The notes under the pieces: model-generated | What the model was told of the DNA's origin: nothing | Databases searched by the model: none | Seen by the model: only the letters and a program-made list of their open reading frames with translations | Position numbers and translations under genes: made by a program | Part shown: positions 1 through 64,000 of the stretch, piece after piece | Layout of the letters: each line of letters starts with the position of its first letter | Numbering within the stretch: position 1 is the first letter of the stretch | Source of the DNA: Nemertoderma westbladi | Taxonomy: Eukaryota > Animalia > Xenacoelomorpha | Direction: 5' to 3' | Assembly (NCBI GenBank): GCA_032718475.1 | Contig: JAUCBJ010001051.1 | Span: 1-64,000, forward strand | Length of the DNA stretch: 64,000 bases

Positions 1-262
1 GGTCCAAGTGTCACAGAGCCGGCTCAAGAGGGTGTCATAAGTGACACCGCAGCTCTTTTATTCATTAATACTTATTTATTTGTACCTAATTTTAATTAAT
101 TAATTGTACTTTATTTTACTTTATTTATTCATTAGTACTTTATTTTAAATTAATTAATTGTATTACTTTTACTTTATACATTGATTTCTATTTTTAGATT
201 AATTAGTTTTTATAATACCAATGAGACACTATGACATAATGTCTATTTTTAACTTTATAATG
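1..262 (+). repeat. Left terminal inverted repeat (partial; truncated by window edge)
   Basis: ggtccaagtgtcacagagccggctcaagagggtgtcataagtgacaccgcagc is the exact reverse complement of 15481-15533. The AT-rich continuation matches 15060-15240. Confidence 0.9.
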
Positions 263-744
263 GCTATGGTATACGGCTCCCTACTGGCAACTATCAACTG
301 CGTTCATCGGCGGGGGCCCCTCCTCTGTCCTCATTATTCATTAACTAGATACAACAGGCAGTGAATCTACACGTATACCCCCAAGGCAAATATAAATGAG
401 CAGTCCCGTCTGTTAGCAGCCCCCCCTCGATGTCTCACTAATAATCCCAATGCGGCCTTGACTATACCAAATCCGTATATCGCCCAAGGCTAATGCTCTA
501 GCGGCCCTCCTTTGTTCTCACTATGGCATCACTTGGGTTCTTTCCTATATCCAGGCAGCCGCTATCATAACAATGAAGCGCCTCTAAACATGCATTCCTC
601 TCTACTAATTAATCCCTTTCCTTTGCACCAGGCCTGCTTCTGTTATACAGTCAACTCAACATAATTAGTCAATATGCCTACAGGAGTTTTCTAATATAGA
701 TTCATCAACACGAGAAGTTGCCCTGGTTACCGCTTATGCCTGAA

Positions 745-840
745 CAGCCAATCAGCGGGCTTCATTTCTACTGCTGCGTTCTGATTGGCTCATTTAAGAG
801 ACAAGGGCCCCCCTTAATAACCGAATTGCTATTTAATACG
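745..840 (+). promoter_or_regulatory. Putative Pol II promoter for the pPolB transcript
   Basis: Inverted CCAAT pair (agccaatcag ~747, ctgattggct ~781) and TATTTAA (~830). Downstream there is a GTAAGT donor (~1180) and pyrimidine-AG acceptors at ~1840 and ~1892, just before the ATG. Confidence 0.45.
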
Positions 841-1899
841 TCCCCACCAATATATTAGGTTCATCATTTCAATTGCAAGTTACGATTAACATCATTTACC
901 ATTATTTTGTTTTCGAATTTAATATTATTTATTTAAGAATATTTATTTGTTATCGTCAGTCAACTATCCAGTTGTATAGTTGTATTATTGTCATTTCGCC
1001 GCGTTATCGCTCATCGTCGTCAACAAACTTTCCGCGTATCCGTCGCGTAATATTTTTCCGATACCACTCCGTTCTATCGCTGTATCGGTAAATAAATTCT
1101 CTCGTCGTCCACGTCAACCAACTTCCTTGTCGCCACCGAACTTCCAAACTTCATCTTTCCGTGAATATTTACTAATACCGTAAGTAAAATCTGCCTTCCA
1201 CCATCTGACGGTACTATCGATGCCGCTAGCAAACAATTTACATTTATTATCTACCGGTACAATAGTATTGCAGTAGGCTCACTATTAATTACTGTCAGAC
1301 TGCGGTGGTACCGATAGCCTAAACCATGATCGAAGCATTCGATCAATAGGCCTAAATGTGTCTATCTGCTTGTCTACCCAACTACCGGTACCGCATCATT
1401 CGAGTTAGCCTAGTGCCACTATAGTAGCAATATAGACCCTACTGAACAACACTGAATACTGCAGTTTTCAATATATATCCTACTGACTAATTGAGATCTC
1501 ACACAGCGATTAGCTAGGCCTATCGTTGATTTGTATTGGTTAACGCTACCGGTACGTCTGACTTATAGCAGACTATATCACTAGCACTACTGCATTGACT
1601 GACTGTTGACTGCTGTTTATAGACCCTCTTTCCACGAATAATAACTGCCATGGCTATTGTGTCTTGGCTATCGCCACTATCTGGCAGCTGGTACACTAAC
1701 ACTACCACACTAGACACTGCCGACTGTCTGCTTTATGTTTCACTGACTGATTGCTACAATACAGCAATAGGCCTAACTGTACAAACACAGTATTGTTGCC
1801 TAGTAACCGATTAATATCCACTGTTTTACTTTATTTTTAGCAAGTATACAGTATTTTTTATTTTTTTATAAATAATCAACGTATTTTTCTAGATTCAAG

Positions 1900-4800
1900 A
1901 TGCCAAGATCAACAAATAAAGTTAGCTGTCCCATCTGCGACAAAGAGATGCGGAGTGATAATCTAAAATCCCACATTAAAATTCATTTCGCGCAATATAG
2001 ATGCGACTGTTGTTCGACTTGGTCCTCGGAAAAGAAGACACTGGTTGGCCATCTGCTATCGTGTCCTCAGGGGGGAACAGGATTTAGTTACGTAAACGAG
2101 CCAGCCGATTGCCGCTGCGGGGATTCGCTCACCCTATCATCCTTTTCTGAGCATGAATGCTATACTCGACTTTTTTCGCGGAAACGCAAAACTCCGACTA
2201 CCTCCCACTCATCCCCCATCAACTCTACTCCAGAACAAGTCGGCGGCGGCGGCTCCAATAATGAACCTTCAACTTCGCGAGATTCTATTTCCCCAAACAA
2301 TCCATTTCAACCACCCTCCAATGGAAGCGCACACAGACGACTGTTTACCTATAACAATGACCTCGCAGAAACAAGACTCGACGCTGAATTAACATTAAAC
2401 GAAAATTTTCCACACATTCAAGAACACGTTAGTAGCCATCTACAAAGTGCTTTGGGAACTTTTTTAAGAGTCTGGCTTACAATCAATATCGTAATGGAGC
2501 GTGAAACGAGCGAGGGATTTCAAATTGAATCTTTCTGTTTTAAATCTAGCGGTAACAATAATCAAATTCTAAATAATAGCGACTTTAATAACTGGTTTTC
2601 TAGCGCCGTCAATCGTATCGATCAACTGTTAAGCGTGTTTCTCTGTCTCGGCTCGGGTTGGCGCATAATAGCCATCGAGCGAATAACTATTGAGATTGCG
2701 CGGTCCCAACGCAACCCCTATTTAAAGGGTCAAGGCTTCAATAATTCTAAATTATTATTAAATAAAAAATGTACCGTAAGCGTAGACTGCCCGCTGGGGG
2801 AATGCTTTAAATATGCAGTATTGGTCGCCGCAAATTATAAGAAAATTGATAGAAAAAATAATAATATCAAAAGAATTTCAACGTATACTCCTTTCCTAAA
2901 CATGTTTGATTTTTCCAATTTAAGTTTCCCGGTGGACAGAGTAACTGGTATTCCCCAGTTTCTGAAAGCAAACCCTATATACTGTATAAACCTTCTTTAT
3001 TGGAGTAATACGGAAGAACTCTCCATTCTAAGTCAACCAGATAGCGCGCACTGTTCCGGTAAAACTGTACTAAACTTATTATTTATCGAAGCAACAAGCA
3101 AAAACCCCGCCCACTACGTAGCTATTACTAACATAGATAGATTAATAAATACTAAAGCTACTTCTACTGGCAACAAGACGCACTGCGAACGCTGTCTCAG
3201 AGCCTTTTACACTGACAAATCATTGGGAGAACATCGAGAGCGCTGCTATACGGGTAAACGCCAACTCGAGTATATGCCCGAAAATCTCTTGGTTAAATTT
3301 GATAGGTACGATAAGACTCTATCCCCTCCTTTCTGTATATACGCCGACATTGAAACTATTCTAGAACCTACAAACAATATTAAACTCCCACAGAAACATA
3401 TAGCTAGCGCGGCAGCCTTTTATACAGTACCAAATCAGAAATTAATTAACCCTCCTAAAACAGATGTTCAAATTTTCCGTGACGATGGCAGTAACCACGT
3501 AATGCGCGACTTTCTAACCGCTATGGAAAGTCATTGTAGGGAGTTATACGATTGGTCCATTTCTAGTACAAACACGCGCGCCCCCATGCAACTCACTACT
3601 AGCCAACAAACTGACTTTAATAACGCTACACAATGCTACGTCTGCAACTGTAATTTAACCCCCGATTCTCATAATTTAAACCTCAATGACAATCTCAGCA
3701 CCAAAGTCCGCGATCATGATCATTATAGCGGGGAGTATCGAGGGGCTTCTTGCGTTAGCTGCAACAGGAAACTTTCCCTAAAACGGAATAATTTTTATAT
3801 TATATTTCATAACTTGAGGAAATTCGATATGCATTTACTACTAAAAGAAGGAATGACCGATAGTTCTAGAACACACTGGAAAATGACTGTAATACCAAAA
3901 AACACCGAAACTTATATTCACCTTAAAGTTAGCTTTCCAATCGATCCGAGTACACCAACAGCCAACGCTAAAGAAAGTATCTCCATTAATTTTCTAGATT
4001 CCTATCAGTTTATGACTGCCAGCCTAGATAATCTTAGTAGTTATCTCACTAAAAATAATAGTAACCTAGCAACAGCCATACCCCATACACTAGCTCAAAT
4101 GACCCAACTCTATCCCAACATTAGCGATAACACAATAAAAAACAAGGGCGTATTCCCATATTCCTACATTCAAAATATTTCAAACCTACACGAAACTACA
4201 CTCCCCCCAATAGAAAGCTTCTATAATGATCTCAAATTGGAACAATGTAGCGCAGACAACTATCAGCGCGCGCTTACTACTTGGGATGAATTAAACTGCG
4301 CAACAATCTTCGACTATATGATTGGCTATTTGGTTCTAGACGTTACCCTATTGGCTGATACTTTCGAGCAGTTCCGATCCCTCTGTCTTACTAATTATGG
4401 ACTCGAGCCCCTAATGTACTTCACTGCCCCGGGATTAACTTACGACGCGGCGCTGAAATTCACGCAATCAGAAATTCAATTACTATCAGACGCTTCCATC
4501 TACTCGGACTTTGAAACAAATATTAGGGGTGGTCTAGTTTTCTTGAATACACATTCTGTAGACGCAAATATTCCCGATAAACCCGACTACGACTCCAGTC
4601 TCCCCGAGAAATATCTAATTCCCATCGATGCGAATAACCTTTACGGCTGCGCCCTGAGCCAGAAACTTCCCTACGCTAATATTAAACTCGTAACTACCCC
4701 CATAGACCTAGCTACAGTAGACGCGAGCGGGGACACTGGTTATTATTGCATAGTTGATCTACATTACCCGAAAGAAATTCATGATTTGACCGCCGATCTG

Positions 4801-5955
4801 CCTCTAGGAGCGGAGAAGATGTCAGTCCCTAAATCCTTTCTTAGCGAATACATGGAAGATCTTTGGGAGCATTACAATCTCACCGATACGGCTACCTGTA
4901 GACCATACAACGATACCTGTACTAAGCTACTACTACATCAGTTTAATAAGGTTGAATACGGTATCCATATTAAGCTACTTCAACTCTATTTGAAGCTCGG
5001 TCTTAAACTTACACAAGTACATAGGGTCTACTCTTTCTCACAAAAATATATTTTCAAGGACTATATTAGTTTTAATACGAATAAAAGACAGTCGGCAAAT
5101 AACCCATTCGAGGTCCTATTTTATAAGTTGATGAACAATGCCTTGTATGGGAAATGCCTCCAAAAGGTTAGAGACCGCGTTTCTTTCAGGTTATGCAATA
5201 GCGACGAACAATGCGATTTGCTCTTAGCCAAGCCCAATCACGAATCGTTTGTTGTCTTTACCCCCAACTTGAGTGGGCATACTTTCACTAAAGAGGCTGT
5301 TTGCCTAAATCAGGGCGTGTTCATCGGTTGCACTATACTAGATCTATCTAAGCTACAGATGTACGACCTATTTTACAACAAACTGAAGCCTCTAGAACAA
5401 AAACTGGGTTGCCAGATTCGCTGTCTAGCCGGTGACACGGATTCTCTAATGCTAAGCGTAACTAATGCACCACAGCTAACCTTTCTACGGGCAATGTTTG
5501 AGGATGGTTTCCTAGATACTTCCAACTACAGTACAACACATCCACTCTATACCATTAAACATAAAGCGGCTCTCGGCTTCGTAAAAGATGAGAGCTGCGG
5601 TTTGCAGTATAAACAGTGGGTTTTCCTTAAACCAAAGGTCTACAGTTTTCAATCCTATGATGCCCCAATCAAGAAAACCGCCAAAGGTGTATCTAGATCG
5701 GTTGTCGCTAAGCAACTAACACACGAGGATTATGCAGACTGTTTTGAAAACGAGGCAATGCTCTTCCGCTATAACTCTACCTTCACTTCTAGAAAGCATC
5801 AAATTTTTACTGGTCATGTCTATAAGAAGGCACTAACGCTCTGGGATACGAAATCATATTGGAGTAGTAAATATAGCAGCAAACCATACGGGCACTATAG
5901 CACTAAGCTTGTTAGACCGGCGAAACGAGTAGTAATCCCCCCTACTAGGATTTAA
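1900..5955 (+). CDS. Protein-primed family-B DNA polymerase (Polinton/adintovirus type) with N-terminal C2H2 finger and internal HNH/endonuclease-VII-like domain
   Basis: ExoI YADIET, ExoII FHNLRKFD, ExoIII YLVLDV; Pol motifs DANNLYG, KLMNNALYGK, GDTDSL, KPKVY, KTAKGV; CYVC...VRDHDHYSGEYRGASCVSCN; N-terminal CPICDKEMRSDNLKSHIKIH. The 1351-aa ORF is uninterrupted. Confidence 0.95.
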   Translation: MPRSTNKVSCPICDKEMRSDNLKSHIKIHFAQYRCDCCSTWSSEKKTLVGHLLSCPQGGTGFSYVNEPADCRCGDSLTLSSFSEHECYTRLFSRKRKTPTTSHSSPINSTPEQVGGGGSNNEPSTSRDSISPNNPFQPPSNGSAHRRLFTYNNDLAETRLDAELTLNENFPHIQEHVSSHLQSALGTFLRVWLTINIVMERETSEGFQIESFCFKSSGNNNQILNNSDFNNWFSSAVNRIDQLLSVFLCLGSGWRIIAIERITIEIARSQRNPYLKGQGFNNSKLLLNKKCTVSVDCPLGECFKYAVLVAANYKKIDRKNNNIKRISTYTPFLNMFDFSNLSFPVDRVTGIPQFLKANPIYCINLLYWSNTEELSILSQPDSAHCSGKTVLNLLFIEATSKNPAHYVAITNIDRLINTKATSTGNKTHCERCLRAFYTDKSLGEHRERCYTGKRQLEYMPENLLVKFDRYDKTLSPPFCIYADIETILEPTNNIKLPQKHIASAAAFYTVPNQKLINPPKTDVQIFRDDGSNHVMRDFLTAMESHCRELYDWSISSTNTRAPMQLTTSQQTDFNNATQCYVCNCNLTPDSHNLNLNDNLSTKVRDHDHYSGEYRGASCVSCNRKLSLKRNNFYIIFHNLRKFDMHLLLKEGMTDSSRTHWKMTVIPKNTETYIHLKVSFPIDPSTPTANAKESISINFLDSYQFMTASLDNLSSYLTKNNSNLATAIPHTLAQMTQLYPNISDNTIKNKGVFPYSYIQNISNLHETTLPPIESFYNDLKLEQCSADNYQRALTTWDELNCATIFDYMIGYLVLDVTLLADTFEQFRSLCLTNYGLEPLMYFTAPGLTYDAALKFTQSEIQLLSDASIYSDFETNIRGGLVFLNTHSVDANIPDKPDYDSSLPEKYLIPIDANNLYGCALSQKLPYANIKLVTTPIDLATVDASGDTGYYCIVDLHYPKEIHDLTADLPLGAEKMSVPKSFLSEYMEDLWEHYNLTDTATCRPYNDTCTKLLLHQFNKVEYGIHIKLLQLYLKLGLKLTQVHRVYSFSQKYIFKDYISFNTNKRQSANNPFEVLFYKLMNNALYGKCLQKVRDRVSFRLCNSDEQCDLLLAKPNHESFVVFTPNLSGHTFTKEAVCLNQGVFIGCTILDLSKLQMYDLFYNKLKPLEQKLGCQIRCLAGDTDSLMLSVTNAPQLTFLRAMFEDGFLDTSNYSTTHPLYTIKHKAALGFVKDESCGLQYKQWVFLKPKVYSFQSYDAPIKKTAKGVSRSVVAKQLTHEDYADCFENEAMLFRYNSTFTSRKHQIFTGHVYKKALTLWDTKSYWSSKYSSKPYGHYSTKLVRPAKRVVIPPTRI

Positions 5956-5969
5956 TTTTATTTTTCTAG

Positions 5970-6489
5970 AATAAGAAATTGAACAACAAAATAGAAATAA
6001 CCAATAAACAGTTTACCGGAAAAAACATTGCCAAATTTGAACTAGAGAAAATTTCACAGCAAATTACAGGTCAAAGTTGCTTAAAACCAAACATGTTTAT
6101 CTACAAAGGTGACGATTCAACTTTAATGCTATTTCCCAGCGGCGCAGTAACAATTGTAGGCCTGTGCAATAATTTAGCTAGTGAATTGCTTTATTTAAAA
6201 CAAACTATTGGTATGCAATTACAAAATTTGAAACTTAATACCGAAACACGAACTATTATTTTTCCAAGTGTTAATTTTAAATTATTAATGAAAAAATGTG
6301 GACATCATATAATTAATAATAAAGCAATATTTATTAGCTATACCCCCGAATTATTTTGCGCGATTAGAATATATATAGGACGTGCATATATATTTCAGTG
6401 TATTTCATAGTAATAAAATCGTTTCCATGTGTCCTTCCGGTGAATTCCCCGGATCATTATCTATTTTACAAACTTTATTATTAAATTAG
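5970..6489 (+). CDS. Divergent TATA-binding-protein-like gene (two TBP half-repeats; one frameshift near 6390; no ATG, starts at a splice acceptor)
   Basis: MFIYKGDDSTLMLFPSGAVTIVG resembles the TBP strand pattern (LIF.SGK.V.TG). FISYTPELFCAIRI resembles FSSYEPELFPGLIY. A +1 shift in an AT run continues FSVFHSNKIVSMC...LLN*. Total length is ~173 aa, the size of a TBP core. Confidence 0.7.
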
Positions 6490-6554
6490 TTTATTTACTA
6501 TGGTATACATGAAAGTTTACTATATTATTTATTTTGTGTTGGTTTTATTTTTCC

Positions 6555-8140
6555 GTGAGTAGGGTTTGTATCCGTGACCATCCGTGTTACCTACTTTTTA
6601 TAATTGCATTAGTAGGACTCGAACCCTGGTTTAACTTATTTTGTGTTGGTTTTATAATGGTCGCGAGTAGGGATTGAACCCGTGACCTCCTGTTTATTTT
6701 CCATAAAACGGGATACGACTAGGGATCGAACCTGTGACCAGATGTTTTCCTATTTTGTGTTTAGTTTAGATATTCTAGTTATTCTATGTTTAACTTATTT
6801 TATGTTGGTTTTATATTGGTCGCGAGTAGGGATTGAACCCGTGACCATCTGTTTATCCTATTTTGTGTTTACTTTTTATATTTTTCCATAAAACGGGATA
6901 CGAGAAGGGATTGAGCCCGTGACCTGCTGTTTTTCCTATTTTGTGTTTAGTTTAGGTACTCTAGTTATTCTATGTATACTTTTTATATTTTTCATAAAAC
7001 GGACACGAGTACGGGTCGAACCTATGACCATCTGTTTATCCTATTTTGTGTTTAGTTTAGTTACTCTATGTTAAAGTGAATTTGCACCTTATATTTATGT
7101 TAAATTATAAATTTATGTTACAATTATTATTTATATTATAAAAAACAGTTAAAGTGAATTTCATATCATATTTATGTTAAAATATAAATTTATGCTACAA
7201 TTATTATTTATATTATAAAAACAGAAATATTCGAGTTATATTGCATTATATATTTTACATTGAAGTGGAATACTTTAGATGTTGGGGGACTCTGGTTTGC
7301 GAGGGATATTTGAATGGTGAGTATAACTATCCTTGAGAGCTAGTGCAACGCTATCTCACTATGGATGGGCTTTACCACTGTACTCGCATCCGCTCTCTCA
7401 TTGGCTGCTCGATGCCTCCGATTAAGGGTCTAAGACCTTCAAGCTGATCATTTGCTTAGTTTTCTAATTAGAAGGTCGTGAGTTTGCACCCTAGAAGAGC
7501 ATTATTCTTTTTCCTAGCTCTTGGTTAACTCTAGCATACACTCTAGCTTTGACTCTCCCGGAGATAGTGATAGTATGCAACCTTGGGAGTTAATGTGAGA
7601 ATATATTTCAGTGTATTTCATAGTAATAAAATAGTTTCCATGTGTCCTGCTGGTGAATTCCCTGGATCATTATCTATTTTACAAACTTTATTATTAAATT
7701 AGTTTATTTACTATGGTATTCATGAAAGTTTACTATATTATTTATTTTGTGTTGGTTTTTATTTTTCCGTGAGTAGGGTTTGAATCCGTGTCCATCCGTG
7801 TTACCTACTTTTTATAATTGCATTAGTAGGACTCGAACCCTGGTTTAACTTATTTTGTGTTGGTTTTATAATGGTTGCGAGTAGGGATTGAACCCGTGAC
7901 CTCCTGTTTATTTTCCATAAAACGGGATACGACTAGGGATCGAACCTGTGACCAGATGTTTTCCTATTTTGTGTTTAGTTTAGGTATTCTAGTTATTCTA
8001 TGTTTAACTTATTTTATGTTGGTTTTATATTGGTCGCGAGTAGGGATTGAACCCGTGACCATCTGTTTTTCCTATTTTGTGTTTACTTTTTATAATTCCC
8101 ATAAAACGGGATACGAGTAGGGATTGAGCCTGTGAGCATA
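6555..8140 (-). repeat. Array of ~13 tRNA T-arm/B-box-like motifs in two clusters (6555-7030, 7770-8140)
   Basis: Minus-strand units such as GGTCACGGGTTCAATCCCTACTCGCGACCA, GGTCACAGGTTCGATCCCTAGTC and CAGGGTTCGAGTCCTACT, separated by AT-rich spacers. Confidence 0.75.
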
Positions 8141-8361
8141 TGTTTTTCCTATTTTACCTCTTCTTCTCCATCTTTCTCACTCAAATTTTCCTCATTTTCT
8201 AGGGGTAACTGTTTTTGTATCCCTTTCAAAATATTCACAACTTTATGAAATTTATTTTCCATTGGCTGTTTTATATTTAATATATCACGCTCATCTCTCT
8301 TTTTCTTTTCATCTTCACTAAAATATCTTCGGATTTTTTAAATTTTTTGGTAACGGAGCCA

Positions 8362-8454
8362 TTAGTTTTCCTTTCTATGTGTTTCCATATGACGAGATAA
8401 ATTGTCTTGTCTCATTTCTTTATTACAAACCAAACAACTTTCATGGCTATGCAT
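8362..8454 (-). CDS. 30-aa micro-ORF or remnant encoding a single C2H2 zinc finger
   Basis: Manual translation gives MHSHESCLVCNKEMRQDNLSRHMETHRKEN*, clearly similar to the pPolB N-terminal SCPICDKEMRSDNLKSHIKIH. Confidence 0.5.
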   Translation of the reverse strand: MHSHESCLVCNKEMRQDNLSRHMETHRKEN

Positions 8455-9128
8455 TATATAGCAATGTCATTTGATAATATTGAATTTTCACATTATATTT
8501 ATATTAAATTATAAATTTATGCTACAATTATTATTTATATTATAAAAACAGAAATATTCGAGTTATATTGCATTATATATTTTATATTGAAGTGGAATAC
8601 TTTAGATGTTGGGGGACTCTGGTTTGCGAGGGATATTTGAATGGTGAGTATAACTATCCTTGAGAGCTAGTGCAACGCTATCTCACTATGGATGGGCTTT
8701 ACCACTGTACTCGCATCCGCTCTCTCATTGGCTGCTCGATGCCTCCGATTAAGGGTCTAAGACCTTCAAGCTGATCATTTGCTTAGTTTTCTAATTAGAA
8801 GGTCGTGAGTTTGCACCCTAGAAGAGCATTATTCTTTTTCCTAGCTCTTGGTTAACTCTAGCATACACTCTAGCTTTGACTCTCCCGGCTATAGTGATAG
8901 TATGCAACCTTGGGAGTTAACGTGAGTAAAGACCAAGAGATTAGACTTCAGGCTCCCTCTATTGCTTCATTCTTCTTAACTTTATAAAATAACTCAACCC
9001 GTATTTAAAGTTTTAAAAATTATGACTTAGTCGACTAATTTTCCAAAGTATATATTATAAAAACATATAATTTCTTGAATAAATAGACCTAATAGTAATA
9101 AATAATGTGGGGGTAAATACATTTATAA

Positions 9129-9933
9129 TTAAGGTAACTGTAGCTCGAGACTGGGGCAATCAAGTGTTCTAACTAAGGTTCTATAGCAACTCCGATAGGC
9201 AATGATCGATAATGGTGGGGTCCCTGAGAGTAGATAGAGTGTATTATTCTCCAAATAGTTCCCAAGAAGTAAGAGGCCGCGTTGCACCTTGCGGTGGTAG
9301 GCGTCGAGTTTGTCGATATCCTTTCGGCGTAGGGATCCAATAGTCAGAGTTAATCTGTAGATTATGACAGGGACGGCGAGTGTGTTCCACATCTTAAAGA
9401 TGGTCTCTAGGTTGAGCCACCTTGCTGTCCATCCTTTGGTATGGAAAACTTGCGACATCATGGCTATTGTCTGGATAACATCGTGGAGGTTGCTAGCGGG
9501 GTTAGAATTTCCCAGTTTGTGTCCGAGGAATTTCAGATGGTTCGACATTTGGATTAGTGATCCGTTGACTGTAATGAAACATTCCTTGTGGGTCATATAG
9601 TTACGGTTTAGGATCGTCCATTTTGTTTTCTTCATGTCGATTTGGAGGGATACCAGAGCGGCTTCCTGTATGAGTATTTCGCACATCTTCTCGACGGATT
9701 TAAGCGAGGTTCCCAGGAGTAGGTAATCATCAGCATAGGCCACTGTACCAAGCCAGGATGTGTCAATTCGGCATCCGAGGTTACTATGTTCTATTCTGCT
9801 TAAGATGTTGGAGGTGTAAAGATTGTAGAGGATAGGTGAGATGAGTGATCCCTGTTTCAATCCCCGCGAGACTTTTATTGGAGTTGGGTCGACTAGATCG
9901 CCGAATTTGAGGAAGATTTTGCTCGATCCAAAC
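9129..9933 (-). pseudogene. 5'-truncated non-LTR reverse transcriptase (RT domains 4-7 plus thumb) inside the Polinton
   Basis: FGSSKIFLKFGDLVDPTPIKVSRGLKQGSLISPILYNLY...AYADD...KFLG. The frame is open for ~267 codons and the N-terminal RT domains are absent. Confidence 0.85.
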
Positions 9934-10218
9934 TAAGCTAAGATAAGGCAAATACTGTAAGGAGTAACTGTAAGGGACAACTGCGCTCCCAATCTCGCTC
10001 GCCGGCCGGTCCTCATGCAAATTTAGCCTATGAGAAAATAAATAATTTATTTTATAATTAAATAATAATTTATTATTTAAGTAATTGCTTTATAGCCATC
10101 TTGGTAATTCTTATAACTTTAAAATTATTGTAATTACTCAAATTAATTTCTATACTCAATTTGCTTATTGCTTTAACCTATTTTATTATATCATATTATA
10201 AAGGAATGTTAGTATTAA

Positions 10219-10638
10219 TTAAAACTTACACCATGGTTCCTCCCTGAAATCCTCTGTTTCCTCCCAGTTTTCCTGGGGAAAAGGGTAAAGGAAACGTTGT
10301 TCCTCAGCCGCTGCTATCTCTTTCTGAACATATTCCTGGTACAAATACTGATCGTACCAGTTGGAGGAGGTCCGAAGCCCTTCCACTCGCGCTTCCTCCA
10401 ATGCTCGAATCTCGAGCTCTCGATTAACCAAATCTTCCTCCCACGCCATCTCCTCTTCCTGATCCCTCATATAACGGACATAGGGAGTGACCGCTTCCGA
10501 CCTGCTCTCCATGGTCTGTGTACCGACGCTTCTGGTTGCGGTTGTGTTGGTAGCGTTGGATATGGTGGTGACGGGTGTAGCTGTGATGGAGACCGGTGTT
10601 ACGGAGGCGGCTAGCTGGGTGCTGGTGGTGGAATCCAT
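10219..10638 (-). CDS. Small orphan protein: Thr-rich N-terminus, TQT motif, acidic helical C-terminus
   Basis: ATG at MDSTTS; TATATAAA on the minus strand at ~10779-10786; GC-rich coding island; GTAAGT donor at ~10230 and TTTTCTCATAG acceptor at ~10029. Confidence 0.6.
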   Translation of the reverse strand: MDSTTSTQLAASVTPVSITATPVTTISNATNTTATRSVGTQTMESRSEAVTPYVRYMRDQEEEMAWEEDLVNRELEIRALEEARVEGLRTSSNWYDQYLYQEYVQKEIAAAEEQRFLYPFPQENWEETEDFREEPWCKF

Positions 10639-11051
10639 GATGATGAATAGCCAAATTGACAAATTGTAAACGCAAAAGTTTAAAATGAAATGTAAAGTTT
10701 AAAATTAGCGTCTTGTGAAATAAATCATGTAAAATTATTCGAGCTCAAAACTGATGAGGAATGAAGGTCCCATCTCGGTTTATATAGCATCAGCGCAGAG
10801 GGAGCAACGCAACAGTTTCAACGAGCGGCGGCTTTAATTAAAGGGCTCCCCAGTGATAAGTCGTTAGGAGCCAGTAGTAATTAAATATCGGTAATAACTA
10901 TGGGATATAGCATATGAATGTTAGCCTTATTTGGGCCCTCAAGCTTATTAGCAATAGAGATATCTCGCTTGCCGGCCGGCCCTCATGCAAATTTAGCGGC
11001 GCCAAGGCTAACGGGGCACCTCGAAGACAGTCTGGCTATAGTAGAGTAGAA

Positions 11052-11882
11052 TGGATATACGAGTCCATAGCTAAAATACATCTGCCATGGAGCCTTCGCG
11101 TAGCACTATGCTCACCAAATATATTTATAATTCTCTGGATATACGAGTCCATAGCTAAAATACATCTGCCATGGAGCCTTCGCGTAGCGGTAGCACTATG
11201 CTCACCAAATATATTTATAATTCTCTATCCGCGAAATTTTCAGGAATTTTAAATTTTGGCCGTCGCTTCGCGGAAAAATAAAAAGTAAACACAAAATAGG
11301 ATATACAGATTGTCATAGATTTGATTCCCTATCTCGACCAGGGTCATTATGACCCTCCCCCGATATTTATACAATATTTTATAGGCCGGTAGTATTGGGG
11401 TTATTATGTGACTCATGAAAATAAATCTTAAATACAATACAAATGCTCCATCTTGGAGAAGTGGATGCAATGTATTTACAAAACGAGTGTGGATCAGGAT
11501 AGTTTTCGTTAAGGTTTCACCTTGGTGAAGTGGAAGCATTGTATTTACATTTCGAGTACCATTTTTATTGAAACTATGGGGCATTTTATATTAGCCGATT
11601 TTTCAAAATTTGTAAAGTTTTGAGGGTTTTTATGAAAAATATAGGGATTTAGGGATTACCATTCAAATTGACTACGAAGAAGGCATAGGGATCATTAATG
11701 GTGTGCTGAGACTCAGAAATTTTCAGGAATTTTAAATTTTGGCCGTCGCTTCGCGGAAAATATAAAAAGTAAACACAAAATAGGATATACAGATTGTCAT
11801 AGATTCGATTCCCTATCTCGACCAGGGTCATTATGACCCTCCCCCCCGATATTTATACAACATTTTATAGCCCGGTAGTATT
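11052..11882 (+). repeat. Local duplications inside the element (~85-bp tandem 11052-11226; 11235-11400 = 11717-11882)
   Basis: Direct sequence identity. The ORF track shows a repeated peptide (WIYESIAKIHLPWSLRVA x2). Confidence 0.85.
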
Positions 11883-12491
11883 ATGATTAAAGCTACTAAA
11901 CTAAAACATAACAAAGTGCAATTATCCTATCTGTTCCAACTCAGTGTCACTAGTTTAGATAATATACTATAATAATAGTGATAGCAGATGCTTTTAATTT
12001 CGCGATGAAATAATGTCAGCAAACGAAATATAGTGAATACATCATAGATAGAATTTTAAATTTTGCAGTTGCATGGAGTGATAACCCTTAGGTGAAAGCT
12101 AAATTTGCTCTACTTTAATCAAATGGGGCATTAAAGCTATGAGTGTATTTTCCTCTACATCCTCCCTCGATCTTACACAAACCTGGGTGAAAGGCAGTTG
12201 GAGGGCTATCATTCCCATCATATGCGGTCCTCCCTTTAATGTTTCATTGATCTATTCATAGTCGCCTTTAAGAATTTCTCGGGAAAATAAGGATGAGGGG
12301 CTATCACTTTCAACCCATGCGGCCCTCCCTTTCATGATTTCATTGAACTATCCATAGTATGAACAATCAAACCAAAGCCTTTGAATATCCTCGCGGCTTA
12401 TCAGCGGCGCCATGGCTAACGGCTTAATATTAACAGTGAAGCATCTAAAAGACAGAGTGTCTATGATAGGGCAGAATAGCATACTTACAGC

Positions 12492-12689
12492 CTAGAGGTG
12501 GTCGCCCTGAAAACTTTGCTCGCCATCAATACATACAAAGCATCGCTTGATGGATAGAGTAATAGGGTGGATATTTTCATTTTGGTGAATATAATTTATA
12601 GCATTAATCACGAAAATCGCTAAATAATATATTTTAATTAAAATCAACTCTGATAAACAACTTGCATATCGAGTTTGTAAAGAATTCAT
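12492..12689 (-). pseudogene. Degenerate, deleted paralogous fragment of the 13037-14711 orphan gene
   Basis: ggatagagtaatagggtggatattttcattttggtgaatataattt resembles 13241-13287; tctgataaacaacttgcatatcg resembles ~13670-13695. Confidence 0.55.
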
Positions 12690-13036
12690 AAGGATTGGCT
12701 GTTTATTTAGGGGTTAACATGCAAATTGATTATGAGCGAGCAATAGGGTCATTAATGGTATGCTGAGACTCACTTACTTCATGGCTCGCTCTCATAGAAT
12801 AGATTAACTAGTAGAGAAAAATGAAAAATAACCGGTTAAACATCTTATATTTTTTAAACAATATGGGGAAACAAGAATAAATAATTTACCGACAACATCA
12901 ATATTAAATAATATAACAACAACGGATAAATAATTTACCAACAACATTAATAATAAATAATATAAGAACATCAACAATAACAAAAGATATAATCAGAACA
13001 GTTTTTAATAAATAGAGACTGTTTATATTAATAGGG

Positions 13037-14711
13037 TTACTGGCCTCCGAGAATAACTGGTTTAACCCTTTTAGGGTCCGATACTATTAATGGTTGCGAT
13101 AATTTTCTCTTTAATAGATTGTTGAGATAGCCTTTTCTTGGGGGGTGAAATAGATTAAGGTGTGTTTGCTGCGGGAGAAAGATGCCTTCTCTGAGAGAAC
13201 GTTTTAGTAATTCGAAAAGGCGCGCGATGGTAAAGTCGTTGGATAGGGTGATAGTGTTGGTATTTTTCGTATTGGTGAATATAATTTCTGCTGGTTTGTT
13301 CTCGATATGAATGTAAGGACTGAGATAGTAGTGAGAGTTGGGTGGGTTGGTTATATTTATCGCGAGAAAATCGCTGCCCCTAATATTGAGACCGTTGGTG
13401 AACTGAAAAGTGGTATTCTCTTCGTCTTTCATTAAAATGGGCCAGATACCAACATATTTTTCGGATTTGAACTTATAGATAAAGGCTGCGATACTGCTAT
13501 TTATGAGATAGCGCTGGTGATTGGGGATTGTAATCTGCTTCGGTTTGAAAGCAAATTGTATAGCCATAGCCTTGAATCTGATTAGAGCCTCGCGCGCTTG
13601 AATCGTGTTAGCTATAGTAAAGGATTCGTTAAATTTTCTCTCGGTTATCTGTAAATCAATTTCTGAATCACTGATACAACTTTGTAACGATATTCGCTCG
13701 GAAATGTTGTCTTTGTATACGTTAAGTTCATCGTAGCAGACACATTCACTATCCTCGACGGTTGAATCGAACCATTTCAATTCGCCGACCTCGCTTGGTG
13801 TAAGAAGAATCATGCCCCTAGAAGAAACAATAGCCTTTCCATCGTCAACCTCGTAGCCATTGGTGATCGCTAAATTGCGCTCGTTCCGAATATTTGTAAC
13901 AAACCCAAAAGTGCAATAGTCAAAAGCAACCCAATTACCCGGTTTTAGGACAAGGTGAGTAGTAGGATTAATAAAAGGGCGACAGATGTTTACATATTGT
14001 TGAAATAAATTGGCGCAGGCGATGGAAAATGTGATCCATGAACTGTTTACCGTGTCTTCCAGCTTTATTAACTCGAGTGGTTTCACTGGGTTAATACTTC
14101 CATAGGTGCCAACTCTATAATTGAATCCAAAGTAATAGGAGACTTTATTGGCGAAAAAGCATGTGAGCTCATTCAATTTCTCGCCGAAAGCGAGAACATC
14201 CTTGTCGAAAAGTTTAAAGAAACGAGTCTCCTCTTCCTCGGTCGGAGTCGACGAGTTCCAGATGAGAAGAAGAATCGAGTTTGCGATACTATGAAAATCA
14301 AATAAGCGATCATCGGAGAAGAAGGAGGTTACGAGAGTGGTTAAACCCAGTAGACGATTTGCCACATCTTGGTTGATGTTTTCTCGAATAAAACGTCTCG
14401 GGCGAAGTAGTTAGATTGAACGTGATTTTGTTGTCCCTTTTTAAAAGTTTGAAACCGTGGTTGGAGGAATGAAATTTATTATCGTCGAGGGTTTGATATT
14501 GTCCATCGTGAAGTTCGTAGCAGGCGCGGAAAATAAAGTGCGCGTAGTTTGCCGGAATCGGGATGGGTTGGTTTAAGGTTGTATTTATCGTTAACGGGAA
14601 GAGTTTGTTCGCCGGATCGAAATATAGACCAAACGAGTTGTCTTGTAGCATAAACTGATTTTCGTTGCAAACCAGATCGTTGCTTGAATAGCTGATTTCT
14701 GAATGTGCCAT
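13037..14711 (-). CDS. Orphan ~557-aa protein (two ORFs joined by a single frameshift at ~14391) with C-terminal basic NLS-like segment
   Basis: ORF 14711-14310 (...SPETF) continues in the +1 frame as IRENINQDVANRLLG... into the 442-aa ORF, at a T4 run. It ends LLKRKLSQPLIVSDPKRVKP. Confidence 0.65.
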
Positions 14712-14824
14712 CGTGATTGTGTACCGGTAACTCGTTTAGGAAATAAAAATAAATAAATACTTTTACGAAAATAATTAGAACTTTTCAGGAAAACAAAGAG
14801 ACAATGATTGGGAATGTGGTGAAC

Positions 14825-14930
14825 GGGGGCTATTATAGAGGGGGCTAGAATGGGTTAGCCAATCAGGGAACAGGAGGGAGAAAAGACTGTATAATTAAAC
14901 CAATCAGAGAGCAGCTTTGATGACGTCACA
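14825..14930 (-). promoter_or_regulatory. Putative promoter of the right-arm gene
   Basis: Two CCAAT boxes (agccaatcag ~14857, aaccaatcag ~14898), TGACGTCA (CRE) at ~14920 and TATAATA on the minus strand at ~14831-14837. Confidence 0.45.
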
Positions 14931-15059
14931 TCAGGCGAGATAATGATTGCCCAATGTTATTCAATGGTAGACAGAGTGGCGCCATTGAATAACGAAGACA
15001 AAGGGGCCGCGAGAGGAAAGATTATAAAGTTAACGATAAGGGATCTATAAACCATAGAG

Positions 15060-15821
15060 CTAAAAATAGACATTATGTCATAGTGATCTCATTGGTAATA
15101 TAAAAACTAATTAATCTAAAAATAGAAATCAATGTATAAAGTAAAAGTAATACAATTAATTAATTTAAAATAAAGTACAAATGAATAAATAAAGTCAAAT
15201 AGAATACAAATAATTAATTAAAATTAGGTACAAATAAATAGTTAAATTGAAAATAACAAAGTTAGAGAAGATGTTAATTTTCAGGTAATACGCCCTCTAG
15301 CGGCAGACTATGGAACTGCAGGCGGTTGGATATAGATAAGAGTAATTAGTTACCAGTAAGGGAGCTGTATACCCATAAAGTACAAATGAATAATTAATTT
15401 AGAATTAAATACGAATAAAATAAAATGCAAATAATTAATTAAAATTAAATATAAATAAATAGATATTAATGAATAAAAGAGCTGCGGTGTCACTTATGAC
15501 ACCCTCTTGAGCCGGCTCTGTGACACTTGGACCTAACTGATGACCCATTGTGTGTCAGGGCGCTAATCAGTCTGATTAATTAGGATAATCAATTAAACCC
15601 TAATTAGGAGTCATATGACACCTGTTAGGGTTTAATTGTACTAATTAATTGATGACACCTGTCAATTAGGGTCTAATTAGCCTAATTGGGAGGTGTCACC
15701 CAGACAGTCTGGCGCCAATGACACCCAATGACACCCATAGGGTGATAATTGGGTGTCATATGACACCCAATGGGTGTCAGTTAGGTCCAAGTGTCACAGA
15801 GCCGGCCAAGACCCTACTACT
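15060..15821 (-). repeat. Right terminal inverted repeat with terminal multi-hairpin
   Basis: Inverted match to 1-250, interrupted by ~220 bp (~15240-15460) absent from the left copy. A perfect 30-bp stem (15511-15540/15777-15806) encloses several palindromes. Confidence 0.85.
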
Positions 15822-16886
15822 ATAAGCGTTTTAAAAAAGTGTCTTTTGTGAAATCGCACCCTCTGTATCATTGCCATTCTTCACTTTAGTCGTAATTTTT
15901 CACATCAATAGAAAGCTTGCGTTGCAAGGATTCCAAATATGTAGCAATGGCTGAATTTCATTGAGTAACAGCTGAGAAATAGGCGTTCAAAGATTGCAAG
16001 AATTATTGTTCTCTGAAGGCCATTTATTCTATTTAATAAATACACAATATCTAGAACGTGTTATTTATTTTATGAGTTGGTTGGCAACAGCGGTATGAAT
16101 ATTCAATATCTATATTATTATTATTATTATTTCAATCCGGTATAAGGCCCCGGTGGCTTTAATTAGTTAAAGGGTCGGACGACATACTAATGATTTCACT
16201 TGCACATAAAGATAAGAATCATTGAAAACTGAATCACAAGTGGCGTATGGTATAAGAAGGTAAGACAAGACAAACAATGTTCAAATATCTAGAATCTCCT
16301 GAATAAGTGGCCTTCGGATATTAAACTTTACTCCATTTTTCCATAGATAATTTTTAAATGCAGTATTTTATAACTCTCTCGGGGTGTTAGGGTGATGCAG
16401 GTGCTTTTAAGTTTACTAAGACAAGACTTTATGGCGTATTTATGAACTGCAAGAGATGTAAGACTCGGGATGTTGGATTCCCATCATGAAGATGTTATAG
16501 GTTGAGTATAATTTAACATCACCCTGGCCAGTAATGTTCACTCCAAGTAGATAATAGAACAGATACATTACTTTTTTATTGCCGCAATTGAATGTATTAT
16601 ATATAGTGCGACATTGGTATTGCGTAGCTAATCATACATAAACAAATTGTTCCAGAATATTGCGTATTTATTAAATAGAATAAATGGCTTGCAGCGAACA
16701 ATAATTCTTGCAATCTTTGAACGCCTATATCTCAGCTGTTTCTCAACGAAATTCAGACATTGTTACATATTTGGAATCCTTTCAACGCAAGCTTTCTATT
16801 GATGTGAAAAAATTACGACTAAAGTGAAGAATGGCAATGATACAGAGGGTGCGATTTCGCAAAAGACACTTTTTTAAAACGCTTAT
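15822..16886. mobile_element. Non-autonomous foldback/MITE-like element with ~235-bp TIRs
   Basis: ataagcgttttaaaaaagtgtcttttgtgaaatcgcaccctctgtatcattgcc... is inverted at 16650-16886. Confidence 0.8.
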
Positions 16887-17964
16887 AAATAAAATTTAAG
16901 GCAAAATCGAAAATTCCGGCTTCATGGTAACAACCACGGTGAGTTGAACTAGTTGTGTTTCAAATTTCAAGCAATATGATAAAGATTTGTAAAAAAAATT
17001 TGGGGGGGGGGGGGGGGCGGGGGTCCGTCATCAGAAAATGACACTATATTACGGGTCATGGTGTATATAGATTTTATATACTTTGTGATTATTACTTTAT
17101 TTAGGTTGGTGTATCTACAGTACCGTGTACCTAGGCCCCTCACTATGTACCGTGTTACATTATTTTGTATAATTCCTGATTTCAGTATTTACACAGTCTG
17201 CACAACATTCAATTATGTAGTATTGTGGCAATGCGAGAATTGCCACTTTAAGCAATATTTAATTTCCGAGTGCTATATCGCTAGTCCATAATCTGATAAT
17301 CATGGTATACAGCTTGCAGTAATGTACAGCAGTACAGAGATATAGATAGCATTACGATAAAAACCTAATCATCTAAGTCGTGCAGTCTGACAGCGGTACC
17401 CGAAAGTGAAAGTAAATTAACGCAGAGCCACCTAGCAGGTATTCCGAGTATGCTTTCTAGCGTCCGCCATAGTATTTTCTATTATTATTGCCATTGATAT
17501 TTGTGTAATATCGAAACGTTTGGATAATTAATAAAATTCTTAATAAATGATATTGACGTTATTTTGTTGAAATTTGGCTTAATCAGAATATCTTCGGAAG
17601 AAATTCTTCTAAAAATGCTTAACGAGACGTTTTGGTTGGACCTTTGCTTGCTTGCTTAGTTCTAAAATGGCTGCAATCTATTTTACGCGAGAAATGTTCA
17701 GACAAACAGGATGCAGGGTCGTCTGAACTTATATTCCCGATAAATTTATATTAATGGCAAAAATTCACTTTTGCCATTCGGAGCCATTTTGGGGCCAATT
17801 TAAAAAATGTTTGGTTTAGCTATTCTTAAACAGCCCAGACGATTTTTAGTAGGACAACAAATATTTTCACCCAATTTTAGGGTCCAGAGACTTCAAAAAA
17901 TGATCTTCCATTTGGGGTGCTACCCCCCCCCCCCCCCCTAACTTGTTATCACCTAACTTTGCAG

Positions 17965-20900
17965 ATAACAGCATGAATTCCACACTGAGTGATTCAATGG
18001 ACGACAGTTCACGGGGATCTCTAGAACTTATGCCATCTAACGAGCCTAAATCACATCGTAAATCATCCGCCAAACAACCCGTCCCACCGCCAGAGGGCTA
18101 CGTCTGCGAGTGGCTAAACTGTAACAAGTCAGTTAATATTTAACATAAATCATTTAAAAGTTCTAAAGTGGAGGAACCTTCAGACTACACATACACTACG
18201 GACAGGGCGTACATTTATTTTTATGAAATCTGTTAGCTGCTAATTTTTATTGTGCGATAAAAGACATGTTAATTTTACTTGAAATTGTAAATATCCATTA
18301 TACATACATATTGTGTAATGCAGTACCGCTTGGGGGCGCCTCTCCGCCAAGTAAAACCTTTCAAGTTCGCGAACTGACTCAATTCATCGAGAGACTGCGT
18401 GGATGATTTCTGAGTCAAAATAAATTGGGTAAAATAAATAGTAACGATGGGTAATAATCCTTTGGTCCTTTACATCTAACACGTTCGTGGGGCCTTCGCG
18501 CAGCACGAGCCTGACTACCTAGTACACTACGTGTTTGATGCGTCGTCCATCAGTTTGGTTGAATTTCATCAATGATTGACTGACTTATTTCGGTTTTTAT
18601 CAAAAGTCTGATACTAAATACCGGTACCGACTGACAGATTGTCGGAATTTGACCAAACTTGAAGAGTATTTGTAAACTTTTAACGGACTACATACGTACC
18701 AAGTTTGGTTTAATTTCATCAAGGAATTACCGAGTTAATGGCGATCAAAAATTAGACGACGACAGACGACTCGTTTATGGTACCCATATGCTAAGGCTTC
18801 ACTCACTTCGTGGTTCGCCCCACCACGGACGGACATATTGTTAGAGTTGTATTTAACGAAAAGTAGCTCTGTTTTTATTGTATCCATCAATTTTATTTCA
18901 ACTATATCAATAGCACAGCTAGTAAAATATAGAGATACATTATTATAGACATAGTGGAATATTCTAATACAATCTAGTAAATATCCAAAACAAAAGAATT
19001 CTGATTATATATAATATGTAACTAATTCAATCGGTTTGGTTTGTCCGTTAATACGTCCGTTTATTCGTTCATGCGTGTTCGTCTGTCCGTCATTAGGTTT
19101 ATCGGATGGTTTGTCAGTCTTTGGGCTCTCCTGTCTGTCTGGCAGTCTCTGGTCAGGTCGGTCTGTTTGTCCTGTACAGATTTCTTTCCTGGACAGTCTA
19201 TTGGCTCTAATGATTGACAAGTACCTCTTTATGTACCAAAATGAGTTAATTATTATTTGCAATAGAGTTTATTATAGATCGCCAATCCCCCCCCCCCCCC
19301 CCCCAACGTCCCCCATCCCTCCCATCCCGTTTATCCCTGGCCTCGGTCCACTACAGATCTCCCATCCCCCCAACGTCCCCCATCCCGTTTATCCCTGGCC
19401 TCGGTCCACTACAGATCTCCCATCCCCCCAAGGTCCCCCATCCCTCCAACGTCTCCCATCCCCCCAAGTCCCCCATCCCGTTTATCCCTGGCCTCGGTCC
19501 ACTACAGATCTCCCATCCCCCCAAGGTCTCCCATCCCCCCAACGTCTCCCATCTCACCATCCCGTTTATCCCTGGCCTCGGTCCACTACAGATCTCCCAT
19601 CCCCCCAAGGTCCCCCATCCCTCCCATCCCCCCAAGGTCCCCCATCCCTCCAACGTCTCCCATCCCACCATCCCGTTTATCCCTGGCCTCGGTCCACTAC
19701 AGATCTCCCATCCCCCCAAGGTCCCCCATCCCTCCAACGTCTCCCATCCCACCATCCCGTTTATCCCTGGCCTCGGTCCACTACAGATCTCCCACCCCCC
19801 TTATTCCTGGCCTCGGTCCACTACAGATCTCCCATCCCCCCAAGGTCCCCCATCCCCCCAACGTCTCCCATCCCACCATCCCGTTTATCCCTGGCCTCGG
19901 TCCACGCCTTCGCTATTGTTCTCTTCATCTCATCGTCCCCCTCGTCGTACATGTTCTTCATTAAGTTCATTATCCCGGCAGACGGATCATCCTTATCCGA
20001 AGGTTTTACTTCCGGTTTCGGTTTGGTCGGTTTCTTCTGTAAACCGTCCCATCTAAATAAAACAGAAATAATATATATGTAGTTTTCAACAAGACAAAGA
20101 TTAATAATTAGTCCCACTATAAGTGTTAGAAGATTGGACTGTTGGGACACTGTCCCAGTCTTACAACAATATATTGTTGCTAGAATCCGCACCCCACGTT
20201 GATACAGTTTTGTTGCGCACGAAGTTACAGACATTGGCTGTTTGGAGAAAGAATATCTGTAAGCTAAGCTAAACGACCCTGTTAGAGCTGCGCAGAGTAG
20301 TTGATGAATAAAAGGTAGTCAGTCAGTCGACAATCATTGGATTCGATTAGTAGACATACTGACATACGTTGTCTGTCAGACTACCGTACAAGCTACAACA
20401 GAATAACACACGGTTGACTCAGATTTTAGTGACAAAAAAAAACTTAAATTAGGTACCAAAATCAGGCATCTGTTACGGTAGGCCTACCTTATTAAACGAG
20501 TTACCGGTAGGAAAAATCAGGCAGTGCTATAAAACTATTAAAAACAATGGACTAACTTTCCGGAAGAGGATTTAGTTAGTGTGACAACGATCATATCCGT
20601 TTTAATCCGGTAACTCGATTTCTCCGGGAGGATTTTTCCACTGAGGTCGGCCACATACAGACTGTATAGCCGGTTGCCAAGACTGCCGACTAGCAGGTCT
20701 ACCGCGGTGGCTGAGTAGGCGCACTGTATGGCGGCCGGGTCAGCTTTGTGGACGTTATCCAAGGTGACGTAGAGTTTCACGGATTTATCGTTCTGGTCCC
20801 ACCCGTATTGGGTTATCTTTGTGGTTTCCGAGGGCGAGTAATCCAGACGTCTGGGTTTCGCGTCGCCGTTGGTTGTCGACGCGGTTTCTCTTCTCTCGAC

Positions 20901-23900
20901 CCCAGCCGATTCCAGAACAGTTCGCAGAGACTCTATCTCTCTGCTGAGTAGCGAAGACACCCGCGGCCGTTTCGCTTGGCCTAGGAGTGTTTCTAATTCT
21001 GTTATGTCTCGTTGTATCTCATTTATTGAAGCCATTCCAGCATTTGATTTTGTTTGGTAGCTTTTCTGTAGCTTTGATTAAAATACAGAAATAGGCTATT
21101 AAACCTGTAAACTGCGGTAATGGTAATGGTAAATTAATAAACTCTCTGATTATTGCGTATGATGGTACCGGTGCCTGGCCTAACCTACCGTACTGCGGTA
21201 TTTGCTCTAGCTACCGTACTGCTCTAGCTGTTTACGCTATTGACTATTAATTCAACTATCTGTTAGTTGTCTGGTGTAGTGTTCCTTTAAACATACTTGG
21301 CTTTATATGTGGACAAACACAACTAAACTACACTGTATGAATTAGGATTGGCCGACCGTAGAATAGAATTCTTACGAATTTAATAGATTCACATTTTATG
21401 TTCATTCACAACTCCTTGAATCCGATTGGTCATTGGCCTATTAATTAATATGCGGGGGAAATTTAAATTTTCGTTGTGCATTTTTCACTGCGGTTTTTGT
21501 CTATAGATTTTTTTAAAGGGACGGTTTCAAAAAAACAATTTATTCAAAAACGGAAATCATATCTTGTGTTGTAGGTTTATACAGACAGAGTATTCTACGG
21601 TAACTTTTGCAGTTTAATGCGGTCTATTATTTTACTTAATACACCTTGTATGTAGTATATATTAACTATTTTTATTTGTCTTTTTTTTTAACTTTATTTT
21701 TTAGATAATACGTACGTAACGTGTCTGCGCATAATATATGTGGCTATTTTACGATGAGTGGAGTGTTATCGTTTTTTCTTCTCATTTTATTTAGGGTTTT
21801 CTCTAAACAGAAACAAGTTGTTAGTCATGCGGTGTCGGTACACTGTTCCCGAATGGGTAGTTGTTTGTGGGCTGGTTGTCAACGGTTACAGCGAATGAAG
21901 CTTTCATTAGTCACCCACGTTATGGTAAGTATACATGTAACCGGTACGTTTTATTAAATTTTCACTCATTATAATTAATTTATTTTATAGGATCTAACCA
22001 CCACCAAGCCAGGGTTCACTGGAGCCCGTATAATAATAATCTATCAGTGAGTCAGAATTGTTTTTTTGCTTTCATTCTTTAGCTACAAGCTTTGATACAA
22101 GGTATCTCCGGTGAAATTGGTCTTTTCAAATAAACACTGTTTATCGCCCTGTAGGAGCGGCATTGCACGGCTTCCCGACTGGAGGAGGACCGCACACTCA
22201 GACTGTCTGGCCAGCTGGCCTACCCCAACCCCCAATCCGTAGTCACGACGACCAGTACAGAGTCGGAACCCCTCGGTAAACCGGTCTACTCGATGCCGGC
22301 CGCGATCTATGCAGTACGACGGTGCGGGTGGGTGGAACCCGGCAAGGCGAACCCCTTCGATCGGGAGGGACCAGTCACTAAGAGCATCCGGTTGACTGCC
22401 GCCCTCGTACTCAGGAATATATGCAGAAATTCAGCCACAGCAAGAAGGTAATTATTCTTTATTTACATTTATTTAAGAGTTTATTTTATTAATAGTATCG
22501 CCATTACTATTTGTAATTGTGCGGGATTACGCAATGAGGACGGCCACAAAGGGTGACGATCTGGGATTCACACTTCAAGAACGCAGAAGTAGTAGATATC
22601 CGGCAACTACAGTCACAGACACCGACTTTACGGATGACATCGCCCTGCTCTCTAATTATATCTAGCAGATGCACAGCTTCTACTGAATAAAGTGGAGAGG
22701 GCTGCTAAGGAGGTTGGATTGCATATAAATACTACCAAGACCGAATTCATAACCTTTAATGTTGATGGAAACTTGACAATCATTGATAATAATCAACTAA
22801 GGAAGGTCGATGACTTCCAGTACCTTGGATCATGGATAGAGAGTAGCAAAAAGGACATCGAAGTTAGGAAAGCAAAGGCTTGGGTAGCTCTATCAAAAAT
22901 GGATACCATCTGGAAATCAGATCTCTCCAGGCACCTAAAGACTAAGTTCTTTCGAGCCACAGTGGAAAGTGTATTTTTATACGGGGGTGAGACCTGGACA
23001 CTGACTAAATCACTTGAACAACGAATTGATGGTTGCTACACAAGACTACATACTAAGGGCAGCCCTAAACATCAGCTGGAGACAACACATGACAAACGCC
23101 GAACTTTATGGTACAATACCACCTCATCAACCATGTAGCCCGGACAATTCGGTCCCATTTATTTAGTGTTTTGGGACCGAATTGTACGGGACCGAATTGT
23201 CCGGGACCGAATTGTCCGGACCGAATTGTCCGGGACCGAATTGTCCTACATCCGTATCATCGTATCATCATCATCGTACATCCATAACTGATAAATATTG
23301 TACTGCTGTTTAAGCATACTGACATAGGACAAATTCAGAATTATAAATTCAGACAAGTTTGTTTGTCACGATTTGGTCCTTTCAGAACCGGTTCGAAGTC
23401 CACTATAATCAATACCATAAACAGATAAAACAGATTCCTTGCTTTTCTTTGCTTTAATTCATATCATAAACATAACATTAACATAGGTAAGATAAAGGCA
23501 ACCATGAAAAAGGTCTGACTTTAGTAGGTAACCAACTACTGTAAACTGTCTGACTCTAGAGACAGCAATACGGTCTCCGGTACTTCAGTCTGGCAGTCCT
23601 TAAGGCAGTAGGTCCGGACCGCATAATAATAATGGTTACACTTTTTAGAAGGGCGAAAATATATGCTCCTAGGGGTTTGAACAATCTAATGCAGAACTGT
23701 TGGCACTGCGAACACTCTGTTTCTTTCTTGTCGGAAAGGGATGGTACTGTGCAGGCAAGCAAGACAGGTCTTAGGAATTAATACTAGTATACTTACTCCA
23801 ACTTTTCCGCTGTCCTCTCCCAAATGGTCCAAAAAGGGCCATAGGGATCAAGAAGCCAGTTAGAGTCACAATCCACAAAACTTTTGGGCATAAATCTCAT

Positions 23901-24824
23901 ACTGAAGTAATCAATCAAATGACAAAAAAAGTCACACAATATTGGTCCCTTTTATACTGAAAATTCCTGGTTAATCTTGGAAGTACTTAGAAGTTGACCC
24001 CAAACCATCAGTCAAACATAATTAATACCAGGATTGGCAGAAACCAAAAACAATATCTCTCATGAATGGCTGAAACCGAGGTTGTATCAATAAAATTAAT
24101 TATCACCTCGATCAAACTGTGATATTTATGGAGTTCCTGTTAAGCCTCTATTAACTGTGCACGTGCTCCTGATGTAAACACAATGGCTACTAATATAATA
24201 CAATGAGATTCACTACTAACCAGCTTCCATCCTCCACACCCAAGCCGCATCCCTATTCGATAGCAGTTGATTAGTTCAACTGCATTGCTATACCAGTGAG
24301 GTATATATGATCTACATGATCTAGATGAGCTACTATAAACCTCAAGGTATATTTGCTGGCTATCAATTACCTGTGACTTGGAGAATGGAAGTGATAGATT
24401 GCCCATTACCCAATAATATTGTAGTCACAGAATAACATCTGCAGTGAGATAATATCGTCCCTGAACAATATCTATGTGAAATCCATGATGAATGAATTTC
24501 CTATTCTAAGTTAATATCTTGGGAAGCGCATTGGGTTTTTAACTACAAAGCTTCAAACTCCAATACATAACCTTACCTAAGCTAACCCAACCTAACTTGG
24601 GTAACCTAACCTAATTTGACCTAACCTTTTCTTACGTGATCAGTGATCTCACAATCTATTTTTCTTACAGTGAATTAATGAGACACGAGTCTCACTTATC
24701 GAACATTGCTCTGTCTGGTATCGACTGCTCGGACACTCTGTCCTCCTGCCTTGGCTACCTCTATAACAACCAATCAGCGTCCTCCAAGGACACTTATCTG
24801 CACCAATGGGATTGTATCAGCTGA
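17965..24824 (+). CDS. ARID2: ARID2/BAF200 (PBAF subunit) 3' exons: 17965-18127, 21795-21924, 22155-22447, 24671-24824
   Basis: The spliced product YVCEWLNCNKVFSKQKQVVSHAVSVH...CLWAGCQRLQRMKLSLVTHVMERHC...REGPVTKSIRLTAALVLRNI...RHESHLSNIALSGIDCSDTLSSCLGYL matches the ARID2 C-terminal zinc fingers and EGP.TK.IRLTAAL.L.NI motif. GT-AG sites have compatible phases. Confidence 0.88.
19272..19905 (-). repeat. Minisatellite made of copies of the CACYBP terminal codons
   Basis: About 8 copies of the core catcccgtttatccctggcctcggtcca(ctacagatctcccatccccc), unit ~60-110 bp. Confidence 0.9.
19821..21035 (-). CDS. CACYBP: Calcyclin-binding protein / Siah-interacting protein; exons 21035-20557 and 20052-19821
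   Basis: N-terminal helical domain, CS domain (KITQYGWDQNDKSVKLYVTL) and SGS domain ([29 protein letters not shown]). A phase-2 GT-AG intron joins SGK|WDGL. Confidence 0.92.
22520..23135 (+). pseudogene. RTE-clade non-LTR retrotransposon RT fragment (intronic)
   Basis: DTDFTDDIALLS; GLHINTTKTEFI; VDDFQYLGSWI; FFRATVESVFLYGGETWTLT; frameshifted. Confidence 0.85.
23133..23253. repeat. Short element with 14-15-bp GACCGAATTGTCCGG subrepeats in inverted arrangement
   Basis: One cggacaattcggtccc facing five gaccgaattgt(c/a)c copies. Confidence 0.6.
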
Positions 24825-25440
24825 CCCAGCGCTGCGTTGCTATGACAACGCTCTACCAAGGGAGGGTCTGTCTCCATCCACCATAGAATCCCTACATTGT
24901 ATCCATCATATACTAACACAACCTTAATAAGAAGTGCAATGCCAATTTTGTACTACAATATTAAAATAACTTGAAATTGTATTTTTGTGTTAAATTCCTT
25001 TATACTTAAATAATTTATGTTGCTAGAATACAGACGGATTGCCTTTTTTTCTTTGTTCCACATTGAATCTAAAAGTTATTGTCTGTAAATTTATTTGTTG
25101 TGACTACTTTACGTTACTTTAACTACACTTGGTTTTGTTTTATGTTCGTCCTCATACAACCTCACACCACCTACACATTCATGTATACGTAATGCTGGTA
25201 ATATTGCCACTATTTGACTTTGATCTTTGATTTTCACTTTGTAAACCGTTATAAACTCCACTCCTTCTTTTTATCTTTTCATAAAAACTCTATGCGTATA
25301 GGACTCATTAATAAGATGCCATTTATTCCGTATTAGTTCAATTCATTCATTCAACTCTAAATACAATTTTAACATTTTGTATTTCATGCGATATTTAACA
25401 GAATGGGAATTTAAGGGGGGGTGGGATCACTTTCTGGAAT

Positions 25441-26465
25441 TTTTGAAACATCCTATCTGATGCTGAACTTCATGCTGAATCCAAATATGAAAACCGTTTT
25501 CCCATATCTTGCTTAGTTTTCGCGATATCTGGGATAGAAGATACTGGCTCCGATATATCGCGATATCGGTAAAGGCGATGAAGTTTGGGGTTTGCATTCA
25601 ATTTCTGCAAATTTCGGTGCTCAGTGGTGCCAATTGGATGTCTCCACGAGAAAGAGCACAAAATTTTAATTGATAAGGTATTTTTAAGACAACTTCAAGT
25701 CTCTGGAATGAAGACGGGACTCGAATAAGCGACTCTGTGGTCTTTGCGGGATTACACGGAATAGACTAATCAGTCATCGGAGATCTTCAAAATGTGTAAT
25801 CTCCAGTTCTAGTGGTCGTACGAAGTTCGTTTTAGGCTCTTTCGAAAGCTCTTTTCTCAGAGAACAAAGTTACCATTTGGTATGGCAAACTCTTAAAAGC
25901 TGCCCGAGCAATCATAACTTGAATAAAATTTGCAAGGCATATTTTACCCAAATTCATGTTATTTTGCTTCACAACAATTTTATCTTAAATCAAATGGTAA
26001 CTTTGTTCTCTGAAAAAAGAGCTTTCGAATGAGCCTAAAACGAACTTCTTACGATCACTAGAACTGGAGATTATACATTTTGAACATCTCCAATGACTGA
26101 TAAGTCTATTCCGTGTAATCCCGCAAAGACCACAGAGTCACTTATTCGAGTTCCGTCTTCATTCCGGAGACTTGAACTTGTCTTATAAACTGATCAGTAG
26201 GTCCAATAATCATAAAAAAATACCTTATCAATTAAAATTTTGTGCTCTTTCTCGTGGAGACATCCAATTGGCACCACGGGGCAGCACCGAAATTTGCAGA
26301 AATTGAAAGCAAACTCCAAACTTCATCGCCTTTACTGATATCGCGATATATCGGAGCCAGTATCTTCAATCCCAGATATCGCGAAAACTAAGCAAGATAT
26401 GGGAAAACGGTTTCCATATTTGGATTCAGCATGAAATTCTGCATCAGATAAGATATGTTTCAAAA
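25441..26465. mobile_element. ~1-kb foldback element (nearly full-length palindrome, ~440-bp arms)
   Basis: 25441-~25880 is the reverse complement of ~26010-26465 with few substitutions and one insertion. Confidence 0.85.
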
Positions 26466-27934
26466 ATTCGACTTTTTTGGTCAGAAGATGCACTACCCAT
26501 TTAAACTTAAACCATTTGTGGTACTCATGTAGTCTGTCGGAATTCTGTAATTTAATTTGCATTGGTGAACTCAAGAGTTCTATCTTCCTCTCCCATTTGA
26601 GGGCTACTAAATAGAGGTACCTGTATGGTAAACTTGTTTTCTTGGTCTTACACGAAGCTCACCGTGTTCATCTTTTACTAAGGAAGCCTATTGAATGGTG
26701 CGACCTTTGAACAGCCGCCAAAGCCTATTGACTCGATAATTGCTTTTGTTAATATTTAATATTTATTTTTGAATATATTAGTTATGATTATAATTTGTAG
26801 GAATCAATAATCCTTATCGTAATCAAAACATTAATGGCATTATTTATGGCAGTTTTGAGTTATAATTAGTTATTATTATTATTAATTATTATAATTTTTT
26901 TGTTCAACATATTTTTATTTCCCAAGTTCAAGAAGAGATGCTACTGTTTGGGCATAGTGCTTTAAATGCTGCAGCTGCTGCGGCCTAGCTACACCCAGGC
27001 TTTCATCCTTGACTGGCAACTTGGGAAATAGAATGGAAGATATGAAACATTAATTATAAATAATAATAACAACTTTTGTATCTCATTGCCAATTATATTT
27101 TCATGTATTACAATTTTTAGCTATTAGACTTGTTATATTCAATTCGAGTCAATAGGAAAGCCATTATTGTGAACCGCGGCCACAAATTTTAAGCAAAATT
27201 ATTGGTTATTAATATTTTTAAAGTTTTACTATAATTCATCCCTGTCCATCTCAAAGTCTAGTATTTTCTATTATAAATTTATTATAAATATTAAACTAGT
27301 TTAAGCTAGGAGTGTGTAATATTTACTATTATTGTTATTATAGTTTGTCTCTTGTTTTATATTCTTGGTGAGTGGCTTGTTGTTTACATAAATATAATAA
27401 ACCAACAAAATATGTTTTATGTAATAAAATATTATAAAATTTTTTGTACCTCAACCCATATTTTCACTTCGTAAAAGCTTCTGCGGCCGCGACGTATACC
27501 CCCCCCCCCCCCCCCCCCCCACCGCGATCCATACGCCCCAATCAATGTGTTTGATCCCAGTATACACCAAAAGATAAACAGCCAATAAAATCTACCTTTT
27601 ATTTTCTTGGCTCATCTTTTCTGACCATGACATTATGATTTCTCAGTATTTTGAGGTTCAGCTATGCCGGAAGCTCATTGTTCTGTTTTTGCTGATAGAA
27701 ACAGGGCGGATTTCAGCCTAAAATTATCAGTGTTGATTTACACGGAGCTGTCTGCACTATGCTGTCTGTATAGATGATATGTATGTCTTGTATAATTTGT
27801 ATATTTATATATATTTGTATATCATGACTGTTATTTGTATCATAAGGAAAGTATTGGGGGGTTAATTAGCGATTCTGGTTCACATCAATTGGATTGTATG
27901 AGATGAGTATACATGTTATTATATAGCACCAACT

Positions 27935-28926
27935 GGTTCGTCGCGTTTCGGCACCTGTCACGTTTAGGCAACTCAAATTCGCGTTTCGGCAAATGGACAA
28001 TTACGTGTCACCAACTGCTATAGTTGTGTTTCGGCAACTCGTAGTTGCATTTCGGCAACTCATAGTTGCATTTCGACAACTCATAGTTGCATTTCGGCGA
28101 ACTGAAGTCGCGTTTCGGCAACTAGGTATCGTATCTGTATCTGTAATGTATCTGTGACTGCACTCTTATGTAAGTAAATTATAAATGACGACAAGTTTAA
28201 GTTAGTTATAGTTTTCGAAGGCAGAGTTGTTAACTGTTTGAGTTAGTTAGTTAATTTTAAATATACCCGCAGCTGAAGTTGTGGATGTAAACGTTTGGAA
28301 CTGGAATCTGTCTGTCTGAAACACAAATCCCGTTTACAATCTCCAAGGGGTGTTTTTCTAATACAAAGCGAAGCGCACCTTGCTGGGCGGGGTTTACAGC
28401 TACAACTTCAGTAATAATTAATTTAAGTTAATATTTTGTTGAATTGGTAATTTTTTTGAATGATTCTTTTTAATATTTTATATTTTGCTCACTCAGGCTT
28501 ACCGGTACAATATTACGCTTACAAGGGGATATAGACTTCCACGACATGTGTAGTATCCCTTACTTTGATATTATGGATCAAACATATAACAATAATAATA
28601 ATTCATTTATTGTTGTCATTTATAGTCATTAGTGTTGGAGTAGGCGGGGTAAACTAAAGTAAAATGAAATTGAATAATGGGAAACGTAATGAGGCAAAGG
28701 TAATAATCTATACTCTAGGCTCTATACAGTATCCAGTTGGCCTTTGCTTACGAGTTGCCGAAACCATCTATCTATCAGTTTGCCTAAGCGCATCCTGTTA
28801 ACAGTTGCCGAAATGAAACCATGTGTTGCCGAAATGCAACCTTGTTACCATGTTGCCGAAACGCGACTATGAGTTGCCGAAACGCGTCTCTAAAGCTACT
28901 ATCAGTTGCCGAAACGCGACAACACC
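27935..28926. mobile_element. MITE with subterminal TTTCGGCAAC repeats
   Basis: Ends ggttcgtcgcgtttcggca / tgccgaaacgcgacaacacc; flanks caccaact / caccaacg form a near-perfect 8-bp TSD. Confidence 0.7.
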
Positions 28927-29040
28927 CACCAACGTATGTGAGCCTACAAACTCCTTATTCATGAACAAAATTGTCTCAAGGCAGCAATTCATGCACCAAC
29001 GTTTATTTCAGCCCGATTTAATATACCATGCCCATAAAGG

Positions 29041-29322
29041 GATGTTAGGACAATTGCGACCTGGACAATTGCGACCCGGACAATTGCGACCCGGACAATT
29101 GCGACCCGGAAAATTGCGACCCGGTCAATTGAGACACATGGTTTTAGAAAAAATTGATGGGTCGCAATTGTCCGGGTCGCAATTGTCCGGATCCAGATAG
29201 AAAGATGTAATGTATATCATTGACAATTGCGACCCATAATTTTTATTTAAAAACATGGGTCGCAATTGACCGGGTCGCAATTGACCGGGTCGCAATTGTC
29301 CGGGTCGCAATTGTCCGGACTC
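29041..29322. mobile_element. MULE-like MITE with 15-bp GGACAATTGCGACCC repeats
   Basis: Inverted arrays of the 15-mer; the direct repeat cccataaagg flanks both sides (29031-29040, 29323-29332). Confidence 0.75.
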
Positions 29323-29456
29323 CCCATAAAGGGTGTGCCAACTATGATTTTTGTTAGTAATTTGTTGTTATTGCCATGAAATGTAGACCTGTCTGATATC
29401 TGGAACACAACATCTGAAACGGAACTGTTAATATAGAATTAACAGTTCCGTTTCAG

Positions 29457-29732
29457 ATGTTAGCAAAATTAATGCACGATGTCATTAAAGGTGTTTCACC
29501 CATGGCCCATCTTTTTCAGCATACTACTGTAGAAGTGTTGCACTGTTATGGTACACGATCAGCTACACATAATAATTACTTTATCCCACGTGTTCGAAGG
29601 CTTGTCGGACATAATTCTCTTCAATATCAAGGTCCTGTCATTTGGAACTCTGTTAACGATAAACTTAAAAATTTACCAAATAAGCCGCTCTTCTGCAGGA
29701 AGCTAAAGATAAATCTTCTAGACTCATTGTAG
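29457..29732 (+). pseudogene. 3' end of CR1/L2-group LINE ORF2
   Basis: HCYGTRS...YFIPRVR...SLQYQGPVIWNSV is the typical C-terminal signature. Confidence 0.7.
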
Positions 29733-30017
29733 TAGTAAGCCCTACACAATCAGTATTTTTTATTTTAATTATGCTCCAAATAGCTATCAAATTAAGCTAA
29801 ATTACAACAAATATTCCGCCTATCAAAACACACTTCTTTATAACTTACTAAGTAAGCTGCGTCAGTATATAGGACTCTTATAATTTAACATTATACTGGT
29901 AATTATTTCAAACTTTAAGGTTCATAAATATATCATTTGGTCACAATATATTATACATTTATTTAGCTTTGCTCATACCAGGATGTTTGCCGTTAACACC
30001 CCCAGGCTTATAGTTTA

Positions 30018-30282
30018 CTAGCAGGCAATACCCGAGGCATGTTACCCGGTATTTCCCGCTACTGGCATAGGCCTACTGGCGTACTTGTACCGGTATAGGC
30101 CTACTGACGTACCGGTACTTAGTACCGGTACCGAACGTGAATTAAACTTTTCGAAAAGTGGCCTATAACGACCGCTGGTTAAAGTTATAAACACATGCCA
30201 AGTCCCAGCGCAATCCCTCCGCCCGTTTTGGAGGAGTTCGAACACAGAGAGAGAGAGAGAATTTGATTTTTATAGGTATAGA
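30018..30282 (-). mobile_element. Non-autonomous Helitron-like element
   Basis: The minus strand starts A|TCTATAC, contains (CT)n, and ends with a GC-rich subterminal segment followed by CTAG|T. Confidence 0.6.
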
Positions 30283-30997
30283 TGATAATTATAGTTAATC
30301 ACCAAAACGCATTGCAGTATACAAAATGCCCAATGCCTGTCTACACCTTATTAATGAGAAAATTGTCCCAAGTAAGTAAATCAATCAGGTCCCAGGGTGT
30401 ATTTCAGTTGGGTCCATAATACCACATCCCTAAAGGATGTGACAAACTATAATTCTCATTAATAATCTGTTGTAATTACCTCAAGTCATAGAGCTGTTTG
30501 TTATCTAGAGCACAACACCTAAAACGGAACTGTTAATTAATATTATCCTGTAAGTGAACATAATACAGCGAGAATCAATCGAAGCATACACCAGCCTAAT
30601 TCTAATAAACCGATATATTTCAGGCTCTCATTAAAGGTGGGTCCATAGGCCGCGCTAGCTGATTTATATCTGATGTTATCCCATTTGGCAAACTTAGCAA
30701 GATTTCTGGGATGATAAATTTGGCAGTGAAAATTATCTAAGTCTTCTAAAAGCGCGAACAGTACATAACTTTTCTCTGCTGTTCCGGTGGAATGGTAATT
30801 TAAATTTATGCCTGCGGTACTGGGTAGGTGTAAAACGCGGATCCGGATACGGATCAGGACTAGGGTTCAACAGAAGGCACTTTATGGGGCCGAACCGAAG
30901 CAGGGCCAACTTCGGGCCGAACCGAACCGAATCCGAACCGAAGCAGGGCCAACTTCGGGCCGAACCGAACCGAAGTTGAAAGTTAGCAATTTATGGT

Positions 30998-32282
30998 TGT
31001 ACGCGCTTTTGAAGACCTTTAGCAGTTTAACCTGCCAAAATTTATATGTCTTTTGGTTTATCAATATACTTTAGAAGATGACAAATATTTAATACCAATA
31101 AACACAACATTAGCAGAAGCCAGCCTAGTGCGCGTCCATTCACCCGCTGGATATACCCGGGAGACTGGATTCTGAGGGCTTAGATTATTATTGCAGTGAA
31201 GCCTACTGTATTATTCGATTGATCGTTAATAAATAATTTCTGACTAATATTATTCACTTTCGGGAAATATTAACAGTTCCTTTAGGACGTGGCGCTCTAT
31301 CTAAGTAAACAGAGATATGACTTATACTAATCACAACGGTAAGTCGGTAAGGCTTATAATTCACGTATGAGGCGCATTCTTTAGGAAATGCTTAGTTATC
31401 AGTCACAATCAGGCACACTACCGGTAACACACAATACTGCTCACTAATTTGCCGACCGTCAATGTATTTTATCATATATAAAGCGAACAGCAATTGACTC
31501 TTGTAGTGCTTATCAAATAGCATTAAATTCAATACAAACCACAACAATATAAGTCGCAATCGCTATATATAACCCGCCTCTCTAACCTGTAGTGTATCAA
31601 GAAAATTGGGAAATTTGGGTTCTTTATAAACGTTCTCCAAATAATCTTCAATCAACTGATATAAAATATGACAACAGTAAAAACATTAAGACGGTAGGTT
31701 AGGATATGATATGAACCGATATGTACAGTGATATGTACTGAGTGTCCAAATTGTGCCGTGATATGAATTGATTTGTGTTATGAATTGCATTGATAACAGT
31801 CATACGCTCTATAATCTTAAGCCTACTAATGTTTCTTTCTAGAGCCGTTGTTTCTGGCTTAGACAGCAATAACAACAAAGTATCAGTAAAAAACTGTAAG
31901 ACTGAACAATCCCAGTATGATCGGCTCAAAGCTCCACATCAACAGAGAAAATCGCTCTGATTGGCTGAAGCCAAACAAAGAACCATGCGTCCAATGGCTG
32001 TTTCCATTTAAGCAACCAGCTGTTAGATGTCGTAATCTGAATCATCACGGCTAAGCTGTGTAAAAGTATTTGCCGTATTGCGGGTTTTTTGCCTTACCAT
32101 GTCCGCTAAAACACGTATATAGAAGAATGACTTTTATGTCCGTTAAAAACACCTGTAACGGTACCTTGCGGGCAAGGGGAATATATATACAGTTAGAGAA
32201 CCCTTTTAGAGTATTCCAGCGCCTAGGGGGAAACTGGATTGCGAAGCAAAGGGGCCAGTTATATCCCACAGAAGCTTTTACA
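30998..32282 (-). repeat. BEL 3' LTR (1285 bp)
   Basis: tgtacgcgcttttgaag...gaagcttttaca; matches 53067-54352. Confidence 0.95.
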
Positions 32283-32360
32283 CCGCTCCCAGAAAATGGG
32301 ATTTGAGTCTATTAATATACAAAAATCACAGTTTCTAATATACGTAAATACTCTAAACAG

Positions 32361-35300
32361 TTAGTCTTTCTTGCGCGGACGGCGTTTACGCAATTTTTTA
32401 AAGCTAGCCAGAGTCCTTTTCTCTTTGGGGCGAGCCACTTTACAAGGAGGGCTATAACTCCGAGGTGAAGGGTGCAATATGATTGCATCAGAGGGTGTAG
32501 GATTATGGTCAGTGTATCCGCCAGTCGAAGTACCGGGTTGATTGACATCGACATCAGGTGAGAGGGGTCTAACGGCTTTGAGAGCTCGTTTCAAGACAGC
32601 CGCTCTGACGGGTCCTTTACTCGTGGTCTGAACAAGGGCCGTGGGTGGACCATAGGCAGTTAGAAACCTCCGGGGTTTAATGGTTCTTTCTAACTCGCGT
32701 TCGCGGGCTCGGTATTCGTAAGGCCGCCGATATACTTCCTGTAACTCTGGGTGTGAGTTAACAAATAAGTCTCCATAGTCCGGATCCTGACGGATATAAT
32801 TGATTAAGTTATAGGAATGAAGGTCGCTAGGATTAACACTCCTGAGAAATTTGCGTACGAATTTGGTTGAAATACATTCTCCGACGCGCTTTATTAGCTC
32901 GTAACTCGATATGCGTGATTTCTGTTCGACCGAGGCGAAGAGATAAGGATGGAATGCATAAACTCCTTCATAAGCGCGTCCGGGATAATAGCGATGGCGC
33001 GAATCACAATGTAAATCAGCGTTCGCTTCCCAAGCTCTGATGTAACGTAGTGTGATCTGTTAAGAATTAAATCAATGTATAATACGAAAGGTAATGAAAG
33101 GTAATATAATAAGATAATATATATGAGAAACGTAAAGCAGAGACAGTAACAGAAAATACTAATACATCCCTGTTACAGCTGAATGCCTAACAGCTGCAAA
33201 CAACTGATACATTTAAGTATAGTAGGTCGTATACAATATAAATCAATAAAGTGAATCTATCTAATTATTAATTAGTCTATCTAGTCTCAGTTCAGAGTTT
33301 ATTGTCTTTTATTGAATATCTTATTCAATGAGTTAATCATAACATTCCCCGTCTTCTCCTTTGTCAAAGGATCTGCCAACATGTCAACAGTTGATACCCA
33401 CTCGATGGGTCGATCATTTCCAAATTGCCTTTGTTCGTTTATCACTTCCCTAACACAGTCTAGGTCTAGTTGTAATCTCTTCTCAGAACAAAGGGATCCA
33501 TTGTTAATACAATTGAAGAGACACCGATTATCAGTAATTAGTTTTATGCTAGTTCTCTTAGAAGTTGCAGGATTAAATTCCGATATCAAACTCCTGAGAT
33601 AGACTGCCTCGTCAACAGCATCGACCATAGATATAGCCTCTGCAGCAAGAGCACTTCTAGTGACGCGCTTTAGTCTATATGACTTCCACCCAATAACAGC
33701 TCTACCCCAGAGTAGAATGTACCCACCCCAAGATGGATTACCAAAGGATGCATCAACATACACTGTTATACAATCGGACATATCTCTTAAGAGTGGAAGT
33801 ATAAATGGCTGGGACTTCACTGTACGAATCAATTTGTTAAGTTTGTTTAAATCAGAGACCGTAGCTGTACTAGTGCATGATGCCAATCGACTCACAGAGA
33901 AGGATATATCTGGGCGACTTGTCGTGCAAAGCCACATAAGTTTACCAACTGCCGTCCTTGCAGTTTCCGACTCACAACCAATTCTGACAGTGTCACTAAC
34001 ATTCAGACACTCTAGTTGATCCACATATTTCGCCTGTGAAATTTCAAATCGGGAATCTCTTTTCCGAATCTGGAGACCTAGAAATTCTACCCATTCGCTA
34101 TTGACCTTTTTAATCTTTCCTATTTTGAATATAGAATCCAACTTTTCTACAATCGCATTAACCATAGATGGAGTTCCAGCCAATAGAACATCATCTACAT
34201 GCAGTCCAATAACCCCCACAACATTATCAACACTTTTGAATATAAACATTGCATTATCCATTTTAGACATTATACCACCAAGTTTCAATATTTCATCCTT
34301 AACCTTTCCATACCATTGTCTCGAAGCCTCTGTTAAACCATAAACACATTTTCGTAATTTCCATAACGTTTTACTACCATACGTCAATGGGACGCCTTTT
34401 GGAGGGATTAAATAAACATCTCGTTGTATCTGATGACCCTGCAAAAAGGCCGTCTTAAAATCAACAACAACTGCCGACCAGTCATCATCACTAGCAATTG
34501 ACAACGCAATTCTCATTGAATACTTAGTTACAGTTGGGGCATAACCTAAGACATCATCTGTATCCTCAAATCCCCTTGCTACTAAACGTGCCTTAGGGTA
34601 CTTCTCGTCCCCATCTCCTTTGTATGTCAATACCCACCGTGTCGAAATCACAGTAGAATTGCCTTTAATATCGTCTTCATTAATTTCTTCAAAAGCATTG
34701 TTGTCAACCCATGATTTATATTCCTTATATTTCGCATTATCAAATTTTGGTGTGTCCTTCTCTTCCTTTGCTCTAACAAACATTGATACAAATCTATCTG
34801 GTTCATTTCGCTGACGTGTCGATCTTCTCAATGGTTCAGAGTTCCCAGGTTGGATAGTTGAGTCTCCTGTTGCACCATGTAAAAGGTCATCAACATTATT
34901 ATCATCTAATTCATCATTACTTTCGGTTTCATCATCATCTGACATGTCATTTTTGCCGTCTACCTGAATTTTTTTACTTTCATGATTTTGCTGTCCTATA
35001 TTTCCTGGAACCTCAGTATTAGAGACAGAAATATCTTGGCTATTATTCCGTCTCAATTCATCTCGATGACAGCGTAGATATCTACAACCATGCTTTACTA
35101 ACACTTCAGTTCCATCTTGACTTACAACACGCGCCGGACCACTCCACCGGCGATTGTTATGATGTCGGAAATATACTGACTCACCTTCTTTAAACGTCTG
35201 GCCTGTTTCTCGTGTAATACATCTCAACGCTCTTCGAATTCGTTCAGAATTTTCCACTTGTGTGTATGCTATTCTTGTTTCCCTGAGACACCTAAGATGT

Positions 35301-38300
35301 TTTTCGAATGTTGTCCCGACAGGTGCTGGTTCCAAAGGTAGTACGTCGTCATTGATTGCTGAATTTATTCTAGGGTTTTTACCGAATACTAATTGATAAG
35401 GAGAAAATCCAGAATTGTTGTGATTACAGTTCTTAGCAAAGCAAGCCATGCGGAGAATTGAATCAATAGTTAAATCTTTCTCTGTCAAACTGACCTTATA
35501 ATATATCTCCTTTATTGTACCATTGTGTCTTTCTACAACACCATTAGAAAATGGGCAATAAGGCACTGTTGAAAGATGTTCAATGTTTAAATAATCACAC
35601 ATTTCTGTGAATGAAGCCGCAGCAAACTCACCACCGTTATCAGTCAATATCGCTCTTGAATTGCCAAATAATGACATCCAGTTATCTAATATACAACGTT
35701 GTATAGTCGTACTTTGCTTATCCATAATTCTTAAAACCATGCTGAAGCGTGTATACATATCAATTATATGTATTGCCCAAAAGGAACCACGTTGCTGGTC
35801 TTTAATATGAGTTAGATCAATGGCCAGCATTTCATTAAATTCATTGGCCATAGGTAGAGTAACTATCGGCTTTGGCTTCATTCGTTTGTATAGTTGACAA
35901 CTTTCACAACTTTCACTGATTTCGACTACATGATTTCTATCAAATGCCTGACCACTGTTGGTTAACAATGAACCCAACTTATCACAGGTCGGATGTCCGA
36001 ATTGGTTATGTAATTTTAGTATTGACTCCTTATTTAAGTTAACAACTAGAACTGAATCGCAGTCACTTAACTTAGAGTTAAACAAATCAATAGTATAGTG
36101 TCCAGACTGAATTTCTTTTAGAGATACCAAGTCACTTCTTACACTCATTGTATGGTTCGTAAAATTAATGATTGCATCCATCTTCTTCAATGATTCAACT
36201 GAAATCAGTAAAGGTAGATCACCTGCAATAATCTCTACCTTTAAGGTATGTTTCTTACCCGCAATCCAAACGGGGATAATCGTACAGAACATAGCCTTGC
36301 ACTGCTCACCACCTCCAAATGTAAATCCTGCATTTGTAGAAAACGTTTCCACCTCAACATCACAATTCTTTCTGATCCAACAACAATACATTGAATACCA
36401 CTTGTAACCTGCCACTGTTTTTGTACAAGCAGTGTCAATTATACCTCTTGGTAAAAAATCATAATCCTTCTCATCCACATGCAGACACAAGGAATGTGAT
36501 GATATAACCATGAACGATGTTGATGGTTGTTCTGCACATTGCTCCTTATGTGGACAATCGCGATACCAATGCATGGACGAATCGCATACAGAACATCTAT
36601 ATGCTGCTGATGGTCCTGGTCCTGATCTCCTAAATTCATTGAAATTATTCCCAATCTGTCGGCCTCGTCCACGCTGATAACCACCACGAAACGATCTACC
36701 ACGATTCCCCCAATTTTGTTTTCTATTCCAAAAACAGCCTTGATTCTGATTGTTCCCATGATTGTCCATGCCTAAGCTCTGCGTCTCAAATACCTCTTCC
36801 GTTTTAATTACTCGATCACATCCTGCAGCTGAAGACATTCCAGAATAAGTTCGAAGTATCGTCGATTTTATATCATTGAACTTCAATGTCGATGATGCAA
36901 GTATCATTCGTCTTTCTCGTTCATCAACATTAGCATTGTACAACAATTCAGAAGCTAAAACTACATCACTGAGAGTCATGTCATATTGTCTCATTTCGGC
37001 ATACAACTTTTCAAATTGCAGAACATAGTCTCTCATTGATATATGTGACTCCCGTCTATTTTCTTTAAATTTCATGTATGCTGAGTAAGCCCTATCATCG
37101 GCTGGCGTTTGAAATGCTTCGTCTAATAGTTGTAAAAGAGTTTCTAATCCACCCTCAACATTTAACTCATGGGCAGTTAGATTCAAACCCCTTTCTTTAG
37201 CGCGCCCAACCAAACTGAGTACCACCATCCCTGCTCTCTTTGGGGCCGGAATATCCGTCACACTACCCCATATTGCCAGCTCTTTCTTCCAATATATGTA
37301 ATCATCCACCTCGGGATCAAAGCGAGGAGGATTCTTTATTGAACTTGTTCTAGACATAAGATCCAGTACTCAAATATTTCAATACAATTTTAAAAATATT
37401 TTTTTTTTTTAATAATTAATTTTATTCATTTAATTACAGACATTAAAATTTACGAATATTTTAATTACATTATTGATCTTTTCACGCTCTGCTACCATGT
37501 TAAGAATTAAATCAATGTATAATACGAAAGGTAATGAAAGGTAATATAATAAGATAATATATATGAGAAACGTAAAGCAGAGACAGTAACAGAAAATACT
37601 AATACATCCCTGTTACAGCTGAATGCCTAACAGCTGCAAACAACTGATACATTTAAGTATAGTAGGTCGTATACAATATAAATCAATAAAGTGAATCTAT
37701 CTAATTATTAATTAGTCTATCTAGTCTCAGTTCAGAGTTTATTGTCTTTTATTGAATATCTTATTCAATGAGTTAATCATAACATGATCATTTCATCTAC
37801 GCTTTCCAAGTCGTGATTAAAAGGGCAATCGAAACTGGCATGTCCCTTTAATTGGCAATGGTGACATTGAGTCATAAATTGAGGGCAAACAGCAAAGATA
37901 TGCAAGTTATTGAGTCTGCAATATGCGCAATAAATTTCCATAGTTGGTTGTTCTTGGAAATAGGAACAGCGGACATTGGTGTCCATGGGCGTATCGTGGT
38001 CTCTCGATGCGCATAACCGACAACGTTGCCTAGAAACATAGTTGGCGTGTCGATAATCGTACGCAGTGAGACACTGTGGACCTTGATACCATTCGATGAT
38101 ATAGTCGTTGTCGCTGTTCCGGGGCGTGATAGGCTGAATCTCCTCAGATTCTAGACATATTGGTTCGTCTTCTAAGTGCATAGATGAGGTGGGCGTGTCT
38201 GTCTCCTCGGGTGGACCTATTGTCTGAATTTCTACGACAGAATAACCGGTGGGGATTCGAGGTCTTTGTATAACAGAGGAGTGCAGGTTCGATATACAAA

Positions 38301-41300
38301 TCTCCTGAAAAATGGCGAATCCAGCGCTATCCAACTTCTCTGCAGCTGAGTCTCTTAGGCTGAGCTTGGTCAAAGCGCGGTCTTTAAATTGGCTATCCAC
38401 GTTGCGGAACGGGGTTAAAAATCGCCGGAAACATTCGAAACGAATGAATTTATTATGTTCATCTAGCTTAGCGAGTTTGGTCCCAAGTATTAATGGATGG
38501 GCGCGTATGGTACGACTGCACACATCGGCTAGCCAACCGGCAAGTGCGGTGTTTTCAAAGATCGTGTATATAGCTAAGGAGGGACGGAGTGGAACACTCA
38601 TGAAGCTATACACGGCGCCAGGTGCGGTCAATGGTCCATCAAAGTATAATCGAGAATAATGGTCTCCGTATACTTGTTGATAGTTAATGGGATTTCCGAC
38701 TTTGAAATTCCATCCGTATTCCTGAAAGGCAAGATGTCCGATGGAAGTCCGTTGCGCCTTTGTAATGTTGCTAGACGTATTAGCATACATGGTGCGGAAG
38801 AAACCTCGACCTTCTGCCCAGGGAGCAATCAGCTGAGTATCAACGAAAGGGTATGGAATGTTCTCCATATTCCGAAAGTCGTTTTGGAGATCTCCATAAA
38901 CAGCTGAGCCGATTTTAAGGATTCTTTCGTTGAATAACATCTCGAGCACGGGTTGGGGTAACATCGATCCATCGATGCCCATGGCCGGTTTGCGTTTGGT
39001 ATCAATGACGTAACGCTGCTCGAGTTCGAATTGTCCATGTCGGAGATTCTTTTGTGTTTCGGTGAGAGTTTCGAATGAATAATCAATCACGTCGGAACAC
39101 GCTCGAGTAAATACGTGGGTAGAACCAGCTAATCCGCGTATGTGGATCATGCGCGTAGTTCCTAGTTCTCCGACTGGAACGCTACCTTCATTATCGTAGG
39201 TGACAACTCCATACATCTCAATAACGTTAAGAGTTTCATTCCACTACTTGGTGGCGTTCTCTAGGGTCATCCCTACTGGATGCCACAAGGTGGCGCATTG
39301 GTTAGCGTCAGGGAGATCACTATACTTCATGTGCCGAGTGGTATACGTCTCCACATTTCCATATCTTTGTATTTTCTCTTCTTCAAATAATACATCTAGA
39401 TTCCAATGGACTAATCGAGTTTTAATAAATCCATCGAGATTATAAGGAGGTTCTATATCTTTCTCGATTCGAGCAATGTTATACGGTTTTCTAAATGAGT
39501 TTACCTTTACTAACTGATCCAGATGTTTCTGCAATTGTTCGAGTTCGACAATGTCTAGAGGATTTATTAGTGGTAGAAACTTTAAATTATGCGTCGGGTC
39601 CTCTGGTTTTATCATATAATATTGAGTCAGATTCACGTAATAAGGGTGGTCTTTAATCCCATAAAACGAGTTCTGTAAAGGTCTAGCGCGTATGTTGACA
39701 TCGTGTACCATACGACGGACAAGATCCGCTCGATTGTCCGGAGGTTCAACGAGTATACCGTCAACACGAGCGGCCTCGATCGGCAGACGCTGTAACATAG
39801 GGGCGTCAGCGATAAGATTTTGCGATCCTATACTGATATCAACCGGTTGAGGTTGTATCGTCGCGAAGAGCTTGTCACCGAAATGTGGAATCATCGAGGG
39901 ATGACGAACGGTTTTAGAGTAGAGATCCGTCATGAGGATTTGAGCTTCAGGTTGGGCTAAAGCGGCTTCTTCTCTTTCTTCCAGTTTCGTGTGTTTCTCC
40001 TCGAGTAGAATTTCTTCCGCTTGTCTCTGTAAGCGTCCATCTAAGAATTCTTGTAGAGAATACGTGCGTCCAAGCTCGATGTCTTCCTTGAGGTTTCGAA
40101 TTTCTCTATCGAACTGTGGTAAGGCTAACTCCTTCACCGATTGGACTTGTTGTTGTAATTTACGTTTCTCTAAACAATCTTGTGTTCCCTTTCCGATTTT
40201 CTGTCGAATGGCGTCCAAAGCGTTTCTTATAACACTCTCCTCGACTTCCGTAGCGGGTTGTATCGGGTTTAATCCTGGACGATTGTAAGGATCAAAGGGC
40301 GATATTAACTGCCCGCGTCCCAATCCGGCTAAGTAGGATGGGCGAATGTCTAACGAACCCACTACCGGAGCACCACCGATTAATTGTTCGGGTAACACTA
40401 AGTCTTTGAACAGGGAATATAGTTCGGGAGGATCAGTGATACTGTTAGGATCAAGAGTTTGAGGTCTCACTAAGGAATGAGGAGGCCTGACCGAGTATTC
40501 CGGAACTCTGATCATGGGTTTATTCAGTGATCGTTTAAGACGAGCGATCGTGGGTGGTACGTCGAACAGATTTCGCTCGAAACTCCCGTAAGTGTAACGC
40601 GTAAAGCTGTGTTTAGCGCAATGTCTCCGCGGATGTTTGTGTCTTTCAGTTTGTTGGTTGGGTCTAGGGCATTTGTCACAATAATACCAAAGACGTACGT
40701 CTTGTAGAGGAAACGCGGGTGATCGTTCTCCAGTTTTGCAATATTCTTCCATTTGTTCAAAACTGTCTGGGATAACAGGTAGTGGACGATCTGCGGTAAG
40801 ATACATCATAGTGAAATAGAGCCGTTTGAGTTCTGCCATAGGGTCGTGATGTATACCTTGAGGATATCGAGTCTCTAGGTTCTGCTGACTGGCGATGTTG
40901 AGATAAGTTTCTCTCAAAAATTCTAGGTATTCGTTGAAGTCAATGCGTTTATCTGGTTCTTCAACGTTTTCTCTTTCCAGTCTATTACGAATAGAATTTT
41001 CGTGATCTATTCTCGGTTTATCGTTACGACTCCGCTGGGTATGATATTTAAATAGAACCATTTCCCTCTCTGTATCTACATCGTCTGTATCATGTAAATC
41101 GATAGGATGGCTGGTAGTTAAGAAGTCCATATACGTACCATTACGATTCGTATAGCGAGTGGTGAATTTTCGATAGTCCAATTCACGCGCGAGTTGCTCT
41201 CGGGACATCGGCGGTTCGATATAACGACCATCGTCCTCCGTAATGGTTGGATCGGTTTCACCGCGTATCAAGCTATCCACAAATGCTTGTAAAGGTAGAG

Positions 41301-41346
41301 TATATCGCTCCCTGATACCAAGATCATCTTCTATCAACTCCATCAT
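32361..41346 (-). CDS. BEL accessory ORF (~1417 codons reconstructed) with DEDDy 3'-5' exonuclease-like domain and zinc knuckles; interrupted by one TAG (39244-39246) and the Copia insertion
   Basis: The 700-aa and 479-aa ORFs are in frame across ATK*WNETLNVIEMYG. Removing the Copia and one TSD continues EMITLRYIRAWEAN... open to RKRRPRKKD* at 32361. Motifs: GVVTYDNEG, LPQPVLEMLFNERILKIGSAVYGDL, FVDTQ, SIGHLA; CRLCASRDH, CAYC...H...C, CHHCQLKGHASFDC. Confidence 0.8.
33058..37784 (-). mobile_element. Intact Ty1/Copia element, GalEa-like, nested in the BEL accessory ORF
   Basis: 287-bp LTRs at 33058-33344 and 37498-37784 with no difference noticed; TGATC TSD; primer-binding site (PBS) TGGTAGCAGAGCG; polypurine tract GGAGAAGACGGGGAA. 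Confidence 0.95.
33299..37357 (-). CDS. Copia gag-pol (gag, CCHC, protease, integrase, RT, RNase H)
   Basis: CSVCDSSMHWYRDC; IIDTAC; LHNQFGH..C..C; TDNGGEF; NGVVER; KARLVARGF; YGLTEASRQW; HVDD; DMLADPLTK. Integrase precedes RT. Confidence 0.95.
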   Translation of the reverse strand: MSRTSSIKNPPRFDPEVDDYIYWKKELAIWGSVTDIPAPKRAGMVVLSLVGRAKERGLNLTAHELNVEGGLETLLQLLDEAFQTPADDRAYSAYMKFKENRRESHISMRDYVLQFEKLYAEMRQYDMTLSDVVLASELLYNANVDERERRMILASSTLKFNDIKSTILRTYSGMSSAAGCDRVIKTEEVFETQSLGMDNHGNNQNQGCFWNRKQNWGNRGRSFRGGYQRGRGRQIGNNFNEFRRSGPGPSAAYRCSVCDSSMHWYRDCPHKEQCAEQPSTSFMVISSHSLCLHVDEKDYDFLPRGIIDTACTKTVAGYKWYSMYCCWIRKNCDVEVETFSTNAGFTFGGGEQCKAMFCTIIPVWIAGKKHTLKVEIIAGDLPLLISVESLKKMDAIINFTNHTMSVRSDLVSLKEIQSGHYTIDLFNSKLSDCDSVLVVNLNKESILKLHNQFGHPTCDKLGSLLTNSGQAFDRNHVVEISESCESCQLYKRMKPKPIVTLPMANEFNEMLAIDLTHIKDQQRGSFWAIHIIDMYTRFSMVLRIMDKQSTTIQRCILDNWMSLFGNSRAILTDNGGEFAAASFTEMCDYLNIEHLSTVPYCPFSNGVVERHNGTIKEIYYKVSLTEKDLTIDSILRMACFAKNCNHNNSGFSPYQLVFGKNPRINSAINDDVLPLEPAPVGTTFEKHLRCLRETRIAYTQVENSERIRRALRCITRETGQTFKEGESVYFRHHNNRRWSGPARVVSQDGTEVLVKHGCRYLRCHRDELRRNNSQDISVSNTEVPGNIGQQNHESKKIQVDGKNDMSDDDETESNDELDDNNVDDLLHGATGDSTIQPGNSEPLRRSTRQRNEPDRFVSMFVRAKEEKDTPKFDNAKYKEYKSWVDNNAFEEINEDDIKGNSTVISTRWVLTYKGDGDEKYPKARLVARGFEDTDDVLGYAPTVTKYSMRIALSIASDDDWSAVVVDFKTAFLQGHQIQRDVYLIPPKGVPLTYGSKTLWKLRKCVYGLTEASRQWYGKVKDEILKLGGIMSKMDNAMFIFKSVDNVVGVIGLHVDDVLLAGTPSMVNAIVEKLDSIFKIGKIKKVNSEWVEFLGLQIRKRDSRFEISQAKYVDQLECLNVSDTVRIGCESETARTAVGKLMWLCTTSRPDISFSVSRLASCTSTATVSDLNKLNKLIRTVKSQPFILPLLRDMSDCITVYVDASFGNPSWGGYILLWGRAVIGWKSYRLKRVTRSALAAEAISMVDAVDEAVYLRSLISEFNPATSKRTSIKLITDNRCLFNCINNGSLCSEKRLQLDLDCVREVINEQRQFGNDRPIEWVSTVDMLADPLTKEKTGNVMINSLNKIFNKRQ

Positions 41347-42970
41347 ATCTGCTATCTGAGTTTATTAATATCAAATAAGTTTATACTTAGGCGAGCGGGC
41401 GTCGCTGCCTATTTCTTTTTGCCCCCGGACAGTGGGATTCTCAGCGCCGATATACCGTCGTCGCGGTGTTTACGCCAACATGTAGCAACAGCACGACAAC
41501 GATAACCGGCACAAGTCACTCCACTGTCCGTCCCAAAGGCTTGGATCCACTTAGGTTCTTTTTATAGGAAAGTTGGGCTATTTTTACAATTGCGACTAGC
41601 TACTGTAAACATACTTTAGTAGTAACATTCACCTATCAACGCACAAATTCAACACAACTGCAACAAACTGCACACATTCGGGCCATTTGTCCGTTAGTCA
41701 GTGCCTTCCAGAATGTCACTGTATTTATTATGTATCCTTGGATACTAGCGGTGCGCTATTTATTCCCTATGCTATTCAATGGGGCATGCCTTCTATTGTT
41801 CTTTTAACTCACTTCTAATTCTAGCGTGGTTGTTGCCATGGTGACATTATGGAAAGCTAGCGGTAGAATTAGGGTAATTCTCATGCATACAGATCTGGGA
41901 TGCTATTTAATAATAATTCTTTAATTGTCAATATCCTCTCTATGTATGATTTTATTAATTTTATCGGCTATTGACTATATGTTGGAGATTTTCGCACTCT
42001 AATACACTCAATAGGATGAATCTCCGCTCCCATGATCTATTAATTAATGGAATTTTGGGAATGTTATAAATTGTACAAAATGACAATTTATGAAATTCAT
42101 TTGATGTATGAATTTAAATTTATTCCCGTGAATTTTATTATTTGGTGTTAAAATTGACACAATTTGATTCCAGAGCAGGTCTGGGGACATAGGATCCTTA
42201 ATTCTATGAAATTTGTCTTTAAGAGTATCGGTAAGTGCTACGATATCTTAATCGACTAGAATTGTTAACTGATCTGAATTTTACAGATTTTACTAAATAT
42301 TAAATTAATATTTAAGATGGGCACCGATTTATTCCAGAACTTGTCTGGGGACGTTAACCACTGATTCTAGAATTTGTCTTTCAAGTATATCGGTGGGTGC
42401 CGCGATATCTTAATCGACTAGAATTACAGATGGTCAAAAGTTTAACAGATTTGTTTGCGTTTTACGCTACTGTTATAAGGACATCACGCTACTATATGTA
42501 TTATTTAATATAAGGTAGAAGAGCAATATCGCACGAAGCAATGTCAGTGTGAAGAGGCAAGTCGTTTCCAAGGTCTACCCAGAGCTTGGTTTAGCCGAGA
42601 CACGAGGATCTGAACTTTGCATTCCTAATACTCTGCCTACCAATAATACTTGAATATAGTAGTGGCTTTATTGTACTTTAAGAAGTACGGACATTTCATC
42701 TTACTGTAGTCACGTATTTATAATATGATACGGACAGTAAGGAAAGAGAAAATAATTATTTCTCGCCGTCGCACTAAATATATATTATAAGTAATTACGT
42801 ACATAATAAACACTAATATATTGCACTAATCTACTAAATAATCACTAAAATAACATTCTACTAAATAAAAATTGAATAAAAACGATTATAATAAAGTACA
42901 TAATAAAGTTCGCATATAAAATGTAATAAAATAGATAAAATAATATAGTCATACACCCACTCCAGACGTA

Positions 42971-45900
42971 TCACGTTTGGGAGTCCCTAGCTGTTTGAGG
43001 AATTAGGGAGGTGGTCGTAGGAAGAGTGTCTTGCTTTCCATAGTTTCCGGAGAGTTCTCTGTCTCTTTCCAGTAAACATAAACGACCAACTGGGCGATTG
43101 AGTTGTTGCGTCTCAAAGATTATGCCGGGCTTCTTGAAGTTACGCCGCATAACGATGAGTTCTACTGAGCGCACTAAACCATCCTCCGAGATATGGGTCT
43201 CGATGATACGACCTGTCTGCCACCGTTTACGTGGGAGGTCTGGATCTACAATAAGTACCATATCTCCGGCGCTGACGTTTTCTTGCTGCGCAAACCACTT
43301 AGTTCGAAGTTGTAGCGTGGGCAGATAATGTTTCTCGAAATGGTCAGCGAAACGACGGGATAGCAACTGCATAAGTTGCCAAGTTCGACGGCAGTATTCG
43401 TCTCCGTCGGCAATCTCCGATCGTGGGAGCATGGCTACCGGTTTCTTCAGTAGGAAGTGCGCAGGTGTTAGCGCTTCCAGGGAATCGGGACTCGATGAGA
43501 CTGGCATAAGCGGTCTCTCGTTGAGATAGGCAGCTATTTCCTCCATTAACGTCCGCAAAAGTTCGTCGGTGAGATACGCACGGCATGGCACTATAAAGTG
43601 AAATGCGGTCTTAACACTTCTAATTAATCTCTCCCAACTTCCTCCCCACCAAGGGGCGTCGGCGGCATTGAAGGTCCAGCTAGATGCTGTTATCCTTAGC
43701 TGGTCGTCCACCTGTCTTTGGTTCCAGTCCTTTACGTAAGCCTGTATTTCGTTGTTGGCACCAATGAAGTTCGTTCCCTTGTCCGATCTCATGGTATTAC
43801 TCGTACCGAAGCGAGCGATCTGTCGTCGTAAACTTAAGACGAAGCTGTTGGTAGATAGATCGTTCACCATATCGAGATGGATGGCTCTGCAAGTCATGCA
43901 CACGAAGATGACACACCATCTCTTGACTATAGTCCTCGCACGATATACTTCAATAGGGCCAAATAAATCTACACCAGTATTGGTAAAAGGTGGTTCATAG
44001 AAGCTTACTCGTTCCCTAGGTAATTCTGCCTCTCGCTGTGTTAAAGGCCTACTGAATACTTTCCTACAGGGTATGCAGTTCCTAAGAACTTGGTTCAGAG
44101 CTCTACGGGGTTTATCAAAATAATAGCGAGTTCGAATTTCGCTAAGAACTCGTTCTCTACCAGCATGATAAAGCTTACTGTGAACATCTACAATCATCTT
44201 GATTTGTACTTCAAGATTTCTAATGAGTATGGGGAATTTAGTGTCAAAGGATAAGGGTGCATTGGTGAGCCTTCCTCCAACACGTATCAACCCATCTATC
44301 ATTGTGCTAGAGAATCGATCCCTTAAGCGCATCTGCGGATTTCTCAACAACAGGCAATACTTTTCGGAATCCTCATAGCATTGCAGGAGTCTCAGTATCT
44401 GTTTATTGGTCTCTTCATGCTCCTGGTGACTAATTTTCTCCTTTAGAAAACTGTCAGATACCTTATATTTAGGTAAGTTTTTAATAACATGAACTTGTGC
44501 AGATGTCAATGGAGCGTTATCACTAGTGGTCTTCGTCCTGGAGTAGTGATGATGAAAGCATCTCTTTAAATATGTGACGGCTTTACAGAGCCGATTCCAG
44601 GAACTGTAGTGATGCATCGCTCTCTGCAACAGGGGTGAGATTCCTTGCGAGACGTCTGGTATTCCAGATTTCCAATCTCTATCTCGAATTTCCGCAACAG
44701 ACTTATTTATGGCGAGGGATTGTGGATCCGAATCATCGTTTCCGGAAACCTGTAATACAGATAGATCGATAGTCGGTTTAAATAACTTCGATTTACTCGC
44801 CCGGGTTTTAGGTTTGACTGTCTCCGCTCCCTTGGCTTGTCTAATTTCCGCCGTAGTAAGGTGAGGAGGCCATTCATCCTCTTCCTTGCTCAGGAAGTCG
44901 GGTCCACTCAACCAGTCGGGAGTATCTATCAGTTCCTGTGGAGTTGCTCCCCTGGAGGCGATATTGGCTGGATTAATCATACCAGGGCAATGTCTCCATT
45001 GATCTATCTTTGTGCGACTAAGAATAATAGCTACTCTGTTAGTAACAAAAACGCTGAACTGACAGACTTCATTGGTCAGATACTCCAACACGAGTAAAGC
45101 GTCGGTCCAATAAACTGTCTTCTCCAGTGGATAGTCGATTTGTTCCGTTACGTTCCGGCCGATGGCTGTAGCGTATAAAGCCGCCTTTAACTCCGCTCGA
45201 GGAACCTTTAACTTGTTGTTAATCAATGCCTTAGAGGTAACCAAGGCGACTTTGATTCCCTCCGGAGTTTCGACTCGCAGATATGCTACTATACCTATTC
45301 CCATGTCGCTGGCGTCTCCAAACACATGGAGTTGATAGGAATACGTAGGAAGAACATGGCCAAAATATGCACGGGAAATTATAAAGTTCTCGATGGCAGG
45401 TAGAGAATCTTCCCATTTCATCCATTTCTTTAACAATTCTCCCTTAAGCGGATCGTCCCATGAGTGGTTTTCAAGCCACATTTGTTGTACTAAACTCCGA
45501 GCAATCAATATAACTGGGCTAATGAATCCCAATGGGTCGAAATAAGTGCTCAGGATACTTAAACAAATCCGTTTGGTCCGAACTGGATTATCTCGCTGTT
45601 TTAACTGAAAAAACAGGATATCTCTTTCCGTGTCCCACTTCAAGCCAAGCGTCTTGGTTTCAGGAAGATCGTCCTTTATTAAGTCTAAGTCTTTCGCTCC
45701 GCGATCTTCTACCGGTATGGCTTCCAGAAACTCACGGGAGTTGCTAGTAAATTTCGTCAGCCGAAATCCACCTCTTTTCAAACACTCTACCATTCCTTTC
45801 GCGACAGCTATGGCTTCTTCTACTGCTGGAAGGGACCTTAAATTGTCGTCCATGTATATATTACGTTTTATATTGTCTATCACTTCCTTTGAGAAGGAGT

Positions 45901-48900
45901 CTCTGTTGTCATTCGCAGTGGTTCGCACTACGGAGCAGGCGTTGGAAGGGCTAGATATGATCCCAAAAGCCTGGATGGTCATCCAGTACTCTACCGGTTT
46001 CTGGTTGAGGTCTCCTTCAGGCCACCACAGAAATCTCAGGCTGTCTCTATCTCTATCCAGCGCCTTGACTTGTAAGAACATTCCTTCGATATCGGAAGCG
46101 AACGCGATGGAATATTGTCTTAATCTCAAAAGTATTCCCAACAAAGATTGGAGTAAGTTGGGTCCGGGTAACAACTCGGAATTAAGGGATTGGCCCATAT
46201 ATAGAGCAGAGCCATCGAATACGACTCGTACTTCATGGGGTTTACCGGGTTTGGGAACGTAATGATGTGTTAAGTAATACGTTCTCTCGGTCACTGGTGT
46301 TCCTTCCGGTACTAGCTCCGCGTATCCCTTTGTTATAAATTTCTTCAGCTGAGTTTGATACATTTCTTTGGCTGAAGTATTAGCCGTAAGGCGTCGATGT
46401 AATTGAGCGATTCTTTTCTCTGCCAAGGGTCTGTTATTTATAAATCTAGGTTCTCGTTTTCGAAATGGCAGGCCGATTTCATACCTACCTTGGTCTTTTA
46501 AAAAACGTGTAGTTGTTTCCTGGATTTGCTTGTCTCTTTCTTCTTCTATCGATAGAGCCTTATCATATGAATTGGGCTCTACCAGTTCCTGAGTAAAGAA
46601 TCGTACGGCCAGTTCGTCCCGAGTTCTAGCGTTGCAGCGCTCTATCTCATCGTTGAGTTCGTCATTGTAAGCGATGGGTTCCGATGGGCGAATCAGTTGA
46701 CACAGGTTCACTTCATCTTTCCAAGTTTGGTTTTCTGTAAGGAGGTCGATGGTGTTTTCTTCATCGAATAGTTGATAAGTGTCATCGTTATCTGAGGAGT
46801 ATGGTGTTCCCTCAGTTAGTTCGTCCACCTCACTGTTCTCCTCGCACCAATCACTCACTTGGTATACTCGTTCTTGGGGTCTTCTCTCTTCGAGAGTCCT
46901 GCGGGAAGGGCCAGTAAAGTACCAACCTACTCTAGTTCTTACCGCATAGGGTTGCAGAGGCTGCGGTTGAGCAGGCCGTTTCTCCAATGTTTCGAGCGCC
47001 TCGTGCGCGTTTTGGCCGATGAGTATTTGCACTCCAGGATAATCTGTTTGGAATCGAGGTACCTTAAGATGTTGGATGCTCTCATCCTCGTCCCAATTAT
47101 ATAGGTCTGCTTGAGTAGTAGCGAAGTTCTTTATAGCCACCATTTTTACCGACCTGATACCTTGTGATCCTGATTTATCCTGGGGAGTGGACAACACACC
47201 TACATAGTACTCTGCCGTTAGGGTAGATTTCCAAACCTGCATAATTCCTGACATATTCAATTTTGTCCGGAATTTGGGTTGTCCAGCAAAGATGTCTTCG
47301 GCTAATTCTTGATCTATGAATGTTCCTGTGCTGCCGGAGTCAAGGAGTGCATTCACTATGTAACTGTGGTTTGGTCCGTGAACTCTTACTTGCACTACAG
47401 GAAATTCTCTGATTCCTACATTGGAAGTTGGAGTTTTCCAAGATGGTTGTTTGTCAAAGGTAGTTGGGGGAAACTCATTGGTGGTGTCCTTTTCATAAGT
47501 AAGTGCTCGATACACTGCGGTATTAATTAGATAACAGGATTCGTTGGTGTCGGAGAATTCGTCAGTATAGAATCCTTCCATCTCAGACTCCTGATCAGTG
47601 TCATTTACATCACTGAATTGGACATGCAGTTCGGGCTCGCTTACCTGACTCTGTTTGTCTCGTTCGAACTCACTGTGTAACAAGATGTGATGTTTCGCGC
47701 CACACTTTTCACACTTTATGTCGGAGTAACAGGTTCGCCGTTGGTGTCCTGGTCTGAGGCAATTATAGCATAACCGCTTGTCCCACACAACTGTACGTCT
47801 ATCTACAAGGGATTTCTTTAGAAATTCCGCACACGCACTCAAACGGTGGGTCCCGTCGCACAGCGCACAGTTAGGTTTTATGTTACTTACTTTACCTTGG
47901 GTAACCTGATGCACTCTCGTTCTTTCTTCGGGCTTTCTTCCGCGCATTCTGTTAGGAGACTGAGGAGGGGTCTTGGCAACCTGTTCTCTCCTATCGTGGT
48001 TTCGAGCCTTGTATTTACTTACATCTTTTGAGTTTTTGTCAACGTAGTAAGATCTCTCAGTATCTTTCCCGCTGTCCTCTTCTTGCGAAGCTTGGCTTTC
48101 GCCGTCGTCAGTGTAACACACCGGTGTTACTCTTCTCCTAGAAGCGGGTTTCTCACTTACCTTATTTTCCGATGTTTTCTCTCTGGACTGCTTGATGAGT
48201 TGTAGTTTCACCTCACCATCTAAGAAGGTCATGAGATCCGCCATGGTAGGACTTCGTCGTTGTTGTTCATTCATGTACAACACTTTCTTGTCCCAGCGCG
48301 TACATACTCCACCCTTTGGTAAAGTAGAGACTACGGCTCCAATAACCATGGAACTCTGGTATTCATGAGACTTACCTAACCAGTCCAATTGTCGACAGAT
48401 CTCCTGAATTTCATCGGAAAACTCTATAATCCCGCTACTAAGGAAGTGTCGGGGGGCTACTAGTTTTGCATACAAATACTTAGCTATGTTATCCTTGTTA
48501 CCATACCTGATGTTTAATGTATCCCAAACTTGTCTCAATCCTTCTGGATGTCCAATAAACTTTAACGCCATTAACTTGGGAGGTCCTTCCAAGCACTTGA
48601 TGAGGAATCTAAGTTTCTCTCCGTTAGATAGTACAGAGTTTTGTATGCTATCTTTGTAATATTCGTTGAAAGGTAACCATTTCATCTCATCTCCATTGAA
48701 TTTGACGATCTCTCCCACTTTGACCGCTTGGCGGGCTTCTGTTCTAGCCATCTGACGCGTAAAGCTTTCTTGGGCCATCGTGTTATTTAATATCGAATTA
48801 TCGGTATATAAATTTCTCGGATCATTATCAGGTCTATAGGGAATATCATTAACAACAGGTCTATATTCACCCTTAATAGGGTTTGTTATAGGGGTTTCTA

Positions 48901-51130
48901 CTTCACTAGCAGTATAGATGCGTGTAGGCTCCACACCTTGCGCATGTAATACTTCAGACCTAACAGGTTGGCACAATGTTACAGGGGGTATTGGTATGCC
49001 CTTTTGTATATTGACTAATTTGTCGCGTTCTAGCGCGATACTTTGCTGCACTTCTTGCAATTCGGCCCTACCTTCCCTTACTGTTCCCTTAAGCTGGTGG
49101 ACAGTCTCCTGCATCTGTCCGAGCAGGAGGTTCATCCCCCGCCGTCCCTCCTCTACCCACTCAACCGCCGAAGCGGGAGTCGCCAACATTGTAGCGGGCT
49201 GACGCGGGACGACGGGAGACAAATCTTTGATTCCTCTCTCAATGCTCAGGACAGGGGTATTCGCATGGACTGTTCCACCGGGTACAGGCAGTGTAGTACT
49301 GTGTAAGGGGAATTTAGAGCTAAGCTCTGGAAGTACAGGGGTCTCTAGCACAGAAGTGACTTTGGGAACAACAGGCCTAATTATCTCAGGTTCATCAACT
49401 ATGGTAGGGAGTCTGTTGACAGTAATAATTCGGTCTGTGGGTTCTGTACTACCTACTGTTGTGCTAGCTAATTGTCTTCTAACAGCCGGGGGCAAATCAG
49501 GCAATTTATGACGGTGAGATGTTTTTCTACGCCTGCTTAGACGAGATCTATTTCCTCCACCTTCAGGATCGGTGGTATCCCCTTCCTCCGATGATGTATA
49601 GCCTTGGCGTTTGGAAGTAGATAGACTCATCATCTGCATTCGACTGTCTGTTAACTGCCTACCGATGCTGTCTTGCGTCTCCTGCAGATTTTCCAACTCC
49701 AGCTGGGCGGTCTCCTCAGACGCTCTCTGTACTGCTTCTGCCACTGCCTCCGCCGCCTTTCTTTCCGCCTTTCTGTCTGCTTCTGCCTTGGCCTCTGCTG
49801 ACTTTATTTCCGCTTTTCTGTCTGCTTCTGCCTTTGCCTCTGCTGACTTTATTTCCGCTTTTCTGTCTGCTTCTGCCTTTGCCTCTGCTGACTTTATTTC
49901 CGCTTTTCTGTCTGCTTCTGCTGTTGCCAATGCCGCTGCTATTGCTGCTGCCTTTTTGTCTTCAATCCGCCTTTTCTTTACTTGTTCTTCTTGGACTTTA
50001 GTGAGGCGGAGTTTTTCATCAAATTCAGCTTGGTTAGCAGCTAACATTTCAGCATCGATTGAGTCTAACACACGCTGGGTTCCTTCACTATTAGGGGAAA
50101 GTCCAGACAGTCGTCGCCTCAACTCTTCGTCTCCTAGGAATCGCTGATAGTCGGACAGGTAAATGTCGATGGCGTCTCTCGTTCGTGGCTTTTCTGCGGT
50201 CTCTTCGCCTTCCACTTGAGAAAGGGTGGCATCGGTTGGTTCTTCATAAGTTAGTCTCTCAGACAGCTGGGATTTCCACTGGTCCGTTTCTTGCACTTTG
50301 CGACCTACCCGCTGGAACCAAGTCTTAACAGAAACCTGCAGCGACGTGTCCTGTCTTCTTTTGGAAGTTTCCTCAAAGGCTGATAGGATTATTCTAATAC
50401 GTAGGGTTCTTTCACGTACTTGATATAGCAGCTCTTCCTGCTCTTGAGGTCCCTGTGGTTGTCGAAACAGTTGTTCTTCTAATCGCTCTAAGGAGCCGAA
50501 GAACCCTTGCACATATCCTGCTGCCGACCTCTTCCAAACAGCTGGATCCATTGTATCTTTAGTCACTCCCATCCGGTGGATATCTTCCCAAGTAGCTTCG
50601 GACAGATCTAATGGGAGTCCGGGTCCAGGAAAGTTCCATTGTGATTCGACAATAGACATCAATTCTTCCCTGGCGTATCCCGCATAATTATCTTGGGTCG
50701 CTCTCTTATTTCTCGCCCAATCGGCTTGATGTTCCTCCACCGCAATCAATATAGTGGTTAGCACTGCGGCAGGAAGGGTGAGAAGGGGGTCCGAGTAGGC
50801 TGTAGCCGCCATCTGCAATCCGCGTTCGGGGGTCAGCTCAACAGTATCCGAACTACTGGAGCTATCGGATCGCTGGGAACAAGTTTCTTGACTAGGCGGT
50901 TGCTGCTGTGGGACAGCTGCTTCCTGGTTCCGTTTGACTTGGGCCCGAGTGCCGATGATAGACCTACGATGTTGGATTAGCCTAGGGTCTGATACTACTG
51001 GTGGGGGAATGACCTTTCTTTCAGTAGGAGGTGAGCTGAACTCCTTTCTTAATCGCTCCACACTCCTATCTGTGTCACAGATGGTTGTATCGATTAGACT
51101 ATCTGACAGGTTTTGCTGAGTGTCAGACAT
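42971..51130 (-). CDS. BEL/Pao gag-pol polyprotein, 2719 aa
   Basis: Triple Cys/His knuckle (CALCDGTH, CYNCLRPGH, CEKCGAKHHILLH); ALLDSGS protease; RVVFDGS, SDIEGMFLQV, YMDD RT; FGDAS, VPRAEL RNase H; GVDLFGP, SDKGTNF, GGSWERLI integrase. Confidence 0.97.
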   Translation of the reverse strand: MSDTQQNLSDSLIDTTICDTDRSVERLRKEFSSPPTERKVIPPPVVSDPRLIQHRRSIIGTRAQVKRNQEAAVPQQQPPSQETCSQRSDSSSSSDTVELTPERGLQMAATAYSDPLLTLPAAVLTTILIAVEEHQADWARNKRATQDNYAGYAREELMSIVESQWNFPGPGLPLDLSEATWEDIHRMGVTKDTMDPAVWKRSAAGYVQGFFGSLERLEEQLFRQPQGPQEQEELLYQVRERTLRIRIILSAFEETSKRRQDTSLQVSVKTWFQRVGRKVQETDQWKSQLSERLTYEEPTDATLSQVEGEETAEKPRTRDAIDIYLSDYQRFLGDEELRRRLSGLSPNSEGTQRVLDSIDAEMLAANQAEFDEKLRLTKVQEEQVKKRRIEDKKAAAIAAALATAEADRKAEIKSAEAKAEADRKAEIKSAEAKAEADRKAEIKSAEAKAEADRKAERKAAEAVAEAVQRASEETAQLELENLQETQDSIGRQLTDSRMQMMSLSTSKRQGYTSSEEGDTTDPEGGGNRSRLSRRRKTSHRHKLPDLPPAVRRQLASTTVGSTEPTDRIITVNRLPTIVDEPEIIRPVVPKVTSVLETPVLPELSSKFPLHSTTLPVPGGTVHANTPVLSIERGIKDLSPVVPRQPATMLATPASAVEWVEEGRRGMNLLLGQMQETVHQLKGTVREGRAELQEVQQSIALERDKLVNIQKGIPIPPVTLCQPVRSEVLHAQGVEPTRIYTASEVETPITNPIKGEYRPVVNDIPYRPDNDPRNLYTDNSILNNTMAQESFTRQMARTEARQAVKVGEIVKFNGDEMKWLPFNEYYKDSIQNSVLSNGEKLRFLIKCLEGPPKLMALKFIGHPEGLRQVWDTLNIRYGNKDNIAKYLYAKLVAPRHFLSSGIIEFSDEIQEICRQLDWLGKSHEYQSSMVIGAVVSTLPKGGVCTRWDKKVLYMNEQQRRSPTMADLMTFLDGEVKLQLIKQSREKTSENKVSEKPASRRRVTPVCYTDDGESQASQEEDSGKDTERSYYVDKNSKDVSKYKARNHDRREQVAKTPPQSPNRMRGRKPEERTRVHQVTQGKVSNIKPNCALCDGTHRLSACAEFLKKSLVDRRTVVWDKRLCYNCLRPGHQRRTCYSDIKCEKCGAKHHILLHSEFERDKQSQVSEPELHVQFSDVNDTDQESEMEGFYTDEFSDTNESCYLINTAVYRALTYEKDTTNEFPPTTFDKQPSWKTPTSNVGIREFPVVQVRVHGPNHSYIVNALLDSGSTGTFIDQELAEDIFAGQPKFRTKLNMSGIMQVWKSTLTAEYYVGVLSTPQDKSGSQGIRSVKMVAIKNFATTQADLYNWDEDESIQHLKVPRFQTDYPGVQILIGQNAHEALETLEKRPAQPQPLQPYAVRTRVGWYFTGPSRRTLEERRPQERVYQVSDWCEENSEVDELTEGTPYSSDNDDTYQLFDEENTIDLLTENQTWKDEVNLCQLIRPSEPIAYNDELNDEIERCNARTRDELAVRFFTQELVEPNSYDKALSIEEERDKQIQETTTRFLKDQGRYEIGLPFRKREPRFINNRPLAEKRIAQLHRRLTANTSAKEMYQTQLKKFITKGYAELVPEGTPVTERTYYLTHHYVPKPGKPHEVRVVFDGSALYMGQSLNSELLPGPNLLQSLLGILLRLRQYSIAFASDIEGMFLQVKALDRDRDSLRFLWWPEGDLNQKPVEYWMTIQAFGIISSPSNACSVVRTTANDNRDSFSKEVIDNIKRNIYMDDNLRSLPAVEEAIAVAKGMVECLKRGGFRLTKFTSNSREFLEAIPVEDRGAKDLDLIKDDLPETKTLGLKWDTERDILFFQLKQRDNPVRTKRICLSILSTYFDPLGFISPVILIARSLVQQMWLENHSWDDPLKGELLKKWMKWEDSLPAIENFIISRAYFGHVLPTYSYQLHVFGDASDMGIGIVAYLRVETPEGIKVALVTSKALINNKLKVPRAELKAALYATAIGRNVTEQIDYPLEKTVYWTDALLVLEYLTNEVCQFSVFVTNRVAIILSRTKIDQWRHCPGMINPANIASRGATPQELIDTPDWLSGPDFLSKEEDEWPPHLTTAEIRQAKGAETVKPKTRASKSKLFKPTIDLSVLQVSGNDDSDPQSLAINKSVAEIRDRDWKSGIPDVSQGISPLLQRAMHHYSSWNRLCKAVTYLKRCFHHHYSRTKTTSDNAPLTSAQVHVIKNLPKYKVSDSFLKEKISHQEHEETNKQILRLLQCYEDSEKYCLLLRNPQMRLRDRFSSTMIDGLIRVGGRLTNAPLSFDTKFPILIRNLEVQIKMIVDVHSKLYHAGRERVLSEIRTRYYFDKPRRALNQVLRNCIPCRKVFSRPLTQREAELPRERVSFYEPPFTNTGVDLFGPIEVYRARTIVKRWCVIFVCMTCRAIHLDMVNDLSTNSFVLSLRRQIARFGTSNTMRSDKGTNFIGANNEIQAYVKDWNQRQVDDQLRITASSWTFNAADAPWWGGSWERLIRSVKTAFHFIVPCRAYLTDELLRTLMEEIAAYLNERPLMPVSSSPDSLEALTPAHFLLKKPVAMLPRSEIADGDEYCRRTWQLMQLLSRRFADHFEKHYLPTLQLRTKWFAQQENVSAGDMVLIVDPDLPRKRWQTGRIIETHISEDGLVRSVELIVMRRNFKKPGIIFETQQLNRPVGRLCLLERDRELSGNYGKQDTLPTTTSLIPQTARDSQT
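49760..49922 (-). repeat. In-frame 45-bp tandem repeat in the gag N-terminal extension
   Basis: (AEADRKAEIKSAEAK) x ~3.5. Confidence 0.9.
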
Positions 51131-53066
51131 GTTTAGCTATACAGTTGAATGCTTACTGCTATAGTTACAGTTAAAGCAAGTCTAGTAGTTCAGTATGACC
51201 ATTGGCCTAGTACCGGTAATTACAGTATTAGAATACCGGTATATACTTATAGTATATATAAGTATTGCAAACTAGGTTTGTCACAGAGTACCGGTATATA
51301 AATTTAGCACAAATATATATAAATATATAATAGGCCTATCGTGAATACCGGTATACAGCTTACACTTATAGTATATATAAGTATAATTATGAACTAGAAT
51401 TAATTACAGAATACCGGTATGATTTTACTCAAATTTATAGAAATAAATATAATAAGCCTATGGTAAATACCGGTATGTCAACTATTTTAGAATAATTGAA
51501 TTTCTGAATATTTAGGGCCACTTGGTTACTTTAACTTACTTTGTTACCGTTATTTAAGCAGTAGTCCAACTGATTTTGAGACCTAGTTGTTGTATGGCAG
51601 GCCTACTACTTATAAATCGTTTGAGTTGATTTATAATATATATATACCCGTTTAAATGGGTTTTGTCAATATTTGAAATAAATGTTATTATTTCTGGGGG
51701 GTCACTACACAGAAGCTATGCGCTCTCAGTGAAGTGCTACCTATGGGACACTAAAACAGATAATTCTAATTTACCTAAGTTACTTAATACTACAATTACT
51801 TACGATACGGGTGAGATTAAATCTCTAATTAAACTCAACAAAAATATTACGTACGAAATTTTTAGGGTAATTTTACAGGAAGTCTACAAACCAGCCTAAC
51901 AAAGGGTTAGAATTCTGGTTATTACAACGGACAGGGTACTACGGTATTTTAAAATAATAAGTAGTAGTAAATACACTGCGTTGTCCAGATAGGAAAGTAC
52001 CACCGCCTGACGACCTATAACCGTATCGCTATAGGTACTACGTTATGTATCACGGATTGTTCCTACCTAGAAGTTAATTACCGCGGACTACCAGATCCAG
52101 CGTGCCTATTAACCACTTTACAACACAAATATACTGCCTACATACTAATTACTTCGGAAAGCACTGTACACTAAACCCTAAATTAGGTACAAGTACTGGT
52201 ACAACAAATAATCAGTAGTTAAATATACTTGAACAGTTAAAAGAACCACGGCATCTGCTGGAGTGACCGGAGCACAAAGTCACCAGTCTTTACCTACGCC
52301 AAGCAGCCCGTGTAGTACCGGGGTTAATTTAACTATAACGGTATGTATAACAAACACAATTACTGTAGGAATAAACTTGGGGACATGAATGTTGCGAATA
52401 ATCGCATAAACTCTGAATAATAAATATTACGCTACCCGTACAGAATACTCAAATAAAATACAAACCAAACGCTGGCAGACTACCACCAAGCCTAAATAAA
52501 CTACTGTATGTGCAGATTCCAAAATCGTTAGTTAGTATGCGTTCTAACACGGTAGTACGACTTATTCTTTAAGAGGGGATTGACCTTACAGCAATGGCTG
52601 CCCCAACTTACTAACTGGCGCTCTATCGGACAAACTCTACACACGCCGTAATCTCTCCAAACCCAACAACAATCCGACAACAATCCGGCCTACAGTTATC
52701 TGAACAATCTGAGCAGACTTACACGTCTTCAGCTCAATATTAACTTACTAGGAAATAAAACTGACCGAAATAGACCTAAGTAAAATCCCAATAAAAACCA
52801 GGCGTCCCCGATTTAATATCGAGACCTACCGGTATACAATAATCAAATCGAATAATACTAATGTACTTATACTGGAAGTACCGGTTAGGACAGTTGGGCC
52901 TACGGACCTACCGAAGTACCGGTTCTGGCAGTTGGACCTACGGACCTACGGCAGTACCGGTTCTGGCAGTTGGGCCTACTGACCTACAGAAGTACCGGTT
53001 CAGGTTTACCGGTCGACCGGTACTTTCAACTTTATTGCTTACTGCAATAAAGTCAATGACTGTTAT

Positions 53067-54352
53067 TGTACGCGCTTTTGAAGACCTTTAGCAGTTTAAC
53101 CTGCCAAAATTTATATGTCTTTTGGTTTATCAATATACTTTAGAAGATGACAAATATTTAATACCAATAAACACAACATTAGCAGAAGCCAGCCTAGTGC
53201 GCGTCCATTCACCCGCTGGATATACCCGGGAGACTGGATTCTGAGGGCTTAGATTATTATTGCAGTGAAGCCTACTGTATTATTCGATTGATCGTTAATA
53301 AATAATTTCTGACTAATATTATTCACTTTCGGGAAATATTAACAGTTCCTTTAGGACGTGGCGCTCTATCTAAGTAAACAGAGATATGACTTATACTAAT
53401 CACAACGGTAAGTCGGTAAGGCTTATAATTCACGTATGAGGCGCATTCTTTAGGAAATGCTTAGTTATCAGTCACAATCAGGCACACTACCGGTAACACA
53501 CAATACTGCTCACTAATTTGCCGACCGTCAATGTATTTTATCATATATAAAGCGAACAGCAATTGACTCTTGTAGTGCTTATCAAATAGCATTAAATTCA
53601 ATACAAACCACAACAATATAAGTCGCAATCGCTATATATAACCCGCCTCTCTAACCTGTAGTGTATCAAGAAAATTGGGAAATTTGGGTTCTTTATAAAC
53701 GTTCTCCAAATAATCTTCAATCAACTGATATAAAATATGACAACAGTAAAAACATTAAGACGGTAGGTTAGGATATGATATGAACCGATATGTACAGTGA
53801 TATGTACTGAGTGTCCAAATTGTGCCGTGATATGAATTGATTTGTGTTATGAATTGCATTGATAACAGTCATACGCTCTATAATCTTAAGCCTACTAATG
53901 TTTCTTTCTAGAGCCGTTGTTTCTGGCTTAGACAGCAATAACAACAAAGTATCAGTAAAAAAACTGTAAGACTGAACAATCCCAGTATGATCGGCTCAAA
54001 GCTCCACATCGACAGAGAAAATCGCTCTGATTGGCTGAAGCCAAACAAAGAACCATGCGTCCAATGGCTGTTTCCATTTAAGCAACCAGCTGTTAGATGT
54101 CGTAATCTGAATCATCACGGCTAAGCTGTGTAAAAGTATTTGCCGTATTGCGGGTTTTTTGCCTTACCATGTCCGCTAAAACACGTATATAGAAGAATGA
54201 CTTTTATGTCCGTTAAAAACACCTGTAACGGTACCTTGCGGGCAAGGGGAATATATATACAGTTAGAGAACCCTTTTAGAGTATTCCAGCGCCTAGGGGG
54301 AAACTGGATTGCGAAGCAAAGGGGCCAGTTATATCCCACAGAAGCTTTTACA
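53067..54352 (-). repeat. BEL 5' LTR (1286 bp)
   Basis: Matches 30998-32282. I noticed only one extra A (~53960) and one A/G substitution (~54011). Confidence 0.95.
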
Positions 54353-54548
54353 ATGGTCATAAATTCGTATTTGCGTCACTATACTGGCAGTCTGGCAGTG
54401 GCATACTGGTACCTATTTTGTCTGCGGACTTAGCGAGAAAGCTATGATTAATTAAAAAAATAAATACTACAAAATAAAATGGCAATATTTACATTACTGT
54501 ACATTACTAACCTAAACTACTGTATACTGTATACCATGCTGCCATATG

Positions 54549-55254
54549 CAGTGCTGTTCAACTAATTTTGTAGTGACAATTTAACTAAACCCAACTAAAT
54601 AATTAAAAATGACTAGTTAACTAACTTTTTCAACTAATTCTGAGGTGTCTAGTTAAATAAAAGTTAAAAAGTTAACTAAAACTTAACTAAAACACAATTT
54701 TGAAAAATACATGTAACCATAGCAACAGGTTGTTATACAACAATTACGATATCGACAGTCACTGGGCCCAAACCACAGTCAGTCGTTTTTGATGGACAGC
54801 ACTGTTACAATAGCAACATGTTCAGAAATAGGTGTTATTGCTTTCAAAACCCAAACGCTTTATTATTTATCCATATACAGTATATATAAATTTATAATAT
54901 AAATCTTTATATTATATAGGTAGGTAACCGGTAGGTACATTAGCACTACTGCACTAGAAGTAGAACTAGGCAACCATGGCCTCTGATAGGGTGATAGGTA
55001 AACGGCAAATAGGCCTCTGATAGAGAGGCCATTACTTTTAAGAAGACCGAATAGTACAGTGTGATCGGTAATGGTGGTATGGCTAAGGTTTGGAATTTAG
55101 TTAGAATTTAGTTGAAAGTTCAACTATTTTTCTTCAAAAAACGCTTTAACTAACTAAATTCGTCGCGACAAATTAACTAAAACCACTTTAACTAAATAAC
55201 ACCAAATGACAACTTAACTAGTTGACCTTTCAACTATGTAGTTTAACAGCACTG
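54549..55254. mobile_element. hAT-like MITE (second copy at 62844-63549)
   Basis: TIR cagtgctgttcaacta / tagtttaacagcactg; perfect 8-bp TSD gccatatg. Confidence 0.85.
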
Positions 55255-56616
55255 GCCATATGAGCAGAGCATATGACTATGAATAGATCATAGATGATAG
55301 AGATAGAACATCATGGACCCAAACACCAAGACAGCCAGACCCAGACCCAATAGGTACTGAATAGGCCTACTGGAATAGCAGACATCAGGACACAGCTGCA
55401 TAATGCAGTAGTGTAGTGTATATATCAGTATATCGGTATTTAAATCAAAACTGCACTGTTATGGCTGTATGGACTGTGACTGGCTGAGTGGTACATACAT
55501 CAGTACATACAGACATACATATTACATAATTACAATGCAACATTATTTTAATGATCAATTTATTAATTATTATAAGTATTATAAGCAGGGATCGCACACG
55601 TACAGTCAGACATAGTAGTTACTTTTTGCGGTTGTGGTATGGCTTTGTAGTAGCTTGCTTTAGTGATATTAATTTCATTGATTTTTACATTAGGTAAATT
55701 ATTGATGACGTGGTATACTACTAAAGTTCAATGGTGAGAGGTAAATAAAAAAGTCTCTCATTGGCCGTATTCCAACCACTAAAAAGGAGGCTAGGGAATA
55801 CTATAAGTGGATACAATAAATGAACACGGCAGGGTGGTTGTTATAGATTTTATAAAGCTTTGAGTAGGGCGGCGCATTGCTAATAAAATGTGAGTTTTAG
55901 TCGCAAAGAAGCGTGTCGCTCCCAGAAAGTGGGACTTGCGTCTAATATTTACACTAGAGTTACACTTTCTAATAAGTCCACTACTCCAAACAGACCCAAC
56001 AAGTCATTTCTTTTGAAGCTAACGTAACTTCGTTATAGTTTCTTTCTCTCAGTTTCCGTATGCCTCTCCTCCATCCGATTTTACGCTTCTCTCGCTGGAT
56101 GTCCTATACCTGTAGATGTAATTACCACCCTTTGATGATATCTCGAGAAACGATCATACTATTTTTAATGTGATTGTACAGTTTGGTAAACTGAATCAGG
56201 CGATATATCATCATAATTTCGGATGACACGTACCAGTGAAATCAGTCTTTAAAAAAAAATTCAAACCAATATCAATGTACATATACAGATACACCCCGAC
56301 ACACAAATAAAGATACGTTTTTGACAGCAATAAGCCTAAAGGGCTTCTAATAATTAATTTCAATGAAAGGACACGCTGAAAATGCCGTTTATCACAGAAA
56401 TTAACACAAATACTGTAACTGCTATTATCTTAGCTTCTCAAAGGCTACACGTAAATTCTACTTGGAAAATTTATAAACTTTTCTCAGACTACATGTGTAC
56501 CAAGTTTGGTTAAATTTCATTAACATTTGGCTGAGTTATTAACGTTTAAAATTAAAAATTTAAATTAAATAAATTAAAAAACAAGCGTGTACCAAGTTTG
56601 GATAGATTCCATCGAT

Positions 56617-56885
56617 ACGGTGTCCCAAAGAGGCCACCGTACTATTTTTTCGAGAGTAAACTTTCTTTTTCTCATTTTATACAGCAATCAAATTGACTTT
56701 TGACATCTCATTATGTAAAAATGTCATTTACAAATTGAGATATAGACATGAGATATAGACTATGTCAAGATGTTAAATTGAAAATTACAGTTTGACATTA
56801 TGACATGTCAAAATGTTAATTTAATATGTTGTATCAATTGAGAATAAGAAAGATTACTCTCTAAAAAGTACGGTGTCCTCTGACG
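56617..56885. mobile_element. Small degenerate MITE-like inverted-repeat element
   Basis: gaggccaccgtactattttttcgagagtaaactttc is inverted as gaaagattactctctaaaaagtacggtgtcctc. Confidence 0.5.
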
Positions 56886-57341
56886 GAAGCAGGTTGAGAT
56901 AGTGGTGGTACGACCCGTATGCAAAGCTCGCTTACTTTCATGGCTCGCCCCACATTGTTTGTATTATCTTGCTAAGCTGAGGTCAGGGTATCTCGACCGG
57001 CCACAACCATTGTATAACTCTTGTTGTATGTGTATTTTGGTGAAGGGGATTTTGATATAACATAGGCCTACACAGTAGATATGTTCCTGAAATGAGTCTA
57101 GTCATGTATCTGATAGTCAGAATCAGTAGTATGTATTCTGCACTACTATGCCTATTCAGCTATTGCAGTACATGTTGTATACTGCTGCACTACTTTACGC
57201 AGATATGATTACAAGATTATATATGGAGGATAGATATATTTTAGTTATACTGATATGTGTTTTTGTTATTCCGGGGTACACGAAACACAACAACTCTGAT
57301 CAGTGATCAGTGATCATGATCTTGCATGATCATAATCTTTA

Positions 57342-57628
57342 GGTTCCACCTTGGTGTAGTGGTTGCATTGAATTCACATCTCCTGTAGGTCGTGGGTTCG
57401 ATCCTCACATGGGCCAGGGCAGTTTTCGTTTCGGCACGAATGCTTTAAAGGGACCAGCCAGGGCGCATCTCTGCCTTGCATCCTTAAGTGGTAGCTAAAT
57501 GAGTGCTGGAGTTTCCTCTGGGGAGTAAAGTTCTGGGGGGACCGCACTGGAAATAAGTCGTCAGACTTTGTGCGTAATCCCTGGCCTAGTGGCCGAAGAA
57601 AATTTACTTAACTTTTTTACTTTACTTT
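57342..57628 (+). mobile_element. tRNA-derived SINE, possibly with a Deu/Nin-type central domain
   Basis: A box TGGTGTAGTGG; B box GGTTCGATCC; central gccttgcatccttaagtggtagctaaatgagt; (TTTAC)n-like tail. Confidence 0.7.
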
Positions 57629-58469
57629 GCAGCCGACTTATGGGGGAAACATTGATATTCGCGACTCAACGTTAGCTGTAAGAAAATACTCTTGATCAAC
57701 CAGCACATGTAACAATATTTCTGTTCATATTATTAGGCCCCTACTGTAATTCATAACATCGCTATGGTGTTTATTACATCTACCTAATAATTAATGGAAT
57801 TGGTGCAATGAATGAGTATTCATGAGTTGGGTGGTCGATTACACATACAAGGTATCATTAACATTATTCACGCACTACTCCATACAAACACACATTGCAA
57901 TTATTGATTAATCATAAGGGATTTATTATTTTGTAACACAGAACTGCATTGCATGTATATGATGTGTTTGTACTGTAGGCCTATATATGCAAGCTACTGT
58001 ACGTACATAGGAACAGTAGGATAAAACGTACATAGGATAAAATTACATTAAGCTAATTTCATATAATTAAGCTACTACATTTCATAGTCAGCCAATATAC
58101 AGTGTGTACATGTGATGGACTATATATCACAAACAAACAGGAAAAAAAATATATCTTTTAGTTTTGACCGCAGCTCAAAAATACTAAATTTGAAATATAA
58201 TTAAATTTGTGAATTTGACTGATATCACACGTCAGAGAAATCACTCCTTTTAAAATTTATTAAAGTAGAGTTAAAGGACTATATTCCATAAAAAAAAGTA
58301 GCGGAAAACACTATAATCAGCATTATAAACATAACGTGTAAGGCAATCCAGTTATCTACGGTGGGGATTTTCGGCCATATTTACTTTTTTTTTATTTAAT
58401 TCAATTTCTTTTTCCTTTTTTCTGATTATTTGCGTCCACATTTACTATTTCAGAAATAATTATATTTCT

Positions 58470-58625
58470 TTTCCTTTTTACTATTAACTGTTCCTCAGTT
58501 AATTTTCCTTTTTACTATTAACTGTTCCTCAGTTAATTTTCCTTTTTACTATTAACTGTTCCTCAGTTACTTTTCCTTTTTACTATTAACTGTTCCTCAG
58601 TTACTTTTCCTTTTTTTCTATCAAC
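58470..58625 (+). repeat. ~34-bp minisatellite, ~4.5 copies
   Basis: ttttcctttttactattaactgttcctcagtta(a/c) repeated. Confidence 0.9.
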
Positions 58626-58811
58626 TGCGTTGACTGTTGTACTGTACCGCAGCGCCGGTACAGCTGTAGGCTACATGCTGACTATACAGCTATACATAAT
58701 ATTATTATATTATTATATATTTAAATACATTATATATATATATATAAAAAAAAAGGTAAAGAAATTGATGTAACAGCTGATAGAAAAAATGTAAAGTAAA
58801 TGAATTATATA

Positions 58812-59740
58812 TTCGACAAAATTGCGCCGCCACAACTCCCTATCACCCATGACATTTGCTAGATCATCCGCATCTTCAAGGCCAGTGTCCTTTAAGATGC
58901 GTCGCAAGAAAGTCATGGGCTGTCCAATATGCTTATTCACTCCGTGAGGCTGCCAAAGTACAAGATTATGCACTGTCTGGTCCTCACGGCGAAAGCAATG
59001 TCCAGCAAAGCGGAGGCGATTTTGTTCTAGTGTCAAGCTTGGGGGAACCAATGAGACACCTCCAATGTTATATAGTGTCTGGTTGGAGATGTTTGCATTG
59101 TACTTGACACAATGAACCCGGCGTAGCATTCTTGTGAATGTGCCATCCATAGATTTGGTGTCCTCAGCAGTTAGAGCCCAGCATGGACTCCCATAGAGGA
59201 GTACTGGAACTACTGCTGCTCTAAATAATCGGACCTGAAGTTTCCGATTAATTCTCGGTGACTTCCAAATCCTGGAAAGCCTATTCAAGGCTGCCCATGC
59301 CTTTCCCTTACGTATTCGAAGGTCCTCACCTGACTTCCGGATCCATGATCCCAGGTAACAGAAGTCGTCCACATGCTCGAGCATACCATCATTTGAGCTT
59401 ATGCTCTTCCGATCAGAGACTTGCTGAGGACTTTCAAAGCTAACTGTCAAACTTTTGGTCTTTCTGGAGTTAATAAAAAGACCAACACTAGAAGCAGCCT
59501 GTTCTAATGAGCTGAGGAGCTGTTGGTCTCCCTCTAGTGATTCTGAGAGTACTCCTAAGTCATCAGCAAAGTCTAGATCAGTTAGGTACTTGGCAGGATT
59601 TCTTCGACTTCTGGAGCCAGTAGGTGGAGTTATCATCACCCCATCATCATTATGATGATCTAAGGACATGGATAGAACATAGTCAACCACAATTATGAAC
59701 AAAAATGGCGCAAGTGTGTCACCCTGGAGGACGCCCCATA
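58812..59740 (-). pseudogene. 5'-truncated RTE-clade LINE (RT C-terminal half)
   Basis: GVLQGDTLAPFLFIIVVDY; DLDFADDL; VDDFCYLGSWI; LFRAAVVPVLLYGS; RLRFAGHCFR; DRELWR. Confidence 0.9.
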
Positions 59741-59907
59741 ACACGGTTCTGTGTCTCCGCCAACAGTAGACACAAATGTTGTCGAACCATCGTATACTTA
59801 TCTGATTGCTGCAATCAGAGAATCCCATATAATGAAAGTATGCTGAATATACGTGAGCGAGAGACTGAATCAAAGGCCTTGTAGAAGTCAACAAAGATAA
59901 CAGCCAG

Positions 59908-62900
59908 ATAAATCGTTTGAGTTGATTTATAATATATATATACCCGTTTAAATGGGTTTTGTCAATATTTGAAATAAATGTTATTATTTCTGGGGGGTCA
60001 CTACACAGAAGCTATGCGCTCTCAGTGAAGTGCTACCTATGGGACACTAAAACAGATAATTCTAATTTACCTAAGTTACTTAATACTACAATTACTTACG
60101 ATACGGGTGAGATTAAATCTCTAATTAAACTCAACAAAAATATTACGTACGAAATTTTTAGGGTAATTTTACAGGAAGTCTACAAACCAGCCTAACAAAG
60201 GGTTAGAATTCTGGTTATTACAACGGACAGGGTACTACGGTATTTTAAAATAATAAGTAGTAGTAAATACACTGCGTTGTCCAGATAGGAAAGTACCACC
60301 GCCTGACGACCTATAACCGTATCGCTATAGGTACTACGTTATGTATCACGGATTGTTCCTACCTAGAAGTTAATTACCGCGGACTACCAGATCCAGCGTG
60401 CCTATTAACCACTTTACAACACAAATATACTGCCTACACACTAATTACTTCGGAAAGCACTGTACACTAAACCCTAAATTAGGTACAAGTACTGGTACAA
60501 CAAATAATCAGTAGTTAAATATACTTGAACAGTTAAAAGAACCACGGCATCTGCTGGAGTGACCGGAGCACAAAGTCACCAGTCTTTACCTACGCCAAGC
60601 AGCCCGTGTAGTACCGGGGTTAATTTAACTATAACGGTATGTATAACAAACACAATTACTGTAGGAATAAACTTGGGGACATGAATGTTGCGAATAATCG
60701 CATAAACTCTGAATAATAAATATTACGCTACCCGTACAGAATACTCAAATAAAATACAAACCAAACGCTGGCAGACTACCACCAAGCCTAAATAAACTAC
60801 TGTATGTGCAGATTCCAAAATCGTTAGTTAGTATGCGTTCTAACACGGTAGTACGACTTATTCTTTAAGAGGGGATTGACCTTACAGCAATGGCTGCCCC
60901 AACTTACTAACTGGCGCTCTATCGGACAAACTCTACACACGCCGTAATCTCTCCAAACCCAACAACAATCCGACAACAATCCGGCCTACAGTTATCTGAA
61001 CAATCTGAGCAGACTTACACGTCTTCAGCTCAATATTAACTTACTAGGAAATAAAACTGACAGAAATAGACCTAAGTAAAATCCCAATAAAAACCAGGCG
61101 TCCCCGATTTAATATCGAGACCTACTGGTATACAATAATCAAATCGAATAATACTAATGTACTTATACTGGAAGTACCGGTTAGGACAGTTGGGCCTACG
61201 GACCTACCAAAGTACCGGTTCTGGCAGTTGGACCTACGGACCTACGGCAGTACCGGTTCTGGCAGTTGGGCCTACTGACCTACAGAAGTACCGGTTCAGG
61301 TTTACCGGTCGACCGGTACTTTCAACTTTATTGCTTACTGCAATAAAGTCAATGACTGTTATTGTACGCGCTTTTGAAGACCTTTAGCAGTTTAACCTGC
61401 CAAAATTTATATGTCTTTTGGTTTATCAATATACTTTAGAAGATGACAAATATTTAATACCAATAAACACAACATTAGCAGAAGCCAGCCTAGTGCGCGT
61501 CCATTCACCCGCTGGATATACCCGGGAGACTGGATTCTGAGGGCTTAGATTATTATTGCAGTGAAGCCTACTGTATTATTCGATTGATCGTTAATAAATA
61601 ATTTCTGACTAATATTATTCACTTTCGGGAAATATTAACAGTTCCTTTAGGACGTGGCGCTCTATCTAAGTAAACAGAGATATGACTTATACTAATCACA
61701 ACGGTAAGTCGGTAAGGCTTATAATTCACGTATGAGGCGCATTCTTTAGGAAATGCTTAGTTATCAGTCACAATCAGGCACACTACCGGTAACACACAAT
61801 ACTGCTCACTAATTTGCCGACCGTCAATGTATTTTATCATATATAAAGCGAACAGCAATTGACTCTTGTAGTGCTTATCAAATAGCATTAAATTCAATAC
61901 AAACCACAACAATATAAGTCGCAATCGCTATATATAACCCGCCTCTCTAACCTGTAGTGTATCAAGAAAATTGGGAAATTTGGGTTCTTTATAAACGTTC
62001 TCCAAATAATCTTCAATCAACTGATATAAAATATGACAACAGTAAAAACATTAAGACGGTAGGTTAGGATATGATATGAACCGATATGTACAGTGATATG
62101 TACTGAGTGTCCAAATTGTGCCGTGATATGAATTGATTTGTGTTATGAATTGCATTGATAACAGTCATACGCTCTATAATCTTAAGCCTACTAATGTTTC
62201 TTTCTAGAGCCGTTGTTTCTGGCTTAGACAGCAATAACAACAAAGTATCAGTAAAAAACTGTAAGACTGAACAATCCCAGTATGATCGGCTCAAAGCTCC
62301 ACATCGACAGAGAAAATCGCTCTGATTGGCTGAAGCCAAACAAAGAACCATGCGTCCAATGGCTGTTTCCATTTAAGCAACCAGCTGTTAGATGTCGTAA
62401 TCTGAATCATCACGGCTAAGCTGTGTAAAAGTATTTGCCGTATTGCGGGTTTTTTGCCTTACCATGTCCGCTAAAACACGTATATAGAAGAATGACTTTT
62501 ATGTCCGTTAAAAACACCTGTAACGGTACCTTGCGGGCAAGGGGAATATATATACAGTTAGAGAACCCTTTTAGAGTATTCCAGCGCCTAGGGGGAAACT
62601 GGATTGCGAAGCAAAGGGGCCAGTTATATCCCACAGAAGCTTTTACAATGGTCATAAATTCGTATTTGCGTCACTATACTGGCAGTCTGGCAGTGGCATA
62701 CTGGTACCTATTTTGTCTGCGGACTTAGCGAGAAAGCTATGATTAATTAAAAAAATAAATACTACAAAATAAAATGGCAATATTTACATTACTGTACATT
62801 ACTAACCTAAACTACTGTATACTGTATACCATGCTGCCATATGCAGTGCTGTTCAACTAATTTTGTAGTGACAATTTAACTAAACCCAACTAAATAATTA

Positions 62901-64000
62901 AAAATGACTAGTTAACTAACTTTTTCAACTAATTCTGAGGTGTCTAGTTAAATAAAAGTTAAAAAGTTAACTAAAACTTAACTAAAACACAATTTTGAAA
63001 AATACATGTAACCATAGCAACAGGTTGTTATACAACAATTACGATATCGACAGTCACTGGGCCCAAACCACAGTCAGTCGTTTTTGATGGACAGCACTGT
63101 TACAATAGCAACATGTTCAGAAATAGGTGTTATTGCTTTCAAAACCCAAACGCTTTATTATTTATCCATATACAGTATATATAAATTTATAATATAAATC
63201 TTTATATTATATAGGTAGGTAACCGGTAGGTACATTAGCACTACTGCACTAGAAGTAGAACTAGGCAACCATGGCCTCTGATAGGGTGATAGGTAAACGG
63301 CAAATAGGCCTCTGATAGAGAGGCCATTACTTTTAAGAAGACCGAATAGTACAGTGTGATCGGTAATGGTGGTATGGTTAAGGTTTGGAATTTAGTTAGA
63401 ATTTAGTTGAAAGTTCAACTATTTTTCTTCAAAAAACGCTTTAACTAACTAAATTCGTCGCGACAAATTAACTAAAACCACTTTAACTAAATAACACCAA
63501 ATGACAACTTAACTAGTTGACCTTTCAACTATGTAGTTTAACAGCACTGGCCATATGAGCAGAGCATATGACTATGAATAGATCATAGATGATAGAGATA
63601 GAACATCATGGACCCAAACACCAAGACAGCCAGACCCAGACCCAATAGGTACTGAATAGGCCTACTGGAATAGCAGACATCAGGACACAGCTGCATAATG
63701 CAGTAGTGTAGTGTATATATCAGTATATCGGTATTTAAATCAAAACTGCACTGTTATGGCTGTATGGACTGTGACTGGCTGAGTGGTACATACATCAGTA
63801 CATACAGACATACATATTACATAATTACAATGCAACATTATTTTAATGATCAATTTATTAATTATTATAAGTATTATAAGCAGGGATCGCACACGTACAG
63901 TCAGACATAGTAGTTACTTTTTGCGGTTGTGGTATGGCTTTGTAGTAGCTTGCTTTAGTGATATTAATTTCATTGATTTTTACATTAGGTAAATTATTGA
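59908..64000 (+). repeat. Direct duplication of 51612-55705 (BEL 5' leader, third LTR 61363-62647 and host flank)
   Basis: Near-identical sequence at offset ~8296 with a handful of substitutions; runs off the window end. Confidence 0.95.

What the first reader, a model, noticed from the sequence alone, without database searches (positions are those of the whole stretch)
5970..6489. TBP-like gene directly downstream of the Polinton polymerase
Seen: 14 nt after the pPolB stop, a TTTTTCTAG acceptor opens a frame with two TBP-like half-repeats (IEITNKQFTG...MFIYKGDDSTLMLFPSGAVTIVG; LKLNTETRTI...SYTPELFCAIRI...FSVFHSNKIVSM). The second half is completed by a 1-nt frameshift in an AT run. Known: TBP homologs occur in large DNA viruses (NCLDV TBP-like factors, herpesvirus TATT-binding proteins) but are not a standard Polinton gene. 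Inference: the element encodes its own promoter-recognition factor or a dominant-negative TBP decoy. It has no ATG, so it would be expressed by splicing from an upstream exon.
Basis: partly seen in the sequence, partly recalled or inferred. Interest (0 to 1): 0.85.

Follow-up and report, generated by a model that had tools for sequence, protein, structure and literature searches.

The report
Polinton TBP gene without start codon
A virus-like jumping element in a likely animal genome carries a much-altered TATA-binding-protein gene that has a splice signal but no start codon right behind its polymerase gene, so it is likely made by splicing and likely steers the host's transcription machinery to the element's own promoters, although this copy is broken.

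Summary
Confirmed: 5970-6489 is a divergent TBP gene 14 nt behind an intact pPolB in a TIR-bounded Polinton-type element. A profile of 81 related mini-TBPs scores it 48 bits; the best of 1000 shuffles scores 10. An intact relative lies in a Polinton with ATPase and integrase (L001).

The frameshift is not programmed: every contig covering it in three studies differs there, so it belongs to this copy or this assembly.

There is no ATG before codon 42; the relatives' start Met column falls on an Ile codon. The same acceptor word precedes only pPolB and TBP in 64 kb. Splicing from the left-end promoter is likely but unshown, as no RNA covered the site. No integrase, ATPase or capsid gene was found in this copy, so the TBP may be a relic. 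The decoy idea has no support.

In print I found TBP in such elements only as a figure-legend label (Starrett 2021). This scan has already noted Polinton TBPs on other DNA (8 notes). New here: the start-less, acceptor-led placement directly behind pPolB (0 of 63 relatives).

The parts
1..258 (.). Inner part of the left terminal inverted repeat; the element's left end likely lies just before the window start
   Evidence: 91-95% inverted match to 15054-15533
748..799 (+). Candidate left-end promoter: two CCAAT boxes (one per strand) and a TTTAAGA word
   Evidence: Read from the sequence; function inferred, no control run
1180..1185 (+). Candidate splice donor GTAAGT ending a leader that holds no ATG
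   Evidence: Best intron-side score of 215 GT sites, rank 4 on the full score; no ATG in 800-1179
1884..1892 (+). TTTTTCTAG acceptor word 7 nt before the pPolB ATG
   Evidence: One of two matches in the window
1900..5955 (+). Intact protein-primed DNA polymerase B, 1351 aa, with an EndoVII-like insert
   Evidence: PF03175 E 4.7e-18, PF02945 E 3.6e-4; best relatives about 41% identical
1921..1926 (+). Candidate phase-0 donor (AAA|GTTAGC) after the first 7 codons of pPolB
   Evidence: Rank 11 of 215 GT sites, tied third of 56 phase-0 sites in the pPolB frame; untested
5956..5969 (+). 14-nt spacer that is one T-rich acceptor; its TAG is an in-frame stop for the TBP frame
   Evidence: Tied best T tract of 162 YAG sites in 700-6500; second of two TTTTTCTAG matches
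5970..6489 (+). TBP-like gene, about 172 codons, no ATG before codon 42, broken by a frameshift in the AT run near 6380-6395
   Evidence: break differs in other samples
6388..8926 (.). Internal duplications: 6388-6942 repeated at 7601-8155 (96%) and 7155-7599 at 8481-8926 (98%); the first starts at the TBP break
9129..9932 (-). LINE-type reverse transcriptase fragment lying inside the element
   Evidence: PF00078 E 4.7e-14
10219..10638 (-). Orphan ORF, 139 aa, with TATATAAA upstream
   Evidence: No significant Pfam or NCBIfam match; upstream sequence
13037..14711 (-). Orphan coding region in two overlapping frames, likely one broken gene
   Evidence: no family; Atlas best 0.80, a lead only
15054..15821 (.). 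Right terminal inverted repeat ending in CTACTACT (an AGT-type Polinton terminus, recalled)

Best explanation
This is a divergent TATA-binding-protein gene of a Polinton-type element, broken in this copy, that is likely made by alternative splicing from the element's left-end promoter and likely serves as the element's own promoter-binding factor for host RNA polymerase II. Shown: TBP homology over both repeats, the acceptor word, the absent ATG, the copy-specific break. Inferred: one transcript starts near 800-830, a leader ending at 1179 joins the acceptor at 1892 to give pPolB mRNA; a second form skips the polymerase body and joins the acceptor at 5969. The best candidate source of Met is the 28-nt pPolB start exon (1893-1920), whose donor is in phase with the TBP frame, much as adenovirus pTP and polymerase share a small start exon (recalled). 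The protein would sit on an AT-rich promoter word and recruit host factors.
For: Family profile 48 bits over residues 10-151, across the break. 22% identity, E 7e-11, to the intact L001 TBP, itself Pfam TBP E 2e-15. Model with alignment pLDDT 78; 38 PDB matches at E <= 0.001, the listed rows to rank 42 all TBP. Three of four DNA-kinking Phe positions and the first dyad Asn kept (roles recalled). TTTTTCTAG occurs twice in 64 kb, before pPolB and before TBP. The host intron in the flank uses an AA|GTTAGT donor and a T-rich TAG acceptor (n=1). All 6 contigs covering the break in X1, X2, X4 differ from the window there by a small indel, at full depth. No listed variant creates an ATG or removes the acceptor AG (5 rows not shown).
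Against: No transcript or junction was seen. Two TTTTTCTAG matches are expected by count alone (mean 1.26; 36 of 100 shuffles reach 2); only their placement is telling. The 1920 donor ranks 11 of 215 on a crude score, and a stronger phase-0 donor lies at 5166. Phase 0 is a 1-in-3 chance and 7 stop-free codons a 56% chance. No integrase, ATPase or capsid gene is detectable in this copy (0 of 568 queries), so there are no late genes in cis to switch on. Many positions nearly invariant in the 66 relatives are changed. 0 of 63 related loci have a TBP right after pPolB. The fold model leans on an alignment of TBP-family proteins; without it pLDDT was 35.
Confidence: 0.4

Rival explanations
1. Relic: the amplified family is a non-autonomous derivative that keeps pPolB; its TBP lost the start codon in the founder and is no longer made.
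For: Ile codon in the relatives' Met column (53 of 66 rows start there); many conserved positions changed; no integrase, ATPase or capsid gene found.
Against: The frame is open over 138 codons in AT-rich DNA and the break is absent from other samples' contigs. TBP divergence (22% to L001) goes along with a long pPolB branch (39% to L001; end branch 1.19). A diverged copy aligns gap-free over 114 nt at about 80% (X1 record 5).
Confidence: 0.25
2. Non-AUG start: the non-coding leader (donor 1179) is spliced to 5970 and translation starts weakly at the Ile codon at 5991 or the Leu codon at 5979, keeping TBP levels low.
For: 1179|GTAAGT is the best intron-side donor; the Ile codon sits in the relatives' Met column with A at -3 and G at +4; no upstream ATG in 800-1179.
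Against: Such starts are usually weak (own knowledge); no initiation data.
Confidence: 0.17
3. Spliced-leader trans-splicing: pPolB-TBP is an operon-like pair and a host leader ending in AUG gives the Met, as in flatworms.
For: Exon starts in phase 0 directly after the AG, 14 nt behind the upstream stop. Flatworm leaders end in AUG and can supply the start (PMC9851317, passages); operons with short spacers are resolved by leaders (PMC12582326, passages).
Against: Host phylum not determined (one search gave nothing). No SL RNA match in the window, which says little. At the pPolB acceptor such an AUG would be out of frame with the ATG 7 nt later.
Confidence: 0.1
4. Dominant-negative decoy that blocks host TATA promoters or soaks up host initiation factors.
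For: One of the two acidic stirrup residues is replaced (T125; 65 of 66 relatives have Glu) and no Phe lies in residues 36-42.
Against: No test supports it; the relatives keep both acidic residues; a host-toxic product is an unlikely cargo for an integrated multi-copy element (inference).
Confidence: 0.06
5. Programmed ribosomal frameshift in the AT run completes the second repeat.
For: The two halves overlap in adjacent frames in the window.
Against: Every covering contig in three studies differs from the window at this place; relatives are single ORFs.
Confidence: 0.02

Closest known systems
TBP-labelled gene in MELD viruses with adintovirus-like PolB (Starrett et al. 2021, PMC8502044, Fig. 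5 legend; passages and section 10 read, figure not seen)
   Same: TBP-like gene in a midsize linear DNA element with a Polinton-type PolB.
   Different: Only a label in a legend, in a section on non-animal datasets; no analysis there. Which element bears it I could not see. Here the gene lacks an ATG and follows pPolB directly.
Polinton-type mini-TBP family around L001 (81 proteins)
   Same: About 167-172 aa, two repeats, no N-terminal tail; on pPolB contigs (L001 directly; six more pairs share a contig length with a pPolB record).
   Different: Relatives start with Met (65 of 66) and, in L001, sit before the ATPase gene in an element with an integrase; the window's protein is only 19-31% identical.
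Cellular TBP/TRF (Pfam PF00352)
   Same: Saddle fold, YxPELF-type second stirrup, three of four Phe positions.
   Different: 16-22% identity, below the Pfam cut-off, first Phe and one stirrup Glu changed.
Beta/gamma-herpesvirus viral TBP, KSHV ORF24 (PMC7498053, abstract read)
   Same: Works-like model: a viral TBP mimic that directs host Pol II to viral promoters.
   Different: ORF24 has a separate domain that binds the Pol II CTD and acts with five other viral proteins; this protein is a bare TBP core and no partner genes were found.
NCLDV TBP (megavirus chilensis, PMC11464507, passage read; BFVD hits; L104)
   Same: Viral TBP homologue; structural matches at E 8e-5 to 6e-4.
   Different: Megavirus encodes its own RNA polymerase subunits; this element has none.
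Animal Polintons/Mavericks (adintoviruses)
   Same: Long TIRs, AGT-type terminus (recalled), pPolB.
   Different: No integrase, ATPase, protease or capsid gene found in this copy.

Membership tests
TBP family (PF00352) | Two direct repeats of the TBP domain in one chain | tested here: met
   Profile match over residues 10-151 with X at the break; pairwise match to L001 TBP across the break
TBP family (PF00352) | Pfam score above the curated cut-off | tested here: not met
   19.7 bits against 22.9; the L001 relative passes with 56.7
TBP family (PF00352) | Saddle fold | tested here: met
   138-aa unbroken part, pLDDT 78, first repeat above 85, last 40 residues 50-60; Foldseek TM 0.45-0.59 to TBPs; depends on the alignment
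TBP family (PF00352) | Four DNA-kinking phenylalanines (recalled) | tested here: inconclusive
   F55, F129, F145 kept; no Phe in 36-42 where the first is expected, register there unsure
TBP family (PF00352) | Two acidic TFIIB-binding residues in the second stirrup (recalled) | tested here: inconclusive
   E127 kept, T125 replaces Glu
TBP family (PF00352) | Binds a TATA-like DNA word | not testable with these tools
   No assay
Autonomous Polinton/Maverick | Long terminal inverted repeats with AGT-type ends | tested here: met
   left end lies outside the window
Autonomous Polinton/Maverick | Protein-primed PolB | tested here: met
Autonomous Polinton/Maverick | Retroviral-type integrase | tested here: not met
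   0 of 568 locus ORFs, 35 of them integrase-like, hit 6501-15821; 133 hit the control region 1801-6500
Autonomous Polinton/Maverick | Packaging ATPase, protease, capsid proteins | tested here: inconclusive
   13 ATPase-like queries gave no hit; the orphan at 13037-14711 has no family match, so a very divergent virion gene is not excluded
Autonomous Polinton/Maverick | Target-site duplication | not testable with these tools
   Left end is outside the window and no genome is held
Herpesvirus vTBP/vPIC | Separate Pol II CTD-binding domain and partner activators | tested here: not met
   The protein is about 172 aa, the profile covering 10-151; no partner genes recognised in the element

The most novel reading that the evidence does not exclude
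A Polinton lineage has fused replication and transcription control into one spliced unit: polymerase and a private TBP share a promoter, leader and start exon, and the choice of acceptor switches between copying the genome and redirecting host Pol II, even in a stripped element without integrase or capsid.
Probability: 0.25. Interest if true: 0.75.

Novelty: new variant of a known kind. Interest (0 to 1): 0.48.

Why it matters
How Polintons, which have no RNA polymerase, control their genes is open. A private TBP would give them a herpesvirus-like way to steer host Pol II in a 15-20 kb genome, and a start exon shared with pPolB would be an adenovirus-like splicing scheme in a transposon-like virus. 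It also warns that ORF callers needing an ATG will miss such genes. The likely high-copy family makes the splice prediction directly testable with one RNA library of the host.

Tried and rejected
Direct searches with the 146-aa frame found no relatives: word search 0 of 32 candidates, 1.8 billion representatives 0 at E <= 0.001, PDB sequences 0, NCBIfam 0. Relatives came only through pPolB-linked loci. Single-sequence fold failed, pLDDT 35. No RNA holder listed; X5, a guessed RNA run, had pieces on pPolB only and one poor 37-nt match at the acceptor; neither is evidence on expression. The X4 joint 5786-5964 (22 letters on the short side, 8 ambiguous, DNA run) was set aside as a likely repeat artefact. 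Read coverage of the whole element was not obtained, so its population-level gene content is open. Scans of viral contigs with TBP queries gave no new Polinton locus: 0 loci and L104, which has no pPolB hit and looks like a giant-virus contig. Host phylum: exact look-up of three window proteins found none; Rfam 0 matches. pPolB-TBP read-through fusion rejected: different frames and an in-frame TAG at 5967-5969. The pPolB tree is the quick one, the careful search did not finish. No shared TAAGA box in the 90 nt before 11 L001 genes, so the late-promoter box of earlier scan notes was not reproduced there. No complex prediction was sent.

Full report
Observation. The pPolB frame (ATG 1900, stop 5955, 1351 aa) is intact. 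Fourteen bases follow, forming one T-rich tract that ends in TTTTTCTAG at 5969. An open frame starts at 5970 and runs 146 codons; the last strands of the second repeat lie in the +1 frame, which stops at 6489. The only ATG in the first 130 nt is codon 42.

Is it TBP? Direct evidence was weak: Pfam TBP E 0.019, or 8e-4 with X at the break, under the cut-off; no hit by word search, among 1.8 billion representatives, or in PDB sequences. The Atlas gave TBP clusters at 0.94, 10 of the 10 best in one family, with a low recognition value. I fetched 103 loci with related pPolB. Of their 3282 ORFs one matched, at E 2e-7, next best 0.47: an intact ATG-led TBP in L001, a contig with pPolB, KilA-N, phospholipase A2-like, ATPase and integrase genes. 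It aligns with the window's protein over residues 10-151, across the break, at 22% identity, E 7e-11. It leads to 81 proteins, nearly all with PF00352. Their profile scores the window's protein 48.0 bits; the best of 1000 shuffles scores 10.1. The profile of alignment A2 hits 35 distinct PDB sequences, TBP chains or TBP fusions. With that alignment the unbroken 138 aa fold at pLDDT 78 and match TBP structures (38 at E <= 0.001, TM 0.45-0.59) and viral TBP-like models. This model is not independent of the alignment, and without it the fold failed.

Residues. Against 66 relatives (of 81, those of 145 aa or more), F55, F129, F145, N12 and E127 are kept; residues 36-42 hold no Phe; T125 replaces the other stirrup Glu; several near-invariant positions are changed. 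The roles of these residues are recalled from cellular TBP.

The frameshift. I laid 4 of 9 listed runs on 5200-7200. In X1, X2 and X4 (three studies) all 6 contigs covering the break differ from the window by a small indel, at full depth (2125 of 2125, 2064 of 2064, 72 of 72); X5 does not cover it. The break is therefore not a family trait. Contigs drop rare variants, so a real mutation in this copy and an assembly error cannot be told apart; the break coincides with the start of a 556-nt duplication, which leans towards a real rearrangement. Main contigs have depth near 2000 beside diverged copies at 4-60 in X1 and X2, which suggests a high-copy family, though depth is no copy number.

The element. 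Inverted repeats join 1-258 to 15054-15533 and the right end reads CTACTACT at 15821. Inside are pPolB, TBP, duplicated repeats, a LINE fragment and two orphan coding regions on the minus strand. None of 568 locus ORFs, among them 35 integrase-like and 13 ATPase-like, hits 6501-15821, while 133 hit the control region. This copy is not an autonomous Polinton; whether the whole family lacks these genes was not established. In a quick tree the window's pPolB is a long branch within a supported 38-row set that also holds L001 and three pPolBs sharing a contig length with a TBP record. Six such length-matched pairs exist; this linkage is indirect. TBP was found in 1 of 103 loci (1 of 30 of 10 kb or more) and directly after pPolB in 0 of 63 with at least 600 nt downstream.

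Expression. TTTTTCTAG occurs twice in 64 kb, at 1884-1892 and 5961-5969. The count is what chance gives (mean 1.26), but both sit within 8 nt of a gene start. The 5969 site ties for the best T tract of 162 YAG sites. The best intron-side donor is 1179|GTAAGT; the leader before it has no ATG. A phase-0 donor follows the first seven pPolB codons (rank 11 of 215 on a rough score from memory) and resembles the one host donor seen in the flank. The relatives' start Met (53 of 66) aligns with residue 8, an Ile codon in good context. Four readings fit: a shared pPolB start exon (my best guess), a non-AUG start, a host leader ending in AUG, or a gene no longer made. No RNA evidence separates them.

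Function. By analogy with herpesvirus viral TBP (PMC7498053, abstract) the protein would bind an element promoter word and recruit host Pol II. Here no late genes are seen in cis; candidate targets are the left promoter (TTTAAGA at 793) and the two minus-strand genes. This is inference. The decoy idea has no support beyond one changed stirrup residue.

Literature. Five full-text searches (listings only, apart from the papers named) found TBP tied to Polinton-like elements only in Starrett et al.: a Fig. 5 legend label (PMC8502044, passages and section 10; preprint passages). The figure and supplements were not seen and may say more. The nematode Polinton preprint 10.1101/2023.08.22.554363 has no TBP mention in its main text. 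The library lacks most subscription papers. This scan has noted Polinton TBPs on other DNA in 8 notes, leader trans-splicing of Polinton genes in one and an integrase-less mini element in one; these are unchecked leads. No look-alike of this stretch was on record.

Verdict. Real, divergent TBP gene; copy-specific break; splicing likely but unshown. A new variant of a kind that is barely in print but already seen in this scan. Interest 0.48.

Noticed in passing
window 13037-14711 (-): Orphan coding region of about 590 codons in two frames behind CCAAT and TATA-like words; no Pfam, NCBIfam or PDB match; Atlas best 0.80 to Endotoxin_N and CTXL_M clusters, a weak lead only.
   Followed up: partly
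window 6529-7073, 7742-8155, 11272-11340, 11755-11824: Family of 80-105 nt repeats with a GGGATTGAACCC core in both orientations inside the element; contig depth over 6607-7142 is several times that of the genes. No Rfam match.
   Followed up: no
window 15507-15540 and 15770-15810: An inverted repeat within the right TIR that could form a long hairpin near the terminus (read).
   Followed up: no
window 15821-16887: A second inverted-repeat element (arms 15821-16068 and 16638-16887, 93%) abuts the Polinton's right end.
   Followed up: no
window 19860-21033 (-): Host calcyclin-binding-protein (Siah-interacting) gene with at least one intron; used as the only sample of host splice signals.
   Followed up: partly
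L001 11690-11783 and 12950-13037: The same TTTTCAGGTACGA.CAACATCTC word followed by a CT run lies before two neighbouring genes; may be a shared leader, splice or promoter signal.
   Followed up: no
window 6003 and 6480: AATAAA inside the TBP frame 48 nt after the pPolB stop, and ATTAAA just before the TBP stop: possible alternative poly(A) signals.
   Followed up: no
window 33299-37369, 37777-41361, 42971-51136 (-): Long intact ORFs: a Copia-type polyprotein, a 2721-aa polyprotein that reads like BEL/Pao (by eye), and two large ORFs without clear Pfam family just downstream of it.
   Followed up: no

Follow-up and report, generated by a model that had tools for sequence, protein, structure and literature searches.

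An open reading frame for a DEDDy exonuclease downstream of pol (ORF3) has been published for Juno and Vesta, gypsy-like LTR elements of bdelloid rotifers, and is common to Athena/Terminon Penelope-like elements (Rodriguez et al. 2017, PMC5408684). The role of this nuclease in retroelements has been an open question since that find, which was made in low-copy families (PMC5408684). A host enzyme with a comparable layout is TbRND, the trypanosome mitochondrial RNase D, in which zinc fingers enhance both the binding and the cleavage of RNA (Gao et al. 2021, PMC7797062). Captured 3'-5' exonucleases also occur in Dada DNA transposons, where the domain is described inside the transposase (PMC3706591), and in nidoviruses and arenaviruses, whose ExoN is presented as a viral proofreading or immune-evasion protein and not as an LTR accessory gene (bioRxiv 2021.02.01.429129). 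Tf1 and sushi represent self-primed LTR elements: they have no tRNA site, and a part of the LTR pairs with the 11 nt that follow the LTR (PMC7175516, PMC6317226).

The window analysed here, 64,000 nucleotides from Nemertoderma westbladi, harbours a BEL/Pao retrotransposon (18.6 kb without a nested Copia element) with an accessory gene for a likely DEDDy-type nuclease (Table 1). An exonuclease domain may possibly have been reported for C. elegans Cer13 by Malik et al. in 2000, though further searches gave no confirmation. In comparison with the published description of Juno and Vesta ORF3, the accessory gene is likewise predicted to be RNase D-like DEDDy, sits in the env position 3' of pol, has no membrane segment and keeps its acidic residues with one D-to-E change (PMC5408684). 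The rotifer carriers are gypsy-like whereas ours is BEL/Pao, the two being likened by description only; the motif reads D-E-D-E here and DEED in rotifers, and the present gene, unlike the rotifer ORF3, has 1,417 codons, three knuckles and 700 residues without a relative (PMC5408684). The arrangement is less novel than the initial annotation implied, a DEDDy ORF3 located 3' of pol having been published for LTR elements (PMC5408684); the element varies a known type.

Table 1 Coordinates of the BEL/Pao element, its accessory gene and the nested Copia within the window
Feature	Position	Strand	Remarks
Target duplication, 5' side	54357-54353	-	ACCAT
5' LTR	53067..54352	-	1,286 bp, TGTA...TACA ends
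11-nt LTR segment (LTR position 481-491), candidate self-primer	53862..53872	-	also 31803-31793 in 3' LTR
Primer-binding position directly 3' of 5' LTR	53056..53066	-	TGG tRNA-type site absent
gag-pol open frame	42971..51130	-	~2,720 aa
Candidate splice acceptor, two CAG trinucleotides just 5' of accessory ATG	41349..41360	-	from sequence only; no GT-AG joint among contig joints listed
Three open stretches of accessory gene	41361-39244, 39243-37777, 33059-32361	-	
Accessory codons 1-700	39247..41346	-	one Cys/His cluster near codon 223-247
In-frame stop of accessory gene	39244..39246	-	seen in no contig from four public runs
Likely DEDDy/RNase D-type domain	38520..39230	-	motifs, profiles, selection
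ExoI D718/E720	39195-39187	-	
ExoII D819	38892-38890	-	
DTQ (FVDTQ at residue 834)	38847-38833	-	
ExoIII Y927-x3-E931	38568-38554	-	
Three Cys/His zinc knuckles	37825..38022	-	residues 1109, 1140, 1161
Copia target duplication	37789-37785 and 33057-33053	-	TGATC
Nested Copia	33058..37784	-	identical 287-bp LTRs, tRNA-type TGG primer site
Last ~230 accessory codons	32361..33052	-	basic NLS-like tail at end
3' LTR	30998..32282	-	1,285 bp
Target duplication, 3' side	30997-30993	-	ACCAT

The BEL/Pao element and its accessory gene

By its domain content, the element belongs to BEL/Pao (Belpaoviridae). A single gag-pol frame encodes DUF1759, three Gag knuckles, protease, RT (YMDD), Pao RNase H, integrase and DUF5641, in PR-RT-RH-IN order and with Pao-specific domains (Pfam matches PF03564, PF05380 (3e-36), PF17921 and PF18701). 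The LTRs, with TG...CA ends, differ by one substitution and one 1-bp gap and are flanked on both sides by a short target duplication. The initial annotation, which had named the element BEL/Pao, overlooked the self-priming signature described below.

The accessory gene lies between pol and the 3' LTR on the strand of gag-pol, in agreement with the coordinates first proposed; its frame begins 1,624 nt past the pol stop and closes 78 nt short of the 3' LTR. It comprises 1,417 codons and a final stop in one frame (700 codons, a stop and 716 codons), a total obtained by arithmetic on the coordinates of the pieces and not from a joined sequence. The overall length had been given correctly, but the third piece spans ~230 codons from stop to stop, not 77. 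The window copy is broken twice, by the in-frame stop and by the Copia. Public contigs, read in place of the uninterrupted copies that the initial annotation had suggested seeking, have no stop there and join across the insertion site, skipping 4,732 bases that correspond to the Copia and one target duplication; the other copies read thus show neither break. Because none of the public contigs examined carries the stop, we rejected both programmed read-through and an original division into two ORFs.

The accessory protein has neither a membrane segment (highest 19-residue hydropathy 1.2) nor a signal peptide (the N-terminus is acidic) and on these grounds is not env, in agreement with the initial annotation. 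Env-bearing BEL/Pao elements (Atlas virus and Cer13) likewise have an extra coding region 3' of integrase, but theirs is described as encoding membrane fusion glycoproteins (PMC9094657, PMC535339). Relatives of the N-terminal 700 residues, half of the accessory protein, were found by none of the Pfam, NCBIfam, PHROGs and protein searches.

A predicted RNase D-type core with zinc knuckles

All three Exo motifs are present in order, the ExoI DxE and the ExoII Asp in a family-like context, and a SIGHLA motif stands at residue 868. These motifs, together with FVDTQ and the ExoIII variant, occur where they had been quoted, and the three Cys/His knuckles and basic NLS-like tail were likewise located. 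The term 'giant exonuclease' was an overstatement, as the nuclease-like part makes up ~230 of 1,417 residues. ExoIII reads YxxxE, not YxxxD, at a fitting position both here and in P0002, the one remote homologue, and the spacing PL-x6-Y-x3-acidic is common to both proteins and RNase D. With Glu in place of Asp, activity may be lost or changed.

The domain matched NCBIfam RNase D (TIGR01388) with 16.9 bits (E=0.0029), well short of the curated cut-off of 299, and was not matched in Pfam and PDB sequence searches. Alignment to E. coli RNase D with hhalign gave E=4e-5, spanning ExoII and DTQ, and when single sequences were compared by local hhalign with 80 close RNase D proteins, only ExoII-DTQ aligned (E ~0.002). 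The top ESM Atlas matches were PF01612 with scores of 0.85-0.86, to be taken as leads only, and all 10 family-labelled matches agreed. AlphaFold models of the domain, built on alignments of 1-2 sequences, had pLDDT of 31 and 29. A search with a pattern derived from the query itself yielded 158 matches, seven of them extended by tblastn; of four that were scanned, three exceeded the PF01612 cut-off. The fungal matches obtained with this pattern are WRN-like, and the ExoII segment is nearest to fungal WRN-like domains. The core is likely a DEDDy/RNase D-type 3'-5' exoribonuclease; its predicted RNase H-like DEDDy fold is probable, and its putative activity less so. The DEDDy identity proposed initially is thus backed by the motifs, the RNase D profile and the Atlas families, while no curated cut-off was reached and the models were poor. 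A recent capture of host Rrp6, EXD1, EXD2, WRN or Mut-7 was rejected, because such a copy would have matched strongly in the protein search.

The knuckles, with Air2 as their best PDB match (E=0.079), are predicted to be likely RNA-binding. P0002 contains the same arrangement of nuclease, three knuckles and basic tail, and, at an overall identity of only ~29%, keeps an acidic residue at each of the four positions as well as the Tyr of ExoIII. Its knuckles match HIV NC (E=1e-4), and its best ESM Atlas cluster is euglenozoan PF01612 with CCHC, the second being EXD1-like. The post-Copia piece of the accessory protein had no BLAST match to P0002. Word-index protein searches returned none of 2,852 candidates with the window piece and only P0002 itself with P0002 (1/7,989), and a two-sequence profile among longer proteins found again only P0002 (1/7,995). 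Further relatives were absent from locus scans (0/128, 0/315 and 0/62), phage tblastn and viral scans with reference DEDDy sets (0/36 and 0/16); PHROGs gave nothing useful. In TbRND, too, CCHC fingers come after a 3'-5' Exo domain, but TbRND is a host enzyme, ~380 aa long, whose four fingers sit near the domain (PMC7797062); the gene described here belongs to a mobile element, and its three knuckles lie ~170 residues from the domain. Sequence searches gave no significant match to TbRND structures.

Selection across a many-copy family

Among the 40 listed differences in the nuclease region, 31 fall at third positions (p=1e-8), and none alters the catalytic acids or the ExoIII Tyr; 158 more differences exist beyond these. 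For 39 listed sites, 32 changes are silent, 6 non-silent and 1 ambiguous, against 29% silent expected, and the resulting crude dN/dS, a check proposed at the outset, is ~0.08. No indel reaches a 10% share across a stretch of 921 bp, on which a single run has 2,528 contigs, in keeping with high family diversity. Purifying selection acts on the nuclease region throughout a diverse, many-copy family, and the accessory gene is therefore no one-off passenger; that it is a family feature, rather than a single transduction, had been the initial proposal, and the public contigs bear it out. The rotifer DEDDy families, by contrast, are described as low-copy (PMC5408684). No listed contig spans pol and the accessory gene, and their linkage in other copies is judged by how evenly contigs cover the stretch. 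Contigs of three runs show a deletion of 2,804 bases in which the domain is lost. Many diverged copies, selection, deletion derivatives and a different superfamily make the question of the nuclease's role testable.

Possible roles of the accessory nuclease

The best explanation, which we put forward tentatively, is that a many-copy BEL/Pao family carries a selected non-membrane gene whose RNase D-type core and knuckles form a TbRND-like trimmer acting in trans on short host RNAs such as piRNAs. The protein would be made from its own spliced RNA and imported into the nucleus by its basic tail; the knuckles would grip single-stranded RNA and feed the active site, as in TbRND, and the domain would trim or destroy short host silencing RNAs. 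DTQ, as in RNase D, points to an RNA substrate, and the best Atlas cluster of P0002 fits the same scheme; the deletion derivatives are consistent with action in trans. Against this stand the Glu in ExoIII, the unexplained half of the protein and the WRN-like fungal matches, so that a DNA substrate is possible. The 3' ends of mature piRNAs are protected, which would leave only precursors or unmethylated RNAs as easy targets. TbRND, with the same layout, depletes guide RNAs when over-expressed (PMC7797062). That LTR and Penelope-like elements have the domain type in common (PMC5408684) speaks for a general role more than for one bound to LTR priming. Counting against the explanation, in the account of Rodriguez et al. 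DEDDy ORFs had no clear link with copy number (PMC5408684). Suppression of silencing by the accessory nuclease is plausible and, if it destroys small silencing RNAs, would constitute an element-encoded enzymatic counter to the animal piRNA defence.

The self-priming signature offers another possible substrate for the nuclease. Instead of a tRNA-type site, the element has directly 3' of its 5' LTR 11 nt that are exactly complementary to an LTR segment of that length, and the match stops at the LTR edge. Such a complement arose by chance in 4 of 5,000 LTR shuffles and for 8 of 20,773 interior 11-mers, and the pairing probability, in a fold begun at the segment, is 0.67-1.0 per pair. Searches against Rfam and, at the default threshold, for tRNAs had no match and gave no sign of a tRNA mimic encoded by the element. 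About 100 nt upstream of the segment lie CCAAT boxes and an initiator-like TCAGTC, which suggest that the segment is not at the RNA start and that its 3' end must therefore be made. Both the lack of a tRNA primer site and the 11-nt signature are additions of the present analysis. Tf1 and sushi are alike in lacking a tRNA site and in the 11-nt LTR pairing, but belong to Ty3/gypsy (some to Copia), have a primer that RNase H releases from the very 5' end of the RNA (11 nt), and in the descriptions cited have no accessory nuclease (PMC7175516, PMC6317226).

The accessory protein may accordingly serve primer maturation, a reading we find unlikely: with the help of the knuckles, an LTR-derived RNA would anneal over 11 nt to the position directly 3' of the 5' LTR, and the nuclease would then remove the 3' overhang of that RNA as far as the duplex, so that a 3'-OH remains exactly at the LTR edge. 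The lack of a tRNA-type site, the exact complement, its rarity among shuffles and control 11-mers, its predicted pairing and its probable distance from the RNA start all suit this scheme, and RNase D-type enzymes trim structured RNA ends (PMC5408684). Tf1, however, makes its 11-nt primer by its own RNase H alone (PMC7175516), and the Penelope-like DEDDy carriers have no such primer site. Slightly less likely is the fuller version, in which this BEL family dropped tRNA priming and encodes its own enzyme for maturing the primer down to an 11-bp duplex. If this were true, reverse transcription could begin in a third manner, in addition to tRNA priming and the RNase H cut of Tf1, and retroelement DEDDy ORF3s would have a first concrete role.

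We find a catalytically weak or dead RNA-binding adaptor as unlikely as primer maturation; here fold and knuckles would bind the element RNA, and the long N-terminal half would connect it with the machinery that the host uses for export, transport or particle assembly. EXD1 and Maelstrom act without nuclease activity, the EXD1-like cluster ranks second for P0002, both known members have Glu for Asp in ExoIII, and the nuclease accounts for just a sixth of the protein; piRNA pathways, moreover, use inactive DEDD derivatives (PMC5408684). The retention of the acidic positions and the Tyr, both at the low identity with P0002 and among the 40 listed differences (with 158 more beyond them), argues against an adaptor.

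DNA-end processing, by a WRN-like 3'-5' exonuclease that trims cDNA ends or flaps in strand transfer or integration, is improbable. The affinity of the ExoII segment to fungal WRN-like domains speaks for it, as does the DEDDy domain of Dada DNA transposons, thought to process cleaved 3' ends (PMC3706591), but DTQ and the knuckles favour RNA, and BEL elements without the gene ordinarily have such ends and a 5-bp target duplication. We consider it yet more improbable that the motifs are coincidental and the fold unrelated: the lack of a match above a curated cut-off and the low pLDDT would fit, but several methods of different kinds indicate PF01612/RNase D, and the ordered motif pattern occurred in none of 20,000 shuffles of the query, an optimistic figure as the pattern was written after the sequences were seen. 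LTR elements of greater length, Ogre among them, are not known to carry such a domain, which counts against a proofreading role. Such a role for the RT of an unusually long (~18-kb) RNA, raised in the initial annotation, is the least probable reading, for although the element measures 18.6 kb and nidovirus ExoN, which proofreads for its polymerase, is tied to large genomes (bioRxiv 2021.02.01.429129), the accessory gene is separate from pol and itself accounts for much of the extra length, and the family is highly diverse.

Organisation of the BEL/Pao element

The element is assigned to BEL/Pao by the DUF1759, Pao peptidase/RNase H, integrase and DUF5641 domains of its gag-pol open frame (2,720 codons). 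Its LTRs (1,286 and 1,285 bp) are nearly identical, with one substitution and one gap between them, so the insertion is recent; without the nested Copia its size is 18,623 bp. Downstream of the pol stop comes first a spacer of 1,624 nt and then, ahead of the 3' LTR, a single long frame, the accessory gene. Its summed pieces give 1,417 codons and a final stop, upholding the frame length of the initial annotation, and the protein has no membrane segment, as also claimed there.

The nested Copia is intact and young, with TGTT...AACA LTRs and the primer site TGGTAGCAGAGC, typical of the GalEa clade. The 1.9 kb leader of the BEL element contains 38-bp repeats with ACCGGT palindromes (52838-53004), and in the very long Gag N-terminus 45-bp repeats encode an Ala/Glu/Lys coiled coil (49723-49956).

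Coordinates and strands of the main features in the window
Feature	Position	Strand	Remarks
BEL/Pao element	54352 to 30998	-	ACCAT at either flank
In-frame stop in accessory frame	39246-39244	-	
Nested Copia splitting accessory frame	37784-33058	-	TGATC duplication
Tf1-like self-priming signature	53066-53056 and 53872-53862	-	exact 11-nt complement
Polinton-like element	1876-6410 and 10219-14735	+ and -	inverted repeats 1-226 / 15087-15533
Host CacyBP/SIP exons	19821-21077	-	Siah-interacting, CS and SGS domains

Identity of the accessory protein

Judging from motif order and remote similarity, the core of the protein very probably adopts a DEDDy fold. HMMER found a sole relative among 1.84 billion representatives: P0002 (648 aa, E=5e-6), a singleton from a 9,449-bp ENA contig, aligning to accessory residues 775-942 (29%). 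Both proteins share one layout, in P0002 ExoI (IDVE), ExoII (KVGSNIKAD), VLDTQ, ExoIII, a low-complexity linker, three knuckles and a basic tail, and both keep the E. coli RNase D spacing PL-x6-Y-x3-acidic, with Glu replacing Asp. The NCBIfam RNase D model matched the accessory protein at E=0.0029, with a score far under the cut-off; hhalign with the pair of proteins gave E=4e-5 for E. coli RNase D and E=6e-8 for fungal domains. PF01612 was the best ESM Atlas match of both (0.85-0.86, rated as leads only). A metagenome pattern scan, partly circular because the pattern was derived from the query, had 7 of 158 hits extended; three of the four scanned passed the PF01612 cut-off and one matched WRN structures. 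The DEDDy domain proposed in the initial annotation is backed by ordered motifs and by pointers to RNase D and PF01612, but Pfam and PDB sequence searches did not detect the domain. AlphaFold gave no usable domain model because the alignment was too shallow.

The domains from the metagenome scan (L001-L007) are WRN-like DEDDy domains from soil metagenomes; apparently they sit in intron-bearing fungal-type genes, an origin that we infer, and they are possibly parts of DNA transposons. The knuckles resemble Air2 in the accessory protein (E=0.079) and retroviral nucleocapsid in P0002 (E=1e-4). The first 700 accessory residues had no relatives across the searches run. As no search returned a close match to the accessory protein, a conserved host nuclease captured recently is excluded as its source.

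An exonuclease domain may reportedly have been described before, in Cer13. Rotifer Juno and Vesta elements carry DEDDy ORF3s, according to Rodriguez et al. 2017 (PMC5408684) and restatements in three reviews (PMC6431247, PMC5718144, PMC6338049). What sets the accessory gene apart from these is the element that carries it, its size, its knuckles and the signs of selection on it. We found no DEDDy gene within a BEL/Pao element in the literature covered (thinly for subscription and older papers, supplements being outside its scope), nor in the available parts of PMC2774666, PMC13524379, PMC9094657, PMC535339 and PMC11662393.

Family copies and selection

Five of seven public sequencing runs contained part of the stretch, and other copies were read as assembled contigs of four runs (X1, X3, X4, X5). 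The BEL family carrying the accessory gene is large and diverse: 2,528 contigs in X1 and 1,267 in X3, at 80-100% identity, fall on the 921-bp nuclease region, although depth is not copy number. Thousands of diverse contigs speak against a one-off transduction, which the initial annotation had set as one refuting case; the uninterrupted copies it called for are seen piecewise, as contigs without the stop and contigs that join across the Copia. At the stop site all covering contigs differ (22, 20, 4 and 1 in X1, X3, X4 and X5, respectively, in one alignment, and 23, 21, 5 and 3 in another). The Copia is bridged directly, with 4,732 positions skipped, by six contigs in X1, four in X3 and one in X5; in X4 a loose end reaches the far flank. 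Cover is deep on the LTR, the spacer and the accessory gene; on the Copia interior it is far lower.

Among the best-supported 40 of 198 differences within 38380-39300, 31 fall at third codon positions (p=1e-8). With the stop site omitted, the 39 listed sites comprise 32 silent, 6 non-silent and 1 ambiguous (29% expected silent), a crude dN/dS of ~0.08 (p=3e-12), which supplies the ratio proposed as a check. Three of the six non-silent sites read otherwise in at least 99% of depth and are therefore changes of the window copy's own lineage. No indel reaches a 10% share within this interval; over the whole region, one of the listed 12 of 96 indels lies in the accessory gene, the other 11 being in LTR or spacer. 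Evidence of selection on the first 700 codons is scant: third positions account for 8 of the 17 listed sites, in a list made up mostly of changes specific to the window copy. The accessory gene is real, selected and family-wide; its linkage to pol in other copies we infer, because no listed contig covers both.

Contigs with a 2,804-base deletion taking out the nuclease domain (X1, X4, X5) and with a 209-base deletion close to the gene start (X1, X3, X5) are dead derivatives. Although its two LTRs match at 99.85%, the window copy has, over 30998-42970, many changes seen in no contig examined, several of them non-silent; decay of the gene in a still-mobile sub-lineage may account for this, or the window may derive from a different population.

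Possible roles and neighbouring features

In its simplest reading, the accessory protein would act in trans, trimming RNA 3' ends. This is suggested by the basic tail, by the gene standing apart from pol beyond a long spacer, by the derivatives that have lost it, and by the Exo and CCHC domain pair shared with TbRND. In that enzyme the fingers attach to single-stranded RNA and increase cleavage, and guide RNAs are depleted when it is over-expressed (PMC7797062). Such trimming may blunt small-RNA defence; a general job of this kind is favoured because LTR and Penelope-like elements both carry DEDDy ORFs (PMC5408684). We tentatively prefer this role for a trans-acting 3' trimmer, at clearly less than even odds.

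The element also bears a self-priming signature. A TGG tRNA site is absent directly after the 5' LTR; the 11 nt at this place are fully complementary to LTR position 481-491, and the pairing stops exactly at the LTR edge. Such a match arose in 4 of 5,000 LTR shuffles and for 8 of 20,773 interior 11-mers. A 27-nt hairpin follows the primer site. The last motif of the pol RNase H region (approximately 44950-45100) reads NPANIASRG, with Asn where Asp is usual in BEL elements; this could reflect a change private to this copy or a variant form of the enzyme, and it bears on self-primer cutting. Tf1 likewise has 11-nt self-complementarity at its primer site, used as a self-primer (PMC7175516). Maturation of an LTR-derived primer by the accessory protein is unlikely.

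An inactive RNA adaptor is just as doubtful; none of the best-supported 40 of 198 differences alters a catalytic codon. Processing of DNA ends by the protein is improbable, a core with other than a nuclease fold slightly more so, and proofreading the least probable of all.

A duplication of at least 4.1 kb (51612-55705 versus 59908-64000, 99.85%, period 8,296 bp) is either a tandem duplication or an assembly artefact; the block includes the 5' LTR once more, again with its flank, plus 1.45 kb of leader, and ends at an RTE fragment (58713-59907), one of the RTE fragments in the window. The Polinton-like element, split by a LINE fragment (9129-9932), has a protein-primed polB (PF03175) with an endonuclease VII-like finger, along with several ORFs of unknown kind. 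The window also holds a CacyBP/SIP gene, whose exons adjoin a proline-rich repeat (19250-20082).
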